Part shown: positions 1-64,000 of the stretch, in pieces | Position numbering within the stretch: position 1 is the stretch's first letter | How the letters are laid out: each line of letters opens with the position of its first letter | NCBI GenBank assembly: GCA_963775125.1 | Contig: CAVZHQ010000007.1 | Coordinates: forward strand, 488,059-552,058 | Source of the DNA: an uncultured Acidimicrobiales bacterium | Lineage (GTDB): Bacteria; Actinomycetota; Acidimicrobiia; Acidimicrobiales; SZUA-35 | Length of the DNA: 64,000 bases | Direction: 5' to 3' | Notes under the pieces: generated by a model | Database searches by the model: none | What the model saw: the letters and a program-made list of their open reading frames with translations, nothing else | What the model was told of the DNA's origin: nothing | Program-made: the position numbers and the translations under genes

Positions 1-820
1 GCGCTTCGGCGGGCTGCTCGCGGTGAACAAGGGCTCGACCCATCCGCCTCGATTCGTCGTCCTCGAGTACACACCGGATTCCAAACCGGCCGGGTCGCTC
101 GGCCTCATCGGCAAAGGCATCACGTTCGACTCCGGCGGCCTGTCGCTCAAGACCGGCGTCGGCATGATGACCATGAAGATCGACATGGCCGGTGGCGCCG
201 CCGTGCTCGGCGCCCTCAGCCTGCTTCCGGCGTACGGATCACGCACGGCGGCGACGGCCTACATCCCGCTCACCGACAACATGGTCAGCGGAGATGCCCA
301 GCGCCCCGGCGACGTGTTCGCGGCCCGCAACGGCAAGACCGTCGAAGTGCTCAACACCGATGCCGAAGGTCGCCTTGTCCTGGCCGACGCACTGTCGTGG
401 GCGTCGGAGCAGAAGCACGACGCGCTCGTCGACATCGCAACGCTCACCGGAGCCGTCTCGGCCGCGCTCGGCACGGCGTATGCCGGGCTGATGGGCACCG
501 ATGACGCCCTGCTCGCGCGGGTCGAGCTGGCCGCTGCAGCGTCGGGCGAGAAGATGTGGCGACTACCACTCCCGCCCGAGTACCGGTCGCAGCTCGATTC
601 GCCCATCGCGGACCTCAAGAACATCGGCGGGGGCGCCTACGGCGGGGCGTTGGTTGCCGGGCTGTTCCTGAAGGAGTTCGTTGCGGCCGGGCTTCCGTGG
701 GCGCACATCGACCTCGGCATGTCGGCAATGTCGGAGGCCGACGACGGGGTCATCGTGAAGGGTGGCACCGGGTTCGGTGTGCGTTCGCTCGCTCGCCTGG
801 TCACCGATTGGTCGAACTGA
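1..820 (+). CDS. pepA: Leucyl aminopeptidase (M17), C-terminal catalytic part; 5' end outside window
   Basis: The frame is open to the window edge. The translation carries the M17 signature NTDAEGRLVLADAL plus GKGITFDSGG and MKIDMAGGAAV. Confidence 0.9.
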   Translation, partial: RFGGLLAVNKGSTHPPRFVVLEYTPDSKPAGSLGLIGKGITFDSGGLSLKTGVGMMTMKIDMAGGAAVLGALSLLPAYGSRTAATAYIPLTDNMVSGDAQRPGDVFAARNGKTVEVLNTDAEGRLVLADALSWASEQKHDALVDIATLTGAVSAALGTAYAGLMGTDDALLARVELAAAASGEKMWRLPLPPEYRSQLDSPIADLKNIGGGAYGGALVAGLFLKEFVAAGLPWAHIDLGMSAMSEADDGVIVKGGTGFGVRSLARLVTDWSN

Positions 821-877
821 CCAGCACGTTCCGACCTGCTCGTTCAAGTTGGCTCCACCTCCGCCGATGGTGGGGGA

Positions 878-2284
878 GTGTCCAGCACCGCAGTTCAAAC
901 GACGCCGTACGAGCCGACGCGCCCGGTGCGGACGCGGGCCAACCTCAAGACGAAGACCAACCTCATCGGGCTCGATCTCGTCGTCGCCGCAATGGGGCTC
1001 GTCGGCGCCGGCACCGTGCTTCCCGCCGGTCCCGATCGTCGTCCGGTGTCGCTGGTCATGCTGGTCGCTTGGGCCTTCTTCTTCGGCCGAGCCCGGCTGT
1101 ACAGCTCCCGCTTCATCACCCGTCGGAGCGACGAAGTTCGTCGGATCGTCGACGCCACGATCCTCGCCGCCGCGGCCGCTGCCGTGGTCTGTTTCACCTT
1201 CCGACTCGAAGTAGGTCGTGGCTGGCTGCTGCTGGCGACCGGTCTCGGCGCCGGCCTGGTGTCGATCGAACGTGAACTGGTCCGTTCGCACTACGACCGG
1301 CTCCGCCGATCGGGCCGGCTCCGCCGGCGAGTGGTCATGGTCGGTGACAACGAAGAAGCGCACCAGCTCGCCCGGATGTTCGAGAAGGAACCTGAGCTCG
1401 GCTACGACGTGGTCTGGACCATCGATCCGAGCGGCGTGCACGACGCCAAGGAACTGACGACGCGCGTCCTGGCCACGGCCAGGGAGTTCAACTCGTTCGG
1501 GGTCGTCATCGCGGCGACTGCGATCGAGACCACCGCCAGCAATCGACTCATCCGCGATCTCGTCGACAGCGGGATCCATGTGGAGCTCAGCTCGACCTTG
1601 AGTGACATCGAACCGGGCCGACTCACGGTTCGGCCGCTCGGCCGCTATCCGGTCGTGTACATCGAGCCGGTGCAGCGCTCGGGTTGGCGGGCCGTGGCGA
1701 AACGGTCATTCGACCTCCTGATCGCAGTCGGCGGTCTCGCTGCGGCTGCACCCATCGGCCTGGCGATGGCGATGGCGATCAGGCTCGACTCGAACGGGCC
1801 GGTGCTCTTCCGCCAAAGTCGTGTCGGCCAGCATGGCATTCCCTTCGATGTGCTCAAGTTCCGGACGATGGTCGCCAACGCCGAGGAGATCCTCGGAGAC
1901 CTGCAGGAGGCGAACGAGGGCGCCGGACCGCTGTTCAAGATGAAGTCCGACCCGCGGGTCACTCGGGTCGGTCGTTTCCTGCGCAAGACCTCGTTGGACG
2001 AGCTTCCGCAGCTCTGGAACGTGGTCCGCGGCGAGATGAGTCTTGTCGGTCCGCGCCCGGCCCTGGCGGCCGAGATGGCATCGTGGGACGAGGACCTCTT
2101 CGGGCGACTCCGCGTGAAACCGGGGATCACGGGCATGTGGCAGGTGTCGGGGCGCAGCGAGACCTCCTTCGAGGAGTACACCCGGCTCGACCTCTACTAC
2201 GTGGACAACTGGTCGTTGTTCGTCGACCTCACGTTGCTGCTGCGGACGGTTCCTGCGGTGCTGCGCAGCGACGGCGCCTACTGA
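878..2284 (+). CDS. Polyprenyl glycosylphosphotransferase (WbaP/EpsB-type initiating sugar transferase)
   Basis: 468-aa ORF with N-terminal hydrophobic helices. The C-terminal bacterial sugar-transferase block reads KFRTM...DELPQLWNVVRGEMSLVGPRP...PGITGMWQVSGRS. Confidence 0.9.
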   Translation: MSSTAVQTTPYEPTRPVRTRANLKTKTNLIGLDLVVAAMGLVGAGTVLPAGPDRRPVSLVMLVAWAFFFGRARLYSSRFITRRSDEVRRIVDATILAAAAAAVVCFTFRLEVGRGWLLLATGLGAGLVSIERELVRSHYDRLRRSGRLRRRVVMVGDNEEAHQLARMFEKEPELGYDVVWTIDPSGVHDAKELTTRVLATAREFNSFGVVIAATAIETTASNRLIRDLVDSGIHVELSSTLSDIEPGRLTVRPLGRYPVVYIEPVQRSGWRAVAKRSFDLLIAVGGLAAAAPIGLAMAMAIRLDSNGPVLFRQSRVGQHGIPFDVLKFRTMVANAEEILGDLQEANEGAGPLFKMKSDPRVTRVGRFLRKTSLDELPQLWNVVRGEMSLVGPRPALAAEMASWDEDLFGRLRVKPGITGMWQVSGRSETSFEEYTRLDLYYVDNWSLFVDLTLLLRTVPAVLRSDGAY

Positions 2285-3362
2285 CGCCGGTGAGGCGGCG
2301 ACGCAGCACGAAGGCGGCCACGGTCAGCAGCACGCCCGCCGCCGCGACGAGGATCAGGACCGAGTCGGCAACGTCGGACAGGCCGCCGTCGCGGAAGATC
2401 AGCGTCTTCCAGCCTTCGAGCGCCCAGTAGTGCGGCGTGAGCCGGGAGGCGACGAGGAGCGAGTCGGAGAAGATCTCGATGGGCACCATGCATCCGCCGA
2501 GCGCTGCGAGCACCAGGCCGAGGGGAGGAGTCACCGCAGTGGTCTGATCCTCCGAGGTCATGACCGCGCCAACCAGGAGACCGGCGCCGGTTCCCACCAG
2601 CGCAAACGATCCGACCAACGCAACGGCGCCGACCGGGTCGCCCCACGGCACCCCGAACGCCAGTGCACCGACGAGCAGGATGATCAACGACTGGGCCAAG
2701 GCCAGCACGAACCAACCGGCCCCGATGCCGAACACCAACGCGCCCGCCCCGACAGGAGCGGCCAACGAGCGGCGCAGGACCCCTTCGCGGCCCGCTCGCA
2801 CGACGATGGCGGCCGAGGTCAGTGAGTTGATGAACGTGAACAACACGAGGTTCTGCGCGGCGCTGAGCGCAAACGGTCCGCCACCGGAAAAGTCGTCGGG
2901 TTCCTCGCCGACGAGTTGAGCCGTCACCGCCGTGGGGTTTCGTGGCGGAGCAAAAGCCAACTGATCGATGGTTCTCGAGATGAGACTGCGGGCAGCAAAG
3001 CTGCCGTCGTTCGCGTCGTTGACGATGAGGTCGACGCCGCGGGTGGCGAGATCGCCGTCGACCACGACGGCAGCCTCGATGTCGAATCGTCGCAGGTCCT
3101 GCCTGGCGCTCTCGATCCCCGCGGCCGAGGTCGCGCGGACGGTGTCGAGTTGGTCGAGCGCGGCCACCACCGACGCGGCCTCTGGCCCTTCGCCCACCAC
3201 GGCGATCTCGATTTCGGCTGCCCCGCCAAATGTCGACCCGATGATCATGATGATCGCGACGGGCAGGACGACCATGAAGAAGGCGCTTCCGTCTCGCGCC
3301 ACGTGCAGCACGATCACCCCGACGAACGCGCGAGTCGCCGACCATGCGCCGCCGAGCGTCAT
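2229..3362 (-). CDS. ABC-2 type transporter permease
   Basis: Track ORF 2229..3758 trimmed to ATG 3362 (MTLGGAW...), which overlaps the upstream permease stop as ATGA. It has an N-terminal TM, a large loop and a C-terminal cluster of hydrophobic helices. Its 3' end overlaps the convergent sugar transferase by 56 nt. Confidence 0.75.
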   Translation of the reverse strand: MTLGGAWSATRAFVGVIVLHVARDGSAFFMVVLPVAIIMIIGSTFGGAAEIEIAVVGEGPEAASVVAALDQLDTVRATSAAGIESARQDLRRFDIEAAVVVDGDLATRGVDLIVNDANDGSFAARSLISRTIDQLAFAPPRNPTAVTAQLVGEEPDDFSGGGPFALSAAQNLVLFTFINSLTSAAIVVRAGREGVLRRSLAAPVGAGALVFGIGAGWFVLALAQSLIILLVGALAFGVPWGDPVGAVALVGSFALVGTGAGLLVGAVMTSEDQTTAVTPPLGLVLAALGGCMVPIEIFSDSLLVASRLTPHYWALEGWKTLIFRDGGLSDVADSVLILVAAAGVLLTVAAFVLRRRLTGVSRRRRCAAPQEPSAAAT

Positions 3363-4450
3363 CGGCCGGCTACCAATCGCTGGAAGCGGACCAACCCGAA
3401 GACACCGAAGACCGCGCCAAAGGCAGCGAGCGCACTCAGCGATCGGACCAGGGACGACAGCGATGCTGCATCGACGCTGACCTCGGTGAACCCCCGCAAG
3501 GCCCAGCCATTCGGGGTGAGCTTCGAAAGTGTTCGGAGCAACTCGGGCGTGTCGGTCGGCCCGACGAAGTTTCCGCCGAGAAGCGCCAGCGCGAAGGTCA
3601 CGACGGCCGCGATCGAATCGGACTGCTGGGCCGAACGCGCCAGGCTTGCGATGAACAACGCCACCCCGCACAGCGCGAAGACGGTGGCGATGATCAGCAG
3701 GAGGACCGCGCCCGGATTGCCCCAGGTCGCACCGAACACAAGGGTCGTGGTCACCCACACCGTGATGAAGCCGGCGGTCGCCAAGGCCGCAATCGACACG
3801 ACCTTGCCCAACACCACTGCGGCCGGTCGTGTGGGTCCAGCGAGAATCCGGTCGAGCGTTCGGTTGCGTCGTTCCTCCAGGAGGGACTTGGCCGCTGAGC
3901 TGACGGTGAAGAAGAGAAAGACGATGGCCATCGCGGCGCCGAAGTAGGCGGTCGCCGACAGCGGCCTTCCACCGACGGGTAGCGGCCGGATCTGGACCCC
4001 GGCCGCACCCTGCCGGTCGATCCGGCCCGCCAGTTGATAGGCGATCGAGTCGGCCACCTGGGCGGCGATGGCGTGATCCCGCGCACCAATCGTCGACAGC
4101 GACAGCAGGCCGCCGGTGTTCTCCAGGACGATGGCGCTGTCCAGTTCACCCTCCTCCACGAGCCGGCGGGCCTCGGCACCCGAGCCGACCGGGACGAGTC
4201 CGAGCGCGTCGTTCTCCTCATCGCCATCATCGAAGCTTGCGGTCAGCGAAGCGGTGAGTTGGGCGCCGATGACCAGCTCGCTGTCGTCGGCCACGCCGAT
4301 GTCGAAAACCTGCGACCGTGGGCTGAACATCAGCCCGAACAGCATTGGGAGAACGAGCGGAGCAATGAACGCGGTCACGAGCGCCGAGCGGGAACGAAAC
4401 CGTCGACGCAGGTCGGTCGACGCGACAACGAGAATGTCCGAGGCGATCAC
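3359..4450 (-). CDS. ABC-2 type transporter permease
   Basis: 363 aa with the same architecture: TM1, a long extracytoplasmic loop, then 5 C-terminal TM helices. It lies directly downstream of the ATPase, whose stop is at 4454. Confidence 0.8.
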   Translation of the reverse strand: MIASDILVVASTDLRRRFRSRSALVTAFIAPLVLPMLFGLMFSPRSQVFDIGVADDSELVIGAQLTASLTASFDDGDEENDALGLVPVGSGAEARRLVEEGELDSAIVLENTGGLLSLSTIGARDHAIAAQVADSIAYQLAGRIDRQGAAGVQIRPLPVGGRPLSATAYFGAAMAIVFLFFTVSSAAKSLLEERRNRTLDRILAGPTRPAAVVLGKVVSIAALATAGFITVWVTTTLVFGATWGNPGAVLLLIIATVFALCGVALFIASLARSAQQSDSIAAVVTFALALLGGNFVGPTDTPELLRTLSKLTPNGWALRGFTEVSVDAASLSSLVRSLSALAAFGAVFGVFGLVRFQRLVAGR

Positions 4451-4453
4451 CGG

Positions 4454-5224
<771 letters not shown>

Positions 5225-5245
5225 CTCCGCAACCTAGGTCCGAGG

Positions 5246-5297
5246 GCAACCGCGTGCACTTCCACCCCTCCCAGAGGTGCGCACTGCACGCGGTTGC
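5246..5297 (-). terminator. 13-bp perfect inverted repeat between the VOC gene and the ABC operon (possible terminator/operator)
   Basis: GCAACCGCGTGCA (5246-5258) pairs with TGCACGCGGTTGC (5285-5297) across a 26-nt loop. It starts 5 nt after the VOC stop. There is no U-tract. Confidence 0.35.
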
Positions 5298-5301
5298 GAT
5301 T

Positions 5302-5832
5302 TCAGCGGTAGGTGTTGTTGGAGGTGTGGTCGCCGGCCAGCCAGCGCTTCAGGGTCTCGTGGGCGTCAGCGGAGCGTTCGGCGTTGATGGCCGCGGCATG
5401 AGGGACATCGACGGTGAACTCGACGACCATGCCGTTGGGGTCGGTGGTGTAGAGCGAGCGACAGTAGCCGTGCTCGAGCACGAAGGTCGTCTCGGGCGAC
5501 CATGCGGCTTCGCGCAATCGGCGCTCGAGTTCGGCTTGGGCCTCGGCGTCCACCTTGAGCGCGATGTGCCGGAAGGGTGAGGGCAGGAGCTCGGGGTCGA
5601 ACAGAGCCTGGTCTTCGGCGTTGGCGAACTGGAAGAAGGCGAGTGCACTGCCGTCGGCGAGGCCGAAGAAGGTGTGGCAATACACCCGCTCGGCGCCGAA
5701 CAGTTCATCGGCCTCCGACCAGGTGGCCATCAGCGGGAAGCCCAGCACGTCCTCGTAGAACGCGCGTGTCGCCTCTTGGTCCTTGGTGACGTACGCGGTG
5801 TGATGCAGGCGTTGGGCAAGGGGGGTGTTCAT
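5302..5832 (-). CDS. VOC (glyoxalase/dioxygenase) family protein
   Basis: 176 aa. The N-terminal LHHTAYVTKDQEATRAFYEDVLGF and the second-module FRHIALKVD pattern are typical of paired VOC modules. Confidence 0.8.
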   Translation of the reverse strand: MNTPLAQRLHHTAYVTKDQEATRAFYEDVLGFPLMATWSEADELFGAERVYCHTFFGLADGSALAFFQFANAEDQALFDPELLPSPFRHIALKVDAEAQAELERRLREAAWSPETTFVLEHGYCRSLYTTDPNGMVVEFTVDVPHAAAINAERSADAHETLKRWLAGDHTSNNTYR

Positions 5833-5853
5833 GGCCGTGAACGTTAGCCGGAC

Positions 5854-6984
5854 TCAGTCGGCCCACGCCGAGCGGTAGGCCCGGAGCCGGGGGTCGGATG
5901 GATCGGTGTCGGCCGCCAGGCCGAGCGGGTCGGAGGTCCACCGGTCGTCGGACTGCGGCTCCCACATCCACATGCTCCAGCTCACCCGACGATCGTCGAG
6001 ATCGTCGAGCAAGCGTCGGAGGTAGGCGTCGCCGTCGACCTGCTCGGCAGTGACGCCGAGTTCGAGCACCGCCAGCGGCACACCGAGCCGTCGGGCCTCG
6101 CCCTCGGCGACGTCGAGCGCGTTGGCGAATCGCACCGCGGCCGCTTCGGCCCCCAGGTCATCGACGCCCTCCACCGTGTAGTCGAAGGGGTCGTAGAGGT
6201 GCACCGAATGCACGAGGTGATCGGCCTCGATCCGGGGCATCAGGTGGGACCAGGACGGTGATGCCCAACCCTCGGGTTCGATGAGGACCGGGGTGACCGG
6301 ATCGACCGATCGAACGGCAGCCACCAGCCGGGGATGGAGTTCGAGCCAAGGCTCCGCCGACGAAGAGCGGTCGCCCAGAACGACCGACGCGTTCGGTTCG
6401 ACGAGCAGGTCGTAGCCGATGACCGCCGGGTGCTGCCGATAGGTCCGGGCCAGGTAGGTCCACATCTCGACCCAGGCGTCCTGGGCGGTCTGGTCGGTGC
6501 AGAGGGTCTCGATGAGATCCGACGGGTCGTAGAAGGTGCCGACGTCGTCGCGGACGAAGGTGATCTCACTTCGGCCTGGTCCTGTTCGCTGCGCGATGAC
6601 GACGGCGAGGCCGGCTGCGTGGGCCTGCTCGACCAGTCGCTGCAGGTTGTCCGCCACGGCTCGGTCGAGTTGATACGGGGGTGTCTGGGTGAACACGCCG
6701 GCGTGAGAAAGCACGACGGTGCTCGCCCCCGCAACCGCCAACGCCTCGAAATCGGCTTGGACGTAGGTCGGATGGATCGGCGCTGACCTCACGGCTGCCG
6801 AGTCGAAGGGCCCGACCCGCCGCTGGTACACGTTCGCTCCCCGCCAGGACCCATTGTCCCAACCGGCGAAGGCAACGTCTCGCGGACCGGGAGCGACCGG
6901 ATGTCCGGAGCCGGCCGGGTCGCCGGCGGCACAAGCGGCAACGAGCACACCACAGCTCAGGAGGATCGTTCCCAGTCTCACCAC
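5854..6984 (-). CDS. Clan GH-A (GH5-like) glycoside hydrolase, probable lipoprotein
   Basis: YDLLVEPN (acid/base region) and LAVLELGV (nucleophile region). With a start at GTG 6984 the leader VVRLGTILLSCGVLVAAC ends in a lipobox. The track ORF extends to 7083. Confidence 0.55.
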   Translation of the reverse strand: MVRLGTILLSCGVLVAACAAGDPAGSGHPVAPGPRDVAFAGWDNGSWRGANVYQRRVGPFDSAAVRSAPIHPTYVQADFEALAVAGASTVVLSHAGVFTQTPPYQLDRAVADNLQRLVEQAHAAGLAVVIAQRTGPGRSEITFVRDDVGTFYDPSDLIETLCTDQTAQDAWVEMWTYLARTYRQHPAVIGYDLLVEPNASVVLGDRSSSAEPWLELHPRLVAAVRSVDPVTPVLIEPEGWASPSWSHLMPRIEADHLVHSVHLYDPFDYTVEGVDDLGAEAAAVRFANALDVAEGEARRLGVPLAVLELGVTAEQVDGDAYLRRLLDDLDDRRVSWSMWMWEPQSDDRWTSDPLGLAADTDPSDPRLRAYRSAWAD

Positions 6985-7100
6985 TGCCGGCGAGCCTGAA
7001 CCCAAGGCACATGTGCCCAAACAGTTCGAACTGCGGCCCGCCGATGAACGAAGCATCAGCCCGAGAACGGGACCGAATAACAACCACCGGAGAGATCCAC

Positions 7101-7286
7101 ATGCTTCACTACGAATTCATCGCCGCTTGGATGCGGGCCCAGGCCAAGACCGAACGCGGCGCCTCGCTCGTCGAGTACGCCCTGCTCGTCGCCCTCATCG
7201 CCGTCGTCTGCATCGCAGCCGTCACCCTGCTCGGCCGCAACGCCTCGACCAAGTTCAGCTCGGTCTCCTCCAGCATCGGCAGCTGA
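7101..7286 (+). CDS. flp: Flp/Fap family type IVb pilin
   Basis: 61 aa from ATG 7101. It has the ERGASLVEYALLVALIAVV motif (G/XXXXEY prepilin cleavage site followed by a hydrophobic helix). Confidence 0.85.
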   Translation: MLHYEFIAAWMRAQAKTERGASLVEYALLVALIAVVCIAAVTLLGRNASTKFSSVSSSIGS

Positions 7287-7297
7287 TCCGTTTCGCC

Positions 7298-7371
7298 GAT
7301 GAGGGGTTCCGACCTGAATCGTCAGCGAGTCACCACTAGGCTCGCTGGCCTTGAGTCAGGAACCCCTCATT
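7298..7371 (+). promoter_or_regulatory. Nested ~74-nt hairpin after flp that encloses the cobB start codon
   Basis: The outer stem pairs GATGAGGGGTTCC (7298-7310) with GGAACCCCTCATT (7359-7371), 12 bp plus one G-U pair. The inner stem pairs CAGCGAG (7323-7329) with CTCGCTG (7341-7347). The TTG start of cobB is at 7351. Confidence 0.4.
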
Positions 7372-8175
7372 CGCGAGGCCGCAGCCCTCATCGCCGGCGC
7401 ATCTCGCGTCGTCGTCCTCACCGGAGCCGGTATCTCCACCGACTCCCGTATTCCTGATTTTCGGGGCCCGCAAGGAGTCTGGACCAAGAACCCCGGGGCC
7501 GAGAAACAGGCCACGATCCAGAATTACGTGGCCGACCCCGACGTCCGACGGCAAGCCTGGAGAAGCCGCCTCGATTCGCCGATGTGGTCGGCCGAACCCA
7601 ACTTCGGGCACTTCGCCTTGCTCGAGTTGGAGCGCCAACGAAAGCTCCACCTGCTCATCACCCAGAACGTCGATGGTCTGCACCACGAAGCCGGGAGCAG
7701 GCCTGACCGCATCGTCGAGGTGCACGGAACTGCCCGCGAAGTAGTTTGCCTCCGCTGCGACTACGCGGCGCCGATGCAGGTTGCCCTCGATCGCGTTCGG
7801 CAGGGTGAAGACGATCCCGCCTGTCCTGAATGCGCAGGAATCCTCAAGTCGGCAACCATCAGCTTCGGACAGAGTCTCGTCGTCGAGGACCTCGAGCGGG
7901 CGCAGACCGCGGCCGAGACCTGTGATTTGCTGCTGGCGGTCGGAACGACGCTCGCGGTCTTTCCCATCGCCAACGTCGTGCCGGTCGCCAAACGCAGCGG
8001 GGCCAAGGTCATCATCGTCAACGGCAGCCCAACCGAAATGGACTCGCTGGCCGACGTCGTCGTGCGAGGGTCCATCAGCGAGGTCCTCCCAGCGATCCTG
8101 GCGCCCCCGCCGCACCGGCAAGGGGCCACAGGACCGCCGGGTGACACAGGACCAGGAGGGCAGGTCAATTGTTGA
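7351..8175 (+). CDS. cobB: NAD-dependent protein deacylase (Sir2/CobB family)
   Basis: LTGAGISTDSRIPDFRGPQGVW, the catalytic His in IVEVHGT, and the zinc ribbon CLRC...CPEC. Confidence 0.9.
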   Translation: MSQEPLIREAAALIAGASRVVVLTGAGISTDSRIPDFRGPQGVWTKNPGAEKQATIQNYVADPDVRRQAWRSRLDSPMWSAEPNFGHFALLELERQRKLHLLITQNVDGLHHEAGSRPDRIVEVHGTAREVVCLRCDYAAPMQVALDRVRQGEDDPACPECAGILKSATISFGQSLVVEDLERAQTAAETCDLLLAVGTTLAVFPIANVVPVAKRSGAKVIIVNGSPTEMDSLADVVVRGSISEVLPAILAPPPHRQGATGPPGDTGPGGQVNC

Positions 8176-8211
8176 CCTTGCAAGTAGGCTTTTGGAGAGT
8201 AGGCTTCCGCC

Positions 8212-9387
8212 ATGCCTAGTTTCCGTGAAGTCCTCGCCGCCACCAAGGCCCAGATCGCCGAAGTAGACACGGCCCAGGCCGAAGTGCTCCGGGCCGCCGG
8301 AGCGGTCGTCCTCGACGTCCGAGAGCCGGACGAAGTTGCTCAGGGTGTCATCCCCGGCGCCATCGCCGTCGTCCGAGGCAACCTCGAGGCGCAGATCGAG
8401 AACCGCATCCCGGACAAGTCGACCAAGCTGGTCGTGCATTGCGCGGGCGGTGTGCGATCCGCCTTCGCCGCCAAGTCGCTCGCCGAGCTCGGCTACACCG
8501 ACGTCGTCTCGATGGACGGCGGATTCAACAAGTGGAAGGACGAGGGCCGTGAGTGGTTCGTCCCCACCTCCCTCAACGCCGACCAGCGCAACCGGTACAG
8601 CCGTCACCTGTTGTTGCCCGAGGTCGGCGAGGACGGCCAGATCAAGCTGCTGAACGCCAAGGTGTTGTTGCTGGGCGCCGGTGGCCTGGGTTCGCCCGCT
8701 GCGCTCTACCTGGCCGCGGCCGGCGTCGGAACGCTCGGCATCGTCGACATGGATGTCGTCGACGAGTCGAACCTCCAACGACAGATTTTGCACAACCTCG
8801 AGCGTGTCGGGATGCGGAAGGTCGATTCGGCCAAGAAGACCATCGAGCTCATGAACCCCGACATCGTGGTCAACACCTACGATGCCCGACTCAGCGCGGC
8901 CAACATCCTCGACATTCTCCAGGGTTACGACGTCGTCATCGACGGCGCCGACAACTTCCCGTCGCGTTACATCCTCAACGACGCCTCCGTGAAGTTGGGC
9001 ATCCCCGTGGTGCACGGCTCCATCTTCCGGTTCGAAGGCCAGGTCACGGTGTTCGATCCGCTGAACGGACCGACCTATCGCGACCTCCTGCCCGAGCCTC
9101 CTCCGGCCGAGCTGGCCCCGAGCTGCGCCGAAGCCGGCGTCCTCGGTGTCCTCCCCGGCATCGTCGGCTCGATTCAGGCCCTCGAGGCCATCAAGCTGAT
9201 CTTGGGTCTCGGCGACTCGCTGCGCGGTCGCCTGCTCGCATTCGACGCCCTCGAGATGTCGTTCCGCGAGTACAAGCTCAACATCGATCCCGACAATCAG
9301 GTCACGTTCGCCAATCGCGAACTGATCGAGGTCGTCGAGCTCGACGGTCTGTGCATGCCCCACGTCCTCGAGCCGGCGTTGGCTTGA
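8212..9387 (+). CDS. moeZ: Rhodanese-ThiF/MoeB fusion (MoeZ-like adenylyltransferase/sulfurtransferase, rhodanese N-terminal)
   Basis: The N-terminal rhodanese domain has the active-site loop HCAGGVRS. It is followed by RYSRHLLLPEVG...LLLGAGGLGSPAALYLAAAGVG...DESNLQRQILH and SCAEAGVLGV. Confidence 0.85.
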   Translation: MPSFREVLAATKAQIAEVDTAQAEVLRAAGAVVLDVREPDEVAQGVIPGAIAVVRGNLEAQIENRIPDKSTKLVVHCAGGVRSAFAAKSLAELGYTDVVSMDGGFNKWKDEGREWFVPTSLNADQRNRYSRHLLLPEVGEDGQIKLLNAKVLLLGAGGLGSPAALYLAAAGVGTLGIVDMDVVDESNLQRQILHNLERVGMRKVDSAKKTIELMNPDIVVNTYDARLSAANILDILQGYDVVIDGADNFPSRYILNDASVKLGIPVVHGSIFRFEGQVTVFDPLNGPTYRDLLPEPPPAELAPSCAEAGVLGVLPGIVGSIQALEAIKLILGLGDSLRGRLLAFDALEMSFREYKLNIDPDNQVTFANRELIEVVELDGLCMPHVLEPALA

Positions 9388-11972
9388 CGTTCCTCCGCCG
9401 CGTTCGGGTCCAGGCTCTCCTGGCGGTAACGGCGCTCCTTGCGCCGAATCCGCTCGGGGCGACCCTCATACACCCCCGCCTGACCCAACCGGCAGCCAGT
9501 TACCGAAGCGACTCGTTCGAGATCACGCAATTCGAGTTGTCCGTTCCGTCCACCGGCGTGGTCGGCGCCCGAGGGGCGCTGGCCACGCCGGTGTCGTTCG
9601 ATCCTCCCGACGATGCGACGATGTTGCTCCTCGCCTCGTCCGGGGCCGCGCCGCAGGACGTTGCGGGCCTCCAGATTCGGAGCCGGACGGCCGGCCAGTG
9701 GTCACCGTGGACTGCGCTCGAAGGTGCCGAGGAAGACGCACCTGACGGTGAGCCGGGACAAGAAGGCTGGAGCCCGGACGGAGCGCCAGTCGGCATCGGC
9801 CCGGTGTGGATCGGGGCCGACGCGGAAGAGGTGCAGATCGCCGGCCTGATCTCGGGCGCCGACCGCGCCGTGAGCGTCGAAGCGCTCGCTCCGCTCGATC
9901 GGTCGGCGGACGACTTCGTACAAGCTGACCCGCCTCCGCAGAGCGCCGCGCTCGTACGCGGCCAGCCCGCAATCCAGTCGCGGGCTGCGTGGGCCGACCG
10001 CGGGTACGAATGCCCGGAAGGTCCTCGCTACGCCTCCAACGTCCGAGCAGGCGTCGTCCACCACACGGTCACCACGAACGCGTACAGCCAAGCCGACGTT
10101 CCGAGCATTCTCCGTGGCATCTATCGCCTGCACGTCGACGTCAACGGCTGGTGCGACATTGCCTACAACTTCCTGATCGACCGCTTCGGCACGATCTGGG
10201 AAGGACGCAGCGGCGGCATCGATCGGCCGGTCGTCGGTGGCCACAGCAAGGGACTGAACAACGGAACGTTCGGCGTGGCGCTCATCGGCCAACACCAGGC
10301 GGGCGTCAGCCCGGCGGCTGCCGCGGTTCCGACCGCGTCCCTTGCCTCACTCGAAGCCGTGATCGGTTGGAAGTTCGCATTGCACGGCGTCGATCCCAAC
10401 GGAACCACCTGGGTGCAGAACCGCAATCCCGACCGGGTGGGTGCCCGGTTCGCCTACCTCGCCTGGGTCCAGATCCCCACCCTCGTCGGGCACCGGGAAC
10501 TGGTCGAGACCTCCTGTCCGGGCAGTCACGCCTTCCCGCAGATCGGCGGGATTCGGTCGAGGCTGATGGCCGGGCGAGTCGGTCCCGTACCGCACGCCTT
10601 CCCCGGTCACGAGCCCTACGAGCACGGCCCCGGCTTCGTCACCCTCGACGAGTTCGGCGGCCTTCGCCCCGGCGGGAGCGCCCGCTCCTTCGGCGGCGTC
10701 GCCGTCCCCGCCGGGACCGCGGCAATCGCCGTCGATGGTGGAGCCGACGGTGGGTACATCCTGGCCTCGAACGGAACCCTGCTCGCCTACGGCTCCTCGC
10801 CCGCAGTGGGCGGTACCCCGGCCGGCGGGAACCGGCCGGTCGACGTCGTCGTCCGTTCCAGCGGTTCCGGCGGTTGGCTGCTCGACGCCAACGGTTCGCT
10901 GCACGCCTTCGGCGGAGCGGCCGCGGTGGCTGCGGCTCCGGCCGGGGGTTCGGCCCTCGCGGCCGATCTCGACGACGCCGGCAAGGGCTACGTGCTCGCG
11001 GCCAACGGCTTGCACGCAGTGGGTGGTGCACCGGCTCGCTCACTGAACGTCGCCAACGCGGTCTCGGTGGCGGTCCGCAGCGATCGCGCCAGCGGCTGGG
11101 TGCTCGACTCCGGTGGTCGACTGACGCCGTTCGGCGGAGCGCCCGGTTGGCAGCCGGCGGCCGGCATCGGCACGGCACAGGCAGTGATCGTCGGGACCAA
11201 CGACCGGGGTGGTTGGGTGACGGACACCGAGGGACGCATCATCCCCTTCGGCGACGAACGCCGCATCCTGCCCACCTCGACCACGGTTGGTGTCGGACAC
11301 ACGGTCGATGCCGCGCTCGTCAGCTGGGTCACCGATGACTCTTCGGACCTCATCCGGTTCACCAAGGCCCTCAGCACGCTGTTCCTCGGAACCACCGACC
11401 CGGTCTCCGCCGACATCCTGGCCACCCGGGTGGTCTGGCAGTCCCGCAGCGCCGTCGTCGACGAACTGGCACGGTCCGAGCCATGGGCGGGCAAGGTCGT
11501 CGACCAGATGTACCTCGACGTTCTCGGCCGCGGCCCGGACGCGGCCGGTCGCTCGTTCTGGGTGCAGCGCCTCCGGGCCGGGTTGCGGGTGCAGGACATG
11601 GGCGCCTTCTTCTACGGGTCAGCCGAGTACTACCGATCGGCGGGAAGCAACCAGGGATACGTGACTCGGCTGTATCTGGCCTTGCTGCGCCGCGCGCCGG
11701 ACCAGGCCGGTCTCGACTACTGGGTCGGCCAACTGAACGCCGGACGAGCAGCGACCGACATCACCATTGGCTTCTACCAGTCGCCCGAGTCGCGGCAATC
11801 GCGTGTCATCGGCCTGTACCAACAGGTCCTGCGCCGAAATCCCGACGGTGGTGGGCTAGCGTTCTGGGCAGACCAATTGCTGTCCGCCGACGACATCGCG
11901 CTCGCGGTGAACCTCGCCGGGTCGACGGAGTACTACGAACTCGTCACCGGAAGCGGCGGACCGGAGGATTAG
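9384..11972 (+). CDS. Secreted N-acetylmuramoyl-L-alanine amidase (Amidase_2/PGRP) with repeat domain and DUF4214 tail
   Basis: Start set at TTG 9384, which overlaps the moeZ stop as TTGA. The signal-like leader is TFLRRVRVQALLAVTALLAP. The amidase core reads VVHHTV...WCDIAYNFLIDRFGTIWEGRSGG...GGHSKGLNNGTFGVALIG. It has 5-6 G-W/Y-x-L-x-x-x-G-x-L-x-x-F-G repeats and C-terminal DUF4214-like repeats (YLDVLGRGPDAAG..FW). Confidence 0.8.
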   Translation: MTFLRRVRVQALLAVTALLAPNPLGATLIHPRLTQPAASYRSDSFEITQFELSVPSTGVVGARGALATPVSFDPPDDATMLLLASSGAAPQDVAGLQIRSRTAGQWSPWTALEGAEEDAPDGEPGQEGWSPDGAPVGIGPVWIGADAEEVQIAGLISGADRAVSVEALAPLDRSADDFVQADPPPQSAALVRGQPAIQSRAAWADRGYECPEGPRYASNVRAGVVHHTVTTNAYSQADVPSILRGIYRLHVDVNGWCDIAYNFLIDRFGTIWEGRSGGIDRPVVGGHSKGLNNGTFGVALIGQHQAGVSPAAAAVPTASLASLEAVIGWKFALHGVDPNGTTWVQNRNPDRVGARFAYLAWVQIPTLVGHRELVETSCPGSHAFPQIGGIRSRLMAGRVGPVPHAFPGHEPYEHGPGFVTLDEFGGLRPGGSARSFGGVAVPAGTAAIAVDGGADGGYILASNGTLLAYGSSPAVGGTPAGGNRPVDVVVRSSGSGGWLLDANGSLHAFGGAAAVAAAPAGGSALAADLDDAGKGYVLAANGLHAVGGAPARSLNVANAVSVAVRSDRASGWVLDSGGRLTPFGGAPGWQPAAGIGTAQAVIVGTNDRGGWVTDTEGRIIPFGDERRILPTSTTVGVGHTVDAALVSWVTDDSSDLIRFTKALSTLFLGTTDPVSADILATRVVWQSRSAVVDELARSEPWAGKVVDQMYLDVLGRGPDAAGRSFWVQRLRAGLRVQDMGAFFYGSAEYYRSAGSNQGYVTRLYLALLRRAPDQAGLDYWVGQLNAGRAATDITIGFYQSPESRQSRVIGLYQQVLRRNPDGGGLAFWADQLLSADDIALAVNLAGSTEYYELVTGSGGPED

Positions 11973-11978
11973 CCTGAC

Positions 11979-13850
11979 ATGACCATGATTTCGCGCTTGG
12001 CAGCTGTCGCACTTCTCGTGGGTTCGTTGGTGACCGTGTCGTTCGGCGTCGTCGTCGACGCACGCCCCGTCGCCGCTCAGGAGACCCTCCCGCTTCCCGT
12101 CACCGTCTCGGGGCGCGGTTGGGGACACGGTCGAGGACTCGGCCAGTACGGGGCTCAGGGCTACGCCGCCGACCATGCCTGGACCTCGGCCCAGATTCTC
12201 GACCATTTCTACGGCGGCACGACGGCCGGCCAGATCCCTGCGGATGCTCCGGTCAACCCAGCGGCGGTTCGTGTCGACCTGCGGAGCCAGCAGGGCCAGT
12301 CGCTTCGCGTGAGCCTGGCCGCCGGGACCATCCTGGTTCGGTCCACCGATGGCGTCGACCGTTGGGCTCACCAAGGAAGCGTCCGGCTCTCGGTCGTCGG
12401 ATCCGGCATCCGGCTCGAGACTTCGTCAGGGTGTGACGGGACCTGGACCGAAGCGTTCACCACGACCGAGTTCAGCGCTCTCGACCTCGTCGCGGCCCCG
12501 TCGGCGGGCGGCCCCGACGGCCTCATGCGGGTCTGCTACGCCGACGGATCCAGCACCTGGTACCCCGGCTATCTACGGTTCAGTTCGAACCCGATACGCA
12601 CCGTCAACATCGTCACCATCGAGGAGTACCTGCGGGGTGTCGTTCCCTCCGAGGTCCCCGCCGGTTGGCACCCTGCTGCGCTCGAAGCCCAGGCCGTTGC
12701 CGCTCGTTCGTACGCGATGGCAGGCGACACCCGCCAGCTGCCGTACGCCGATACGTGCGACACCATTCTCTGTCAGGTGTACGGCGGCTACTTCCGCAAC
12801 ACGGCGGCGCGGGGCATGGTCAGTACGGTCACGCCCACCACCGATGCTGCCGTGGCGGCGACGGCCGGTTTGGTCCGGTTGACCGGCGCCAGCATCGCTC
12901 GTACCGAGTTCTCCAGCAGTACCGGTGGGTACACCGCCGGTGGCGCGTTCCCGGCGGTCCCGGACGTGGGTGACGCCACGGCGTCCAATCCCAATCGCAC
13001 CTGGTCGTTGATCGTCGATCTCCGACCGTTCATCACCGCCCAGGGCAAGGGAGAACTCATCGGAGTGGACGTCGCTCGCACTGGGCTCGGTGCCGACGGA
13101 GGACGGGCGACCTCGGTCACCTTCCGATTCGCCGGCGGGTCCACGACGATGACGGGCGACGCCGCTCGGCGGGCGTTCGGTCTCAAGTCCGACTGGTTCA
13201 CCTTCGGACCGATTCCCGTGGCGGCGGTGACCGCGGCCAACTACGTCAACGCCAGCTATCAACTCTTCATTCGGCGTCAGCCAACAGATGGCGAGCGATC
13301 AGCGTGGGTCGAGAACCTACGACGGGGCGTCGCCCGCACCGCGTTGACGCAGGCCCTTGCCCGTTCCGACGAGTGGGCCGGGGTCATGATCGACGATCTC
13401 TATGTCGATGTCTTCGGCCGGCCTGCGGACCCGGGCGGCAAGGCGTACTGGCTCGGGCGCATGCGATCCGGACTCCGCTTCGAGGCGGTAGCGGCCAACT
13501 TCTACGGCTCGGCCGAGTACTTCCAGCGGTCGGGTAGCACCAACGCCGGTCTCGTCGCCGCCCTCTACAGCGACATCCTCGGTCGAGCCCCCGATGCTGC
13601 GGGTCTCGCCTATTGGTCCGGTTTGCTCGACCAGGGGCGAGCAACTCCTGGCGGTGTCTCCACCGGCTTCTTCGCCTCGATCGAGTCCCGGCAGGATCGG
13701 GTTCGCCGGGTCTACCTGTCGGTGTTGGGTCGAGAACCCGATGCCGCCGGCGGAGCGCACTGGGCGCAGTCGCTCCTCTCGGTCGACGACGTCAACCTCG
13801 CAGCGCTCCTCGCCGCATCCGACGAGTTCTACGGTCGGGCCCAGGGCTAG
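11979..13850 (+). CDS. SpoIID/LytB domain protein with DUF4214 tail
   Basis: Signal peptide MTMISRLAAVALLVGSLV. SpoIID block IEEYLRGVVPSEVPAGWHPAALEAQAVAARSYA...CDTILCQVY. The C-terminal DUF4214-like repeats parallel those of the upstream amidase. Confidence 0.85.
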   Translation: MTMISRLAAVALLVGSLVTVSFGVVVDARPVAAQETLPLPVTVSGRGWGHGRGLGQYGAQGYAADHAWTSAQILDHFYGGTTAGQIPADAPVNPAAVRVDLRSQQGQSLRVSLAAGTILVRSTDGVDRWAHQGSVRLSVVGSGIRLETSSGCDGTWTEAFTTTEFSALDLVAAPSAGGPDGLMRVCYADGSSTWYPGYLRFSSNPIRTVNIVTIEEYLRGVVPSEVPAGWHPAALEAQAVAARSYAMAGDTRQLPYADTCDTILCQVYGGYFRNTAARGMVSTVTPTTDAAVAATAGLVRLTGASIARTEFSSSTGGYTAGGAFPAVPDVGDATASNPNRTWSLIVDLRPFITAQGKGELIGVDVARTGLGADGGRATSVTFRFAGGSTTMTGDAARRAFGLKSDWFTFGPIPVAAVTAANYVNASYQLFIRRQPTDGERSAWVENLRRGVARTALTQALARSDEWAGVMIDDLYVDVFGRPADPGGKAYWLGRMRSGLRFEAVAANFYGSAEYFQRSGSTNAGLVAALYSDILGRAPDAAGLAYWSGLLDQGRATPGGVSTGFFASIESRQDRVRRVYLSVLGREPDAAGGAHWAQSLLSVDDVNLAALLAASDEFYGRAQG

Positions 13851-13877
13851 CTGCAGGCCGGCTGGAGCGCGTCGACG

Positions 13878-15098
13878 TCAGGACGCCGTCGCTGCTACGG
13901 CGTAGCGGAGCTCGGCGGCCGCTCGAGCCCACGTGAACGAGTGCGGTACTTCGCGGGCTCGCTCGAGGATGTCTGCCCGGAGCTGATCGTCTCCCAGGAT
14001 GCGTTCGATCCCGTCGGCCAACGCCTTGGGCGTGGGGTCGACCACCAGGCCGGCCCCGGTCTCCTCGACCAGGTCGACCAGGCCACCACCGTCTCGGCAC
14101 ACGATGACCGGCCGTTGCCACAACATGCCCTCGAGGGCGGTGAGGCCGTAGTCCTCCCGGAAGGCGGGGGCGACGACCACCGACGCTCCTGCGTACGAAC
14201 GGTTCCGCTCGTCATCGCTCACGTTGCCGAGGAACCGGTTGGGAGATCCGTCGGGCTGGGAGCGGCGGGTCTGCTGCCCGCGGACGGTCTGCATCCAGAA
14301 CCGTTCCGGATCGGGGTCAGAGGCGAGCGAAGGGTCCTCGATGAGGCGCTCGTCGAGGCCACGAACGAAGTCGAGGCGTCCGCCGGTCCCGATGAACTCG
14401 ATGGGTCGGACCGGGCCCGGGCGAGCCGCCAACAGATGCCCGGTGGCGACGAGAAGCTCGGTTCGTTTGGGCCACTCGTGGCGGCTGACGCAGACGACTG
14501 GCCCAGCTGGGGACCAGGCCGGCGGGTCGTCCGGCACTTCGGTGAGCGCTGGTGCGTGCAACAGCGACGTCATGGCCGACGGAATCGACCAGTACTCGGC
14601 CAGCCGTGAGCTGCACTCACTCGACCCTGCAAGCCAGTGTTTGACGTTGCCGACGAAGGTGCGGTCGATCGCCTGCACTTCCTCGGACGCAATTCGGTGG
14701 AGCCGCGGGGCGATCTCGCCCATGCGGCTGTAGCGCTCGGAGAGATCGTAGAAGACGCGCGCCTGGTGATAGAAGAGCGCGAGGACCCGAGGATGATCGA
14801 CGAGGAACGTGGGGGGTTGGGTGCTGAGCACCAGGTCATAGCGGCTGAGGTCGAGACGCCGGACGTCCTCGACCAACGCGGCGTAGGTGAAGAACCCGGT
14901 GTGGTCGTGCCAGACGCGCACGGCGGTGCTGTTGCCGAATACCGCTCTCGGCCAGAGCAGCGCCGGCAGTGCCTGCTCCTCGACCTGGTGCCCTTCGTCG
15001 ATCAGCAGACCGATGATGCGTTCGAGCAGTCGTTCGAAGCCGCCCATCACTCCGTAGTCGGGCTTGACCACCGCAATCTTCAGGCGCCCTTGGGTCAT
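13878..15098 (-). CDS. Glycosyltransferase, GT4 (GT-B fold)
   Basis: 406 aa. The N-terminus KIAVVKPDYGVMGGFERL is paralogous to the first domains of both tandem GTs. C-terminal FREDYGLTALEGMLWQRPVIV. The start overlaps the upstream stop as ATGA (15095-15098). Confidence 0.8.
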   Translation of the reverse strand: MTQGRLKIAVVKPDYGVMGGFERLLERIIGLLIDEGHQVEEQALPALLWPRAVFGNSTAVRVWHDHTGFFTYAALVEDVRRLDLSRYDLVLSTQPPTFLVDHPRVLALFYHQARVFYDLSERYSRMGEIAPRLHRIASEEVQAIDRTFVGNVKHWLAGSSECSSRLAEYWSIPSAMTSLLHAPALTEVPDDPPAWSPAGPVVCVSRHEWPKRTELLVATGHLLAARPGPVRPIEFIGTGGRLDFVRGLDERLIEDPSLASDPDPERFWMQTVRGQQTRRSQPDGSPNRFLGNVSDDERNRSYAGASVVVAPAFREDYGLTALEGMLWQRPVIVCRDGGGLVDLVEETGAGLVVDPTPKALADGIERILGDDQLRADILERAREVPHSFTWARAAAELRYAVAATAS

Positions 15099-17906
15099 TG
15101 GTGTTCCAGCTCGGCCCGGGTTTCCAACTCGTCGAGCCGATCCTGAAGACGTTGATTGTCCTTACGGAGCGCTTCGACCTTGATGGCCAATTGGGTGACG
15201 GCGTCGATCATCGCCTCGTTGTAGTTCAGCTGCTCGTTGGAGATGAGTTGTCCGGCTCGGACGAGAACCCGTTTCGGGAACCGCAGACGGGCGGCGTCGG
15301 GGATGAGCCGACCGACGTGACGGTTCTCGGTGGCCTGCTTGATGCTTTCCTGAATGAGCGGATCCACAATGGCTGCTTTCGAACTTGGGTCGGTGGTTCG
15401 GGCCAGCCTTCCGACGGCTCGGATGGTGGCCTCGATCGGATCGATGGGAGGCGGCGGGGTCTCGGCCAGGATGACGGGAGTTCGCGGTCGTTGCCGTGTT
15501 CCGGTGGGCAGAGTGGCGCCGGGTCCCACACCGGCCGTCGAGAGCACGAAATCGGCCCACGTCCGGGCCAAGTGGTGCCAGTCGAACCGCTGCTCGACCA
15601 GCTCTCGTCCCCGGGCGATTCGGTTCTGTTGGGCCCGAAGGTCGTCCGGGTCGGTGCCGACCATGAGGTCGAGTCCTGCGACGAAGCCACGGACCGTCGG
15701 GTCACAGACGACAACGGCGGCGGCCGGTTCGTCCAGACCGCGGGCACCGACCTCGGTGGTGAGGACCGGAGTGCCTACCGAGAGGTAGTCGAAGACCTTC
15801 AGGTTGCTGCCGCCGCCGGAGATCATCGGGTTGAGCAGCGACCGTGGCCCCGGCGAGCAATGGCCACAGAAGGCTCTCGGCGAAGATGGCAATGAGATGG
15901 ACGTTCTCGGGGATGGGCTCGCCCGCGAACTCGCTGGTGTGGCTGCCGGCGAGCACGAAGACCCAGTCGGGTCGTTGGCGGGCTACGTCGAGCAACAACC
16001 GAGCGGCGTCGATGTTGGGTGGATGCCAGGACCCGATGAACACGCCGAGCGGTCGTTCGTCGTCGGGATCGAATCCTGCGACGCCGAGAATCTCCTGCCG
16101 GGCCAACGACGCCTGGTGCGCCGTCTTCACCGGAAGAGCGGCGGCATCGACGCCGTTGGGTACGACCAGGCCGGCGACGCCGGGTTTGGCTGCCTGGAGC
16201 TGGACGAGGTCGGATTCGGTGCAGGCAACCACGGCCGCGGCCCGGCGTGTGGCGTCGATCTCGGTGGCCCTCACCCGTTCGGCCAGCCATCGGCCGGCGT
16301 CGTTGTCGGGGAGCATTGCGGCCTTGAACCGCGTTTCGAAGTTCTGCGACTCGTGGAGCAGCGGCACGGCGAGGTCGTGCGGGAGGGCAGGCACGAGGAA
16401 CGGATGCGAGGCGACGACTACATCGGTGTCGATCAGTTGTCGACGTAGCTCGTCGTCGAATGCCGGCGTGGCCGCCACCAACTCTCCGGCGGTGATGTCG
16501 TCGACCGGGAGCTTCAACAGCGCGTAGATGTCGTCCTCGGCCTCTCGCTGTGCAATCGAACGGGGAATCTCGACCTGGACGAGCCCGGGTTCGAGCACCC
16601 GCCGTCGCACACGATCCGACGCCGACGACGGCACGAGCACCGTGACGTCGGCGTGCGCGGCCAAGCCGGCGCTCAGGTGCCGAAGTCGGCGTTGTCCTCC
16701 CCCGATGGCCGGTTCGATCGGGTAGGTGCTGAGTACCAACGCCTTCGGACGGTTCGCTGCGCCGAGCGACTCGACCGCACCGAGCGACTCGATCAGGTCG
16801 AGCAGCGGATCGAACGAGATGCCGGCTACTCGCCGGCGGGCGTTGAGACCGATGGTCCAGCGAGCGAACGGGTCATGGGCGAGATGGGCCATCGCTCCGG
16901 CGATGGCCTGCGGATCAGGCCGGACGAGCATGCCGTTGACGCCGTGCTCGACCAATTCGGTGGGCCCACCGCTGTCCACGGTGGTCACGACCGGGGTGCC
17001 CGCAGACATGGCCTCGGCGGCGATGTACCCATAGTCCTCGTGGAACGGCGTGAACACCACGCCCGTCGCTTCCCGGTACAGCGACCGAAGTTCCTCATCG
17101 GAGACCCGACCGACGAAGGTGACCCTGGCGTCGGGCTCGGCCAGCTGCTCGAGTCGAGCCCGATCGGGTCCGTCGCCGGCGATGATCAGCTCGACGTTCG
17201 GGTCCTTGAAGGCAGCCAACGCTTCGAGCACGAGATCGATGCGTTTGGGGGGATCGAGCCGGCTGACGGCCAGAAAGCGACCGGCGCTCGGCGGGTGTCC
17301 GATCGGATCGGCCAGGCACGCCGTCGCCAGATCGCTCTCGGGGTGCACGACGAGGACGGGTTGGTCGGCTGGGAGATACCCGTCGCGGCCTGCGACCTCC
17401 TCGGAGATCGCGGCGAACCGTGCGACCTGGCCGAAGGCGATGCGATCGAGGGCGTGGATTGCTGCCCGGGCGAACGGCCCGGGAAATGCTGCTCGTTCGG
17501 GGAAGCGTTCGAGCAGGCTGCGGGCGACGTCGATGAGGTCGGCTGCGCTACCGGCGTTCGCCAGAGCCGTGTCGTCGTCCGGACCATCATCGGTCGCCAG
17601 CGTGTCGGGGTAGGTGTCGTACAGTCCCCGAAGGGGGTGAAGGAGGTAGACGAGATGGCGTGGATGCCGGACCATCCACGCCGGGTATTTCCCCGTGACG
17701 ACCACGTCGAAGCGTGACACATCGAGACGCAAGAACGTCTCGTAGGCGTCGAGCACCTCGGCCAGTGTTGCTTCGGGCGTGGGGACAGCCACCAGTTCGA
17801 CATCGTGGCCGCGCTCGATCAGACGTCGCCGCAGGGTTTGCCACAAGCGTTCCGCCCCGCCGGTCACGTTTCCCGGTGCAACCGGGGTGATGATGCCGAC
17901 CTTCAT
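15095..17906 (-). pseudogene. Tandem (two-domain) GT4 glycosyltransferase with coiled-coil tail; frame broken by an apparent +1 shift near 15836 (or sequencing indel)
   Basis: Track ORFs 15702..17948 (MKVGIITPVAPGNVTGGAERL from ATG 17906) and 15095..15892 join by homology as ...LLAGATVA|LNPMISGGGSNLKVFDYLSVGTPVL. This is a single GT-B C-terminal motif split across two frames. The paralog at 21284..23654 has the same architecture. Confidence 0.7.
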
Positions 17907-17916
17907 CGGACCGTGC

Positions 17917-18132
17917 TCACGGGCGACCGCGTTCGAGCGCCCGCGCAATCACGAACTCGATGTAGTCGGCGTTCGATCGGAACCGCAGCCGCTCTGCCCT
18001 GCGGCGCAGCGTGGTGCGGTTGACCCCGCGCGCCCGGGTCGCAAGCTGGAGGAGGTTGGATCGAGCGGTTGGTAGACGACCGGGTTTGAAACGACCGTGT
18101 CTGCGTTGGAGGAGTGCCTGCACCGGCGGCAA
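17917..18132 (-). CDS. Small ORF with helix-turn-helix-like C-terminus, in frame directly after the meaB TAG stop
   Basis: 71 codons. The C-terminal half (LLQLATRARGVNRTTLRRRAERLRFRS...) has strong GC3 bias and an HTH-like pattern. The N-terminal half has weak codon bias and no clear RBS, so the true start is uncertain. Confidence 0.3.
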   Translation of the reverse strand: MPPVQALLQRRHGRFKPGRLPTARSNLLQLATRARGVNRTTLRRRAERLRFRSNADYIEFVIARALERGRP

Positions 18133-19086
18133 CTATAGGGGCGGCAGACGGGTGGTCGGAGCCACCGACGCCAAGACGAGCGCCGCCGCCTTGCTGGCCG
18201 GCAGCGTGCCCCGGGCAACCTGGTGGACGATCGGGTCGAGCAGCTCGGGATTGGCCTGAATCCGGGTGAGGAGGCGGGTGTTGATGATGCGCCACATTGC
18301 GTCGACGGCCTGGTCGCTGCGGAGGCGGGTCAACGCTCCGAGATCGTGAAGTGTCTGCCACGCCGCGACCAGGTGGTCCCAGAGTTCGACCACGCCGGAA
18401 CCGTTCAGGGCAGAGCACAGCAGGACGTCGGTGGTGATGCCTTCGCGTTTGGGTCGCACGAGGTGCAGCGCGGCCCGGTAGTCGGCCGCGGTGTGGGACG
18501 CGGTTGCCAGGTACGGCCCGTCGGCCTTGTTGACCACGACCACGTCAGCCAGCTCCATGACGCCCCGTTTGATGCCCTGGAGGTCGTCGCCACCACCAGG
18601 AGCAACGAGCAGCACGAACAGGTCGGTGATGTCGGCCACTGCGGTCTCGGACTGTCCGACCCCGACCGTCTCGACGATGACCACGCCGAACCCGGCGGCC
18701 TCACAGAGCAGCACCACTTCTCGGGTCGCGTCGGCGACGCCACCGAGCACACCCCGGCTGGGGGACGGTCGTACGAACGACGCCGGATGGGTGGCGAGGA
18801 ACGGCATGCGGGTCTTGTCACCGAGGATCGACCCGCCGGTGCGGCGCGACGACGGATCGACGGCGAGGACAGCGACCTGCTGGCCGAGTTCGATGACGTG
18901 GTGACCGAGCCGTTCGATGAGGCTGCTCTTACCGACACCCGGCGTGCCCGAGACGCCGATGCGGTGCGACCGTCCGGTGTTGGGCAGAACGAGGCTCAGG
19001 AGCTCGTCGGCCCGGTCTCGGTGGTCGGGGCGTGACGATTCGACCAGCGTGATGGCTTTGGCCAAGGCCCGCCGTTCTCCGGCCAT
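18133..19086 (-). CDS. meaB: Methylmalonyl-CoA mutase-associated GTPase (MeaB/ArgK)
   Basis: P-loop GVSGTPGVGKSSLIERLG. G-domain blocks DPSSRRTGGSILGD, ETVGVGQSE and VVNKAD. Start taken at ATG 19086, though a start further upstream overlapping the mutase is possible. Confidence 0.9.
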   Translation of the reverse strand: MAGERRALAKAITLVESSRPDHRDRADELLSLVLPNTGRSHRIGVSGTPGVGKSSLIERLGHHVIELGQQVAVLAVDPSSRRTGGSILGDKTRMPFLATHPASFVRPSPSRGVLGGVADATREVVLLCEAAGFGVVIVETVGVGQSETAVADITDLFVLLVAPGGGDDLQGIKRGVMELADVVVVNKADGPYLATASHTAADYRAALHLVRPKREGITTDVLLCSALNGSGVVELWDHLVAAWQTLHDLGALTRLRSDQAVDAMWRIINTRLLTRIQANPELLDPIVHQVARGTLPASKAAALVLASVAPTTRLPPL

Positions 19087-19127
19087 GAGGCGTTCGGCCA
19101 GGGCGGCAGGACTCTCGGGCGGGGGGG

Positions 19128-21272
<2,145 letters not shown>

Positions 21273-21283
21273 TCCCGAGTCGT

Positions 21284-23654
21284 TCACGTCGCCAATGGTA
21301 CGCCGAGCAGCTCGGCAATTGCCGATTCGAGGGGCCCAAGCGCGACGTCCCACCGGTACTGCGTCGCCAACTCCTGGCCTGCGGCCGCCCGCTCACGAGC
21401 GGGCCCGGGAGCCGCCAGGACGGCTCGGATGCCGGCCAGCAGTTCACCGGGCTCGGCGATGTGCAGAACGGACCCGGGGTCCGGAAGCCCTCGTGCGCCG
21501 ACTGCGGTCGCCACGACTGGTGTACCGGAGGCGAGTGCTTCGATCAGCTTGAGGTTCGTGCCCGATCCGGCCTCGACCGGGTTGACGATGACATCGGCGG
21601 CGAGGAGGAGCCGATTGAGGTCATGATCGGCAAAGGAACCGAGGCTGACCGGCCCGGTACGGGAACGGTTCGAATGGCTTCCGGCCAACACGACCAGGAG
21701 TTCCGGCGCAGCTAGGGCGAGGTCGGCGAGGCGATCAGCCGCCTCGTGGTTCGGGGCGTGGGACGAGCCCACGAAGAGGACGATGGGCCGCTCATCGTCC
21801 GGTATCCCGATGTCCGCCAGGAGCCGAACGCGCGCCGCAGACGCGTTGTGGTCCCGGGCCGGGAGGGCAGTGCAGCAGTCGGTCGTCGACTCCGTTGGGG
21901 GCGACGAGGTTGCGATGACCGCAACCCGGCGGACAAAGGCGGGCGAGGTCGTCGTCGGAGACCGCGCTGACCACCGTTGCTCTTGCCAGCGCCTGGGCTT
22001 CGGCCTTCTCGCACCACTCCATCAAGCGGGTGGCACCGGGACGACCATCGAGCAGCCGCTCCTTGAGATCGATCTCGACGTTGTGCGCGTCGTACACGGT
22101 GGGCTTCTTCATCCCCGTCGGCAGCACGGGGGCCAGGAAGGGGTGGGCGAGCACGATCAGGTCGGAGGCATCGACGTGGGCCGCCAGCAGGGGAGCGAAC
22201 GCCGGCGTTGCCCGGTGGAGCGGGCCGATGGCGATGTCATCGACGGGGACACCGACGAGTGCCCGCATCTCGTGGTCGGCTTTCAGATGGGGCCGCGATC
22301 GACCCACCGCCAGTTGCACGACGCCATCGTCCAGTCGCCGGTTCCGGACACCGGTGACCTCGTTGGTCAACGCCAGCACGGTCACATCGGCGAAGGACTG
22401 GAGCCGATTGGCGACCGCCCGAAGCCGGCGAGAGCCCCCGCCGGTCACCGGTTCGGCGACGAAGGTGGACAACATCAGCACCCGAGGTCGCGGCGGGGCG
22501 AGATCGGGCTCGAGGAGCCTGAGCAGGGGACGCCAGCTGAGGGTCCGGACCCGGTCCCGTCCTGCCCGGCCCTTGCGGTCCGAGCCTGCGGGGTCGAGGG
22601 CGAGGTCGCGCATGGCGGCGCCGATCCGTCGTGGCATCGGCGGCACCACGATGCCCGCCGGGGGCGCCGATGCCAGCACCTGTTCGGCGATGCCGCCGCT
22701 GTCGGTGGTGGTGAGGATGGGGCGGCCGGCCGCGTGGGCCTCGGCTGCCACCAACCCGTAGTCCTCGTCCCTCGGCGTGAGCACGACGGCGACTGCCGAG
22801 GCCAGATAGCGGGCAAGTTCGTCATCGGAGCAGCGTCCGAGCAGGCGCACGCCGGTGGTGCGATCGGCCATGGCCTGCAGCGCCGGGGCCTCGGGCCCGG
22901 TACCCGCGATCCAGAGTTCGAACGGTTCGGGCCGTGCCCGGCCGAGGCCCGACCGGTCGAAGGCTTCGATGGCGAGATCGAATCGCTTGTCAGCGGTGAG
23001 CCGTCCGAAGGCGAAGAAGTGCGCGCCGATCCCGACATCCGAAGCGTCAGGATCGGCCGGCGTCGGGAGATCGGTGAGCGGGGAAATGATGGCAACGGGA
23101 CCTGAACCGAGCAGGGCCGCGTAGCTCGGCCGAAGGGCGACCGCTTCCGACACTGCGGCCTGGACGTGGATCTTGCGGCTGGCCGTCTCGTCGAGGGCCT
23201 GGATGACTGCCTGCATCCAGGGGCCGGGAAGGCTCCATCCGGGAGCGTTCAGATCTTGTGCTTCGGCCCAGTCGAGGAGGGCGGCCGGGCCGGCGGCCGC
23301 GACGCTGTCGATTTGGGCGCGCTGCTCGGCCGAGGCTGGGGGAAGGTGTTTGGGATAGAGGTCGTAGAGGCCGCGGAGCGGATGGTTGAGGTGTCGGACG
23401 TGCAGGGGGTGCTGCACCATCCACGACGGGTACTTGCCGGAGATGACGGCGTCGAACCCGCTGACGTCGAGGTCGAGGAAACGTCGGTAGGACGCCAGTA
23501 CCTCGACGCTGGTGGATTCCGGTGTGTCGACTGCGAGCAGCTCGGCCTGATGGCCGGCGCCGATCAACGCGGCCACCAGGGCGTCCCAATGCCGTTCGGC
23601 CCCACCGTGCACGTAGGGGACAGGTCGTGGGGCCACAACCGCGATCCGACTCAC
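21284..23654 (-). pseudogene. Tandem (two-domain) GT4 glycosyltransferase; frame broken by an apparent +1 shift near 21870 (or sequencing indel)
   Basis: ORF 21792..23654 (MSRIAVVAPRPVPYVHGGAERH...) ends in nonsense after ...VAPNGVDD. The +1 frame continues ALPARDHNASAARVRLLADIGIPDDERPIVLFVGSSHAPN...NPVEAGSGTNLKLIEALASGTPVV (ORF 21284..21772). This is colinear with the paralog sequence VDAAALPVKTAHQASLAR...DPDDERPLGVFIGSWHPPN. Confidence 0.7.
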
Positions 23655-23899
23655 GTCGGGCCCGCCTGGTCGTCGGTCGGCAGGCCGTCGGCTTCTCGAA
23701 TGGCCTGTTCGACGATGCGGTCGAGCAAGCGATCGGGGTCGCCCAGTCGGGCCTTCAGGCCGACCCGAGCCGCGGTCAAGGTTCGGCGGGTCGAACGAGC
23801 AGCGGGATGGGCTTTCGCCACGTCGACCAGCGGGCCAAGAGCTTCTGCCTCGCGCTCGAGACGCCGACGAACGCGGGAGCCGAACGAGTCAGCGCTCAC
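23651..23899 (-). CDS. Small (82-codon) ORF translationally coupled between two GT genes
   Basis: The GTG start at 23899 overlaps the upstream GT stop (GTGAGCGCTGA). Its TGA overlaps the GTG start of the downstream tandem GT (GTGA). GC3-biased, Arg/Ala-rich helical sequence with no recognised domain. Confidence 0.4.
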   Translation of the reverse strand: MSADSFGSRVRRRLEREAEALGPLVDVAKAHPAARSTRRTLTAARVGLKARLGDPDRLLDRIVEQAIREADGLPTDDQAGPT

Positions 23900-25100
23900 A
23901 CGGTCCCCATGCGCAAAGGCCCATGCGCTCGGCCATCGTCGCCGTGTCGCCCTTCGCCTCGAGGTCGACGAAGTGGGCCTGGACGAGTTGGGGGTCGACC
24001 GGGCGCCCCGTCCCTGCAAACGCTGCGGCCAGATGTGGCACCAACCGTGCGGCCAGATCGGTCGGGTTGTCCTTGTCGAAGTACTCGGCGACGTCGCCCC
24101 CCACCTCGCGCAGCACCGGAATGTCGCTGCACAAGACGTTGGCGCCGCAGGCCATGGCTTCGAGGACCGGCATGCCGAAGCCCTCGTAGTGAGAGGGCTG
24201 CACTGCGACCGCACAGGTTTGATAGAGGGCGAGACGCTCGTCCTCGGTGACGTAGCCGGTGACCCGAATGTCGATGCCGTCGGCCTGAAGCTCTGCGATG
24301 CGAGCCAGCAGCGCATCGGACGACCAGCCTGCCCCTCCGGCCAACACCAACGTTGTCTGCCGACGTAGGTCGGGTTCGAGCAGCGCGAAGGCCTCGATCA
24401 GCACCCGATGGTTCTTGCGTGGTTCGATGGTGGCTTGGCACAGCACGAACGGGCGATCGAGCCCGAACCGTTCGGGGGGTGCTGCTGCCGGGTTGGGTTG
24501 GTGACGGTCGTCGGGCAGGAAGGGGATGACCAGAACCTTGTCGGCGGGCACACCGAGGTGGATAGCCATCTCGGCTTTGACTTCGTGGGACCACGTGAGG
24601 ATCAGGTCCGAACGACGGGCCGCCCGGGGAATGACGCGGGCCAGAAAACTCGGGCCGCTGGGAAAGATCCGGCCCGCTACGCCGGCCCGGCCCGGCTGGA
24701 CGTGTTCGGGGCACACGAGGTAGCCGAGGTCATGGATGATGATGACCTTCATCGGCGCGGTGCTGGGCATGAGGTAGTTGTTGTTGCACAGCACGACGTC
24801 GTACCGGCGGCGCCAGAGCAGTTCGAGCGGGGGCGCCAAACCGAACGCCATCAACTTGAGGTAGATGGCGCTGGGGAACAGACGCTGCCGCAAAGGTCGA
24901 CCGAGGGCCGGGTCCGGGAGACCTCGGGTGCCACGAAGATCGAAGTAGCCGAGATCGAACTGGGTGCCCTCGGGGCTCTGCTCGATGAGGCGGCCAACGA
25001 GGTACTCGCTGGCGTAGGCCACGCCGGTCTTCACGTCGACGAACGGGTCGGCGCTCACGAACACGCGCTTGGGTTTCGTGGTCGGACGACGTTTGTTCAC
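23889..25100 (-). CDS. Glycosyltransferase, GT4 (mannosyltransferase-like)
   Basis: 403 aa. C-terminal GT4 block VQPSHYEGFGMPVLEAMACGANVLCSDIPVLREVGGD. It is the first gene of the minus-strand operon. Confidence 0.85.
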   Translation of the reverse strand: MNKRRPTTKPKRVFVSADPFVDVKTGVAYASEYLVGRLIEQSPEGTQFDLGYFDLRGTRGLPDPALGRPLRQRLFPSAIYLKLMAFGLAPPLELLWRRRYDVVLCNNNYLMPSTAPMKVIIIHDLGYLVCPEHVQPGRAGVAGRIFPSGPSFLARVIPRAARRSDLILTWSHEVKAEMAIHLGVPADKVLVIPFLPDDRHQPNPAAAPPERFGLDRPFVLCQATIEPRKNHRVLIEAFALLEPDLRRQTTLVLAGGAGWSSDALLARIAELQADGIDIRVTGYVTEDERLALYQTCAVAVQPSHYEGFGMPVLEAMACGANVLCSDIPVLREVGGDVAEYFDKDNPTDLAARLVPHLAAAFAGTGRPVDPQLVQAHFVDLEAKGDTATMAERMGLCAWGPCER

Positions 25101-25158
25101 AGGAGCCCGACACTAGCGGTTCCCCTCTCGGTGTCGGGGTGACCGCTAGCCTCGGAGC
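25101..25158. promoter_or_regulatory. 58-bp divergent control region with two interleaved inverted repeats
   Basis: CCGACAC (25107-25113) pairs with GTGTCGG (25131-25137). CTAGCGGT (25113-25120) pairs with ACCGCTAG (25142-25149). The arrangement is A-B-A'-B'. Confidence 0.35.
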
Positions 25159-26530
25159 ATGCCTGGTCACGAGAAACGTTTCGTCATCATCGGCGGTGGC
25201 CCCGGTGGCACTGCCTGCGCCACCCACGCTGCTCGTTATGGCGCCAACGTGACGTTGATCGAGAAGGACCTGGTCGGTGGTGCAGCCCACCTTCTCGACT
25301 GCATCCCGTCCAAGGCCATGATCGCCACGGGCGGGGCGATGTCGATGATGAACCATGCGGCCGAGATGGGCCTGGCCAAAGTCGATGTGAGCCTGGACTT
25401 CGACGCCCTTCGTGACCGGATTCTCGAGATCGAGGAGCGGCTCGAGCATTCGGTTCGCAGTCTGCTCGAGAGCCAGAAGGTCAACATCATCGAAGGCGTC
25501 GGCACGCTCACCGGACCCAACTCGGTGTCGGTTCAGCACAACGACGGCAAGACGTCGACCCTCGATGCCGACGTGATCGTGTTGGCCACCGGTAGCCGAC
25601 CCCGGATCCCTGATTGGGCGCCCATCGATGGGCAGCGCGTGCTCTCGACTCGCCACGCCTACCCGCCGCCCGAGTTGCCCCGGAAACTCATCGTCATCGG
25701 TTCAGGCGTCACCGGCGTCGAGTTCGTTCACATGTTCCGATCGTTCGGATCCGAAGTGATCCTGATCGTCAGTCGCCAGCAGGTGCTCCCCGACAAGGAT
25801 CCCGAGGTCGCCTCGGTCCTCGAGCACAGCTTTCTCGACCGAGGGGTCAAGCTGTTCATGGGGGCCCGAGCCCAGTCGATCGAAGTTGACGGCAACACGG
25901 TAAAGGTCTTCTGCGACGATGGCCGGGTGGCCGAGGGTTCGCACGCGTCTGTTGGCCATTGGATCGGTGCCGAACTCCGAGAACCTCGGTCTCGACTCGG
26001 CCGGCGTCGACCACGAGAACGGGTACGTGAGGATCGACCACAACTGCCGGAGCAGCGTGGCCCACATCTATGCCGTCGGCGATCTGTCCGGCAAGCTGCC
26101 GCTGTCGTCGGTCGCCACGACCCAGGGTCGCAAGGTCGCCGAGCACGCCATGGGACTCCACGCCGGACCCCATCGGCATCTCGACTACGAGAAGGCTGCT
26201 TCGGCCATCTTCACCGACCCCGAGATCGCCGACGTCGGGCTGGCCGAGGCCGACGCGTTCGCCGAAGGTCGCAAGATCCGGGTGACCAAGGTGCCGTTCT
26301 CGGTATCGGCCAAGGCCCTCATCAACAACGACAGCCGGGGCTTCGTCAAGATCGTGTCCGACCCCGCCACCGGCGTCGTGCTCGGAGGCTCCATCGTCGG
26401 ACGCCACGCGGCCGAACTCATCTCGGTCCTCGCCTTGGCCGTCACCGCCGGACTTCGGGTCTCCGATCTGGTCGAATCGATCTTCGTGCACCCCGCCTTG
26501 GCCGAAGTCCTGGGCGAAGCCGCCGAGTAG
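25159..26530 (+). pseudogene. lpdA: LpdA-like flavoprotein disulfide-reductase-family NAD(P)H oxidoreductase; +1 frame break near 25948 (or sequencing indel)
   Basis: FVIIGGGPGGTACA, a single-Cys site GGAAHLLDCIPSK, and a second Rossmann block LIVIGSGVTGVEF. Frame 1 turns to nonsense after ...AEGSHA. Frame 2 (ORF 25919..26530) continues LLAIGSVPNSENLGLDSAGV...YAVGD...FVHPALAE. An extra t sits in CAC GCG t CTG TTG. Confidence 0.8.
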
Positions 26531-26539
26531 CCGGCTCGT

Positions 26540-27439
26540 TCAGAGCGCCATCTCCCGCAGCTTCTGCTTGGGGATGGTGTGCTGCCAGTCGGCCAGGATG
26601 GCTCGCAGGGCGGCGATGAGGGCCAGCGGTTGGTCGAGCGGGACGTGGTGGTAGGACTGGGGGATCTCGATGGTCGGGGCGTTCCGGCCGGTCAGCTCCT
26701 CCATGTACTCCTGCACGTCGGGAGTCAGCAGATCGCTCATCTCGCCGTGCATCAGGGCGATGCGGCACTTGGTCTGCGCGAGGTAGTCGTGCACGGTCGA
26801 ACCGGCCCGCTGGAAGACCGCCGGATCGAATTTCCACGTCCAGCCGTCGGGCGTCTCGTGCAGCGAGGTGCGGGCGATGTGGTCGACGATGAACCCGTTC
26901 TCGCAGGGCTGGGGCGGCTGCAAGTGGAAGTGCTCGACCGCAGTCTCGAGGTCGGGATACGTCTTCGGATTGCGGAACATGCGTCCCCGCTCACCCTCCT
27001 CGGTCTCGGGGTCGGGCCGCCGTACCGGGGCATCGATCATGATGGCGCCGTCGAGCTCCTCCCCGAACCGGGCCGCGGTGACGATGGCCACGATGCCACC
27101 CATCGAGTGTCCGACGATGATCGGCCGGCCCAGACCGCCGCTGTCGTCGAAGACGGCCATGACCTCATTGGCCCATTGCTCGGCGCTGTAGGCCTTGCGC
27201 CGACCGCTGTCGCCATGCCCCGAGAGATCGAGCGCGGTCACGAAGTAATGGTGGGTGAGCTGCGGGGCGATGAACGACCACCACTGCGCGTGGGCTGCGC
27301 CCCCGTGAATGAGGACGAGCGCCGGCTTCGACGGGTCCCCCCACTGGAGGTAATGGACATCGCACCCGTTCACCTCGACCGTTCGAGAGGCGGGCCGGTG
27401 GGCCAAGGCGCCGGTGAACCAGGAGGGTGCGCGGGTCAT
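26540..27439 (-). CDS. Alpha/beta hydrolase
   Basis: Nucleophile elbow IVGHSMGG, oxyanion-region LVLIHGGAAHAQWW, and a C-terminal SYHHVPLDQP His region. Confidence 0.85.
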   Translation of the reverse strand: MTRAPSWFTGALAHRPASRTVEVNGCDVHYLQWGDPSKPALVLIHGGAAHAQWWSFIAPQLTHHYFVTALDLSGHGDSGRRKAYSAEQWANEVMAVFDDSGGLGRPIIVGHSMGGIVAIVTAARFGEELDGAIMIDAPVRRPDPETEEGERGRMFRNPKTYPDLETAVEHFHLQPPQPCENGFIVDHIARTSLHETPDGWTWKFDPAVFQRAGSTVHDYLAQTKCRIALMHGEMSDLLTPDVQEYMEELTGRNAPTIEIPQSYHHVPLDQPLALIAALRAILADWQHTIPKQKLREMAL

Positions 27440-27480
27440 GGGCGGATCGTAGTGCCGTTCCGACGGCTCACGAAATCTCG

Positions 27481-27528
27481 TAGAAATCGCGTAAAATGTT
27501 CTATCGATAGTTGAATACAGAACATATG
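27481..27528 (+). promoter_or_regulatory. AT-rich palindromic leader upstream of the HNH gene
   Basis: This is the only conspicuously AT-rich stretch in the window. It has TAGAAA/TAAAAT -10-like boxes, the inverted repeat ATGTTCT (27496-27502) / AGAACAT (27519-27525), and the perfect palindrome CTATCGATAG (27501-27510). Confidence 0.35.
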
Positions 27529-27545
27529 TCCGCTACTCTGAACCG

Positions 27546-28841
27546 ATGGCGGCGGTCCTTCCTTCAGTTGACGCTCTCGAAGACTTCCACTGGGACGTCG
27601 ATGTCGCGTTGGACTCGGTGTTGTCGGCCGCCGACGTGGCGGAGCGAGGTGACATCGAGCTGCTCGACCGGTTGGTGCGAGTGCTGGCCGACGAGCTCTT
27701 CCGCCGAGACGGAGCGTCGTCGTTGACCGGTTGGTTGCGCCGGCGTCTGGGTCTCGATGTGCCCGCTGCTCGACGGATGGCTCACACCGTTCGTGTGTTG
27801 CTGTTGTTGCCCGACCTGCGATCGGCGCTGGTGTCCGGTTCCACGTCGCTGTCCCACCTTCGTGTCCTCGAACGAGCGGCCACCGAGGAGCGTCACGATC
27901 ACCTCGCGCTGTTCGCCGATCAGCTCGTCGGTTACGCGTGCTCGATGGGGGTCGATGACTTTCGTTCGGTCTGCGAACGCTGGGCTGACCTGGTCGACGC
28001 CGAGGTCGAGCCCCGAGATCTACCGGCCGGGTATCTGGCGGTCTCGTCGACCTTGTTCGGGCAAGCCGATATTCGAGGTCGGCTCTCCGCCGACCAGGCG
28101 GCTGTGTTCGGCGAGGTACTGGGCCAGCTGAATCGGCCCGACCCCGCAGACGCCCCAGCGAAGCGAACCCACCGGCAACGCAACGCTGACGCACTGGCCG
28201 ATCTGGCTCAGCACTACCTCGATTGTGGCCACCTCGACGGCGGTCATCTGCCTGAGGCCGTCCCGGAAGAGGACGACAGGCCGAGGCTCGCTCGCCACGG
28301 CCGCAGCAGGGCTCGGGCGGTCGTGGTCATCGATTTCGATGGACTCACCGACTCGATCCCCGAGTTGTGGGACGACGAGCGTCGCCAACCAGTGCTCGAC
28401 CGGATCCGTCGATCCAACGCCGAGGGACGTTCCCTGCCCGCTGAGGTCGCTGCGCTCCTCGTGTGCGATGGCTCGATGCAGCGCTTGCTGGTCGATCCCA
28501 ACGGTCGGCCCCTCGATCTTGGACGAGCGACGCCAGTGGTCAGCGCGGCCCAACGGACGGCGTTGGCGGTGCGCGATGGCGGTTGTGGGTTCCCAACCTG
28601 TGATCGGCCCGGCCACCATTGCGATGCCCACCACCTGCGGCACTGGCGTAAGGGCGGGTCAACGAACCTCGACAATCTGGTGTTGCTCTGTAGACACCAC
28701 CACCGCCTGGTCCACGGACCGTGGTGGGACCTCAAACGAGACCCCATCACGGGTCTGATCACCGCCGAGCGCCGAGAGGCAGGCTCCAATCGTGTGGTGA
28801 CCTACCGCCGAGACCCACGCGGCGTGGTGTTCACGTCCTAG
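27546..28841 (+). CDS. DUF222 + HNH endonuclease (actinobacterial 13E12-repeat-type)
   Basis: 431 aa. C-terminal HNH block RDGGCGFPTCDRPGHHCDAHHLRHWRKGGSTNLDNLVLLCRHHHRLVH, preceded by a long helical DUF222-like N-terminus. Confidence 0.9.
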   Translation: MAAVLPSVDALEDFHWDVDVALDSVLSAADVAERGDIELLDRLVRVLADELFRRDGASSLTGWLRRRLGLDVPAARRMAHTVRVLLLLPDLRSALVSGSTSLSHLRVLERAATEERHDHLALFADQLVGYACSMGVDDFRSVCERWADLVDAEVEPRDLPAGYLAVSSTLFGQADIRGRLSADQAAVFGEVLGQLNRPDPADAPAKRTHRQRNADALADLAQHYLDCGHLDGGHLPEAVPEEDDRPRLARHGRSRARAVVVIDFDGLTDSIPELWDDERRQPVLDRIRRSNAEGRSLPAEVAALLVCDGSMQRLLVDPNGRPLDLGRATPVVSAAQRTALAVRDGGCGFPTCDRPGHHCDAHHLRHWRKGGSTNLDNLVLLCRHHHRLVHGPWWDLKRDPITGLITAERREAGSNRVVTYRRDPRGVVFTS

Positions 28842-28848
28842 TCAGCGG

Positions 28849-30645
28849 CTACTCGATCTTGGCGACGACGTCGCCGCCGCCGACGGAGTCGCCGGCGCTG
28901 ACGCGGATCTCGGCCACCTTGCCGGCCTTCTCCGCGGTGACGTTGTTCTCCATCTTCATGGCTTCGAGCACGACGATGGTGTCGCCGACGGCGACTTCCT
29001 GGCCGACCTCGACCGAGACCTTGACGATCGTGCCCTGCATCGGCACGGTGACGTCGCCCGAGCCCGAACCGCCGGCGCCGCCGCCCGACGCGGCGCGCCG
29101 CTTGGGCTTACGAGCCCCGCCGCCACCGCCGCCCGAGGCGACCATGGCCGACTCGGGCATCCACACCGAGACCGAGAAACGCTTGCCGTTGACCTCGACG
29201 TCGACGTCTCGGCGAACCTTGGGCTCGGCGTCGTCGTCACCGGACGGTGCGGCTTTGACCGAGCCGATGCCGGAGAGGTCGAGCACTTCTTCGACCCACT
29301 TGGTGGAGTGCACACCCGCCTGGAAGTCCGGATGCTCGAGGATGGCGAGGTCGGCCGGGATGGTGGTGGCCACTCCCTCGATCTCGAACTCTCGGAGCGC
29401 ACGAATGGTGCGGGCGATTGCCGTCTGGCGATCGGCGCCCCAGCAGATCAGCTTGCCGACGAGGTTGTCGTAGTACTGGCTGATCTCGTCGCCGGCTTCG
29501 TAGCCGCCGTCCCACCGCACACCGAAGCCGCTGGGCACCCGGAGCTTGTTGATGGGCCCGGGCGAAGGCAGGAAGGCGCCGCCTGCAGGGTCCTCGGCGT
29601 TGATGCGGACCTCGATGGCGTGGCCCGTGAGGACGACGTCGTCCTGGGTGAACGGCAGGGCGCCGCCGTCGGCGATGTGCAACTGGAGGGCGACGAGGTC
29701 GAGGCCGGTGACCATCTCGGTGACCGGGTGTTCGACCTGGAGGCGGGTGTTCATCTCGAGGTAGTGGAACTCGCCGTCCTCGAAGAGGAACTCGACCGTG
29801 CCCGCGTTGGTGTAACCGCAGCCGAGGGCGACCTTGACCGCCGCCTCACCCATGGCCTTGGCGACCGACTCGGGCAGACCGGGAGCCGGTGCCTCCTCGA
29901 TGAGCTTCTGATGCCGACGCTGGGCCGAGCAGTCACGCTGGCCGAGATAGACGCCGTTGCCCTGGCTGTCGCACAGGACCTGGATCTCGACGTGGCGCGG
30001 CTTGGTGAGGTAGCGCTCGAGATAGCACTCGTCCCGGCCGAAGTACGACAACGCCTCGCGCTGAGCCGACTCGAACTGGGGCGCCGCTTCGTCGGCGTTC
30101 TGGACCACCTTCATGCCGCGGCCACCTCCACCGAAGGCGGCTTTGATGGCCACCGGCCAACCGTGTTCGGTGCCGAAGGCAACGATCGAAGCGGGGTCCT
30201 TGATGAACTCGGTCACGCCCGGCACGCCGTGCACGCCGACCTTCTCGGCTGCCTCACGGGCGCTGATCTTGTCGCCCATGACCTCGATGGCCGCCGGCGG
30301 GGGGCCGATGAACGCAACGCCCATCTCGGTGATGGCCCGAGCGAAGTCGGCGTTCTCGGAGAAGAAGCCGTAGCCGGGGTGCACGGCTTGGGCCCCGGAC
30401 TGGGTGATGGCCGACAGGATGGCCTCGGTGTTCAGGTAGCTCTCGGCCGCAGTCTGGCCACCGAGCGCGAAGGCTTCGTCGGCGATGCGCACGTGAAGAG
30501 CGTCCCGGTCGAGCTCGGAGTAGACCGCAACCGTCCCGATGCCGAGTTCCTTGCACGCCCGGATGACCCGGACGGCGATTTCACCTCGATTGGCCACGAG
30601 GACCTTGTTGAACGACGGCTTGGGAAGTGAAGGTGGGTTCAGCAC
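28849..30645 (-). CDS. accA: Acyl-CoA carboxylase alpha chain (biotin carboxylase + BCCP fused)
   Basis: Biotin carboxylase N-terminus KVLVANRGEIAVRVIRA, an ATP-grasp core, and a C-terminal biotinyl motif VLEAMKMEN. Confidence 0.9.
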   Translation of the reverse strand: MLNPPSLPKPSFNKVLVANRGEIAVRVIRACKELGIGTVAVYSELDRDALHVRIADEAFALGGQTAAESYLNTEAILSAITQSGAQAVHPGYGFFSENADFARAITEMGVAFIGPPPAAIEVMGDKISAREAAEKVGVHGVPGVTEFIKDPASIVAFGTEHGWPVAIKAAFGGGGRGMKVVQNADEAAPQFESAQREALSYFGRDECYLERYLTKPRHVEIQVLCDSQGNGVYLGQRDCSAQRRHQKLIEEAPAPGLPESVAKAMGEAAVKVALGCGYTNAGTVEFLFEDGEFHYLEMNTRLQVEHPVTEMVTGLDLVALQLHIADGGALPFTQDDVVLTGHAIEVRINAEDPAGGAFLPSPGPINKLRVPSGFGVRWDGGYEAGDEISQYYDNLVGKLICWGADRQTAIARTIRALREFEIEGVATTIPADLAILEHPDFQAGVHSTKWVEEVLDLSGIGSVKAAPSGDDDAEPKVRRDVDVEVNGKRFSVSVWMPESAMVASGGGGGGARKPKRRAASGGGAGGSGSGDVTVPMQGTIVKVSVEVGQEVAVGDTIVVLEAMKMENNVTAEKAGKVAEIRVSAGDSVGGGDVVAKIE

Positions 30646-30664
30646 GACCGTAATGTAGGCCGAG

Positions 30665-31459
30665 ATGAGTCACGATGGGGAAGTCCGCGGTCCGACAGGT
30701 ACACGTTTTTCGCAGATTCGGGTGGTGACGGAGACCGGATCGACCAACAAAGATCTGCTCGATGCCGGCCTGGCCGGCGCTCCTGAGGGCCAGGTGCTGG
30801 TCACCGGCCACCAGACGGCCGGCCGGGGCCGCCAGGGCAGGACCTGGTACGACGATCCTGGATCTTCGCTGCTCTGTTCCGTGCTGCTTCGGCCCGATCC
30901 GGGTTGGGCGTCGCTGATCCCGCTCGCCACCGGCCTCGCAGTCGTCGAGGGGGTCGAGGCCGCCTCGGGGGTGCGGGCCGAGCTGAAATGGCCGAATGAT
31001 GTCTTGGTCACCGAGGGCAGCGCTGATGCAGTGCAGGGTGAACGCAAGCTGTGCGGCATCCTCGCCGAGGCAGCAGGGTCCGCTGAAGCCCTGGTCGTGG
31101 TCGTCGGATTCGGACTGAACCTTCGTTGGCGCGGTGAGCTTCCCGCCGAGGTGTCGGCCCGCTCCATCGATCTCGCTTCGCTGTCCGACCGCCCGATCGA
31201 CCGACTGGACGTCCTCGCTCCGATCCTCGTGGCACTCGAGGGTCGCATTGCCCAGCTCGAAGTCGGACGTTCGAACGACCTCCTGAACGACTACCGAAGC
31301 CGTTGCCTGAGCATCGGTCGGCGCGTGCGGTTCGACACCCCACGGGGCGAACTCACCGGGTTCGTCACCGGTATCGATGCTTCGGGCGGTTTGGTACTCG
31401 AGACCGCGGACGGCGTCAGCCACGTGTTGACGGCCGGCGAAGCACACCATCTCGCTTGA
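30665..31459 (+). CDS. birA: Biotin--[acetyl-CoA-carboxylase] ligase (no N-terminal HTH)
   Basis: GRGRQGRTW signature and KWPNDVL block. It is divergent from accA. Confidence 0.9.
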   Translation: MSHDGEVRGPTGTRFSQIRVVTETGSTNKDLLDAGLAGAPEGQVLVTGHQTAGRGRQGRTWYDDPGSSLLCSVLLRPDPGWASLIPLATGLAVVEGVEAASGVRAELKWPNDVLVTEGSADAVQGERKLCGILAEAAGSAEALVVVVGFGLNLRWRGELPAEVSARSIDLASLSDRPIDRLDVLAPILVALEGRIAQLEVGRSNDLLNDYRSRCLSIGRRVRFDTPRGELTGFVTGIDASGGLVLETADGVSHVLTAGEAHHLA

Positions 31460-31489
31460 CACCATCTCGCTTGAAACCATCTCGCCTGA
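31445..31489. repeat. 15-bp tandem repeat x3 spanning the birA stop codon
   Basis: The copies are CACCATCTCGCTTGA, CACCATCTCGCTTGA and AACCATCTCGCCTGA. Each copy ends in a TGA that is in the birA frame. Confidence 0.85.
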
Positions 31490-31551
31490 GAGACCGGCTG
31501 GTTGCCCTGAAGGCTCATGTTCCTGGGCCGTTTGGCCGATGGGGGTGGGTC

Positions 31552-32934
31552 ATGAGTTTTGTCCCCGGTTCTCGATCGTCCTCTCTCGCCGCGTTCTTCC
31601 TCGTACTCTCGCTCAGCGCACCGGTGGTCGCTCAGGAGACGACGGTCACCGCCACCCCGGTCACCGCGGCAACCGAGGTGTCGGATGAGACGACCACCAC
31701 GGTCGGCCCGACGACCACGGTGCCCGGAACCAATCCTGATGGCACGACCGCGGTCACCAACCCGGATGGCACACCCGCGGTCACCAACCCGGACGGCACT
31801 CCGGTGGTGACCAACCCGGACGGCACCCCGGTGGTGACCGGCGATGACAAAGGCGCAGGCGAGGAACCCCCGGACCAGACACCGCCCACCATCGACCTCA
31901 CGGTGCCACCTCGAGGTTTGTACGACGGGCAGGCCCAGGCACCCGTGAGCCAGGTTCTGGTCAGCAACGTCAAGGAAGCTCGAGCGAAACTCAAGGCCGC
32001 TGAGCAAGCGCACAACGAGGCCATCGCCTTGGTCAAGGTCCTCCGTCTCCGGCAAAAGGCGCTGCAGGTGGAACGCGACCAGCTCGACACGCAAACCAAG
32101 GAGACGTTGGCGCAGTTGCAGGCCGCGCAGGAGCGGATGAGTTTGCGAGCGCTCATGGCCTTTGTCGAGGGAGGGTCGTCAGGCCTTTCGGGCTCACTCA
32201 GTTCGGCGGTCGATTCCGACGCTGCCCTCGAGTACGAAGCGCGCCAGACCTTGGTCGAGACCGTGTTCGAAACCGACGAGGAGGTGATCGCCGAGTACGA
32301 CCGGCTCCGAGAGGCGCTCGATGCGCAGACCCTCGGCCTCTTCGATCGGGAACGGGTTGTCAACGAGTCGATGGCCGGCGCCGTGGCCACAGTCGACGAA
32401 AAGGCGGCCGAGATCGAGCAGGCGAAGCGGGAACTCGAATCCTTCGAAGCGGGCAGCCAGATCTACGTCGAAGGCGTCATCTTCCCCATCCAGTGGCCCT
32501 ACGAGGTCCCGCTCATCGACTCCTGGGGGTTCCCCCGCATGACCGGGACCGCCGACGCCCACTGGCACGAGGGCATCGATCTCTTTGCTCCGGCCGGCAC
32601 GCCGCTGCTGGCGACCGAACGAGGCATCGTGACCAAGATCGGTTCGGGCCGGCTCGGTGGCCTGCGGCTGTGGCTCCGCGGCGAATCCGGCACCGACTGG
32701 TACTACGCCCACCTGTCGGCCTTCGCTCCCAAACTCTCCGAGGGCCAGGTGGTGGAAGCCGGCGAGTTGCTGGGCTACGTGGGCAACACGGGGAACGCGG
32801 TCGGCACGCCGCCTCACCTGCACATGCAGGTTCACCCCAATGGTGGCGACCCGGTCAATCCCTATCCGCTCCTGAAGGTCGTCTCGGATCGGGAGTTGGC
32901 CGTCCTCGAAGGCGTCGCGGCAGAACGGGACTGA
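31552..32934 (+). CDS. Secreted M23 (LytM) peptidase with coiled-coil N-terminal region
   Basis: ATG 31552. Signal peptide MSFVPGSRSSSLAAFFLVLSLSAPVVAQ, a Thr/Pro linker, and a long helical region. M23 core HEGIDLFAP...GNTGNAVGTPPHLHMQVHP. Confidence 0.85.
   Translation: MSFVPGSRSSSLAAFFLVLSLSAPVVAQETTVTATPVTAATEVSDETTTTVGPTTTVPGTNPDGTTAVTNPDGTPAVTNPDGTPVVTNPDGTPVVTGDDKGAGEEPPDQTPPTIDLTVPPRGLYDGQAQAPVSQVLVSNVKEARAKLKAAEQAHNEAIALVKVLRLRQKALQVERDQLDTQTKETLAQLQAAQERMSLRALMAFVEGGSSGLSGSLSSAVDSDAALEYEARQTLVETVFETDEEVIAEYDRLREALDAQTLGLFDRERVVNESMAGAVATVDEKAAEIEQAKRELESFEAGSQIYVEGVIFPIQWPYEVPLIDSWGFPRMTGTADAHWHEGIDLFAPAGTPLLATERGIVTKIGSGRLGGLRLWLRGESGTDWYYAHLSAFAPKLSEGQVVEAGELLGYVGNTGNAVGTPPHLHMQVHPNGGDPVNPYPLLKVVSDRELAVLEGVAAERD
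31729..31836. repeat. 27-bp in-frame tandem repeat x4 (TNPDGTPVV) in the M23 linker
   Basis: Four copies of ACCAAYCCNGAYGGCACNCCNGYGGTS encode TNPDGTTAV, TNPDGTPAV, TNPDGTPVV and TNPDGTPVV. Confidence 0.85.
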
Positions 32935-33707
32935 GCCCGTGCCGTGTAGCGGCCGTCGATCAGGCTCAGCTCGACCGGCATCGAGAAGGTCTCGGACATC
33001 ACCTCCGCAGTGAGCGTCGGGCCGATGGGGCCACGGGCGACGACTCGCCCGTCGTTGATGGCGAGGACATGGGTCGAGGTTGGTGGAATGTCTTCGACGT
33101 GGTGGGTGACGAGCACCGTCGACGGGCCGGTTTCGGCCAGTCCGATGAGGGTGGCCACCAGCTCCTCGCGCCCGCTGAGGTCGAGGCCGGCCGTGGGCTC
33201 GTCGAGCAGCAACAAGTCAGGTTCGTTGACGAGGGCCCGGGCCATCAGCACGCGTTGGCGTTCCCCCGAGCTGAGTGTGGCGAAGGTGCGTTCGGAGAAT
33301 CCATCGAGGCCCACCCGACCGAGCGCGGTCAACGCGGCCGTCGTGTCGGCCTCGGTGTAGGTGTGCCACCAGGGCTCCAGCGCGCCCGTCCTGCCGCAAC
33401 GAACGATTTCTTCTGCGGTGAGACGGCCCCGGAGTTGGGCGGCCAACCCGGCCGAAGCCAATCCGATCTTCGCTCGGAGCGGCCGCACATCGACCCGACC
33501 GAGCTCGTGACCGAGCAGGTGAAGCGATCCCGCCGAAGGGTGCAGCTGCAGACCGGCGAGGCGAATCAAGGTGCTCTTGCCGCTCCCGTTCGGTCCGACG
33601 ATGACCCAGTGCTGATCGACCTCGATCTCCCAGGAGAGTCGATGGAGGACCGTCCGGCGGTCGATCACCACCGACGCGTCGGTGAGCGTGAGAAGTGGGG
33701 CGTGCAT
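32862..33707 (-). CDS. ABC-type ATP-binding protein without adjacent permease
   Basis: From ATG 33707. Walker A GPNGSGKSTL, signature LSSGERQRV and Walker B LLLLDEPTAGLD. The 3' tail overlaps the convergent M23 gene by 73 nt. Confidence 0.8.
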   Translation of the reverse strand: MHAPLLTLTDASVVIDRRTVLHRLSWEIEVDQHWVIVGPNGSGKSTLIRLAGLQLHPSAGSLHLLGHELGRVDVRPLRAKIGLASAGLAAQLRGRLTAEEIVRCGRTGALEPWWHTYTEADTTAALTALGRVGLDGFSERTFATLSSGERQRVLMARALVNEPDLLLLDEPTAGLDLSGREELVATLIGLAETGPSTVLVTHHVEDIPPTSTHVLAINDGRVVARGPIGPTLTAEVMSETFSMPVELSLIDGRYTARAQSRSAATPSRTANSRSETTFRSG

Positions 33708-33772
33708 CGGCGCGAACCTAGCGGCAGGTCGTTCGCCCTTTCGCTTCTGACCCGCCACTATCCTCGGCGGAG

Positions 33773-35098
33773 GTGTCCACGTTCCTCGGTCTGATCGTCA
33801 TTGTGCTGCTCGTGGCAGCGACCGGCCTGTTCGTGGCCATCGAGTTTGCGTTGCTGGCCGCCGATCGGGCTCGTCTGCACGCCCGGGCCGAGGCGGGTTC
33901 GCGTCCGGCGCGCCTGGTACTGGTGGCACTGAAGCGGTTGTCCTTCTACCTCGCCGGCGCACAGTTGGGCATCACCATCACCAGTCTCGTGCTGGGCTTC
34001 CTGGCCGAACCGCTGGTCGGTCACCTGATCGATCCTGGGGTCGAGGCGTTGGGTGGCACCGGTGGCTCGACCGTGTCGGTGGTGCTCGCCCTGTTCCTGG
34101 CCACGGTGTTCTCGATGGTGGTCGGCGAACTCATTCCCAAGAATCTGGCCATCGCCAAACCGGAAGCCGTGGCGCTTGCGGTGACGCCGATCGTGACCGT
34201 GATCTTCACCGTGCTCGGTCCGTTCGTGCGACTGTTCAACGGCGTTGCCAACTGGGCCGTTCGCCGACTCGGTGTCGAGCCCCAAGAGGAGTTGGCGGCC
34301 GTACGTTCGCTCGAAGAACTCGAGTACCTGATCCGGGCCTCCGGCGATTCCGGCACCCTGAGGGCCGAGGAACTCAATCTGCTCAAGCGAACGCTGCGGT
34401 TCGGCGAGAAGACCGCGGCCGAGGCGCTCACCCCTCGTGTGCATCTCGAGGCGGTGCCGGTGACCGCCGTCGTCGGCGAGGTCCACGACCTCGCGCTCTC
34501 CACGGGCCACAGTCACTATCCGATCTACGGCGAAGACCTCGACGATATCCGTGGGGTCATCTCGGTCACGGCGCTGTTCGGCCTTCCCATCGGCGTCCGC
34601 CGGACCGAGCCGGTGGCAACACTGATGACCGAGCCCCATGTCGTTCCCGAAACTCGAGCGCTGCTCGATCTCCTCGACGATTTCCGGACCCTCGAAGCCG
34701 AACTTTTCGTCGTGATCGACGAGCACGGCGGCACCGCAGGCGTCATCACGCTCGAGGACGTCCTCGAGGAGATCACCGGGGACATCGACGACGAATACGA
34801 CGTCGAGGCTCCGTTGACCGTGGTCCGTAGCGGTGTTTCGGTCGTCGCCGGCACCAAGACGGCCGACGAGGTCGCCGATGCAAGCGGGTTCGACATGCCC
34901 GAGGGCGACTACGAGACCATCGCTGGTTTCATGCTGGACCAGCTCGGCCACATCCCGGTGGCGGGAGAACAGGTGGCGGCCGACGGATGGACCCTCGAGG
35001 TGGTCGAGATGGACCGTCACCGTATTGCCTCGGTCCAGTTGGTCGCGCCCGAAGATCCGGCGAACGCAGACGTGATCGACCAGGGTCTGCTGCGATGA
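33773..35098 (+). CDS. CNNM/TlyC-family membrane protein (DUF21 + CBS pair + CorC_HlyC)
   Basis: Four N-terminal TM helices including GAQLGITITSL. Also GELIPKNLAIAKPE, a CBS pair, and a C-terminal ...GWTLEVVEMDRHRIASVQL transporter-associated domain. Confidence 0.85.
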   Translation: MSTFLGLIVIVLLVAATGLFVAIEFALLAADRARLHARAEAGSRPARLVLVALKRLSFYLAGAQLGITITSLVLGFLAEPLVGHLIDPGVEALGGTGGSTVSVVLALFLATVFSMVVGELIPKNLAIAKPEAVALAVTPIVTVIFTVLGPFVRLFNGVANWAVRRLGVEPQEELAAVRSLEELEYLIRASGDSGTLRAEELNLLKRTLRFGEKTAAEALTPRVHLEAVPVTAVVGEVHDLALSTGHSHYPIYGEDLDDIRGVISVTALFGLPIGVRRTEPVATLMTEPHVVPETRALLDLLDDFRTLEAELFVVIDEHGGTAGVITLEDVLEEITGDIDDEYDVEAPLTVVRSGVSVVAGTKTADEVADASGFDMPEGDYETIAGFMLDQLGHIPVAGEQVAADGWTLEVVEMDRHRIASVQLVAPEDPANADVIDQGLLR

Positions 35099-36210
35099 TG
35101 GTTCCCGCAATGACGGGGGCGCTCGTGCTGGCCACCGAGGCCGGTCACCACTTGTCGGGATCGACGCTGGCGTACTCGTTGATCGCTGCCGTCGTGCTGA
35201 TCTTCGTCAACGGCTTCTTCGTCGCCTACGAGTTCGCCATCATGGCCGCCAAGCGGTCGGTCTTCGAAGCGCGAGCCGAGAAGGGTGGGCGAGTGGCGGA
35301 GGCGGCGCTGGCCAGCATCTCCGACCTCACCATGCAGCTCGCCGGCGCGCAGCTCGGGATCACCGTTGCCTCCTTGGCCCTCGGCTACGTGGGTGAACCC
35401 GCGGTTGCCAGCCTGCTCGAGTCGATGCTGGGTTCGACGTTCTCCGAGGACGTGACCCGTATCGGAAGTTTCGTGGTTGCGCTGAGCATCGTCGCCTTCC
35501 TCCACCTCGTCGTTGGCGAGATGATCCCGAAGAACCTCGCCATTGCCGGCGCGGAAAAGACGACCTCGATTCTCGTCCTTCCCTATCGGGCCTACCTGTG
35601 GTGTGTCCGCCCGTTCGTGATGTTCCTGAATTGGTTGGCCAACGTCAGCTGCCGGCTGATGGGCGTCGAGCCCCGCGACGAGCTGAAGACGAGCCACTCG
35701 GTGTCCGAGTTGGCCTCGATCGTCGCCACCGCGTTCGAGGAAGGGGCGCTCGAGGGCGACAGCGCCGAGCTCCTGCACGACGCCCTCGGGTTCGCCCAAC
35801 GGCCCGTCTCCGATGTTGCAACCCCGATCGCCGACATCGCAACGGTTCGCTTCGGGGCAACCCCCGCTCAGGCCGAGCGTGTGATTCTGAACTCGGGTCA
35901 GACCCGAGTTCCGATCGTTGCGTCAGCTCGGGGTCAGATGCGTCTGGTGGGTTATCTCCACACGAAGGACCTCCTGAGCATCGAGCCATCCGAGCGCTTC
36001 ACCCCGATTCCGGCGGGGCTTCATCGACCGATGGTGCTCGTCCGTGCCGATCGGCCCGTCATCGATGTGCTGCGCACGATGCGCCGGCTGCGCCGTCAGC
36101 TGGCCGTCGTCATCGGTGACGGCGAGCCTGTCGGCGTCGTCTCTGTCGAGCAGATCATTCGGGCCTTGGTCGAGTCCGATCTCGGGTCGGTAGCCGAGCC
36201 TTCGCTCTGA
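35095..36210 (+). CDS. CNNM/TlyC-family membrane protein (DUF21 + CBS pair, no CorC domain)
   Basis: The start overlaps the upstream stop (ATGATG at 35095-35100). Paralogous blocks GAQLGITVASL and GEMIPKNLAIAGAE. The protein ends after the second CBS domain. Confidence 0.8.
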   Translation: MMVPAMTGALVLATEAGHHLSGSTLAYSLIAAVVLIFVNGFFVAYEFAIMAAKRSVFEARAEKGGRVAEAALASISDLTMQLAGAQLGITVASLALGYVGEPAVASLLESMLGSTFSEDVTRIGSFVVALSIVAFLHLVVGEMIPKNLAIAGAEKTTSILVLPYRAYLWCVRPFVMFLNWLANVSCRLMGVEPRDELKTSHSVSELASIVATAFEEGALEGDSAELLHDALGFAQRPVSDVATPIADIATVRFGATPAQAERVILNSGQTRVPIVASARGQMRLVGYLHTKDLLSIEPSERFTPIPAGLHRPMVLVRADRPVIDVLRTMRRLRRQLAVVIGDGEPVGVVSVEQIIRALVESDLGSVAEPSL

Positions 36211-36268
36211 GTGGTTGGTTCCCACCCAGCATGGTGCGCGCGCGTGGCGAGGCGGCTAGCCTGCGCCC

Positions 36269-37339
36269 GTGTCCAGAGGGCGACGTTCAACAGTCACGCT
36301 GGTTCTCGCTGCGATGGTCTGCATCGCCGGCGTGGTCGTGGCCGCGTTTTCCGGGCCGGCGGAGGCAGCAAAGACGGCGGGGCTGGTCGAGACACGCGAA
36401 CGGGTTCAGCAGCTGACGCAAGAGCTCTCCGATGCCGAGACACGGCTGAGTCAACTCCAGCTCGAAGCAAACGGTGCGGTCACCCAAGCCCAGCTGCTTC
36501 AGGCCGAGGTCGACGGGCTCATGGGCGAAGTGGAGAGCGCAGCCATCACCGACTTCGTCGAGGGCCCCAGCGGCAGCGCGCTTCTCGATGCTCAGGACGT
36601 GACGTCCTCGATCCGGGCGGAAGTGCTGGCCGATGCTGCCATCGGTCACGACACCGAATCACTGGAGGATTTCCGCGGTCTCTTCGAGGACCTCGCCCTG
36701 GCCAAGGAAGCGGTCGACGCCAGCCTGGCTGCGCAAGATCAGGCGGTGAGCGGACTACGCGAGAAACGGGTGGAGCTGGGCGAGCAGCTCGAACGGCTCG
36801 AGGAGCTGGAGCGAGAGCGCATCGAGGCTGAGCGGCGCCGGGCAGCCGAAGTCGCCGCAGCGGAGGCCGCTCGCAAGGCCGCAGGGTCCGGGGGATCGGG
36901 AGGCCGTTCCGGCGGCCGCGGTTCCGGAGGCGGCGGTTCCGGGGCGAGCAGCGGGACGTTGCAGTTCTGCCCGGTCGGTGGTGCAGTGTCGTTCATCGAC
37001 AGCTGGGGTTTCCCGAGGTCGGGCGGGCGCCGCCACAAGGGCGTCGACATGATGGCGTCGACCGGCACCCCGGTAGTGGCACCCGTGGGCGGCAGCGTGA
37101 CCCACCGGTCCAACAGCGTCGGCGGGCGGTCCTTCCACCTCAACGGCAACGACGGTAACTACTACTACGGAACCCACCTGTCGGGCTACGGCGAGAACGG
37201 ATCGGTGTCGGCGGGGACCATCATCGGCTACGTCGGAGACGACGGCAACGCCGCAGGCATGCCACACCTGCATTTCGAGATCCACCCCGGTGGCGGGGGA
37301 GCGGTGAACCCCTATCCCGCCGTTCGCTCCGCCTGTTGA
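36269..37339 (+). CDS. Secreted M23 (LytM) peptidase with coiled-coil N-terminal region
   Basis: TM/signal sequence [26 protein letters not shown], a helical region and a Gly/Ser linker. M23 core HKGVDMMAS...[18 protein letters not shown]. Confidence 0.85.
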
Positions 37340-37344
37340 GGCGG

Positions 37345-38112
37345 TTATGCGCCGATGATCGAGTAGCCGCCGTCGACGTGGATGATCTGACCGGTGGTGT
37401 GAGGGAACCAGTCCGAAAGCAACGCCGCGCAGGCTTTGGCGACGCCGGTCGAGTCGTTGACGTCCCAGCCGAGCGGCGCACGCTTGACCCACTCTTCCTC
37501 GAAGGTCGCAAAGCCCGGAATCGACTTGGCGGCGATGGTCCGCATGGGGCCCGCGGCCACCAGGTTGCAGCGGATCTGCTCCTTGCCCAGTTCGCGGGCG
37601 AGGTAGCGGTTGAGTGACTCCATGGCTGCCTTGGCCATGCCCATCCAGTTGTAGGCGGGCCAGGCGACCGTGGCGTCGAAGGTGAGCCCGACGAGCGAAC
37701 CACCATCGGTCATGAGCGGCCGGACGATGTCGGCGAGACTGCGCAGCGAGTACGCCGAGACCTGCACGGCGATCGAGACGTCGTCCCAGGTCGCTCCGAA
37801 GAAGTCGTCGCCGAGGCAGGCGGCGGGAGCGAAACCGATGGAGTGCAGCGCGCCGTCGACCCGGCCCCATTTCTGGCGGAGATGCTCGCCGACCGCGGCG
37901 GCATGGTCGGTGTTGGCGATGTCGAGTTCGAGCACTTCGGGCACCGGATCGAGTTTGCGGGCGGTGCGCTGCGTCAGGCTGAGGGCGCGGCCGAAGCCGG
38001 TGAGGACGAGATCGGCTCCCTCCTCCTGGGCTTTCTTGGCGACACCGAAGGCCAGCGAGTCGTCGGTGAGCACGCCGGTGATGAGCAGATTCTTGTTCTC
38101 GAGAATTCCCAC
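37345..38112 (-). CDS. fabI: Enoyl-[acyl-carrier-protein] reductase (NADH), FabI/InhA type
   Basis: LLITGVLTDDSLAFGVAK and the Y-x6-K region AYNWMGMAKAAMESLNRY. Confidence 0.9.
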   Translation of the reverse strand: MGILENKNLLITGVLTDDSLAFGVAKKAQEEGADLVLTGFGRALSLTQRTARKLDPVPEVLELDIANTDHAAAVGEHLRQKWGRVDGALHSIGFAPAACLGDDFFGATWDDVSIAVQVSAYSLRSLADIVRPLMTDGGSLVGLTFDATVAWPAYNWMGMAKAAMESLNRYLARELGKEQIRCNLVAAGPMRTIAAKSIPGFATFEEEWVKRAPLGWDVNDSTGVAKACAALLSDWFPHTTGQIIHVDGGYSIIGA

Positions 38113-38206
38113 ACCCCATTGACTAGCCCAAGTGGGCGTCGGTTACGCACATCCCCAGGATTTCGCTACCCTCCGACGCGTGACGCGTGCCGATAGTCCA
38201 GCCTCC

Positions 38207-39367
38207 ATGAAGCCCGCCTCGACCAACCCCATGCGATTGTACGACACAGCCCGGCGCGAGATCGTCCCCTTCGAGCCCGGACCCGTCGTCCTCATGTACA
38301 CCTGCGGCATCACGCCTTACGACGCGACCCACTTGGGGCACGCTGCGGTCTACCTCACCTACGACGTGTTGCAACGCAGGTTGCGGGACCGCGGTCACGA
38401 GACCCGATGCGTCCGAAACATCACCGATGTCGACGACAGCATCCTCGGCAAGGCGCGGGAACTGGGTGTTCACTATCTCGATCTCGCTGCCGCCGAGACC
38501 GCCCGATTCGACAACGACATGATCGCTCTCGACATGCTGCCGGCGTGGTCCGAACCCCGGGCCACCTCGGCCATTGCCGACATCCGAGGCTTCATCGGCA
38601 TGGTGCTCGATCGCGGCTACGCCTATGAGGCCGGTGGCGGGGTGTACTTCGACGTGTCGAAGTGGGAAAAGTTCGGCTCGATCTCCGGCTACGACGACGC
38701 CACCATGCTCGCGTATGCCGCCGAACGCGGCGGTCGGCCCGACGACCCCCACAAGCGCAACCCGTTGGATTTCGTGTTGTGGCAGCCATCCGAAGAGGGT
38801 GAGCCGGCATGGGAGTCGTTGTGGGGGCCGGGTCGGCCCGGTTGGCACGTCGAGTGCTCGGCGTTGGCGCTACGCGAGCTGGGAACCACCATCGACCTGC
38901 ACGGCGGCGGCGGAGACCTGATTTTCCCCCATCACGAGTGCGAGGCAGCCCAGTCCGAAGCGGCGACCGGCGAGCCGTTCGTGCGTCACTGGATGCATCA
39001 GGCCATGGTCCGCATGGACGGGCAGAAGATGTCGAAGTCGCTCGGCAACCTGGTGTTCGTCAGCGAACTGCGCAAGACCTTCGATACCCGAGCCATTCGC
39101 CTCGGGGTCATCTCCAACCACTACCGGACCGAGTGGGAATGGTCCGAGGAGCTGATGCCGACGGCGCAAGCCCGGCTCGAACGCTGGTTGGCCACCAGCA
39201 GCAAGGGTGAAGGCGATCCCGGCGACGGCGCCCTCGACGACGTGCGGGCCGCGCTCGACGACGACCTCGACATCCCCGGCGCCATCGAGGCGATCGATCG
39301 GGCAGTCGCAGACGGAGCCGACGTCACGCTGGCCGCCCGGCTCCTCGGCATCGATCTGCTCGCCTGA
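38207..39367 (+). CDS. mshC: Cysteine:GlcN-Ins ligase (mycothiol ligase, CysRS paralog)
   Basis: HIGH-like TPYDATHLGHAA, ERGGRPDDPHKRNPLDFVLW, and KMSKSLGN. It is short (~390 aa) and lacks the CysRS anticodon domain. The track ORF starts at 38132; ATG 38207 is preferred. cysS is the alternative call. Confidence 0.75.
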   Translation: MKPASTNPMRLYDTARREIVPFEPGPVVLMYTCGITPYDATHLGHAAVYLTYDVLQRRLRDRGHETRCVRNITDVDDSILGKARELGVHYLDLAAAETARFDNDMIALDMLPAWSEPRATSAIADIRGFIGMVLDRGYAYEAGGGVYFDVSKWEKFGSISGYDDATMLAYAAERGGRPDDPHKRNPLDFVLWQPSEEGEPAWESLWGPGRPGWHVECSALALRELGTTIDLHGGGGDLIFPHHECEAAQSEAATGEPFVRHWMHQAMVRMDGQKMSKSLGNLVFVSELRKTFDTRAIRLGVISNHYRTEWEWSEELMPTAQARLERWLATSSKGEGDPGDGALDDVRAALDDDLDIPGAIEAIDRAVADGADVTLAARLLGIDLLA

Positions 39368-39400
39368 CCGAAGCGGCTTATTCGTCCGGGCCGCCGACGC

Positions 39401-41380
39401 TTGGCCCTTAGACTTGGGCGGGTGTCCAACATCCTGGTGAAGCTTCCCGACGGTTCCGAACGTGCTCTTCCCGAGGGTGCCACCGGAGCCGATCTGGCGG
39501 CCGACATCGGCAAGCGACTGGCGAAGGACGCCATCATCGTGGTGGTCGACGGCGTCGAGCAGGATCTCGACGTTGCCTTGCCCGATGGGGCGACCGTCGC
39601 CATCGTCACCCTTGACTCCGAAGCCGCGCTGCACACGCTGCGCCATTCGACGGCGCACGTCCTCGCCCAGGCCGTGCTCGAACTCTGGCCCGGCGCGACC
39701 TTCGCCATCGGTCCGCCGATCGAGGACGGCTTCTACTACGACTTCGAACTTCCGGGCGGCAAGACCTTCAACGACGAAGACCTTGTGGCCATCGACGCAA
39801 AAATGCGCGAGGTGGTGAAGGCCCGTCAGCCGTTCATCCGCTCCGAGATGCGTGCCGCCGAGGCCCGAGAGCTCATGGCAGCCCACCAGTACAAACGGGA
39901 GATCATCGACGCAGTCACCCGTGGCGATGTCGGCGAGCTGGCGGGCGAGGCCGGTGGTGAGATCATCAGCTTCTACCGCAACACCGACGACTTCGTCGAC
40001 ATGTGCGTCGGCCCCCACGTGCCCGACACCGGCAAGCTTGGGCACTTCAAACTGATGAAGGTGGCCGGGGCCTATTGGCGGGGCGACGAGAAACGCCCCA
40101 TGCTCCAACGCATCTACGGCACCGCGTGGACCAACAAGGCAGAGCTGCAGGCGCATCTGACCCGACTCGAAGAAGCGGCGGCCCGAGATCACCGCAAGCT
40201 GGCAAACGAACTCGACCTGCTGTCGTTCCCCTCCGAACTCGGTGGCGGTCTTGCCGTGTGGCATCCCAAGGGGGCCATCATCCGCAAGACCATGGAGGAC
40301 TACTCGAGACAACGCCACGAGAGCGGCGGGTACCAGTTCGTCTACACCCCGCATCTGGCCAACGCCCGACTCTTCGAGACCTCCGGTCACCTCGACTTCT
40401 ACGCCGACGGCATGTACCCGCCCATGGAGATGGACAACGGGACGTACTACCCGAAGCCGATGAACTGCCCGATGCACTGCATGATCTACAAGCACGGTCA
40501 ACGGTCCTACCGGGAGCTGCCGTTGCGGTTGTTCGAGCTGGGCACCGTCTATCGCTACGAGCGGGCCGGGACGCTCCACGGGCTCATGCGCATCCGGGGC
40601 TTCACCCAGGACGACTCCCACATCTATTGCACGCAGGAACAACTGCAGGACGAGATCGCCTCGTTGCTGGACTTCGTGATCTCGGTGCTCCGGGCCTTCG
40701 GGTTCGAGGAGTTCACCTTCAATCTGTCGACCAAGGACCCCGAGAAGTCTGTCGGAACCGACGAGATCTGGGACACCGCAACCGACGCGCTCCGTCGGGC
40801 CCTCGAGAGTCACGGCCTCGACTACAAGGTCAAGGAAGGTGACGCTGCGTTCTACGGCCCGAAGATCGACATCGACATCCGCGACGCCATCGGCCGTTCG
40901 TGGCAGCTGTCGACGATTCAGGCCGACTTCAACCTGCCGGAACGGTTCGACCTCGAGTACGTCGCGTCCGACGGTCAACGCAAACGCCCGATCATGTTGC
41001 ACCGTGCGCTGTTCGGGTCCGTCGAACGGTTCTTCGGGGTCCTCGTCGAACACTTCGCCGGGAACTTCCCCGCATGGCTGGCGCCGGTCCAGGCGGCGGT
41101 CCTTCCCGTTGCGGCCGAGTACCAGGCCTACGCCGAGAAGGTGGCAGCGGAATTGGCGGCCGGTGGGGTGCGGGTCGAGATCAGCGAGGCGCTCGATCCG
41201 CTTGGCAAGCGAATTCGGAACGCAAAGACGCAGAAACTTCCCTACATCCTGGTCGTCGGTGAATCCGACGTTTCCGCCGGGACGGTCGGCGTGAACCCCC
41301 GCGGCGGTGACGTCGAACGAGACGTGCCGCTCGCATCGTTCGCCCAGCGTTTGCTCGGCGAGATCGAGGCCCGAGTTTGA
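39401..41380 (+). CDS. thrS: Threonyl-tRNA synthetase
   Basis: TGS domain ILVKLPDGSERALPEG, editing-domain HSTAHVLAQA, and class II core ...YRYERAGTLHGLMRIRGFTQDD. The start may be GTG 39422. Confidence 0.95.
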   Translation: MALRLGRVSNILVKLPDGSERALPEGATGADLAADIGKRLAKDAIIVVVDGVEQDLDVALPDGATVAIVTLDSEAALHTLRHSTAHVLAQAVLELWPGATFAIGPPIEDGFYYDFELPGGKTFNDEDLVAIDAKMREVVKARQPFIRSEMRAAEARELMAAHQYKREIIDAVTRGDVGELAGEAGGEIISFYRNTDDFVDMCVGPHVPDTGKLGHFKLMKVAGAYWRGDEKRPMLQRIYGTAWTNKAELQAHLTRLEEAAARDHRKLANELDLLSFPSELGGGLAVWHPKGAIIRKTMEDYSRQRHESGGYQFVYTPHLANARLFETSGHLDFYADGMYPPMEMDNGTYYPKPMNCPMHCMIYKHGQRSYRELPLRLFELGTVYRYERAGTLHGLMRIRGFTQDDSHIYCTQEQLQDEIASLLDFVISVLRAFGFEEFTFNLSTKDPEKSVGTDEIWDTATDALRRALESHGLDYKVKEGDAAFYGPKIDIDIRDAIGRSWQLSTIQADFNLPERFDLEYVASDGQRKRPIMLHRALFGSVERFFGVLVEHFAGNFPAWLAPVQAAVLPVAAEYQAYAEKVAAELAAGGVRVEISEALDPLGKRIRNAKTQKLPYILVVGESDVSAGTVGVNPRGGDVERDVPLASFAQRLLGEIEARV

Positions 41381-49427: not shown

Positions 49428-50330
49428 GTGCAGGACCGGGTGAGTAGGCAGCGCCGTTTGCTCGAATTGGGGTCAGCGCTCGTTCGGCCCTTGCCGATCG
49501 GGCTGCTGGATCGACTCGGTTCGGGAATCGGTCGGCTTGTGCTACGTCGGTCGCCGGAACGGGGTCGGGGCCTGGCGGCAAACCTGACCCGCGTGCTTCC
49601 CGAAGCCTCGGCGGCCGAGATCGACCGACTCGTTGCCGACGGCTTTGCGTCCTACGGGCGGTATTGGGGCGAGACGCTGCGGCTGCCCGGGCTCGGGCCG
49701 TCGATCATCGATCGCCGGTTCTCGGTTGCGGGCCGGGAGCATCTACTCGCCACTCGCCAGGCCGGGTTCGGCCCCATTGTGGTGCTGCCCCACCTGGGTG
49801 GCTGGGAGTGGGCCGCCGCGTGGTTGACCCGGGTCGACAAGATCCCCGTGTCCGCGGTCGTCGAACGGCTGCAGCCCGACGACGTCTTCGAGTGGTTCAC
49901 TGCGCTCCGCGCTTCGTACGGAATCAATGTGATCCCGCTCGGCCCCGGCTCGTTCAGCTCCCTCACCGCGGCAGTCAAGGACAAGGATGTGGTCTGTCTG
50001 TTGGGCGACCGAGATCTGACGACCAGCGGAACCGTCGTCGAGTTCTTCGGCGCCCCGGCATCGTTGCCGACTGGGCCGGCGATGTTGTCGCTTCGGACCG
50101 GGGCACCGATCCACGTCACGGCGGTCTACTTCACCGAACACGGTCATCACTGCATCGTCGGATCCCCCATCTGGCCCGAACGCAAGGGACGCCTCCGCGA
50201 CGACGCCGTGGCCCTGACGCAACGCTGCGCGAGCGAGCTCGAGCCACTGATCCGACGGGCGCCGGAGCAGTGGCACGTACTCGAACCGCTCTGGGACACC
50301 GGGAAAGGACCGTCGTGCGAGTCGGCATGA
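49428..50330 (+). CDS. patA: Lipid A-biosynthesis-type (HtrB/LpxL family) acyltransferase, PIM acyltransferase-like
   Basis: VVLPHLGGWEWAAAW (H-x4-E/D region) and LGDRDL...FFGAPASLPTGPAMLSLRTGAPI. Position matches Rv2611c. Confidence 0.8.
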   Translation: MQDRVSRQRRLLELGSALVRPLPIGLLDRLGSGIGRLVLRRSPERGRGLAANLTRVLPEASAAEIDRLVADGFASYGRYWGETLRLPGLGPSIIDRRFSVAGREHLLATRQAGFGPIVVLPHLGGWEWAAAWLTRVDKIPVSAVVERLQPDDVFEWFTALRASYGINVIPLGPGSFSSLTAAVKDKDVVCLLGDRDLTTSGTVVEFFGAPASLPTGPAMLSLRTGAPIHVTAVYFTEHGHHCIVGSPIWPERKGRLRDDAVALTQRCASELEPLIRRAPEQWHVLEPLWDTGKGPSCESA

Positions 50331-51400
50331 TCTGTCCCTACAGCCTCGGATTGTGGGGCGGAGTGCAGTCCCAGGTGCTCGGTCTTGCCCGAACGTTGCG
50401 ACGTGACGGGGTCGATGTCCAGGTGCTCGCTCCCTGCGACGGACTCCCGCCCGAACCGTGGGTGACCCCGTTGGGCAACTCGATGCCCTACGCCCAGAAC
50501 GGTTCCCTGGCTCCCGTTGCCCCCGATCCGGCGGCTCAGCTTCGCGTGCTGCGTGCCATCTGGGACGATCGCTTCGACCTGCTCCACCTCCACGAACCGC
50601 TTGCGCCGGGGCCAACGCTGACGAGCATCGTCGTGAAGCCGGTGCCCCTCATCGGCACGTTCCACGCCAGCGGTGAGATTGCGGCGTATCGCTATCTCCG
50701 CCCGTTGCTCCGGAGGCTGACCAGCCGGCTCGACATCCGTGTGGCGGTATCGGCCGAGGCCTCGGGGATGGTGCAGCGACACCTCGACGCCACCTGCGAG
50801 GTGCTGTTCAACGGTGTCGAGACGGCTCGGTTCGCCGCAACCGCCGAGCGTCCATCCCGCAGACGGGCGTCTGGTCGACCGGCGGCGCTGTTCCTCGCAC
50901 GGCACGAACCGCGAAAGGGCTTGTCGGTCTTTCTCGAAGCCGGGGCTCATTTGCCGGCGGACATCGAACTGTGGGTTGGCGGGTCAGGTCCCGAGACCGC
51001 TCGGCTGCGCGCTCTGCACGCCAACGATGCGCGCATCCACTGGCTCGGCGATCTGAACGAGGAGGAGAAGTCGCAGCGGTTGCTCGATGCCGATGTGTTC
51101 TGTGTTCCGTCGTTGGGCGGTGAGAGCTTCGGCGTGGTCCTGCTCGAAGCCATGGCGGCGGGCACGCCCGTCGTGGCCAGCGATCTCGAGGCCTACCGGC
51201 TGACCAGCCGGGACGGCCTCGATGCGCGGCTCTTCTCGACGGGTGACGCAAGGCAGCTGGCGGAGTCGATCATGGACGCGGTCGACCGTGGCCCGACGGT
51301 GGTCGAGATGGTCGCGTCGGGTCATCGACGGGCCGACGAGTTCTCGATGGATCGCCTGGCCAGTGCGTACCTGGAGCGGTACGAACGTCTCGTGCCCTGA
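50315..51400 (+). CDS. pimA: Phosphatidylinositol alpha-mannosyltransferase (GT4)
   Basis: Start at GTG 50315 gives VRVGMICPYSLGLWGGVQSQV. C-terminal GESFGVVLLEAMAAGTPVVASDL. The upstream part of track ORF 49664.. is non-coding shadow. Confidence 0.85.
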   Translation: MRVGMICPYSLGLWGGVQSQVLGLARTLRRDGVDVQVLAPCDGLPPEPWVTPLGNSMPYAQNGSLAPVAPDPAAQLRVLRAIWDDRFDLLHLHEPLAPGPTLTSIVVKPVPLIGTFHASGEIAAYRYLRPLLRRLTSRLDIRVAVSAEASGMVQRHLDATCEVLFNGVETARFAATAERPSRRRASGRPAALFLARHEPRKGLSVFLEAGAHLPADIELWVGGSGPETARLRALHANDARIHWLGDLNEEEKSQRLLDADVFCVPSLGGESFGVVLLEAMAAGTPVVASDLEAYRLTSRDGLDARLFSTGDARQLAESIMDAVDRGPTVVEMVASGHRRADEFSMDRLASAYLERYERLVP

Positions 51401-51420
51401 GCCGCCGCGTCCGGGATAGG

Positions 51421-52272
51421 ATGCGGCGACCATTCGTGCCCTCCGAACCAGGAGTTCCTGCCCTGAGCGCTGACCTCGAAAAGCCTGCCCGATCGAACCG
51501 ATCACTCGGCATGTTGCTTGTCGTCGGCGCAGTGTTCGCAGTACCTCTGGCAGTGCTACTGGGTGTGGTCTGCCTGGCCGCCGGCCTCCCGTGGTGGATC
51601 GGCGTGGTCGTGGGTTTTGCGATCGCCGCCCTCATTCTCTGGCGTCGGGTACAAACCGCCGATGTACGTATCCTCGAGCCCTTTGCCGGGCGCACGGCAG
51701 GCGCCTCGACGGATCCGGTCGCGGCGGCCCGATTCGAGAACCTCGTCGAAGGCCTGTGCCTGTCGATCGGTGTGTCGGAGCCCAAACTCCTCGTTGTGTC
51801 CGACCCGGCCCGCAACGCAATGGCCGTCGCCCGGAACGATCGGCAGACGCTGGTTGTCACCGACTCGCTGCTCACCGATCTCCGGCGCATCGAACTCGAG
51901 GGAGTTGTCGCCGAGCTGCTGGTTCGGCTGCGCAGCGGCGATGCCGAGCGGGCCACGGTCATGGCCGCGTTGGTGGGCGGGTTGCTTCTCGACTCGCCGC
52001 TCGGCGCGGTCACTCGTCCGCTGGCCGCTCGCCTGATGCGCCAAATGCTCGACCACTATCGTGACGTCACCGCCGATCAACAAGCGGTGGCGGTGACCCG
52101 CTATCCGCCGGGCCTCCTGGCCGGGTTGGAGCGAATTGGAACCGGGCCGGTCCTGCCGGCAGGAGCGACGCCGGGCACCGACCATCTATGGATGGTGCCG
52201 CCGCCCCGTGCGGCCGACTTGTTCGACTTTGCGCCCCTCGAATGGCGCATCGACATTCTCATGGAGAGCTGA
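51421..52272 (+). CDS. HtpX/M48-like membrane protein with degenerate active site (pseudopeptidase)
   Basis: Two TM helices, then PARNAMAVARNDRQTLVVTDSLLTDLRRIELEGVVAELLVRLRSGD. This is colinear with HtpX ...NAFATG...ELEGVLAHELSHIKNGD, but the HExxH motif is replaced by ELLVR. Confidence 0.55.
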   Translation: MRRPFVPSEPGVPALSADLEKPARSNRSLGMLLVVGAVFAVPLAVLLGVVCLAAGLPWWIGVVVGFAIAALILWRRVQTADVRILEPFAGRTAGASTDPVAAARFENLVEGLCLSIGVSEPKLLVVSDPARNAMAVARNDRQTLVVTDSLLTDLRRIELEGVVAELLVRLRSGDAERATVMAALVGGLLLDSPLGAVTRPLAARLMRQMLDHYRDVTADQQAVAVTRYPPGLLAGLERIGTGPVLPAGATPGTDHLWMVPPPRAADLFDFAPLEWRIDILMES

Positions 52273-53352
52273 ATGACGGACCCGCGGCGGTCAACCCTGT
52301 TCGGATCCATCGTGGTTGCCACCGGCCTCCTGCTGGGAGCGTGTAGCGGAGGTGGGGGAGACGCAGCGCAACCGGTCAGCACCACTCCGCAGTCCACACA
52401 ACCATCGACGACCTCGACCTCGGCGCCGACAACGACCACCAGCACGACGGAGCCGCCCACTACGCAACCTGCAGGGCCTCCGGCACCGCTCACCGGTTTG
52501 CCAGACGGCGACACCGACCTGAATCGGCCGGCGTTGGCCGTCAAGATCGACAATCACCGAGACTCCCGTCCGCCCGCCGGCATCGAGTTCGCCGATCTGG
52601 TCTTCGAGAGTCGAGCCGAGGGCGTGACCCGGTTCATGGCGGTCTTTCACTCCGACACCCCCGCAGTCCTCGGCCCGGTTCGCTCCAGTCGCACCACCGA
52701 CTTCAGTCTCGTGGCTGCCTTGGATCGTCCGCTGTACGCATCGTCGGGGGGAAACGCAGCAGTGCTGAGCGGCCTGCGCAAACAGCCGGTGTACGCCGTC
52801 ACTGCAGCGAGCGAGAGCGTCTACTACCGCGAGCCCTCGCGGCGAGGCCCCCACAACCTGTTCGTCGACGCCAACGATCTCTTCGCCCTGGCCCCCGAGG
52901 ACGCGACGCCGCCAGCGCCCTGGTTCCAGTATCGAGGCGCGGCTGACGAGCCGTCAGGCAGTCCGGTGAGCGGCGAGATCGTCGTCAGTTTCCGCAACGC
53001 CCCGATCGTCGGGCTGCAATGGGACGCCTCGGCCAACGGCTGGGCTCGGTCCCAGGACGGCGCCGCCCACGTGACCGAGGCCGGGGCGCGCCTTGCGCCG
53101 GCCAACGTCGTGATCATGGTCGCCAAGTACAAGCGAAGTTCGGCCGACCCCAACTCGCCCGAACTGATCTCGACCGGGGAAGGCGACCTCTACGTCCTGA
53201 CCGCCGGCAACGTCATCGAGGGGTCCTGGAGCCGACCCGATCACTCGGACAAGCCGACCTTGCTCGACGAGGACGGCGAGCCGATCCTGCTCACGCCCGG
53301 TCAGACCTGGATCCTGTACCCCGAGGCCGACTCGACCACGCTCCCTTCGTAG
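52273..53352 (+). CDS. DUF3048-family lipoprotein
   Basis: Lipobox LLLGAC and a Thr/Ser/Pro linker, then PLTGLP...RPALAVKIDNHRDSRPPAGIEFADLVFESRAEGVTRFMAVFHS. Confidence 0.7.
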   Translation: MTDPRRSTLFGSIVVATGLLLGACSGGGGDAAQPVSTTPQSTQPSTTSTSAPTTTTSTTEPPTTQPAGPPAPLTGLPDGDTDLNRPALAVKIDNHRDSRPPAGIEFADLVFESRAEGVTRFMAVFHSDTPAVLGPVRSSRTTDFSLVAALDRPLYASSGGNAAVLSGLRKQPVYAVTAASESVYYREPSRRGPHNLFVDANDLFALAPEDATPPAPWFQYRGAADEPSGSPVSGEIVVSFRNAPIVGLQWDASANGWARSQDGAAHVTEAGARLAPANVVIMVAKYKRSSADPNSPELISTGEGDLYVLTAGNVIEGSWSRPDHSDKPTLLDEDGEPILLTPGQTWILYPEADSTTLPS

Positions 53353-53432
53353 GGTCTCGCCCCTCTGATTGCTGGTCGAAAAGTGGCCTGCTGCTGACCG
53401 ACCACCTTGAGGGCGCTGCATAGACTTCGGCC

Positions 53433-54371
53433 ATGTCGAACACGCCTGCATCAGATTCCTCCCTTCAAGAGAGCCGGGCCGCCGGCACAGACTCCCGGGC
53501 CGCTGGGACCATGCGGGTGAAGCGTGGTCTGGCCGAGATGCTCAAGGGCGGCGTGATCATGGACGTGGTCACCCCCGAGCAGGCCAAGATCGCCGAGGAC
53601 GCCGGAGCGGTGGCGGTCATGGCCCTCGAGCGGGTGCCGGCCGATATCCGGGTGGACGGAGGCGTCGCCCGCATGAGCGACCCCGAGATGATCGAAGGCA
53701 TCAAGGCCGTCACCACCATTCCCGTCATGGCCAAGGCCCGCATCGGGCACTTCGTCGAAGCCCAGATCCTCGAAGCGCTCGGCGTCGACTACGTCGACGA
53801 GTCCGAGGTGCTGACCCCCGCCGACGAGACGCATCACATCGACAAGTTCGCGTTCACCGTGCCGTTCGTCTGCGGCGCAACCAACCTGGGTGAGGCCCTG
53901 CGTCGCATCTCCGAGGGGGCCTGCATGATCCGCTCGAAGGGCGAGGCCGGCACCGGCAACGTGGTCGAGGCCGTGCGTCATCTGCGATCGATCCTCGGGG
54001 ACATCCGCAAGATCACCCAGGCCGACAACGCCGAACTGTTCCAGTGGGCCAAGCACCTGCAGGCGCCGCTGCCGCTCGTTCAGGAAATCGCCGAGACCGG
54101 CAAACTGCAGGTGCCCCTCTTCTGCGCCGGTGGTCTGGCCACCCCAGCCGACGCGGCCCTCGCCATGCAGCTCGGCGCAGAGTCGGTCTTCGTCGGGTCC
54201 GGCATCTTCAAGAGTGACAATCCCGCGCTTCGGGCCAAGGCGATCGTCGAAGCCGTCACCAACTACAACGACCCCGCAATCCTGGCCAAGGTCAGCCGCG
54301 GGCTCGGCGCGCCCATGACCGGCATCGGCATGGATGCCATCAACACCAAGTTCGCCGAGCGCGGCTGGTGA
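53433..54371 (+). CDS. pdxS: Pyridoxal 5'-phosphate synthase, lyase subunit
   Basis: [27 protein letters not shown] and [18 protein letters not shown]. The N-terminus has a short SRAAGT duplication. Confidence 0.95.
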
Positions 54372-54955
54372 CCACGGTCGGCGTCCTTGCCCTGCAGGGA
54401 GCCTTTGCCCGCCACGTCGAAGCGTTGCGGCGTTGCGGCGTCGACGCCCAGGAGGTCCGCACCGCAGCGCAACTCGACGCGGTCGATGCGTTGGTGCTGC
54501 CCGGAGGCGAATCGACGACCATTTCCAAACTGTTGGTCTCCAACGAGTTGGGTGATCCCCTGGCCGAGCGGCTCGAGCGGGGCATGCCCGTGTTCGGCAC
54601 GTGTGCCGGCATGATCCTGTTGGCGACCGAGGTGCTCGACGGTCGCACCGACCAACGGAGCTTCGGCGCCATCGACCTCTCGGTCCGGCGGAATGCCTAC
54701 GGCCGCCAGGTCGACTCCTTCGAGGCCGACCTCGACATCGACGGTCTCGTCGGCGGGCCCTACCGCGCCGTCTTCATTCGGGCGCCTGGGGTCGAGCGGG
54801 TCGGACCGGGCGTCGAGGTTCTCGCGTCGGTCGATGACCGTCCGGTCCTGTGTTCCCAGGGTTCGGTGCTCGTGGCATCGTTCCATCCCGAGCTGACCGA
54901 CGACGACCGGCTGCACCAGCGATTCCTCGCACTCTTCCTCGATGTGGCCGTCTAG
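54368..54955 (+). CDS. pdxT: Pyridoxal 5'-phosphate synthase, glutaminase subunit
   Basis: [10 protein letters not shown], the nucleophile in [10 protein letters not shown], and ASFHPELT. The start overlaps the pdxS stop. Confidence 0.9.
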
Positions 54956-54994
54956 GCTGCCCACGTCTCGGACCAACTCATCCACGAGGTTCTC

Positions 54995-55748
54995 ATGTCG
55001 GGCCATTCCAAATGGGCAACGATCAAGCACAAGAAGGGTGCCGCCGACATCAAGCGGGGCAAGCTCTTCGCCAAGCTGATCAAGCAGGTCGAGGTAGCGG
55101 CACGAAGCGGCGGCGGCGACCCGGAGTCGAACCCGAATCTGCGGACGATGTTCCAGAAGGCCAGGGACAACTCGGTGCCGCTGGACACCATCGAACGGGC
55201 GGTCAAACGGGGTACCGGTGAACTGGCCGGCGTCAGCTACGAGTCGATCACCTATGAGGGCTACGGGCCCGGTGGCGTTGCCTTGCTGATCGAGACGCTC
55301 TCCGACAACCGCAACCGCACCGGGTCCGAGATCCGGTCGCTGCTCTCGAAGAACGGCGGGTCGATGGCCGAGCCCGGTTCGGTCGCGTGGCAGTTCGAGC
55401 GCAAGGGTTACCTCAACGTGGCCCGGGCCGCCGACGAGGATGACGTGATGACGGTCGGCCTCGACAACGGAGCAGAGGACATCGAAGACCACGGTGAGTG
55501 GTGGAGGGTCACGTGTGCCGCCACCGACACGCAACCGCTGCGTTTGGCGCTCGAAGAAGCGGGCATCGAGGTGCTCGAATCCGACACCCTCATGATGCCC
55601 TCCAACACCGTCCCAGTCGGCACGTCGGCCGACGCCGAGCGCGGTCCTGAAGCTCGTCGACCTGCTCGACGATCACGAGGACGTCCAGGAGATCTACTCC
55701 AACATCGACATCCCCGACGACGTTCTGGCCCAGTTGGGTGACGAGTGA
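54995..55748 (+). pseudogene. yebC: YebC/PmpR-family transcriptional regulator; +1 frame break near 55640 (or sequencing indel)
   Basis: MSGHSKWATIKHKKGAADIKRGKLFAKL... is intact up to ...SADAE. The conserved tail [35 protein letters not shown] is in the +1 frame and ends at 55748. Confidence 0.85.
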
Positions 55749-55755
55749 TGGCCCG

Positions 55756-56625
55756 CTAGATTCCGCCGGCGACGCCGAGCAGGCGTGACCGGGTCACCGA
55801 GCGCATGCCCCGGGTGAGGCTCACGATGGCGAGCAGCCAGGCCAGACCGCCGAGCACGTACGGCAGGTAGCCGGCGCCGAACAGCACCCCGGTCGACTGC
55901 GAGTAGGCGATCATGATGAGGGGAAGGCTGACGAGGCCTGATGCCTGTTGGGCCGCTGCGGTCGACTGCACCTTGGCCGAGAGGCGAAGCACGAGCGAAA
56001 GGCAGATGGCCAGGAACGGCGGCAGCACCCAGAGAATCATGACCCACCACTGGAACGTCGGGAAGAACCAGCCGCCGACCTCGGGCCCGACGGTCACGTT
56101 CACGATCAACGAGTAGGCGCCGAAGCCGACCGCCGTCGTCACATAGCCCGGGATCAGACTGGCGATCAGCTTGCCGAGATAGATCTCCCGCACGCCGGCA
56201 GGGGAGTGGGCCAGGAACTCGCCGGTTCCGCGTTCGCGTTCACCGACGATGGTGGCGGCACCCACCGCCGTCGAGATGGTGAGCGGAACGATGACGGCGA
56301 CGGGGGCGAACAGGAACACGGCCAGGGCATAGGCTGTCTGGCCTTCGGGGGTCGAGCCCCTGATCTGGTCCTGCGCGGCCTGGGGTAACACCTCGAGCGT
56401 CTGGGAGATCTGGCCGACGACCTCGACGTTGCCGATGTTCGTGATCGTGACCAGCAGGATCGTGGGGATGATCACGAAGAAGAAGCTGCCCAGAATGGTC
56501 ATCGGAAGCCAGAAGTCGCGGGCCTGGATGAGTTGCTTCAGGTCGGTGCGGGCGACCGTACGTACCTGACCCCAGTCGAAGGAGCCCGGTCGGCGGCCGG
56601 TCGTGGGTTTGAGGGCGACAGTCAT
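55756..56625 (-). CDS. ABC-2 type transporter permease
   Basis: 289 aa with six hydrophobic helices, directly downstream of the ATPase gene. Confidence 0.8.
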   Translation of the reverse strand: MTVALKPTTGRRPGSFDWGQVRTVARTDLKQLIQARDFWLPMTILGSFFFVIIPTILLVTITNIGNVEVVGQISQTLEVLPQAAQDQIRGSTPEGQTAYALAVFLFAPVAVIVPLTISTAVGAATIVGERERGTGEFLAHSPAGVREIYLGKLIASLIPGYVTTAVGFGAYSLIVNVTVGPEVGGWFFPTFQWWVMILWVLPPFLAICLSLVLRLSAKVQSTAAAQQASGLVSLPLIMIAYSQSTGVLFGAGYLPYVLGGLAWLLAIVSLTRGMRSVTRSRLLGVAGGI

Positions 56626-56633
56626 GGGATCTC

Positions 56634-57669
56634 CTATCGGGCCATCTCGGCGGAGCGGGTGCGGGTTGGGCGGCCGGTTGCGTCGGGGGGTGGCGGAATC
56701 TCGTCCGCGCTGGAGCCGACGGAACGGCGGACCGCGAAGTAGAGGTCTTCGAGCGTCGGATCGAAGGGGCGAACGGCAAGGATCGTGGCGCCGGCATTGA
56801 CCAACTGGGCGATCAGACCGGGCACGAGGTCGAGCGACGACAGCGACAGTTCGGCGGTTGCTCCCTTGCCGGACGGGTCAGTCCGTGCGCTGGTAGCCGA
56901 CCACGCCGGGTGCAGTGGCCAAGCGGTCCAGCATCGCAGGCTCGAGCGCCGTGATGCGCACGATCGAGTTCGGCCAGTACTGGCGGGAGAGTTCGCTCGG
57001 GGCGCCCCAGACCAGACTCGTGCCGTGCTGCATGATCACCACTTCGTCCGCCAGACCCTCGGCCTCCAGCAGGAGGTGGGTGCACATCAGCACGGTCCGT
57101 CCCTGGGTCGTCATGTCCCGGATCAGTTCGAGCACGGCAAGCGCGGACTCGGGGTCGAGGCCCGAGGTCGGCTCGTCGAGGAGGAGAAGGTCGGGCTGAT
57201 GCAGCACCGACCGAGCAAGCGCAAGGCGGGTTTTCATGCCGGTCGAATAGGCGCCGACTTGATGATCCAGTGCCTGATCGATGCCGAACTGGGCTGCCGC
57301 GTCCCGGATCCGAGCCTCCGACGCCGTGCCACGGCCGAGCCCGTAGAGCTCGGCTGCGTATCGCAGGTTGTCCCACCCGCTCAATCGGTCGTAGAGCGAC
57401 GGCTTGGCCGACACGACGCCGCAGCGTCGTCGGACCTCCTCGCCCTCTTTGGACCCCGGATCGATGCCGAACACCGACACCGCGCCCTGGTCGGGCGTGA
57501 GCGCACCGGTGATCATTCGGATGGCTGTGGTCTTGCCGGCGCCGTTCGGTCCGAGCAGGACCGTGATGCTGCCGCGAGGCACCTCGATGGTCAGGTTGGT
57601 CAACGCCTGCACGTCGCCGAACCAGCGGCTGACGTTGGCCACGTTGACCACGAGTTCAGATGAGTTCAC
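56634..57669 (-). pseudogene. ABC transporter ATP-binding protein; +1 frame break at ~56880-56890 (or sequencing indel)
   Basis: From GTG 57669. GPNGAGKTT, YSTGMKTRL and LLLLDEPTSGLD. The main frame stops at ...GYQRTD* (56878). The +1 frame continues DPSGKGATAELSLSSLDLVPGLIAQLVNAGATILAVRPFDPTLEDLYFAV, the usual C-terminal domain of this ATPase family (ORF 56634..56825). Confidence 0.75.
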
Positions 57670-57789
57670 CCAGCAGCTATCGGCAGGCAATCCGCAACCT
57701 GTAGCGAGGGAGCGTCGGAAAGCCCGTCGGAGCGCTGGTGTGAGAACCGATGCACCACCTGACCGGCTGGAGCCGATAGCTTCGTACGC

Positions 57790-58305
57790 GTGTTCGTGCT
57801 CGGTATCGACCCAGGTCTGACCCGTTGTGGCTATGCGGTCATCGAACCCGGGCCACGCGGTGGCGGCGTTGCCCGTTCGCTCGGCGTGCTCTCCACCGAC
57901 CCCTCCCACAAGCTGGCCAACCGGCTGGCCGACCTCCGCCGAGATCTCACCGAGCTGTTCGACGAATTCCGTCCCTCGGTGGTCGCCATCGAGCGAGTCT
58001 TCTTCCAGCAGAACGTCCAGACCGCGGTGAGTGTGGCCCAGGCCGCCGGCCTGGCGATGGCCGAAGGAGCCAGTCGGGGATTACCCGTCGTCGACTACTC
58101 ACCCTCGCAGATCAAGTCGGCCGTGGCCGGTGATGGGCGGGCCGACAAGCGGCAGATGCAAGAGATGGTGCGGACCTTGCTTGGACTGGCTGCCACGCCG
58201 CAGCCGCCCGACGCGGCTGACGCAGCTGCGGTTGCGTTGTGCCACCTGGCCCATGACCCCACGGGACGTATGGGTCGTCTGGTTCCGATGGGACGCACAC
58301 GATGA
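57790..58305 (+). CDS. ruvC: Holliday junction resolvase
   Basis: VLGIDPGLTRCGYAVI, VAIERVFFQQN and DAADAAAVALCH. Confidence 0.9.
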   Translation: MFVLGIDPGLTRCGYAVIEPGPRGGGVARSLGVLSTDPSHKLANRLADLRRDLTELFDEFRPSVVAIERVFFQQNVQTAVSVAQAAGLAMAEGASRGLPVVDYSPSQIKSAVAGDGRADKRQMQEMVRTLLGLAATPQPPDAADAAAVALCHLAHDPTGRMGRLVPMGRTR

Positions 58306-58926
58306 TCGGATCGTTGCGCGGACGCGTGATGGGTCGAACCAGTCCCACCGAGAAGTCCGTCGCCGGCGAGGCGCTCGTCGAGGTCGCCGGAGTGGGGTAC
58401 CGGGTGACGGTCACGACGTCGACCCTTTCGCGCGTCGTCAATGACACCGAGGTCTTCCTCCACATTCATCACCATTTCTGGGAGAACGATCAGCGCCTGT
58501 ACGGATTCTTCTCCCGGGAGGAGCGAGACGCGTTCGAGGGTCTCCTCGGAGCCCACAAGGTCGGCCCTGCGTTGGCGTTGGCCATCATCGGCACCTATCC
58601 ACCCAACGAGTTGGCGATGGTGCTGGCCACCGACGACGTCGCCGCGCTGTGTCTGGTCCCGGGGGTCGGCGCCAAGACGGCACAGCGGCTGCTGGTCGAT
58701 CTCAAGAGCACCTTGGTGCCGCTTGCTCGACACCCCTGCTCATGCTGCGCCCATCGACCTCACCAACGGAGAACAGCGGGCCAGGGCCGACGTCAAGGAA
58801 GCCCTCACGAGCCTGGGTTACGGACCGGACGAGATCAAGCTGGCATTGGCCGCCGTCCCCTCGAACGCCGACGCGGACTCCGGCGCACTCCTGAAGCTGG
58901 CGTTGCGGGCGCTGGCCGGAGACTGA
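58302..58926 (+). pseudogene. ruvA: Holliday junction DNA helicase subunit RuvA; +1 frame break at ~58715-58745 (or sequencing indel)
   Basis: MIGSLRGRV...GVGYRV...LCLVPGVGAKTAQRLLVDLKS is in frame 0. Domain III (AAPIDLTNGEQRARADVKEALTSLGYGPDEIKLALAAV...) is in frame +1 (ORF 58441..58926). Confidence 0.85.
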
Positions 58927-58927
58927 C

Positions 58928-59992
58928 GTGCCCCGCGACGAATGGGTCGACCCCACCCCGATGGTCGTCGAACGGGCCGAACCGGTCCTGGACGACTCCG
59001 GCCTTCGGCCTCGGTCGCTCGAGGAGTTCGTCGGGCAGCGAGAGCTGAAGGAACGCCTCGCGGTGATGCTCGAAGCGGCCAGGGCTCGCGGCCAAGCGGC
59101 CGACCATCTGCTCTTCGGCGGACCACCTGGACTTGGCAAGACCACGTTGGCGGGCATCGTTGCCAATGAATTGGGCGCACATCTTCACGTGACCTCCGGA
59201 CCGGCAATCGAACGGGCGGGCGATCTCGCCGCAATCCTGACCAAGCTCGAGGCGGGCGACGTCCTGTTCATCGACGAGATCCACCGACTCCCGCGTCCGG
59301 TCGAGGAAGTCCTCTATCCCGCAATGGAGGACCTGCAGATCGACGTCATGCTCGGCAAGGGGCCGGCCGCCCGCAGCATCCGCTTCGATCTCGAACCCTT
59401 CACGTTGGTCGGGGCCACCACCCGCACCGGTCTCATCACCGGTCCATTGCGGGACCGCTTCGGGTTCTCCTTCCGGCTCGAGTTCTACGCGCCGGCCGAT
59501 CTCGAATCGATCGTGAGGCGAGCCGCCACCGTCCTCGGCGTCGAGATCACCCAGGAAGGCGCGTCCGAGATCGCACGCCGAAGCCGCGGTACTCCCCGAA
59601 TTGCCAACCGCCTCCTTCGTCGCGTCCGCGACTTTGCCGAGGTGCGTGGTAACGGAGTCCTCGATCAGGAATCGGCAGCCGACGGGCTTCATCTCTTCGG
59701 CATCGACGAACGCGGGCTGGACAAGGTCGATCGGTCGCTGCTCGAGAACCTCTGCCTGCACTTCAAGGGCGGTCCCGTCGGGTTGTCGACCCTGGCCATC
59801 AGCATCGCCGAGCCGACGGAAACCGTCGAGGACGTCATCGAGCCCTTCCTGATCCAGCAAGGTCTGCTCATGCGTACCCCCCGCGGCCGGGTTGCGCTGT
59901 CGGCGGCGTGGCAGCATCTCGGCCTCGAACCGCCGTCGGAACCACCAACCGTCGTCGACCTCGCGTCAGGCGAGGAAACCCTCTTCGGCTGA
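58928..59992 (+). CDS. ruvB: Holliday junction DNA helicase RuvB
   Basis: [12 protein letters not shown], Walker [12 protein letters not shown] and Walker [10 protein letters not shown], plus [15 protein letters not shown]. Confidence 0.95.
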
Positions 59993-61188
59993 TGCCCACC
60001 ACCGAGCCCCCCACCCCTCCATCTCCCGCCCCCGAGCCCCCCACCCCTCGAACCTCCGGCTCCGCACGTCGGTTTCCGACGCCTGGAGCCGGAGGTTCGA
60101 CGCAACCGACGCCTGGAGCCGGAGGTTCGCCGGTGGCGACCGCCGAGTTCGACTACGAACTGCCCGACGCCGCCATCGGGCAGGTACCGGCCGAGCCCCG
60201 TGACTCGGCTCGGCTGCTGGTCGATCGGGGACCGGGGACGGAGCCCGAACATCGGACCGTGGCCGACCTGGCCGACCTGCTCGAGCCGGGCGACGTCGTC
60301 GTCGTCAACGACACCCGGGTGCTGCCCGCTCGGCTCCATCTGCGAAAGTCGACGGGTGGAGCGGTCGAAGTATTGCTTCTCGAGCCCACCGGGCAGCCGC
60401 ACGAATGGCAGGCGCTCGTCCGGCCGGGCAAACGGCTCCGAGTCGGCACCCAGCTCTTTCTCCCGCACTCGGCGGCGTCCGACCGAATCGACGGCCCACC
60501 GGTGGCCTCGGTCGTGGGCGAGCTTCCCGACGGCCGGCGGCTGGTGCAGATCCTGGTCGACGATCTCCTCACCACCAGCGGCGAGGTGCCGTTGCCTCCG
60601 TACATCACCGAACCGCTCGCCGACCCCGAGCGTTACCAGACCGTGTTCGCCCGCGAGCCGGGCTCGGTCGCAGCACCGACCGCCGGCCTGCACCTGACCG
60701 ACGCGGTGTTCGCCGGCCTCGCCGAGCGGGGGATCGAGGTTGCTCGTATCGAACTCCGGGTCGGCCTTGGCACCTTCCGTCCTGTGGCCACCGACTATGT
60801 CGACGACCACGTGATGCATCGAGAGACCTACCGCATCGAACCCGATGCCTGGCAGCGCATCCGCCAGGCGAAGCGGGTGGTCGCGGTGGGTACGACGGTC
60901 GTGCGCACCCTGGAGTCTGCCGCCGTGCTCGGTCAGCTCGAAGGCGGCACCGAACTCTTCATCCGGCGAGGATTCAGGTGGCAGGTCGTCGATGTGCTGC
61001 TCACGAACTTCCACGTGCCCCGGTCGTCGCTGTTGGTGCTCGTCGACGCGTTCGTCGGTCCGCGGTGGAAGGGCCTCTACGCTCATGCCCTGGCCGAGGG
61101 ATTCCGTTTCCTGAGTTTCGGTGACGCCATGCTCCTGCAGCGGGACCCGGCCCTGTACCCGCCCCATGACCAAGTGAGCCTTGATTGA
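59992..61188 (+). CDS. queA: S-adenosylmethionine:tRNA ribosyltransferase-isomerase
   Basis: FDYELPDAAIGQVPAEPRDSARLLV, TAGLHLT and LLTNFHVPRSSLLVLV. ATG 59992 overlaps the ruvB stop. The conserved core begins only at ~60140, and GTG 60133 is an alternative start. Confidence 0.9.
   Translation: MPTTEPPTPPSPAPEPPTPRTSGSARRFPTPGAGGSTQPTPGAGGSPVATAEFDYELPDAAIGQVPAEPRDSARLLVDRGPGTEPEHRTVADLADLLEPGDVVVVNDTRVLPARLHLRKSTGGAVEVLLLEPTGQPHEWQALVRPGKRLRVGTQLFLPHSAASDRIDGPPVASVVGELPDGRRLVQILVDDLLTTSGEVPLPPYITEPLADPERYQTVFAREPGSVAAPTAGLHLTDAVFAGLAERGIEVARIELRVGLGTFRPVATDYVDDHVMHRETYRIEPDAWQRIRQAKRVVAVGTTVVRTLESAAVLGQLEGGTELFIRRGFRWQVVDVLLTNFHVPRSSLLVLVDAFVGPRWKGLYAHALAEGFRFLSFGDAMLLQRDPALYPPHDQVSLD
60002..60129. 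repeat. Two pairs of direct repeats with 30-bp spacing at the queA 5' end
   Basis: CCGAGCCCCCCACCCCTC occurs at 60002 and 60032. CCGACGCCTGGAGCCGGAGGTTCG occurs at 60076 and 60106. Confidence 0.8.
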
Positions 61189-62312
61189 CCTCCCCGTTGT
61201 CGCTGTCGATCGATGCCACCGACGGCCCCGCCCGCGCCGGGCGAATGATCACCGCGCGCGGCCAGATCGAGACCCCGGTCTTCATGCCGGTCGGAACCCG
61301 GGGCGCAGTGAAGATGCTCGATACCAACGACCTGGACCAGTTGGGTCCACCGATCGTCCTCGGCAACACCTATCACCTGATGGAACGGCCGGGAGCAGAC
61401 CTCATCGAACGACGAGGCGGCCTGCATGCCTTCCTCAACTGGTCCGGTCACCTACTGACCGACAGCGGCGGCTACCAGATCTTCAGCCTGGAGCCCAAGA
61501 TCACCGAGGAAGGCGCCCGCTTCCGGTCGGTCTACGACGGCGCCTCTGTCGACCTCAGCCCCGAGCGATCGGTCTTCGTCCAGGAGCAACTCGGGGCCGA
61601 CATCGCCATGGTCCTCGACGTTTGCGCACCGCTTCCCTCGTCACACGATGCGCTTCGTGATGCGCTCGAACGGACGATTCGATGGGCCGAGCGCTCCAAA
61701 GCGGCTCACCAGCGAGCCGATCAGGCACAGTTCGGCATCGTCCAGGGCGGGACCGAGGTGGACCTGCGGGCCGAGTCGGCCCTGCGGACGGTCGAGATCG
61801 GCTTCGACGGGTACGCGGTCGGCGGGCTTTCGGTGGGGGAGAGCCGAGACGAGATGATCCCGGCGCTCGCCGCCGCAACCACCCATCTTCCGGTTGACAA
61901 GCCCCGCTACTTCATGGGCCTCGGCGACCCGATCGGCCTGGTCGAGGCCGTCGCCCACGGCATCGACATGTTCGACTGCGTGCTCCCGACCCGCCTCGCC
62001 CGGCACGGCACCGCCCTCACCAGCGTCGGTCGGCTCAACCTCAAGAACCTCAAGTTCGCCGAGGACGACGGACCCATCGACCCCGACTTCCAGCATCCGT
62101 TGTCGGCTCGCTACTCCCGCGCCTACATCCGACATCTCCTCGTCACCGGCGAGCCGACCGCCGGACGGATCATCTCGTTGCACAATCTGGCCTGGCTTGC
62201 GGACCTCACGAGGCGGATGCGAGCGGCCATCGTCGCCGGCACGTTCCAGCAGCTCCGCGCCGAAATCTGGTCGGTCTGGGGCCAGACGAAAGCCACCGGT
62301 TCCCAGCCATGA
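61185..62312 (+). CDS. tgt: Queuine tRNA-ribosyltransferase
   Basis: TPVFMPVGTRGAVK, LTDSGGYQIFSL, FGIVQGG and GIDMFDCVLPTR. The TTG start overlaps the queA stop. The usual CxCxxC zinc motif is absent (see findings). Confidence 0.9.
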   Translation: MTSPLSLSIDATDGPARAGRMITARGQIETPVFMPVGTRGAVKMLDTNDLDQLGPPIVLGNTYHLMERPGADLIERRGGLHAFLNWSGHLLTDSGGYQIFSLEPKITEEGARFRSVYDGASVDLSPERSVFVQEQLGADIAMVLDVCAPLPSSHDALRDALERTIRWAERSKAAHQRADQAQFGIVQGGTEVDLRAESALRTVEIGFDGYAVGGLSVGESRDEMIPALAAATTHLPVDKPRYFMGLGDPIGLVEAVAHGIDMFDCVLPTRLARHGTALTSVGRLNLKNLKFAEDDGPIDPDFQHPLSARYSRAYIRHLLVTGEPTAGRIISLHNLAWLADLTRRMRAAIVAGTFQQLRAEIWSVWGQTKATGSQP

Positions 62313-62344
62313 ACCGCTAGCGTTCCCAGGCTGGAGGTTCCCCC

Positions 62345-62641
62345 ATGGAATACGCATTGCTCCCGGTCATGGTCGTTGTCATGTACCTGGTGATGATTCG
62401 TCCACAACAACAGAAGCAAAAGGCGACGGTTGCGATGCTGGCATCGCTCGAAGAAGGCGATGAAATCATCTTGAACTCAGGGATTCACGGCTTCCTCACT
62501 GCTACCGACGGCCAGATCGCGTGGGTCGAGGTCGCCCCAGGACTCGATCTGAAGGTGTCCCGTTCGGCCATCGCCGGCGTGGTCCCCAGCTCGGCCGCCT
62601 CTGACGCTGACGCGTCCGAATCGAAGAAGGACGGGAAGTAG
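62345..62641 (+). CDS. yajC: Preprotein translocase subunit YajC
   Basis: 98 aa with a single TM (LLPVMVVVMYLVMIRPQQQKQK), then GDEIILNSGIHGF. Confidence 0.9.
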   Translation: MEYALLPVMVVVMYLVMIRPQQQKQKATVAMLASLEEGDEIILNSGIHGFLTATDGQIAWVEVAPGLDLKVSRSAIAGVVPSSAASDADASESKKDGK

Positions 62642-62646
62642 GCCTG

Positions 62647-64000
62647 ATGAAACGGCCCCAATCGTTGAGCTCGTGGGTGCTCGTCCTTGCCGCTGTCGCC
62701 GGTCTGGTCTACACCGCGATCGTCGGCAACCAGCCGCTCCTCGGGCTCGATCTGCAGGGCGGCGTGTCGGTCACCCTCAAGGCGACCGAGGCCGCCGATG
62801 AGGAGACCTTGCAGCAGACGGTCGAGATCATCCGCAGTCGTGTCGACGGACTGGGCGTCGCCGAGCCGGAGATCTCGCTCCAGGGAGAGACCATCGTCGT
62901 CGACCTTCCCGGCATCGACGAACAGCAGCGGGCACTCGATCTCGTCGGGCAGACCGCCGAGCTTCGCTTCCGTCCACTGCTCGCGCCGCTCGGTCCGAGC
63001 TTCGACCCCACCGATGTCACCACCGACAGCACCGTCGAGGGCGATGTCGGCACTACTACCACCGTCGAGGGCGACACCACCACCACCGATACCACCGCAC
63101 GACACCACCATCGAGGGTGACACCACCGACACGAGCGCCGATACCGAGGAAGGTTTCGCCCCTGGTGTCCGCGCCCGACAGGCCACCTCGACCACCACGA
63201 CCGATTCGACCACGACCACCGACTCGACCACCACCACCGACTCGACGACGACCGATTCGACGGTGGCTCCGGTGGAGCCGCTCACCGAAGAGGACATGGC
63301 CGCGTTCACGGCGTGCAGCATTCCCGGAACCACGCCGCCCGAGGAGAACCTCCCGGAGAACTACGTGGTCCTGGCCGACGAAGACGGGGAGCGTTATTGC
63401 CTCGGCCCCTCCCAACTCACGGGTGAGGCGCTCGAGACCGCCGATGTCGCCATCAGCGGGGTCAGCGAGTTCACCGTCAACCCGGTCTTCCGCGAAGGCC
63501 CCGAAGGCATCGATGCCTTCAACGCCATCGCCGCCGAGTGCTTCGCGCAGCAGCCCACGTGCCCGAGCCAGCGATTGGCGATCGTGCTCGACGAACGTGT
63601 GGTGTCCTCCCCCTCGATCAACGTCGGTTCCTTCGAGCGTGACTCCATCACCATCAGCGGCGGATTCGACGAGGAATCGGCGCGGGATCTGGCCCTGGTG
63701 CTGCGCTATGGCGCCCTGCCCATCGAACTCGAACCTCAGGCCGTTCGAACGGTGTCGGCGACCATCGGCAGCGACGCACTCCGGGCCGGCATCATCTCCG
63801 GTCTGATCGGTCTGGCGTTGGTGTGCGCCTACCTGCTCGTCTACTACCGGTTGGCCGGGCTGGTCGCCATCGGCGGCATCGTCATCTCGTTCATGTTGCT
63901 GTGGACCATCATCGCCTGGTTGGGTGAGAACAACGGCCTCGCCATCACCCTGGCCGGCGTCGTCGGCCTCATCGTGTCCATCGGCGTGGCGGCCGACTCG
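62647..64000 (+). pseudogene. secD: Protein translocase subunit SecD (3' end outside window); +1 frame break near 63098 (or sequencing indel)
   Basis: Frame 1 gives LGLDLQGGVSVTL...VAEPEISLQGETIVVDLPG...TAELRF and then stops at 63120. Frame +1 continues TTIEGDTTD...LTGEALETADV...RLAIVLDERVVSSPSIN...RYGALPIELE...AGIISGLIGLALV to the window end. An extra c sits in GCA c GAC ACC ACC ATC. Confidence 0.85.

Follow-up and report, generated by a model that had tools for sequence, protein, structure and literature searches.

An eight-gene string in an uncultured Acidimicrobiales bacterium encloses the genes for methylmalonyl-CoA mutase (mutB) and its chaperone (meaB) between glycosyltransferase (GT) genes. 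We consider it probable that this string represents one version of a flexible glycan island of the cell envelope, built around the resident housekeeping genes mutB and meaB. Co-location by position, which a first-pass annotation had offered as one option under the heading of genome compaction, is favoured by the comparative data, and mutB and meaB look like resident bystanders rather than part of the glycan chemistry.

Order, junctions and surroundings of the eight-gene string

The window analysed here is a 64-kb stretch of DNA, and the string runs on its minus strand from 25100 to 13878 (11.2 kb). ORF and domain checks bore out the order, strand and coordinates first assigned to all eight genes. 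The string begins with a single-module GT4 glycosyltransferase (GT403, 23889–25100), followed by a small conserved protein (orf82, 23651–23899) ahead of tandem GT-A (tGTA, 21284–23654), which has two GT-B/GT4 modules and is split into ORFs 21792–23654 and 21284–21772. Then come mutB (19128–21272), encoding a single-chain methylmalonyl-CoA mutase with its own B12 domain, and meaB (18133–19086), encoding the G-protein chaperone of the mutase. A small basic protein (orf71, 17917–18132) precedes tandem GT-B (tGTB, 15095–17906), which carries two GT-B/GT4 modules and a C-terminal helical tail and is likewise split in the assembly (ORFs 15702–17948 and 15095–15892). The last gene, GT406 (13878–15098), encodes a single module.

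Read from the sequence, GT403 and orf82 overlap by 11 nt and orf82 and tGTA by GTGA; tGTA and mutB are 11 nt apart, or overlap by GTGA if mutB starts at GTG 21287. The start of meaB is uncertain, and the gap after mutB is 41 nt to ATG 19086 or 62 nt to TTG 19065, the start that follows from the 310-aa gene call in the related locus L045. The meaB/orf71 junction measures 0–9 nt, orf71 and tGTB are separated by 10 nt, and tGTB and GT406 overlap by ATGA. Overlaps and short gaps, of 62 nt at the most, were found throughout. A terminator and promoter scan returned none on the coding strand within the string, its results being no better than those from shuffled sequences, and an Rfam scan of 13000–26000 (E up to 0.1) gave no riboswitch or leader and a single chance miRNA match. 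The string has the marks of a single operon, namely one strand, short or overlapping junctions and no internal terminator; judged from spacing alone, all eight genes are probably co-transcribed and translationally coupled.

A 58-nt divergent intergenic region (25101–25158) lies between GT403 and a pyridine-nucleotide-disulphide oxidoreductase gene. It contains interleaved inverted repeats (25107–25125/25137–25155 and 25106–25113/25131–25138) and differs from its counterpart in L045 at 2 of 58 bases, compared with an operon-wide divergence of about 9–10%. This region is likely to be the promoter/operator. All eight genes would be transcribed from it with translational coupling, and the expression of mutB–meaB would then come from read-through of the glycan genes. 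At the other end, a plus-strand gene for a SpoIID domain and four DUF4214 repeats (11979–13850; Pfam matches) converges on the string.

The two small ORFs matched no family in Pfam or NCBIfam, which leaves the description of orf71 as HTH-like unsupported. Called as an 82-aa gene in L045, orf82 differs there by 19 synonymous and 11 non-synonymous codon changes, with 20 of the 32 differences at codon position 3, and small ORFs resembling it precede tGTA-like genes in L052 and L007. The C-terminal half of orf71, which carries the motif RRRxERxRFRxDAxYxxHVVxRAIxRG, is preserved in L045, L034, L001 and L046, where third codon positions change synonymously. Twelve orf71 homologues lie directly upstream of clade tGTB genes, and the gene is called, at 68–100 aa, in L047, L049, L050, L051 and L052. 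On these sequence comparisons, orf71 is a real, conserved coding gene. A phmmer search with orf71 against the full library gave one true homologue and one spurious match, so that the family appears too short and divergent for single-sequence searches. Profile–profile comparison of the orf71 and orf82 families reached only P about 0.025 at the expected register; from position and motif, their paralogy is plausible, though unproven.

Tandem glycosyltransferases and their frameshifts

All four GT genes code for soluble transferases of the GT-B/GT4 type, which supports the earlier view of the string as a glycan-assembly locus. PF00534/PF13692 scored above gathering thresholds in GT403, GT406 and module 1 of both tandem enzymes. 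In module 2, the N-terminal half matched PF13439 above threshold in tGTA and tGTB; the C-terminal half matched PF13692 above threshold in tGTA, and the tGTB piece matched only PF13524, below the cut-off. The EX7E motif reads EGFGMPVLE in GT403, EDYGLTALE in GT406, and EDYGLVAAE and EDYGYIAAE in module 1 of tGTA and tGTB, respectively. Its first Glu is replaced in module 2 of both tGTB (SGGGSNLKVFD) and tGTA (AGSGTNLKLIE), a substitution that by itself says nothing on activity.

Paralogy among these enzymes had been proposed, and alignment confirmed it. tGTA and tGTB align across both modules (43%, E 2e-77; 37.5%, E 5e-59) and are whole-gene paralogues on either side of mutB–meaB, as had been suggested. 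GT406 is a paralogue of module 1 of the tandem enzymes, matching that of tGTB (27%, E 2e-24). GT403, with Pfam matches to Glycos_transf_1 (E 4.9e-26) and Glyco_transf_4 and a 92% identical orthologue in L045, is only a generic GT4 relative.

The AlphaFold model of tGTB (mean pLDDT 81.6, pTM 0.78) has alpha/beta modules at residues 1–376 and 388–791, each with the two Rossmann-like domains of a GT-B fold, as Foldseek also indicated. The coiled-coil tail attributed to tGTB is matched in this model by a 61-residue terminal helix (875–935), but the block-mean pLDDT is only 46–77 over residues 875–936. The best Foldseek matches were MshA, ManT, GlgM, PimB' and BshA, with TM-scores of 0.7–0.78 on the target and 13–20% identity. 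No specific structural relative emerged: a sequence search of PDB chains gave generic GT4 matches to module 1, and Foldseek was equally generic.

The tandem enzymes had been described as continuous ORFs, which they are not in this assembly: each is split by a +1 frameshift, near 21839 in tGTA and near 15839 in tGTB, the former placed by comparison with the intact L001 orthologue. With the extra bases removed, tGTA is 789 aa long (809 aa in its intact L045 orthologue) and tGTB, with its Pfam matches present, is 936 aa. The two are among four single-base insertions in the 64-kb window, none of them in a long homopolymer; the other two, near 25950 and 58720, break a flavoprotein disulphide reductase gene and ruvA. 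A 98% identical tGTB from another sample is intact (P0122), as is a 91% identical one (P0001), and the whole locus is unbroken in the relative L045 (tGTB 91%). The near-identical material recovered consisted of single proteins and short contigs only. Because the 98% identical tGTB and the whole locus of the 91% relative are unbroken, the two GT frameshifts are most likely assembly errors, in which case both tandem enzymes would be functional in the organism.

We see little chance that the frameshifts are real, making both tandem GTs pseudogenes of a glycan pathway that is decaying or phase-variable off in this strain. Both paralogues are affected, in each case within module 2 and there in its C-terminal Rossmann half, and the deposited assembly has the same break on a 1.4-Mb contig (P0002, 734 aa, and P0123, 189 aa). 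However, single-base insertions also break the unrelated housekeeping genes, a pattern that fits long-read assembly error and neither slipped-strand switching nor inactivation aimed at the GT genes. The near-identical copy from the other sample is unbroken, and the frames run on downstream without further decay. Phase variation and programmed frameshifting were rejected because insertions of the same kind break ruvA and the flavoprotein gene and because the sites are neither slippery nor homopolymeric.

Linkage of mutB and meaB to glycan genes in relatives

By every sequence test applied, the mutB product is an ordinary methylmalonyl-CoA mutase (MCM). It scored 1266 bits against NCBIfam NF006944 (cut-off 876) and matched the Pfam MM_CoA_mutase and B12-binding families; its best solved relative is human mitochondrial MCM (1021 bits), with the M. 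tuberculosis structure 6oxc at 976 bits. Two segments of 19 and 11 residues were fully conserved relative to human MCM (8gju), and the protein keeps the substrate-site Tyr, Arg and His and the DxHxxG cobalamin-binding motif, a catalytic assignment that we take from the P. shermanii and human enzymes. MeaB scored 426 bits against NCBIfam NF006958 (cut-off 329; Pfam MeaB PF03308, E 4e-105). With mutB then meaB on one strand, the string resembles the canonical actinobacterial mutA–mutB–meaB locus, such as the M. tuberculosis Rv1492–Rv1496 region. It differs in lacking the mutA small subunit, in that its enzyme is closest to human MCM, a homodimer, and in being flanked by glycosyltransferase genes rather than lipid or propionate genes. 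An acyl-CoA carboxylase gene (28849–30645) lies near the mutase pair, which would carry out the ordinary conversion of methylmalonyl-CoA to succinyl-CoA; its coupling to the glycan genes would be positional, not biochemical.

In a GT-centred census of 132 loci, 15 distinct loci (tGTB identity 40–91%) had mutB and/or meaB upstream and on the same strand; of about 100 more distant loci, none did. Within the Acidimicrobiales clade, it is upstream of orf71–tGTB–GT406 that mutB and/or meaB stand, again on the same strand. The first-pass annotation had asked for the gene order to be checked in relatives, and the order tGTA–mutB–meaB–orf–tGTB–GT406 proved to be kept at tGTB identities of 91%, 74%, 62% and 43–44%; because of this conservation, the GT and mutase genes cannot be called unlinked within the clade.

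The company that mutB and meaB keep is far less constant. The two genes are adjacent in the window and in L045, L001, L034, L051 and L052; they are separated by an FG-GAP–DUF4214 gene in L046 and L056, by Wzm, Wzt, GT2 and methyltransferase genes in L048, and by 18.6 kb of glycan genes in L134 and L047, which are contiguous. Around them we found nothing, a second tandem GT, Wzm/Wzt with Wzt_C, rhamnose genes or methyltransferases. A mutB-centred sample of four look-ups returned the framework pccA ... pyr_redox(–), GT4(–), mutB each time, together with three different glycan cassettes behind mutB–meaB; in L135, mutB–meaB lead straight into SpoIID–DUF4214 without a tandem GT. A conserved framework holding different glycan sets in related genomes is one mark of a flexible island, seen here between species-level lineages; such islands are defined by variation within a species. 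Atypical base composition, another such mark, was not seen: GC is 0.65–0.70 along the string, equal to the flanks, and a compositional sign of recent island exchange is therefore absent.

In enterobacteria, O-antigen loci have gnd and his as hitchhiking neighbours. In another order of the Acidimicrobiia, 'Ca. Actinomarinales', flexible 'glycotype' islands occupy a fixed chromosomal site as fGI1 (PMC7771536). The present region resembles fGI1 in having a framework (pyr_redox, mutB, meaB, SpoIID–DUF4214, amidase–DUF4214 and ThiF) between whose members glycan genes are freely exchanged among relatives. Unlike fGI1, it holds two functionally paired housekeeping genes inside the island, separable by up to 18.6 kb of cargo, and it combines variation between species-level lineages with a lack of GC deviation.

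It is unlikely, in our view, that the linkage reflects function, with the mutase and MeaB supplying succinyl- or methylmalonyl-CoA for polymer acylation, or with B12/propionate metabolism co-regulated with the envelope glycan. What the island contains differs completely from one relative to the next (rhamnose, amino-sugar and methylated types), L135 has mutB–meaB in the same framework without a tandem GT, and the mutase is ordinary by every test, although the linkage persists over deep divergence (tGTB identity down to 40–44%). MBOAT and ALGX acyl-transfer genes occur in the island of one relative, but an acyltransferase is absent from the window operon and from most relatives, and literature searches yielded nothing on a link between mutase or MeaB and glycosyltransferases. 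The proposal that acyl units are supplied to the glycan is thus unsupported, given an operon without an acyltransferase and variable gene content around mutB and meaB. The position of meaB, about 1.2 kb upstream of orf71–tGTB in 11 linked loci even with mutB over 5 kb distant, speaks for function, and this persistence is unpredicted, though not forbidden, by pure hitchhiking, which counts against the glycan island built around bystander genes. There is a slim chance that the persistence of mutB/meaB is selected and that envelope-glycan synthesis is wired to B12/propionate metabolism, through acyl decoration or through obligatory co-expression mediated by orf71/orf82; under co-expression, the orf71 and orf82 proteins would act as new regulators of, or adaptors for, tandem GT4 enzymes.

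Possible export of the glycan and comparison with known systems

GT406 is paired with a tandem GT in all clade loci for which the downstream flank is covered, and the pair occurs, in reverse order, in many distant phyla. About 40 loci from various phyla have Wzm/Wzt less than 10 kb from a tandem-GT homologue, some tGTB homologues are fused to a SAM methyltransferase, and Wzm/Wzt with a chain terminator are present in the relatives L048, L049, L051 and L134. The tandem GT and GT406-like pair is a widespread module that, in relatives across phyla, adjoins Wzm/Wzt with Wzt_C, a domain that binds glycan ends, as well as rhamnose-precursor genes and SAM methyltransferases. By analogy, the gene set of the relatives follows the logic of ABC-transporter-dependent, end-capped glycan assembly. 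On the cytoplasmic face, the enzymes of the string may assemble a lipid-linked polymer, which relatives would cap and send out by ABC export.

The E. coli O8/O9a polymannose O-antigen system, known from work of the Whitfield laboratory, comprises WbdA, WbdB, WbdC, WbdD, Wzm and Wzt. The likening of the tandem GTs to WbdA stands as regards two GT4 modules in one polypeptide, but not as orthology. In BLASTP comparisons with E. coli HS, from which the O9 sequences and gene order were taken, tGTA and tGTB matched WbdA at 23–25% identity over about 236 aa (E 1e-4 to 2e-3), more weakly than they matched WbdB and WbdC and no better than any GT4. Direct comparison thus gave the tandem GTs no specific kinship to WbdA, WbdB, WbdC or WbdD; among the O9 enzymes, GT403 matched WbdB best (29%, E 1.5e-33). 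The string shares with O8/O9a the combination of a two-module GT4 with single-module GT4 enzymes, and its relatives share Wzm/Wzt–Wzt_C and a SAM methyltransferase, beside the tandem GT or fused after its helical tail. Unlike O8/O9a, the string has a module 2 without the first Glu of EX7E and two paralogous tandem enzymes, each behind a small ORF, and the window lacks exporter, terminator and GDP-mannose genes. The actinobacterial host is presumed monoderm, and the product would therefore not be LPS.

A Gram-positive parallel is the S-layer glycan rhamnan of Geobacillus, an ABC-transporter-dependent glycan made by WsaC–F with Wzm/Wzt and rml genes, in which a methyltransferase domain forms part of a multi-domain GT. 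Relatives of the string have rml genes and weak matches to WsaF_C. Domain order and sequence families differ from those of Geobacillus, the window has neither rml nor methyltransferase genes, and an S-layer protein was not identified here.

Within the 64-kb window we found no Wzm/Wzt exporter, rml genes, methyltransferase or chain terminator, and ABC export, known here from relatives only, is to that extent a weak point of the envelope-glycan reading. An ABC-2 transporter (3359–5224) was rejected as the missing Wzm/Wzt, as its nucleotide-binding domain is only about 30% identical and it has no Wzt_C domain. The gap would be explained if the product were not an exported wall polymer but cytoplasmic or membrane-anchored, either a storage glycan like the polymethylated polysaccharides or a glycolipid. 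We regard this as doubtful. The three closest relatives likewise have no Wzm/Wzt within 10 kb of their tandem GT, and among the structural neighbours are PimA/PimB', MshA and ManT, the last from the mycobacterial methylmannose polysaccharide pathway, but these are generic GT4 matches at 13–20% identity, and in many phyla the GT family occurs together with Wzm/Wzt bearing Wzt_C. A Bac_transf polyprenyl-phosphate sugar transferase (878–2284) and the ABC-2 transporter lie 9–12 kb from the string, and its conserved neighbours are secreted wall enzymes with DUF4214 or SLH.

These neighbours are consistent with an envelope glycan. The SpoIID–DUF4214 gene occupies the equivalent position in L045, L047, L048, L049, L050 and L135, and SLH replaces DUF4214 on the SpoIID protein of L051. 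A search of the literature on Acidimicrobiia wall polysaccharides found nothing specific; an RTX–DUF4214 protein has been reported as an LPS O-antigen binder (bioRxiv 10.64898/2026.09.02.748959). We consider the SpoIID–DUF4214 protein a conserved partner of tGTB–GT406 and a candidate binder of its glycan product, and the neighbouring DUF4214-tagged peptidoglycan hydrolases may bind the polymer in the wall.

The striking placement of a mutase in a GT operon calls for caution, as position alone appears to account for it. In this clade, the envelope-glycan island would have mutB and meaB as its organising genes, comparable to the gnd and his genes that adjoin O-antigen loci. Leads to follow are the uncharacterised, phylum-spanning module of tandem GT4 and GT406 that travels with Wzm/Wzt exporters, the small-protein family ahead of every clade tandem GT with upstream sequence examined, and DUF4214, which gives way to SLH in one relative and probably tags peptidoglycan hydrolases for binding to wall glycan. 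With mutB and meaB as anchors, these glycan islands could be recovered from metagenomes and typed.

Gene order, junctions and frameshifts

Eight genes lie on the minus strand between positions 25100 and 13878 with no real gap between neighbours, in a high-GC window (about 67%) from an Acidimicrobiales-like genome; the nearest public loci all come from Acidimicrobiales MAGs. From the upstream end, the genes encode GT403, a single-module glycosyltransferase matching the GT4 Pfam models (23889-25100); a small ORF, orf82 (23651-23899); tGTA, a tandem glycosyltransferase of two GT4 modules (21284-23654); MutB (19128-21272), which matches the NCBIfam methylmalonyl-CoA mutase equivalog at 1266 bits, where the cut-off is 876; MeaB (18133-19086; NF006958, 426 bits, cut-off 329); a second small ORF, orf71 (17917-18132); tGTB, also with two GT4 modules (15095-17906); and the single-module GT406 (13878-15098). 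Junctions were taken straight from the DNA sequence. GT403 and orf82 overlap by 11 nt and orf82 and tGTA by GTGA; tGTA and mutB are 11 nt apart, or share a GTGA overlap if an alternative GTG start is used; 41-62 nt separate mutB from meaB, set by the choice of meaB start; and 0-9 nt (meaB/orf71), 10 nt (orf71/tGTB) and an ATGA overlap (tGTB/GT406) complete the series. Terminator-like sites were looked for on the coding strand within the string and none was found, nor were Rfam elements present. The string begins 58 nt away from a divergent flavoprotein disulphide-reductase gene, and at its other end 27 nt separate it from SpoIID-DUF4214, which is convergent. Apart from two overlooked frameshifts, the first-pass annotation was essentially right.

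The tandem genes had been read as single ORFs. In the window, a +1 frameshift breaks each of them within module 2, in its C-terminal Rossmann half; the extra base lies near 21839 in tGTA and near 15839 in tGTB, as placed by comparison with intact orthologues at L001, the locus of a relative. A Viterbi scan of codon-position GC across the full window revealed two further breaks of an identical type: a single-base insertion near 25950 in the flavoprotein gene (pyridine-nucleotide-disulphide oxidoreductase; 25159-26530, plus strand) and one near 58720 in ruvA (58257-58926, plus strand), where RuvA_N and HhH occupy one frame and RuvA_C the next. The 64 kb thus hold four +1 breaks. If they were real, the tandem GTs would be pseudogenes, and the tGTB break is indeed present in the deposited 1.4-Mb contig, annotated there as P0002 (734 aa) and P0123 (189 aa). 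We consider this improbable and treat the frameshifts as assembly errors, because each of the four inserts a single base at a site outside long homopolymers, because P0122, a protein from another sample that is 98% identical to tGTB, is intact, and because every gene is intact at L045, a locus whose tGTB is 91% identical. The non-homopolymer context of all four breaks suggests an unpolished long-read assembly.

Glycosyltransferases and small ORFs

Judged by their alignments (module 1, 43% identity, E 2e-77; module 2, 37.5%, E 5e-59), tGTA and tGTB are paralogues over the entire gene, and GT406 (27%, E 2e-24), with its one module, is paralogous to module 1; GT403 is of a more ordinary GT4 type. 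The EX7E motif is kept in GT403, GT406 and module 1, and its first Glu is gone in module 2. An AlphaFold model of repaired tGTB (pLDDT 81.6) contains two GT-B modules together with a disordered linker and, at the terminus, a helix of 61 residues, and its structural neighbours (MshA, ManT, GlgM and PimB') are generic retaining GT4 enzymes. The proposed kinship with WbdA found no support, since similarity to WbdA of E. coli HS did not rise above GT4 background; the parallel is one of shared architecture, not shared descent. Some tGTB orthologues (P0007, P0020, P0022, P0024 and P0031, from L049, L005, L051 and L007; 1176-1246 aa) carry a SAM methyltransferase fused behind the helical tail, and in P0007 and P0022 this domain order was confirmed. 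This layout of polymerase, helix and putative terminator is reminiscent of molecular-ruler systems.

Both small ORFs are genuine genes. Between orf82 and its L045 orthologue there are 19 synonymous and 11 non-synonymous codon differences, and the C-terminal motif of orf71, RRRxERxRFRxDAxYxxHVVxRAIxRG, is kept directly 5' of tGTB in twelve loci. Since similar small ORFs also precede tGTA-like genes, the duplicated unit was probably a small ORF plus a tandem GT; profile comparison of the orf71 and orf82 families was weakly positive (P ~0.025). Pfam and NCBIfam searches matched neither ORF to any family, leaving the earlier 'HTH-like' label without support, and a full-library search with orf71 returned one homologue only. 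Small basic proteins of ~50-100 aa, an unannotated family, lie directly 5' of tandem GTs, often overlapping them, in every clade locus whose upstream sequence was examined (window 17917-18132 and 23651-23899, both minus; L047 9765-10004; L049 9777-10004; L050 9798-10004; L052 9705-9950).

The mutase pair among relatives

MutB matches the human enzyme best (1021 bits) and reaches 976 bits against the M. tuberculosis large subunit. Human methylmalonyl-CoA mutase is a homodimer. MutB retains the Tyr, Arg and His of the substrate site as well as the DxHxxG motif for cobalamin, and mutA, for the small subunit, is absent from the window string and from all Pfam-annotated relatives.

We scored 132 loci encoding tGTB relatives for mutB, meaB, GT406, DUF4214, SpoIID, Wzm, Wzt and RmlA. 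Fifteen distinct loci, with tGTB identities of 40-91%, have mutB and/or meaB upstream on the same strand; both genes are absent from all ~100 more distant loci (Microthrixaceae, Chloroflexota, Dormibacterota, Proteobacteria and other groups). The order tGTA-mutB-meaB-orf-tGTB-GT406 is retained in L045 (91%), L034 (74%) and L001 (62%) and, with inserts, in L052/L120 and L056 (43-44%), where the upstream tandem GT is nearer to tGTA than to tGTB. Because this order is kept down to 43-44% tGTB identity, the embedding of mutB-meaB is old within the clade.

The surroundings of the two genes differ freely. An FG-GAP-DUF4214 gene separates mutB from meaB in L046 and L056, as do genes for Wzm, Wzt (with Wzt_C), a GT2 and a methyltransferase in L048. 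The meaB-tGTB interval holds three unknowns plus Wzm/Wzt in L051 and 10 kb of MBOAT, ALGX, methyltransferase and GT genes in L049, while in L047 and L050 an rmlCBDA set and FG-GAP-DUF4214 stand immediately ahead of meaB. Even where mutB has moved off, meaB remains close to orf71-tGTB. An independent sample of four MutB homologues (81-83% identity) gave the same framework each time: acyl-CoA carboxylase alpha subunit, pyr_redox (minus), a ~365-aa GT4 (minus) and mutB (plus). L135, on a 4.37-Mb contig, has the window's framework without a tandem GT, mutB-meaB being followed directly by SpoIID-DUF4214, amidase-DUF4214, ThiF and SIR2. L134 joins L047 through a 176-nt identical overlap, and that genome holds 18.6 kb of glycan genes between mutB and meaB; L136 and L137 carry two more cassettes behind meaB, each different.

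The tandem GT family is associated with Wzm/Wzt in ~40 loci across phyla. At loci with 42% tGTB identity or less (for example L009, L010, L013, L018, L063 and L070; Chloroflexota, Dormibacterota and others) a GT406-like gene lies immediately upstream, at ~-1190 nt, often with a Wzm-like gene just ahead of it. As the GT406-like gene outside the clade is upstream of the tandem GT, not downstream, the pair is an old, mobile two-gene module.

A probable envelope-glycan island and its flanks

The 58-nt divergent intergenic region (25101-25158) contains two interleaved inverted repeats, one with 19-nt arms of 79% complementarity and one with perfect 8-nt arms. It differs from L045 at 2 of 58 bases, against ~9-10% divergence in coding DNA, and is a candidate operator. 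On the other side, the peptidoglycan hydrolases SpoIID (11979-13850, plus) and Amidase_2 (~9400-11972, plus), each with 3-4 DUF4214 repeats, are found next to tGTB-GT406 as a conserved feature; in L051 (16724-20818) the SpoIID carries SLH and the amidase FG-GAP in place of DUF4214. This suggests that DUF4214 serves as a tag for binding wall glycan. An RTX-DUF4214 protein is reported to bind LPS O-antigen (2026 preprint, bioRxiv 10.64898/2026.09.02.748959). Farther out, 7-13 kb beyond GT406, are a Bac_transf polyprenyl-phosphate sugar transferase, an initiating transferase (878-2284, plus), an unrelated ABC-2 transporter pair lacking Wzt_C (3359-5224, minus) and a GH5 hydrolase (5854-7083, minus); the first two are 9-12 kb off. 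All three may form part of one envelope-glycan neighbourhood with the string, and Bac_transf also occurs at the margin of L135. An ORF that combines DUF222 with an HNH endonuclease (27546-28841, plus) lies between alpha/beta hydrolase and acyl-CoA carboxylase genes, in a 1.4-kb stretch where the usual codon-position GC signal is lacking; the gene is probably mobile or recently acquired, and L045 has a DUF222 gene at the equivalent site.

In gene content, the locus looks like a flexible envelope-glycan island that occupies one fixed place on the chromosome. Such islands are known from another Acidimicrobiia order (PMC7771536); what is unusual here is the presence of two paired housekeeping genes inside. 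On the cytoplasmic face, the GTs would build a lipid-linked glycan which, in relatives, would be end-capped by methylation and exported via Wzm/Wzt, and onto which the DUF4214-tagged SpoIID and amidase could dock. Exporter, terminator and precursor genes for the glycan are absent from the window. mutB and meaB would owe their expression to transcripts that start in the likely divergent promoter region (25101-25158) and read through into them.

The earlier interpretation stands in that the glycan locus is duplicated and the mutase insert in it conserved; its suggestion that the mutase supplies acyl units to the glycan is unsupported or wrong. There is no acyltransferase in the window operon, the cargo changes type among relatives and L135 has mutB-meaB without tandem GTs, so mutase and glycan would share no chemical link. 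That selection maintains a functional tie linking B12/propionate metabolism to the envelope glycan seems to us unlikely. Overall, the locus is of a known kind, and its arrangement is a quirk of synteny specific to this clade.
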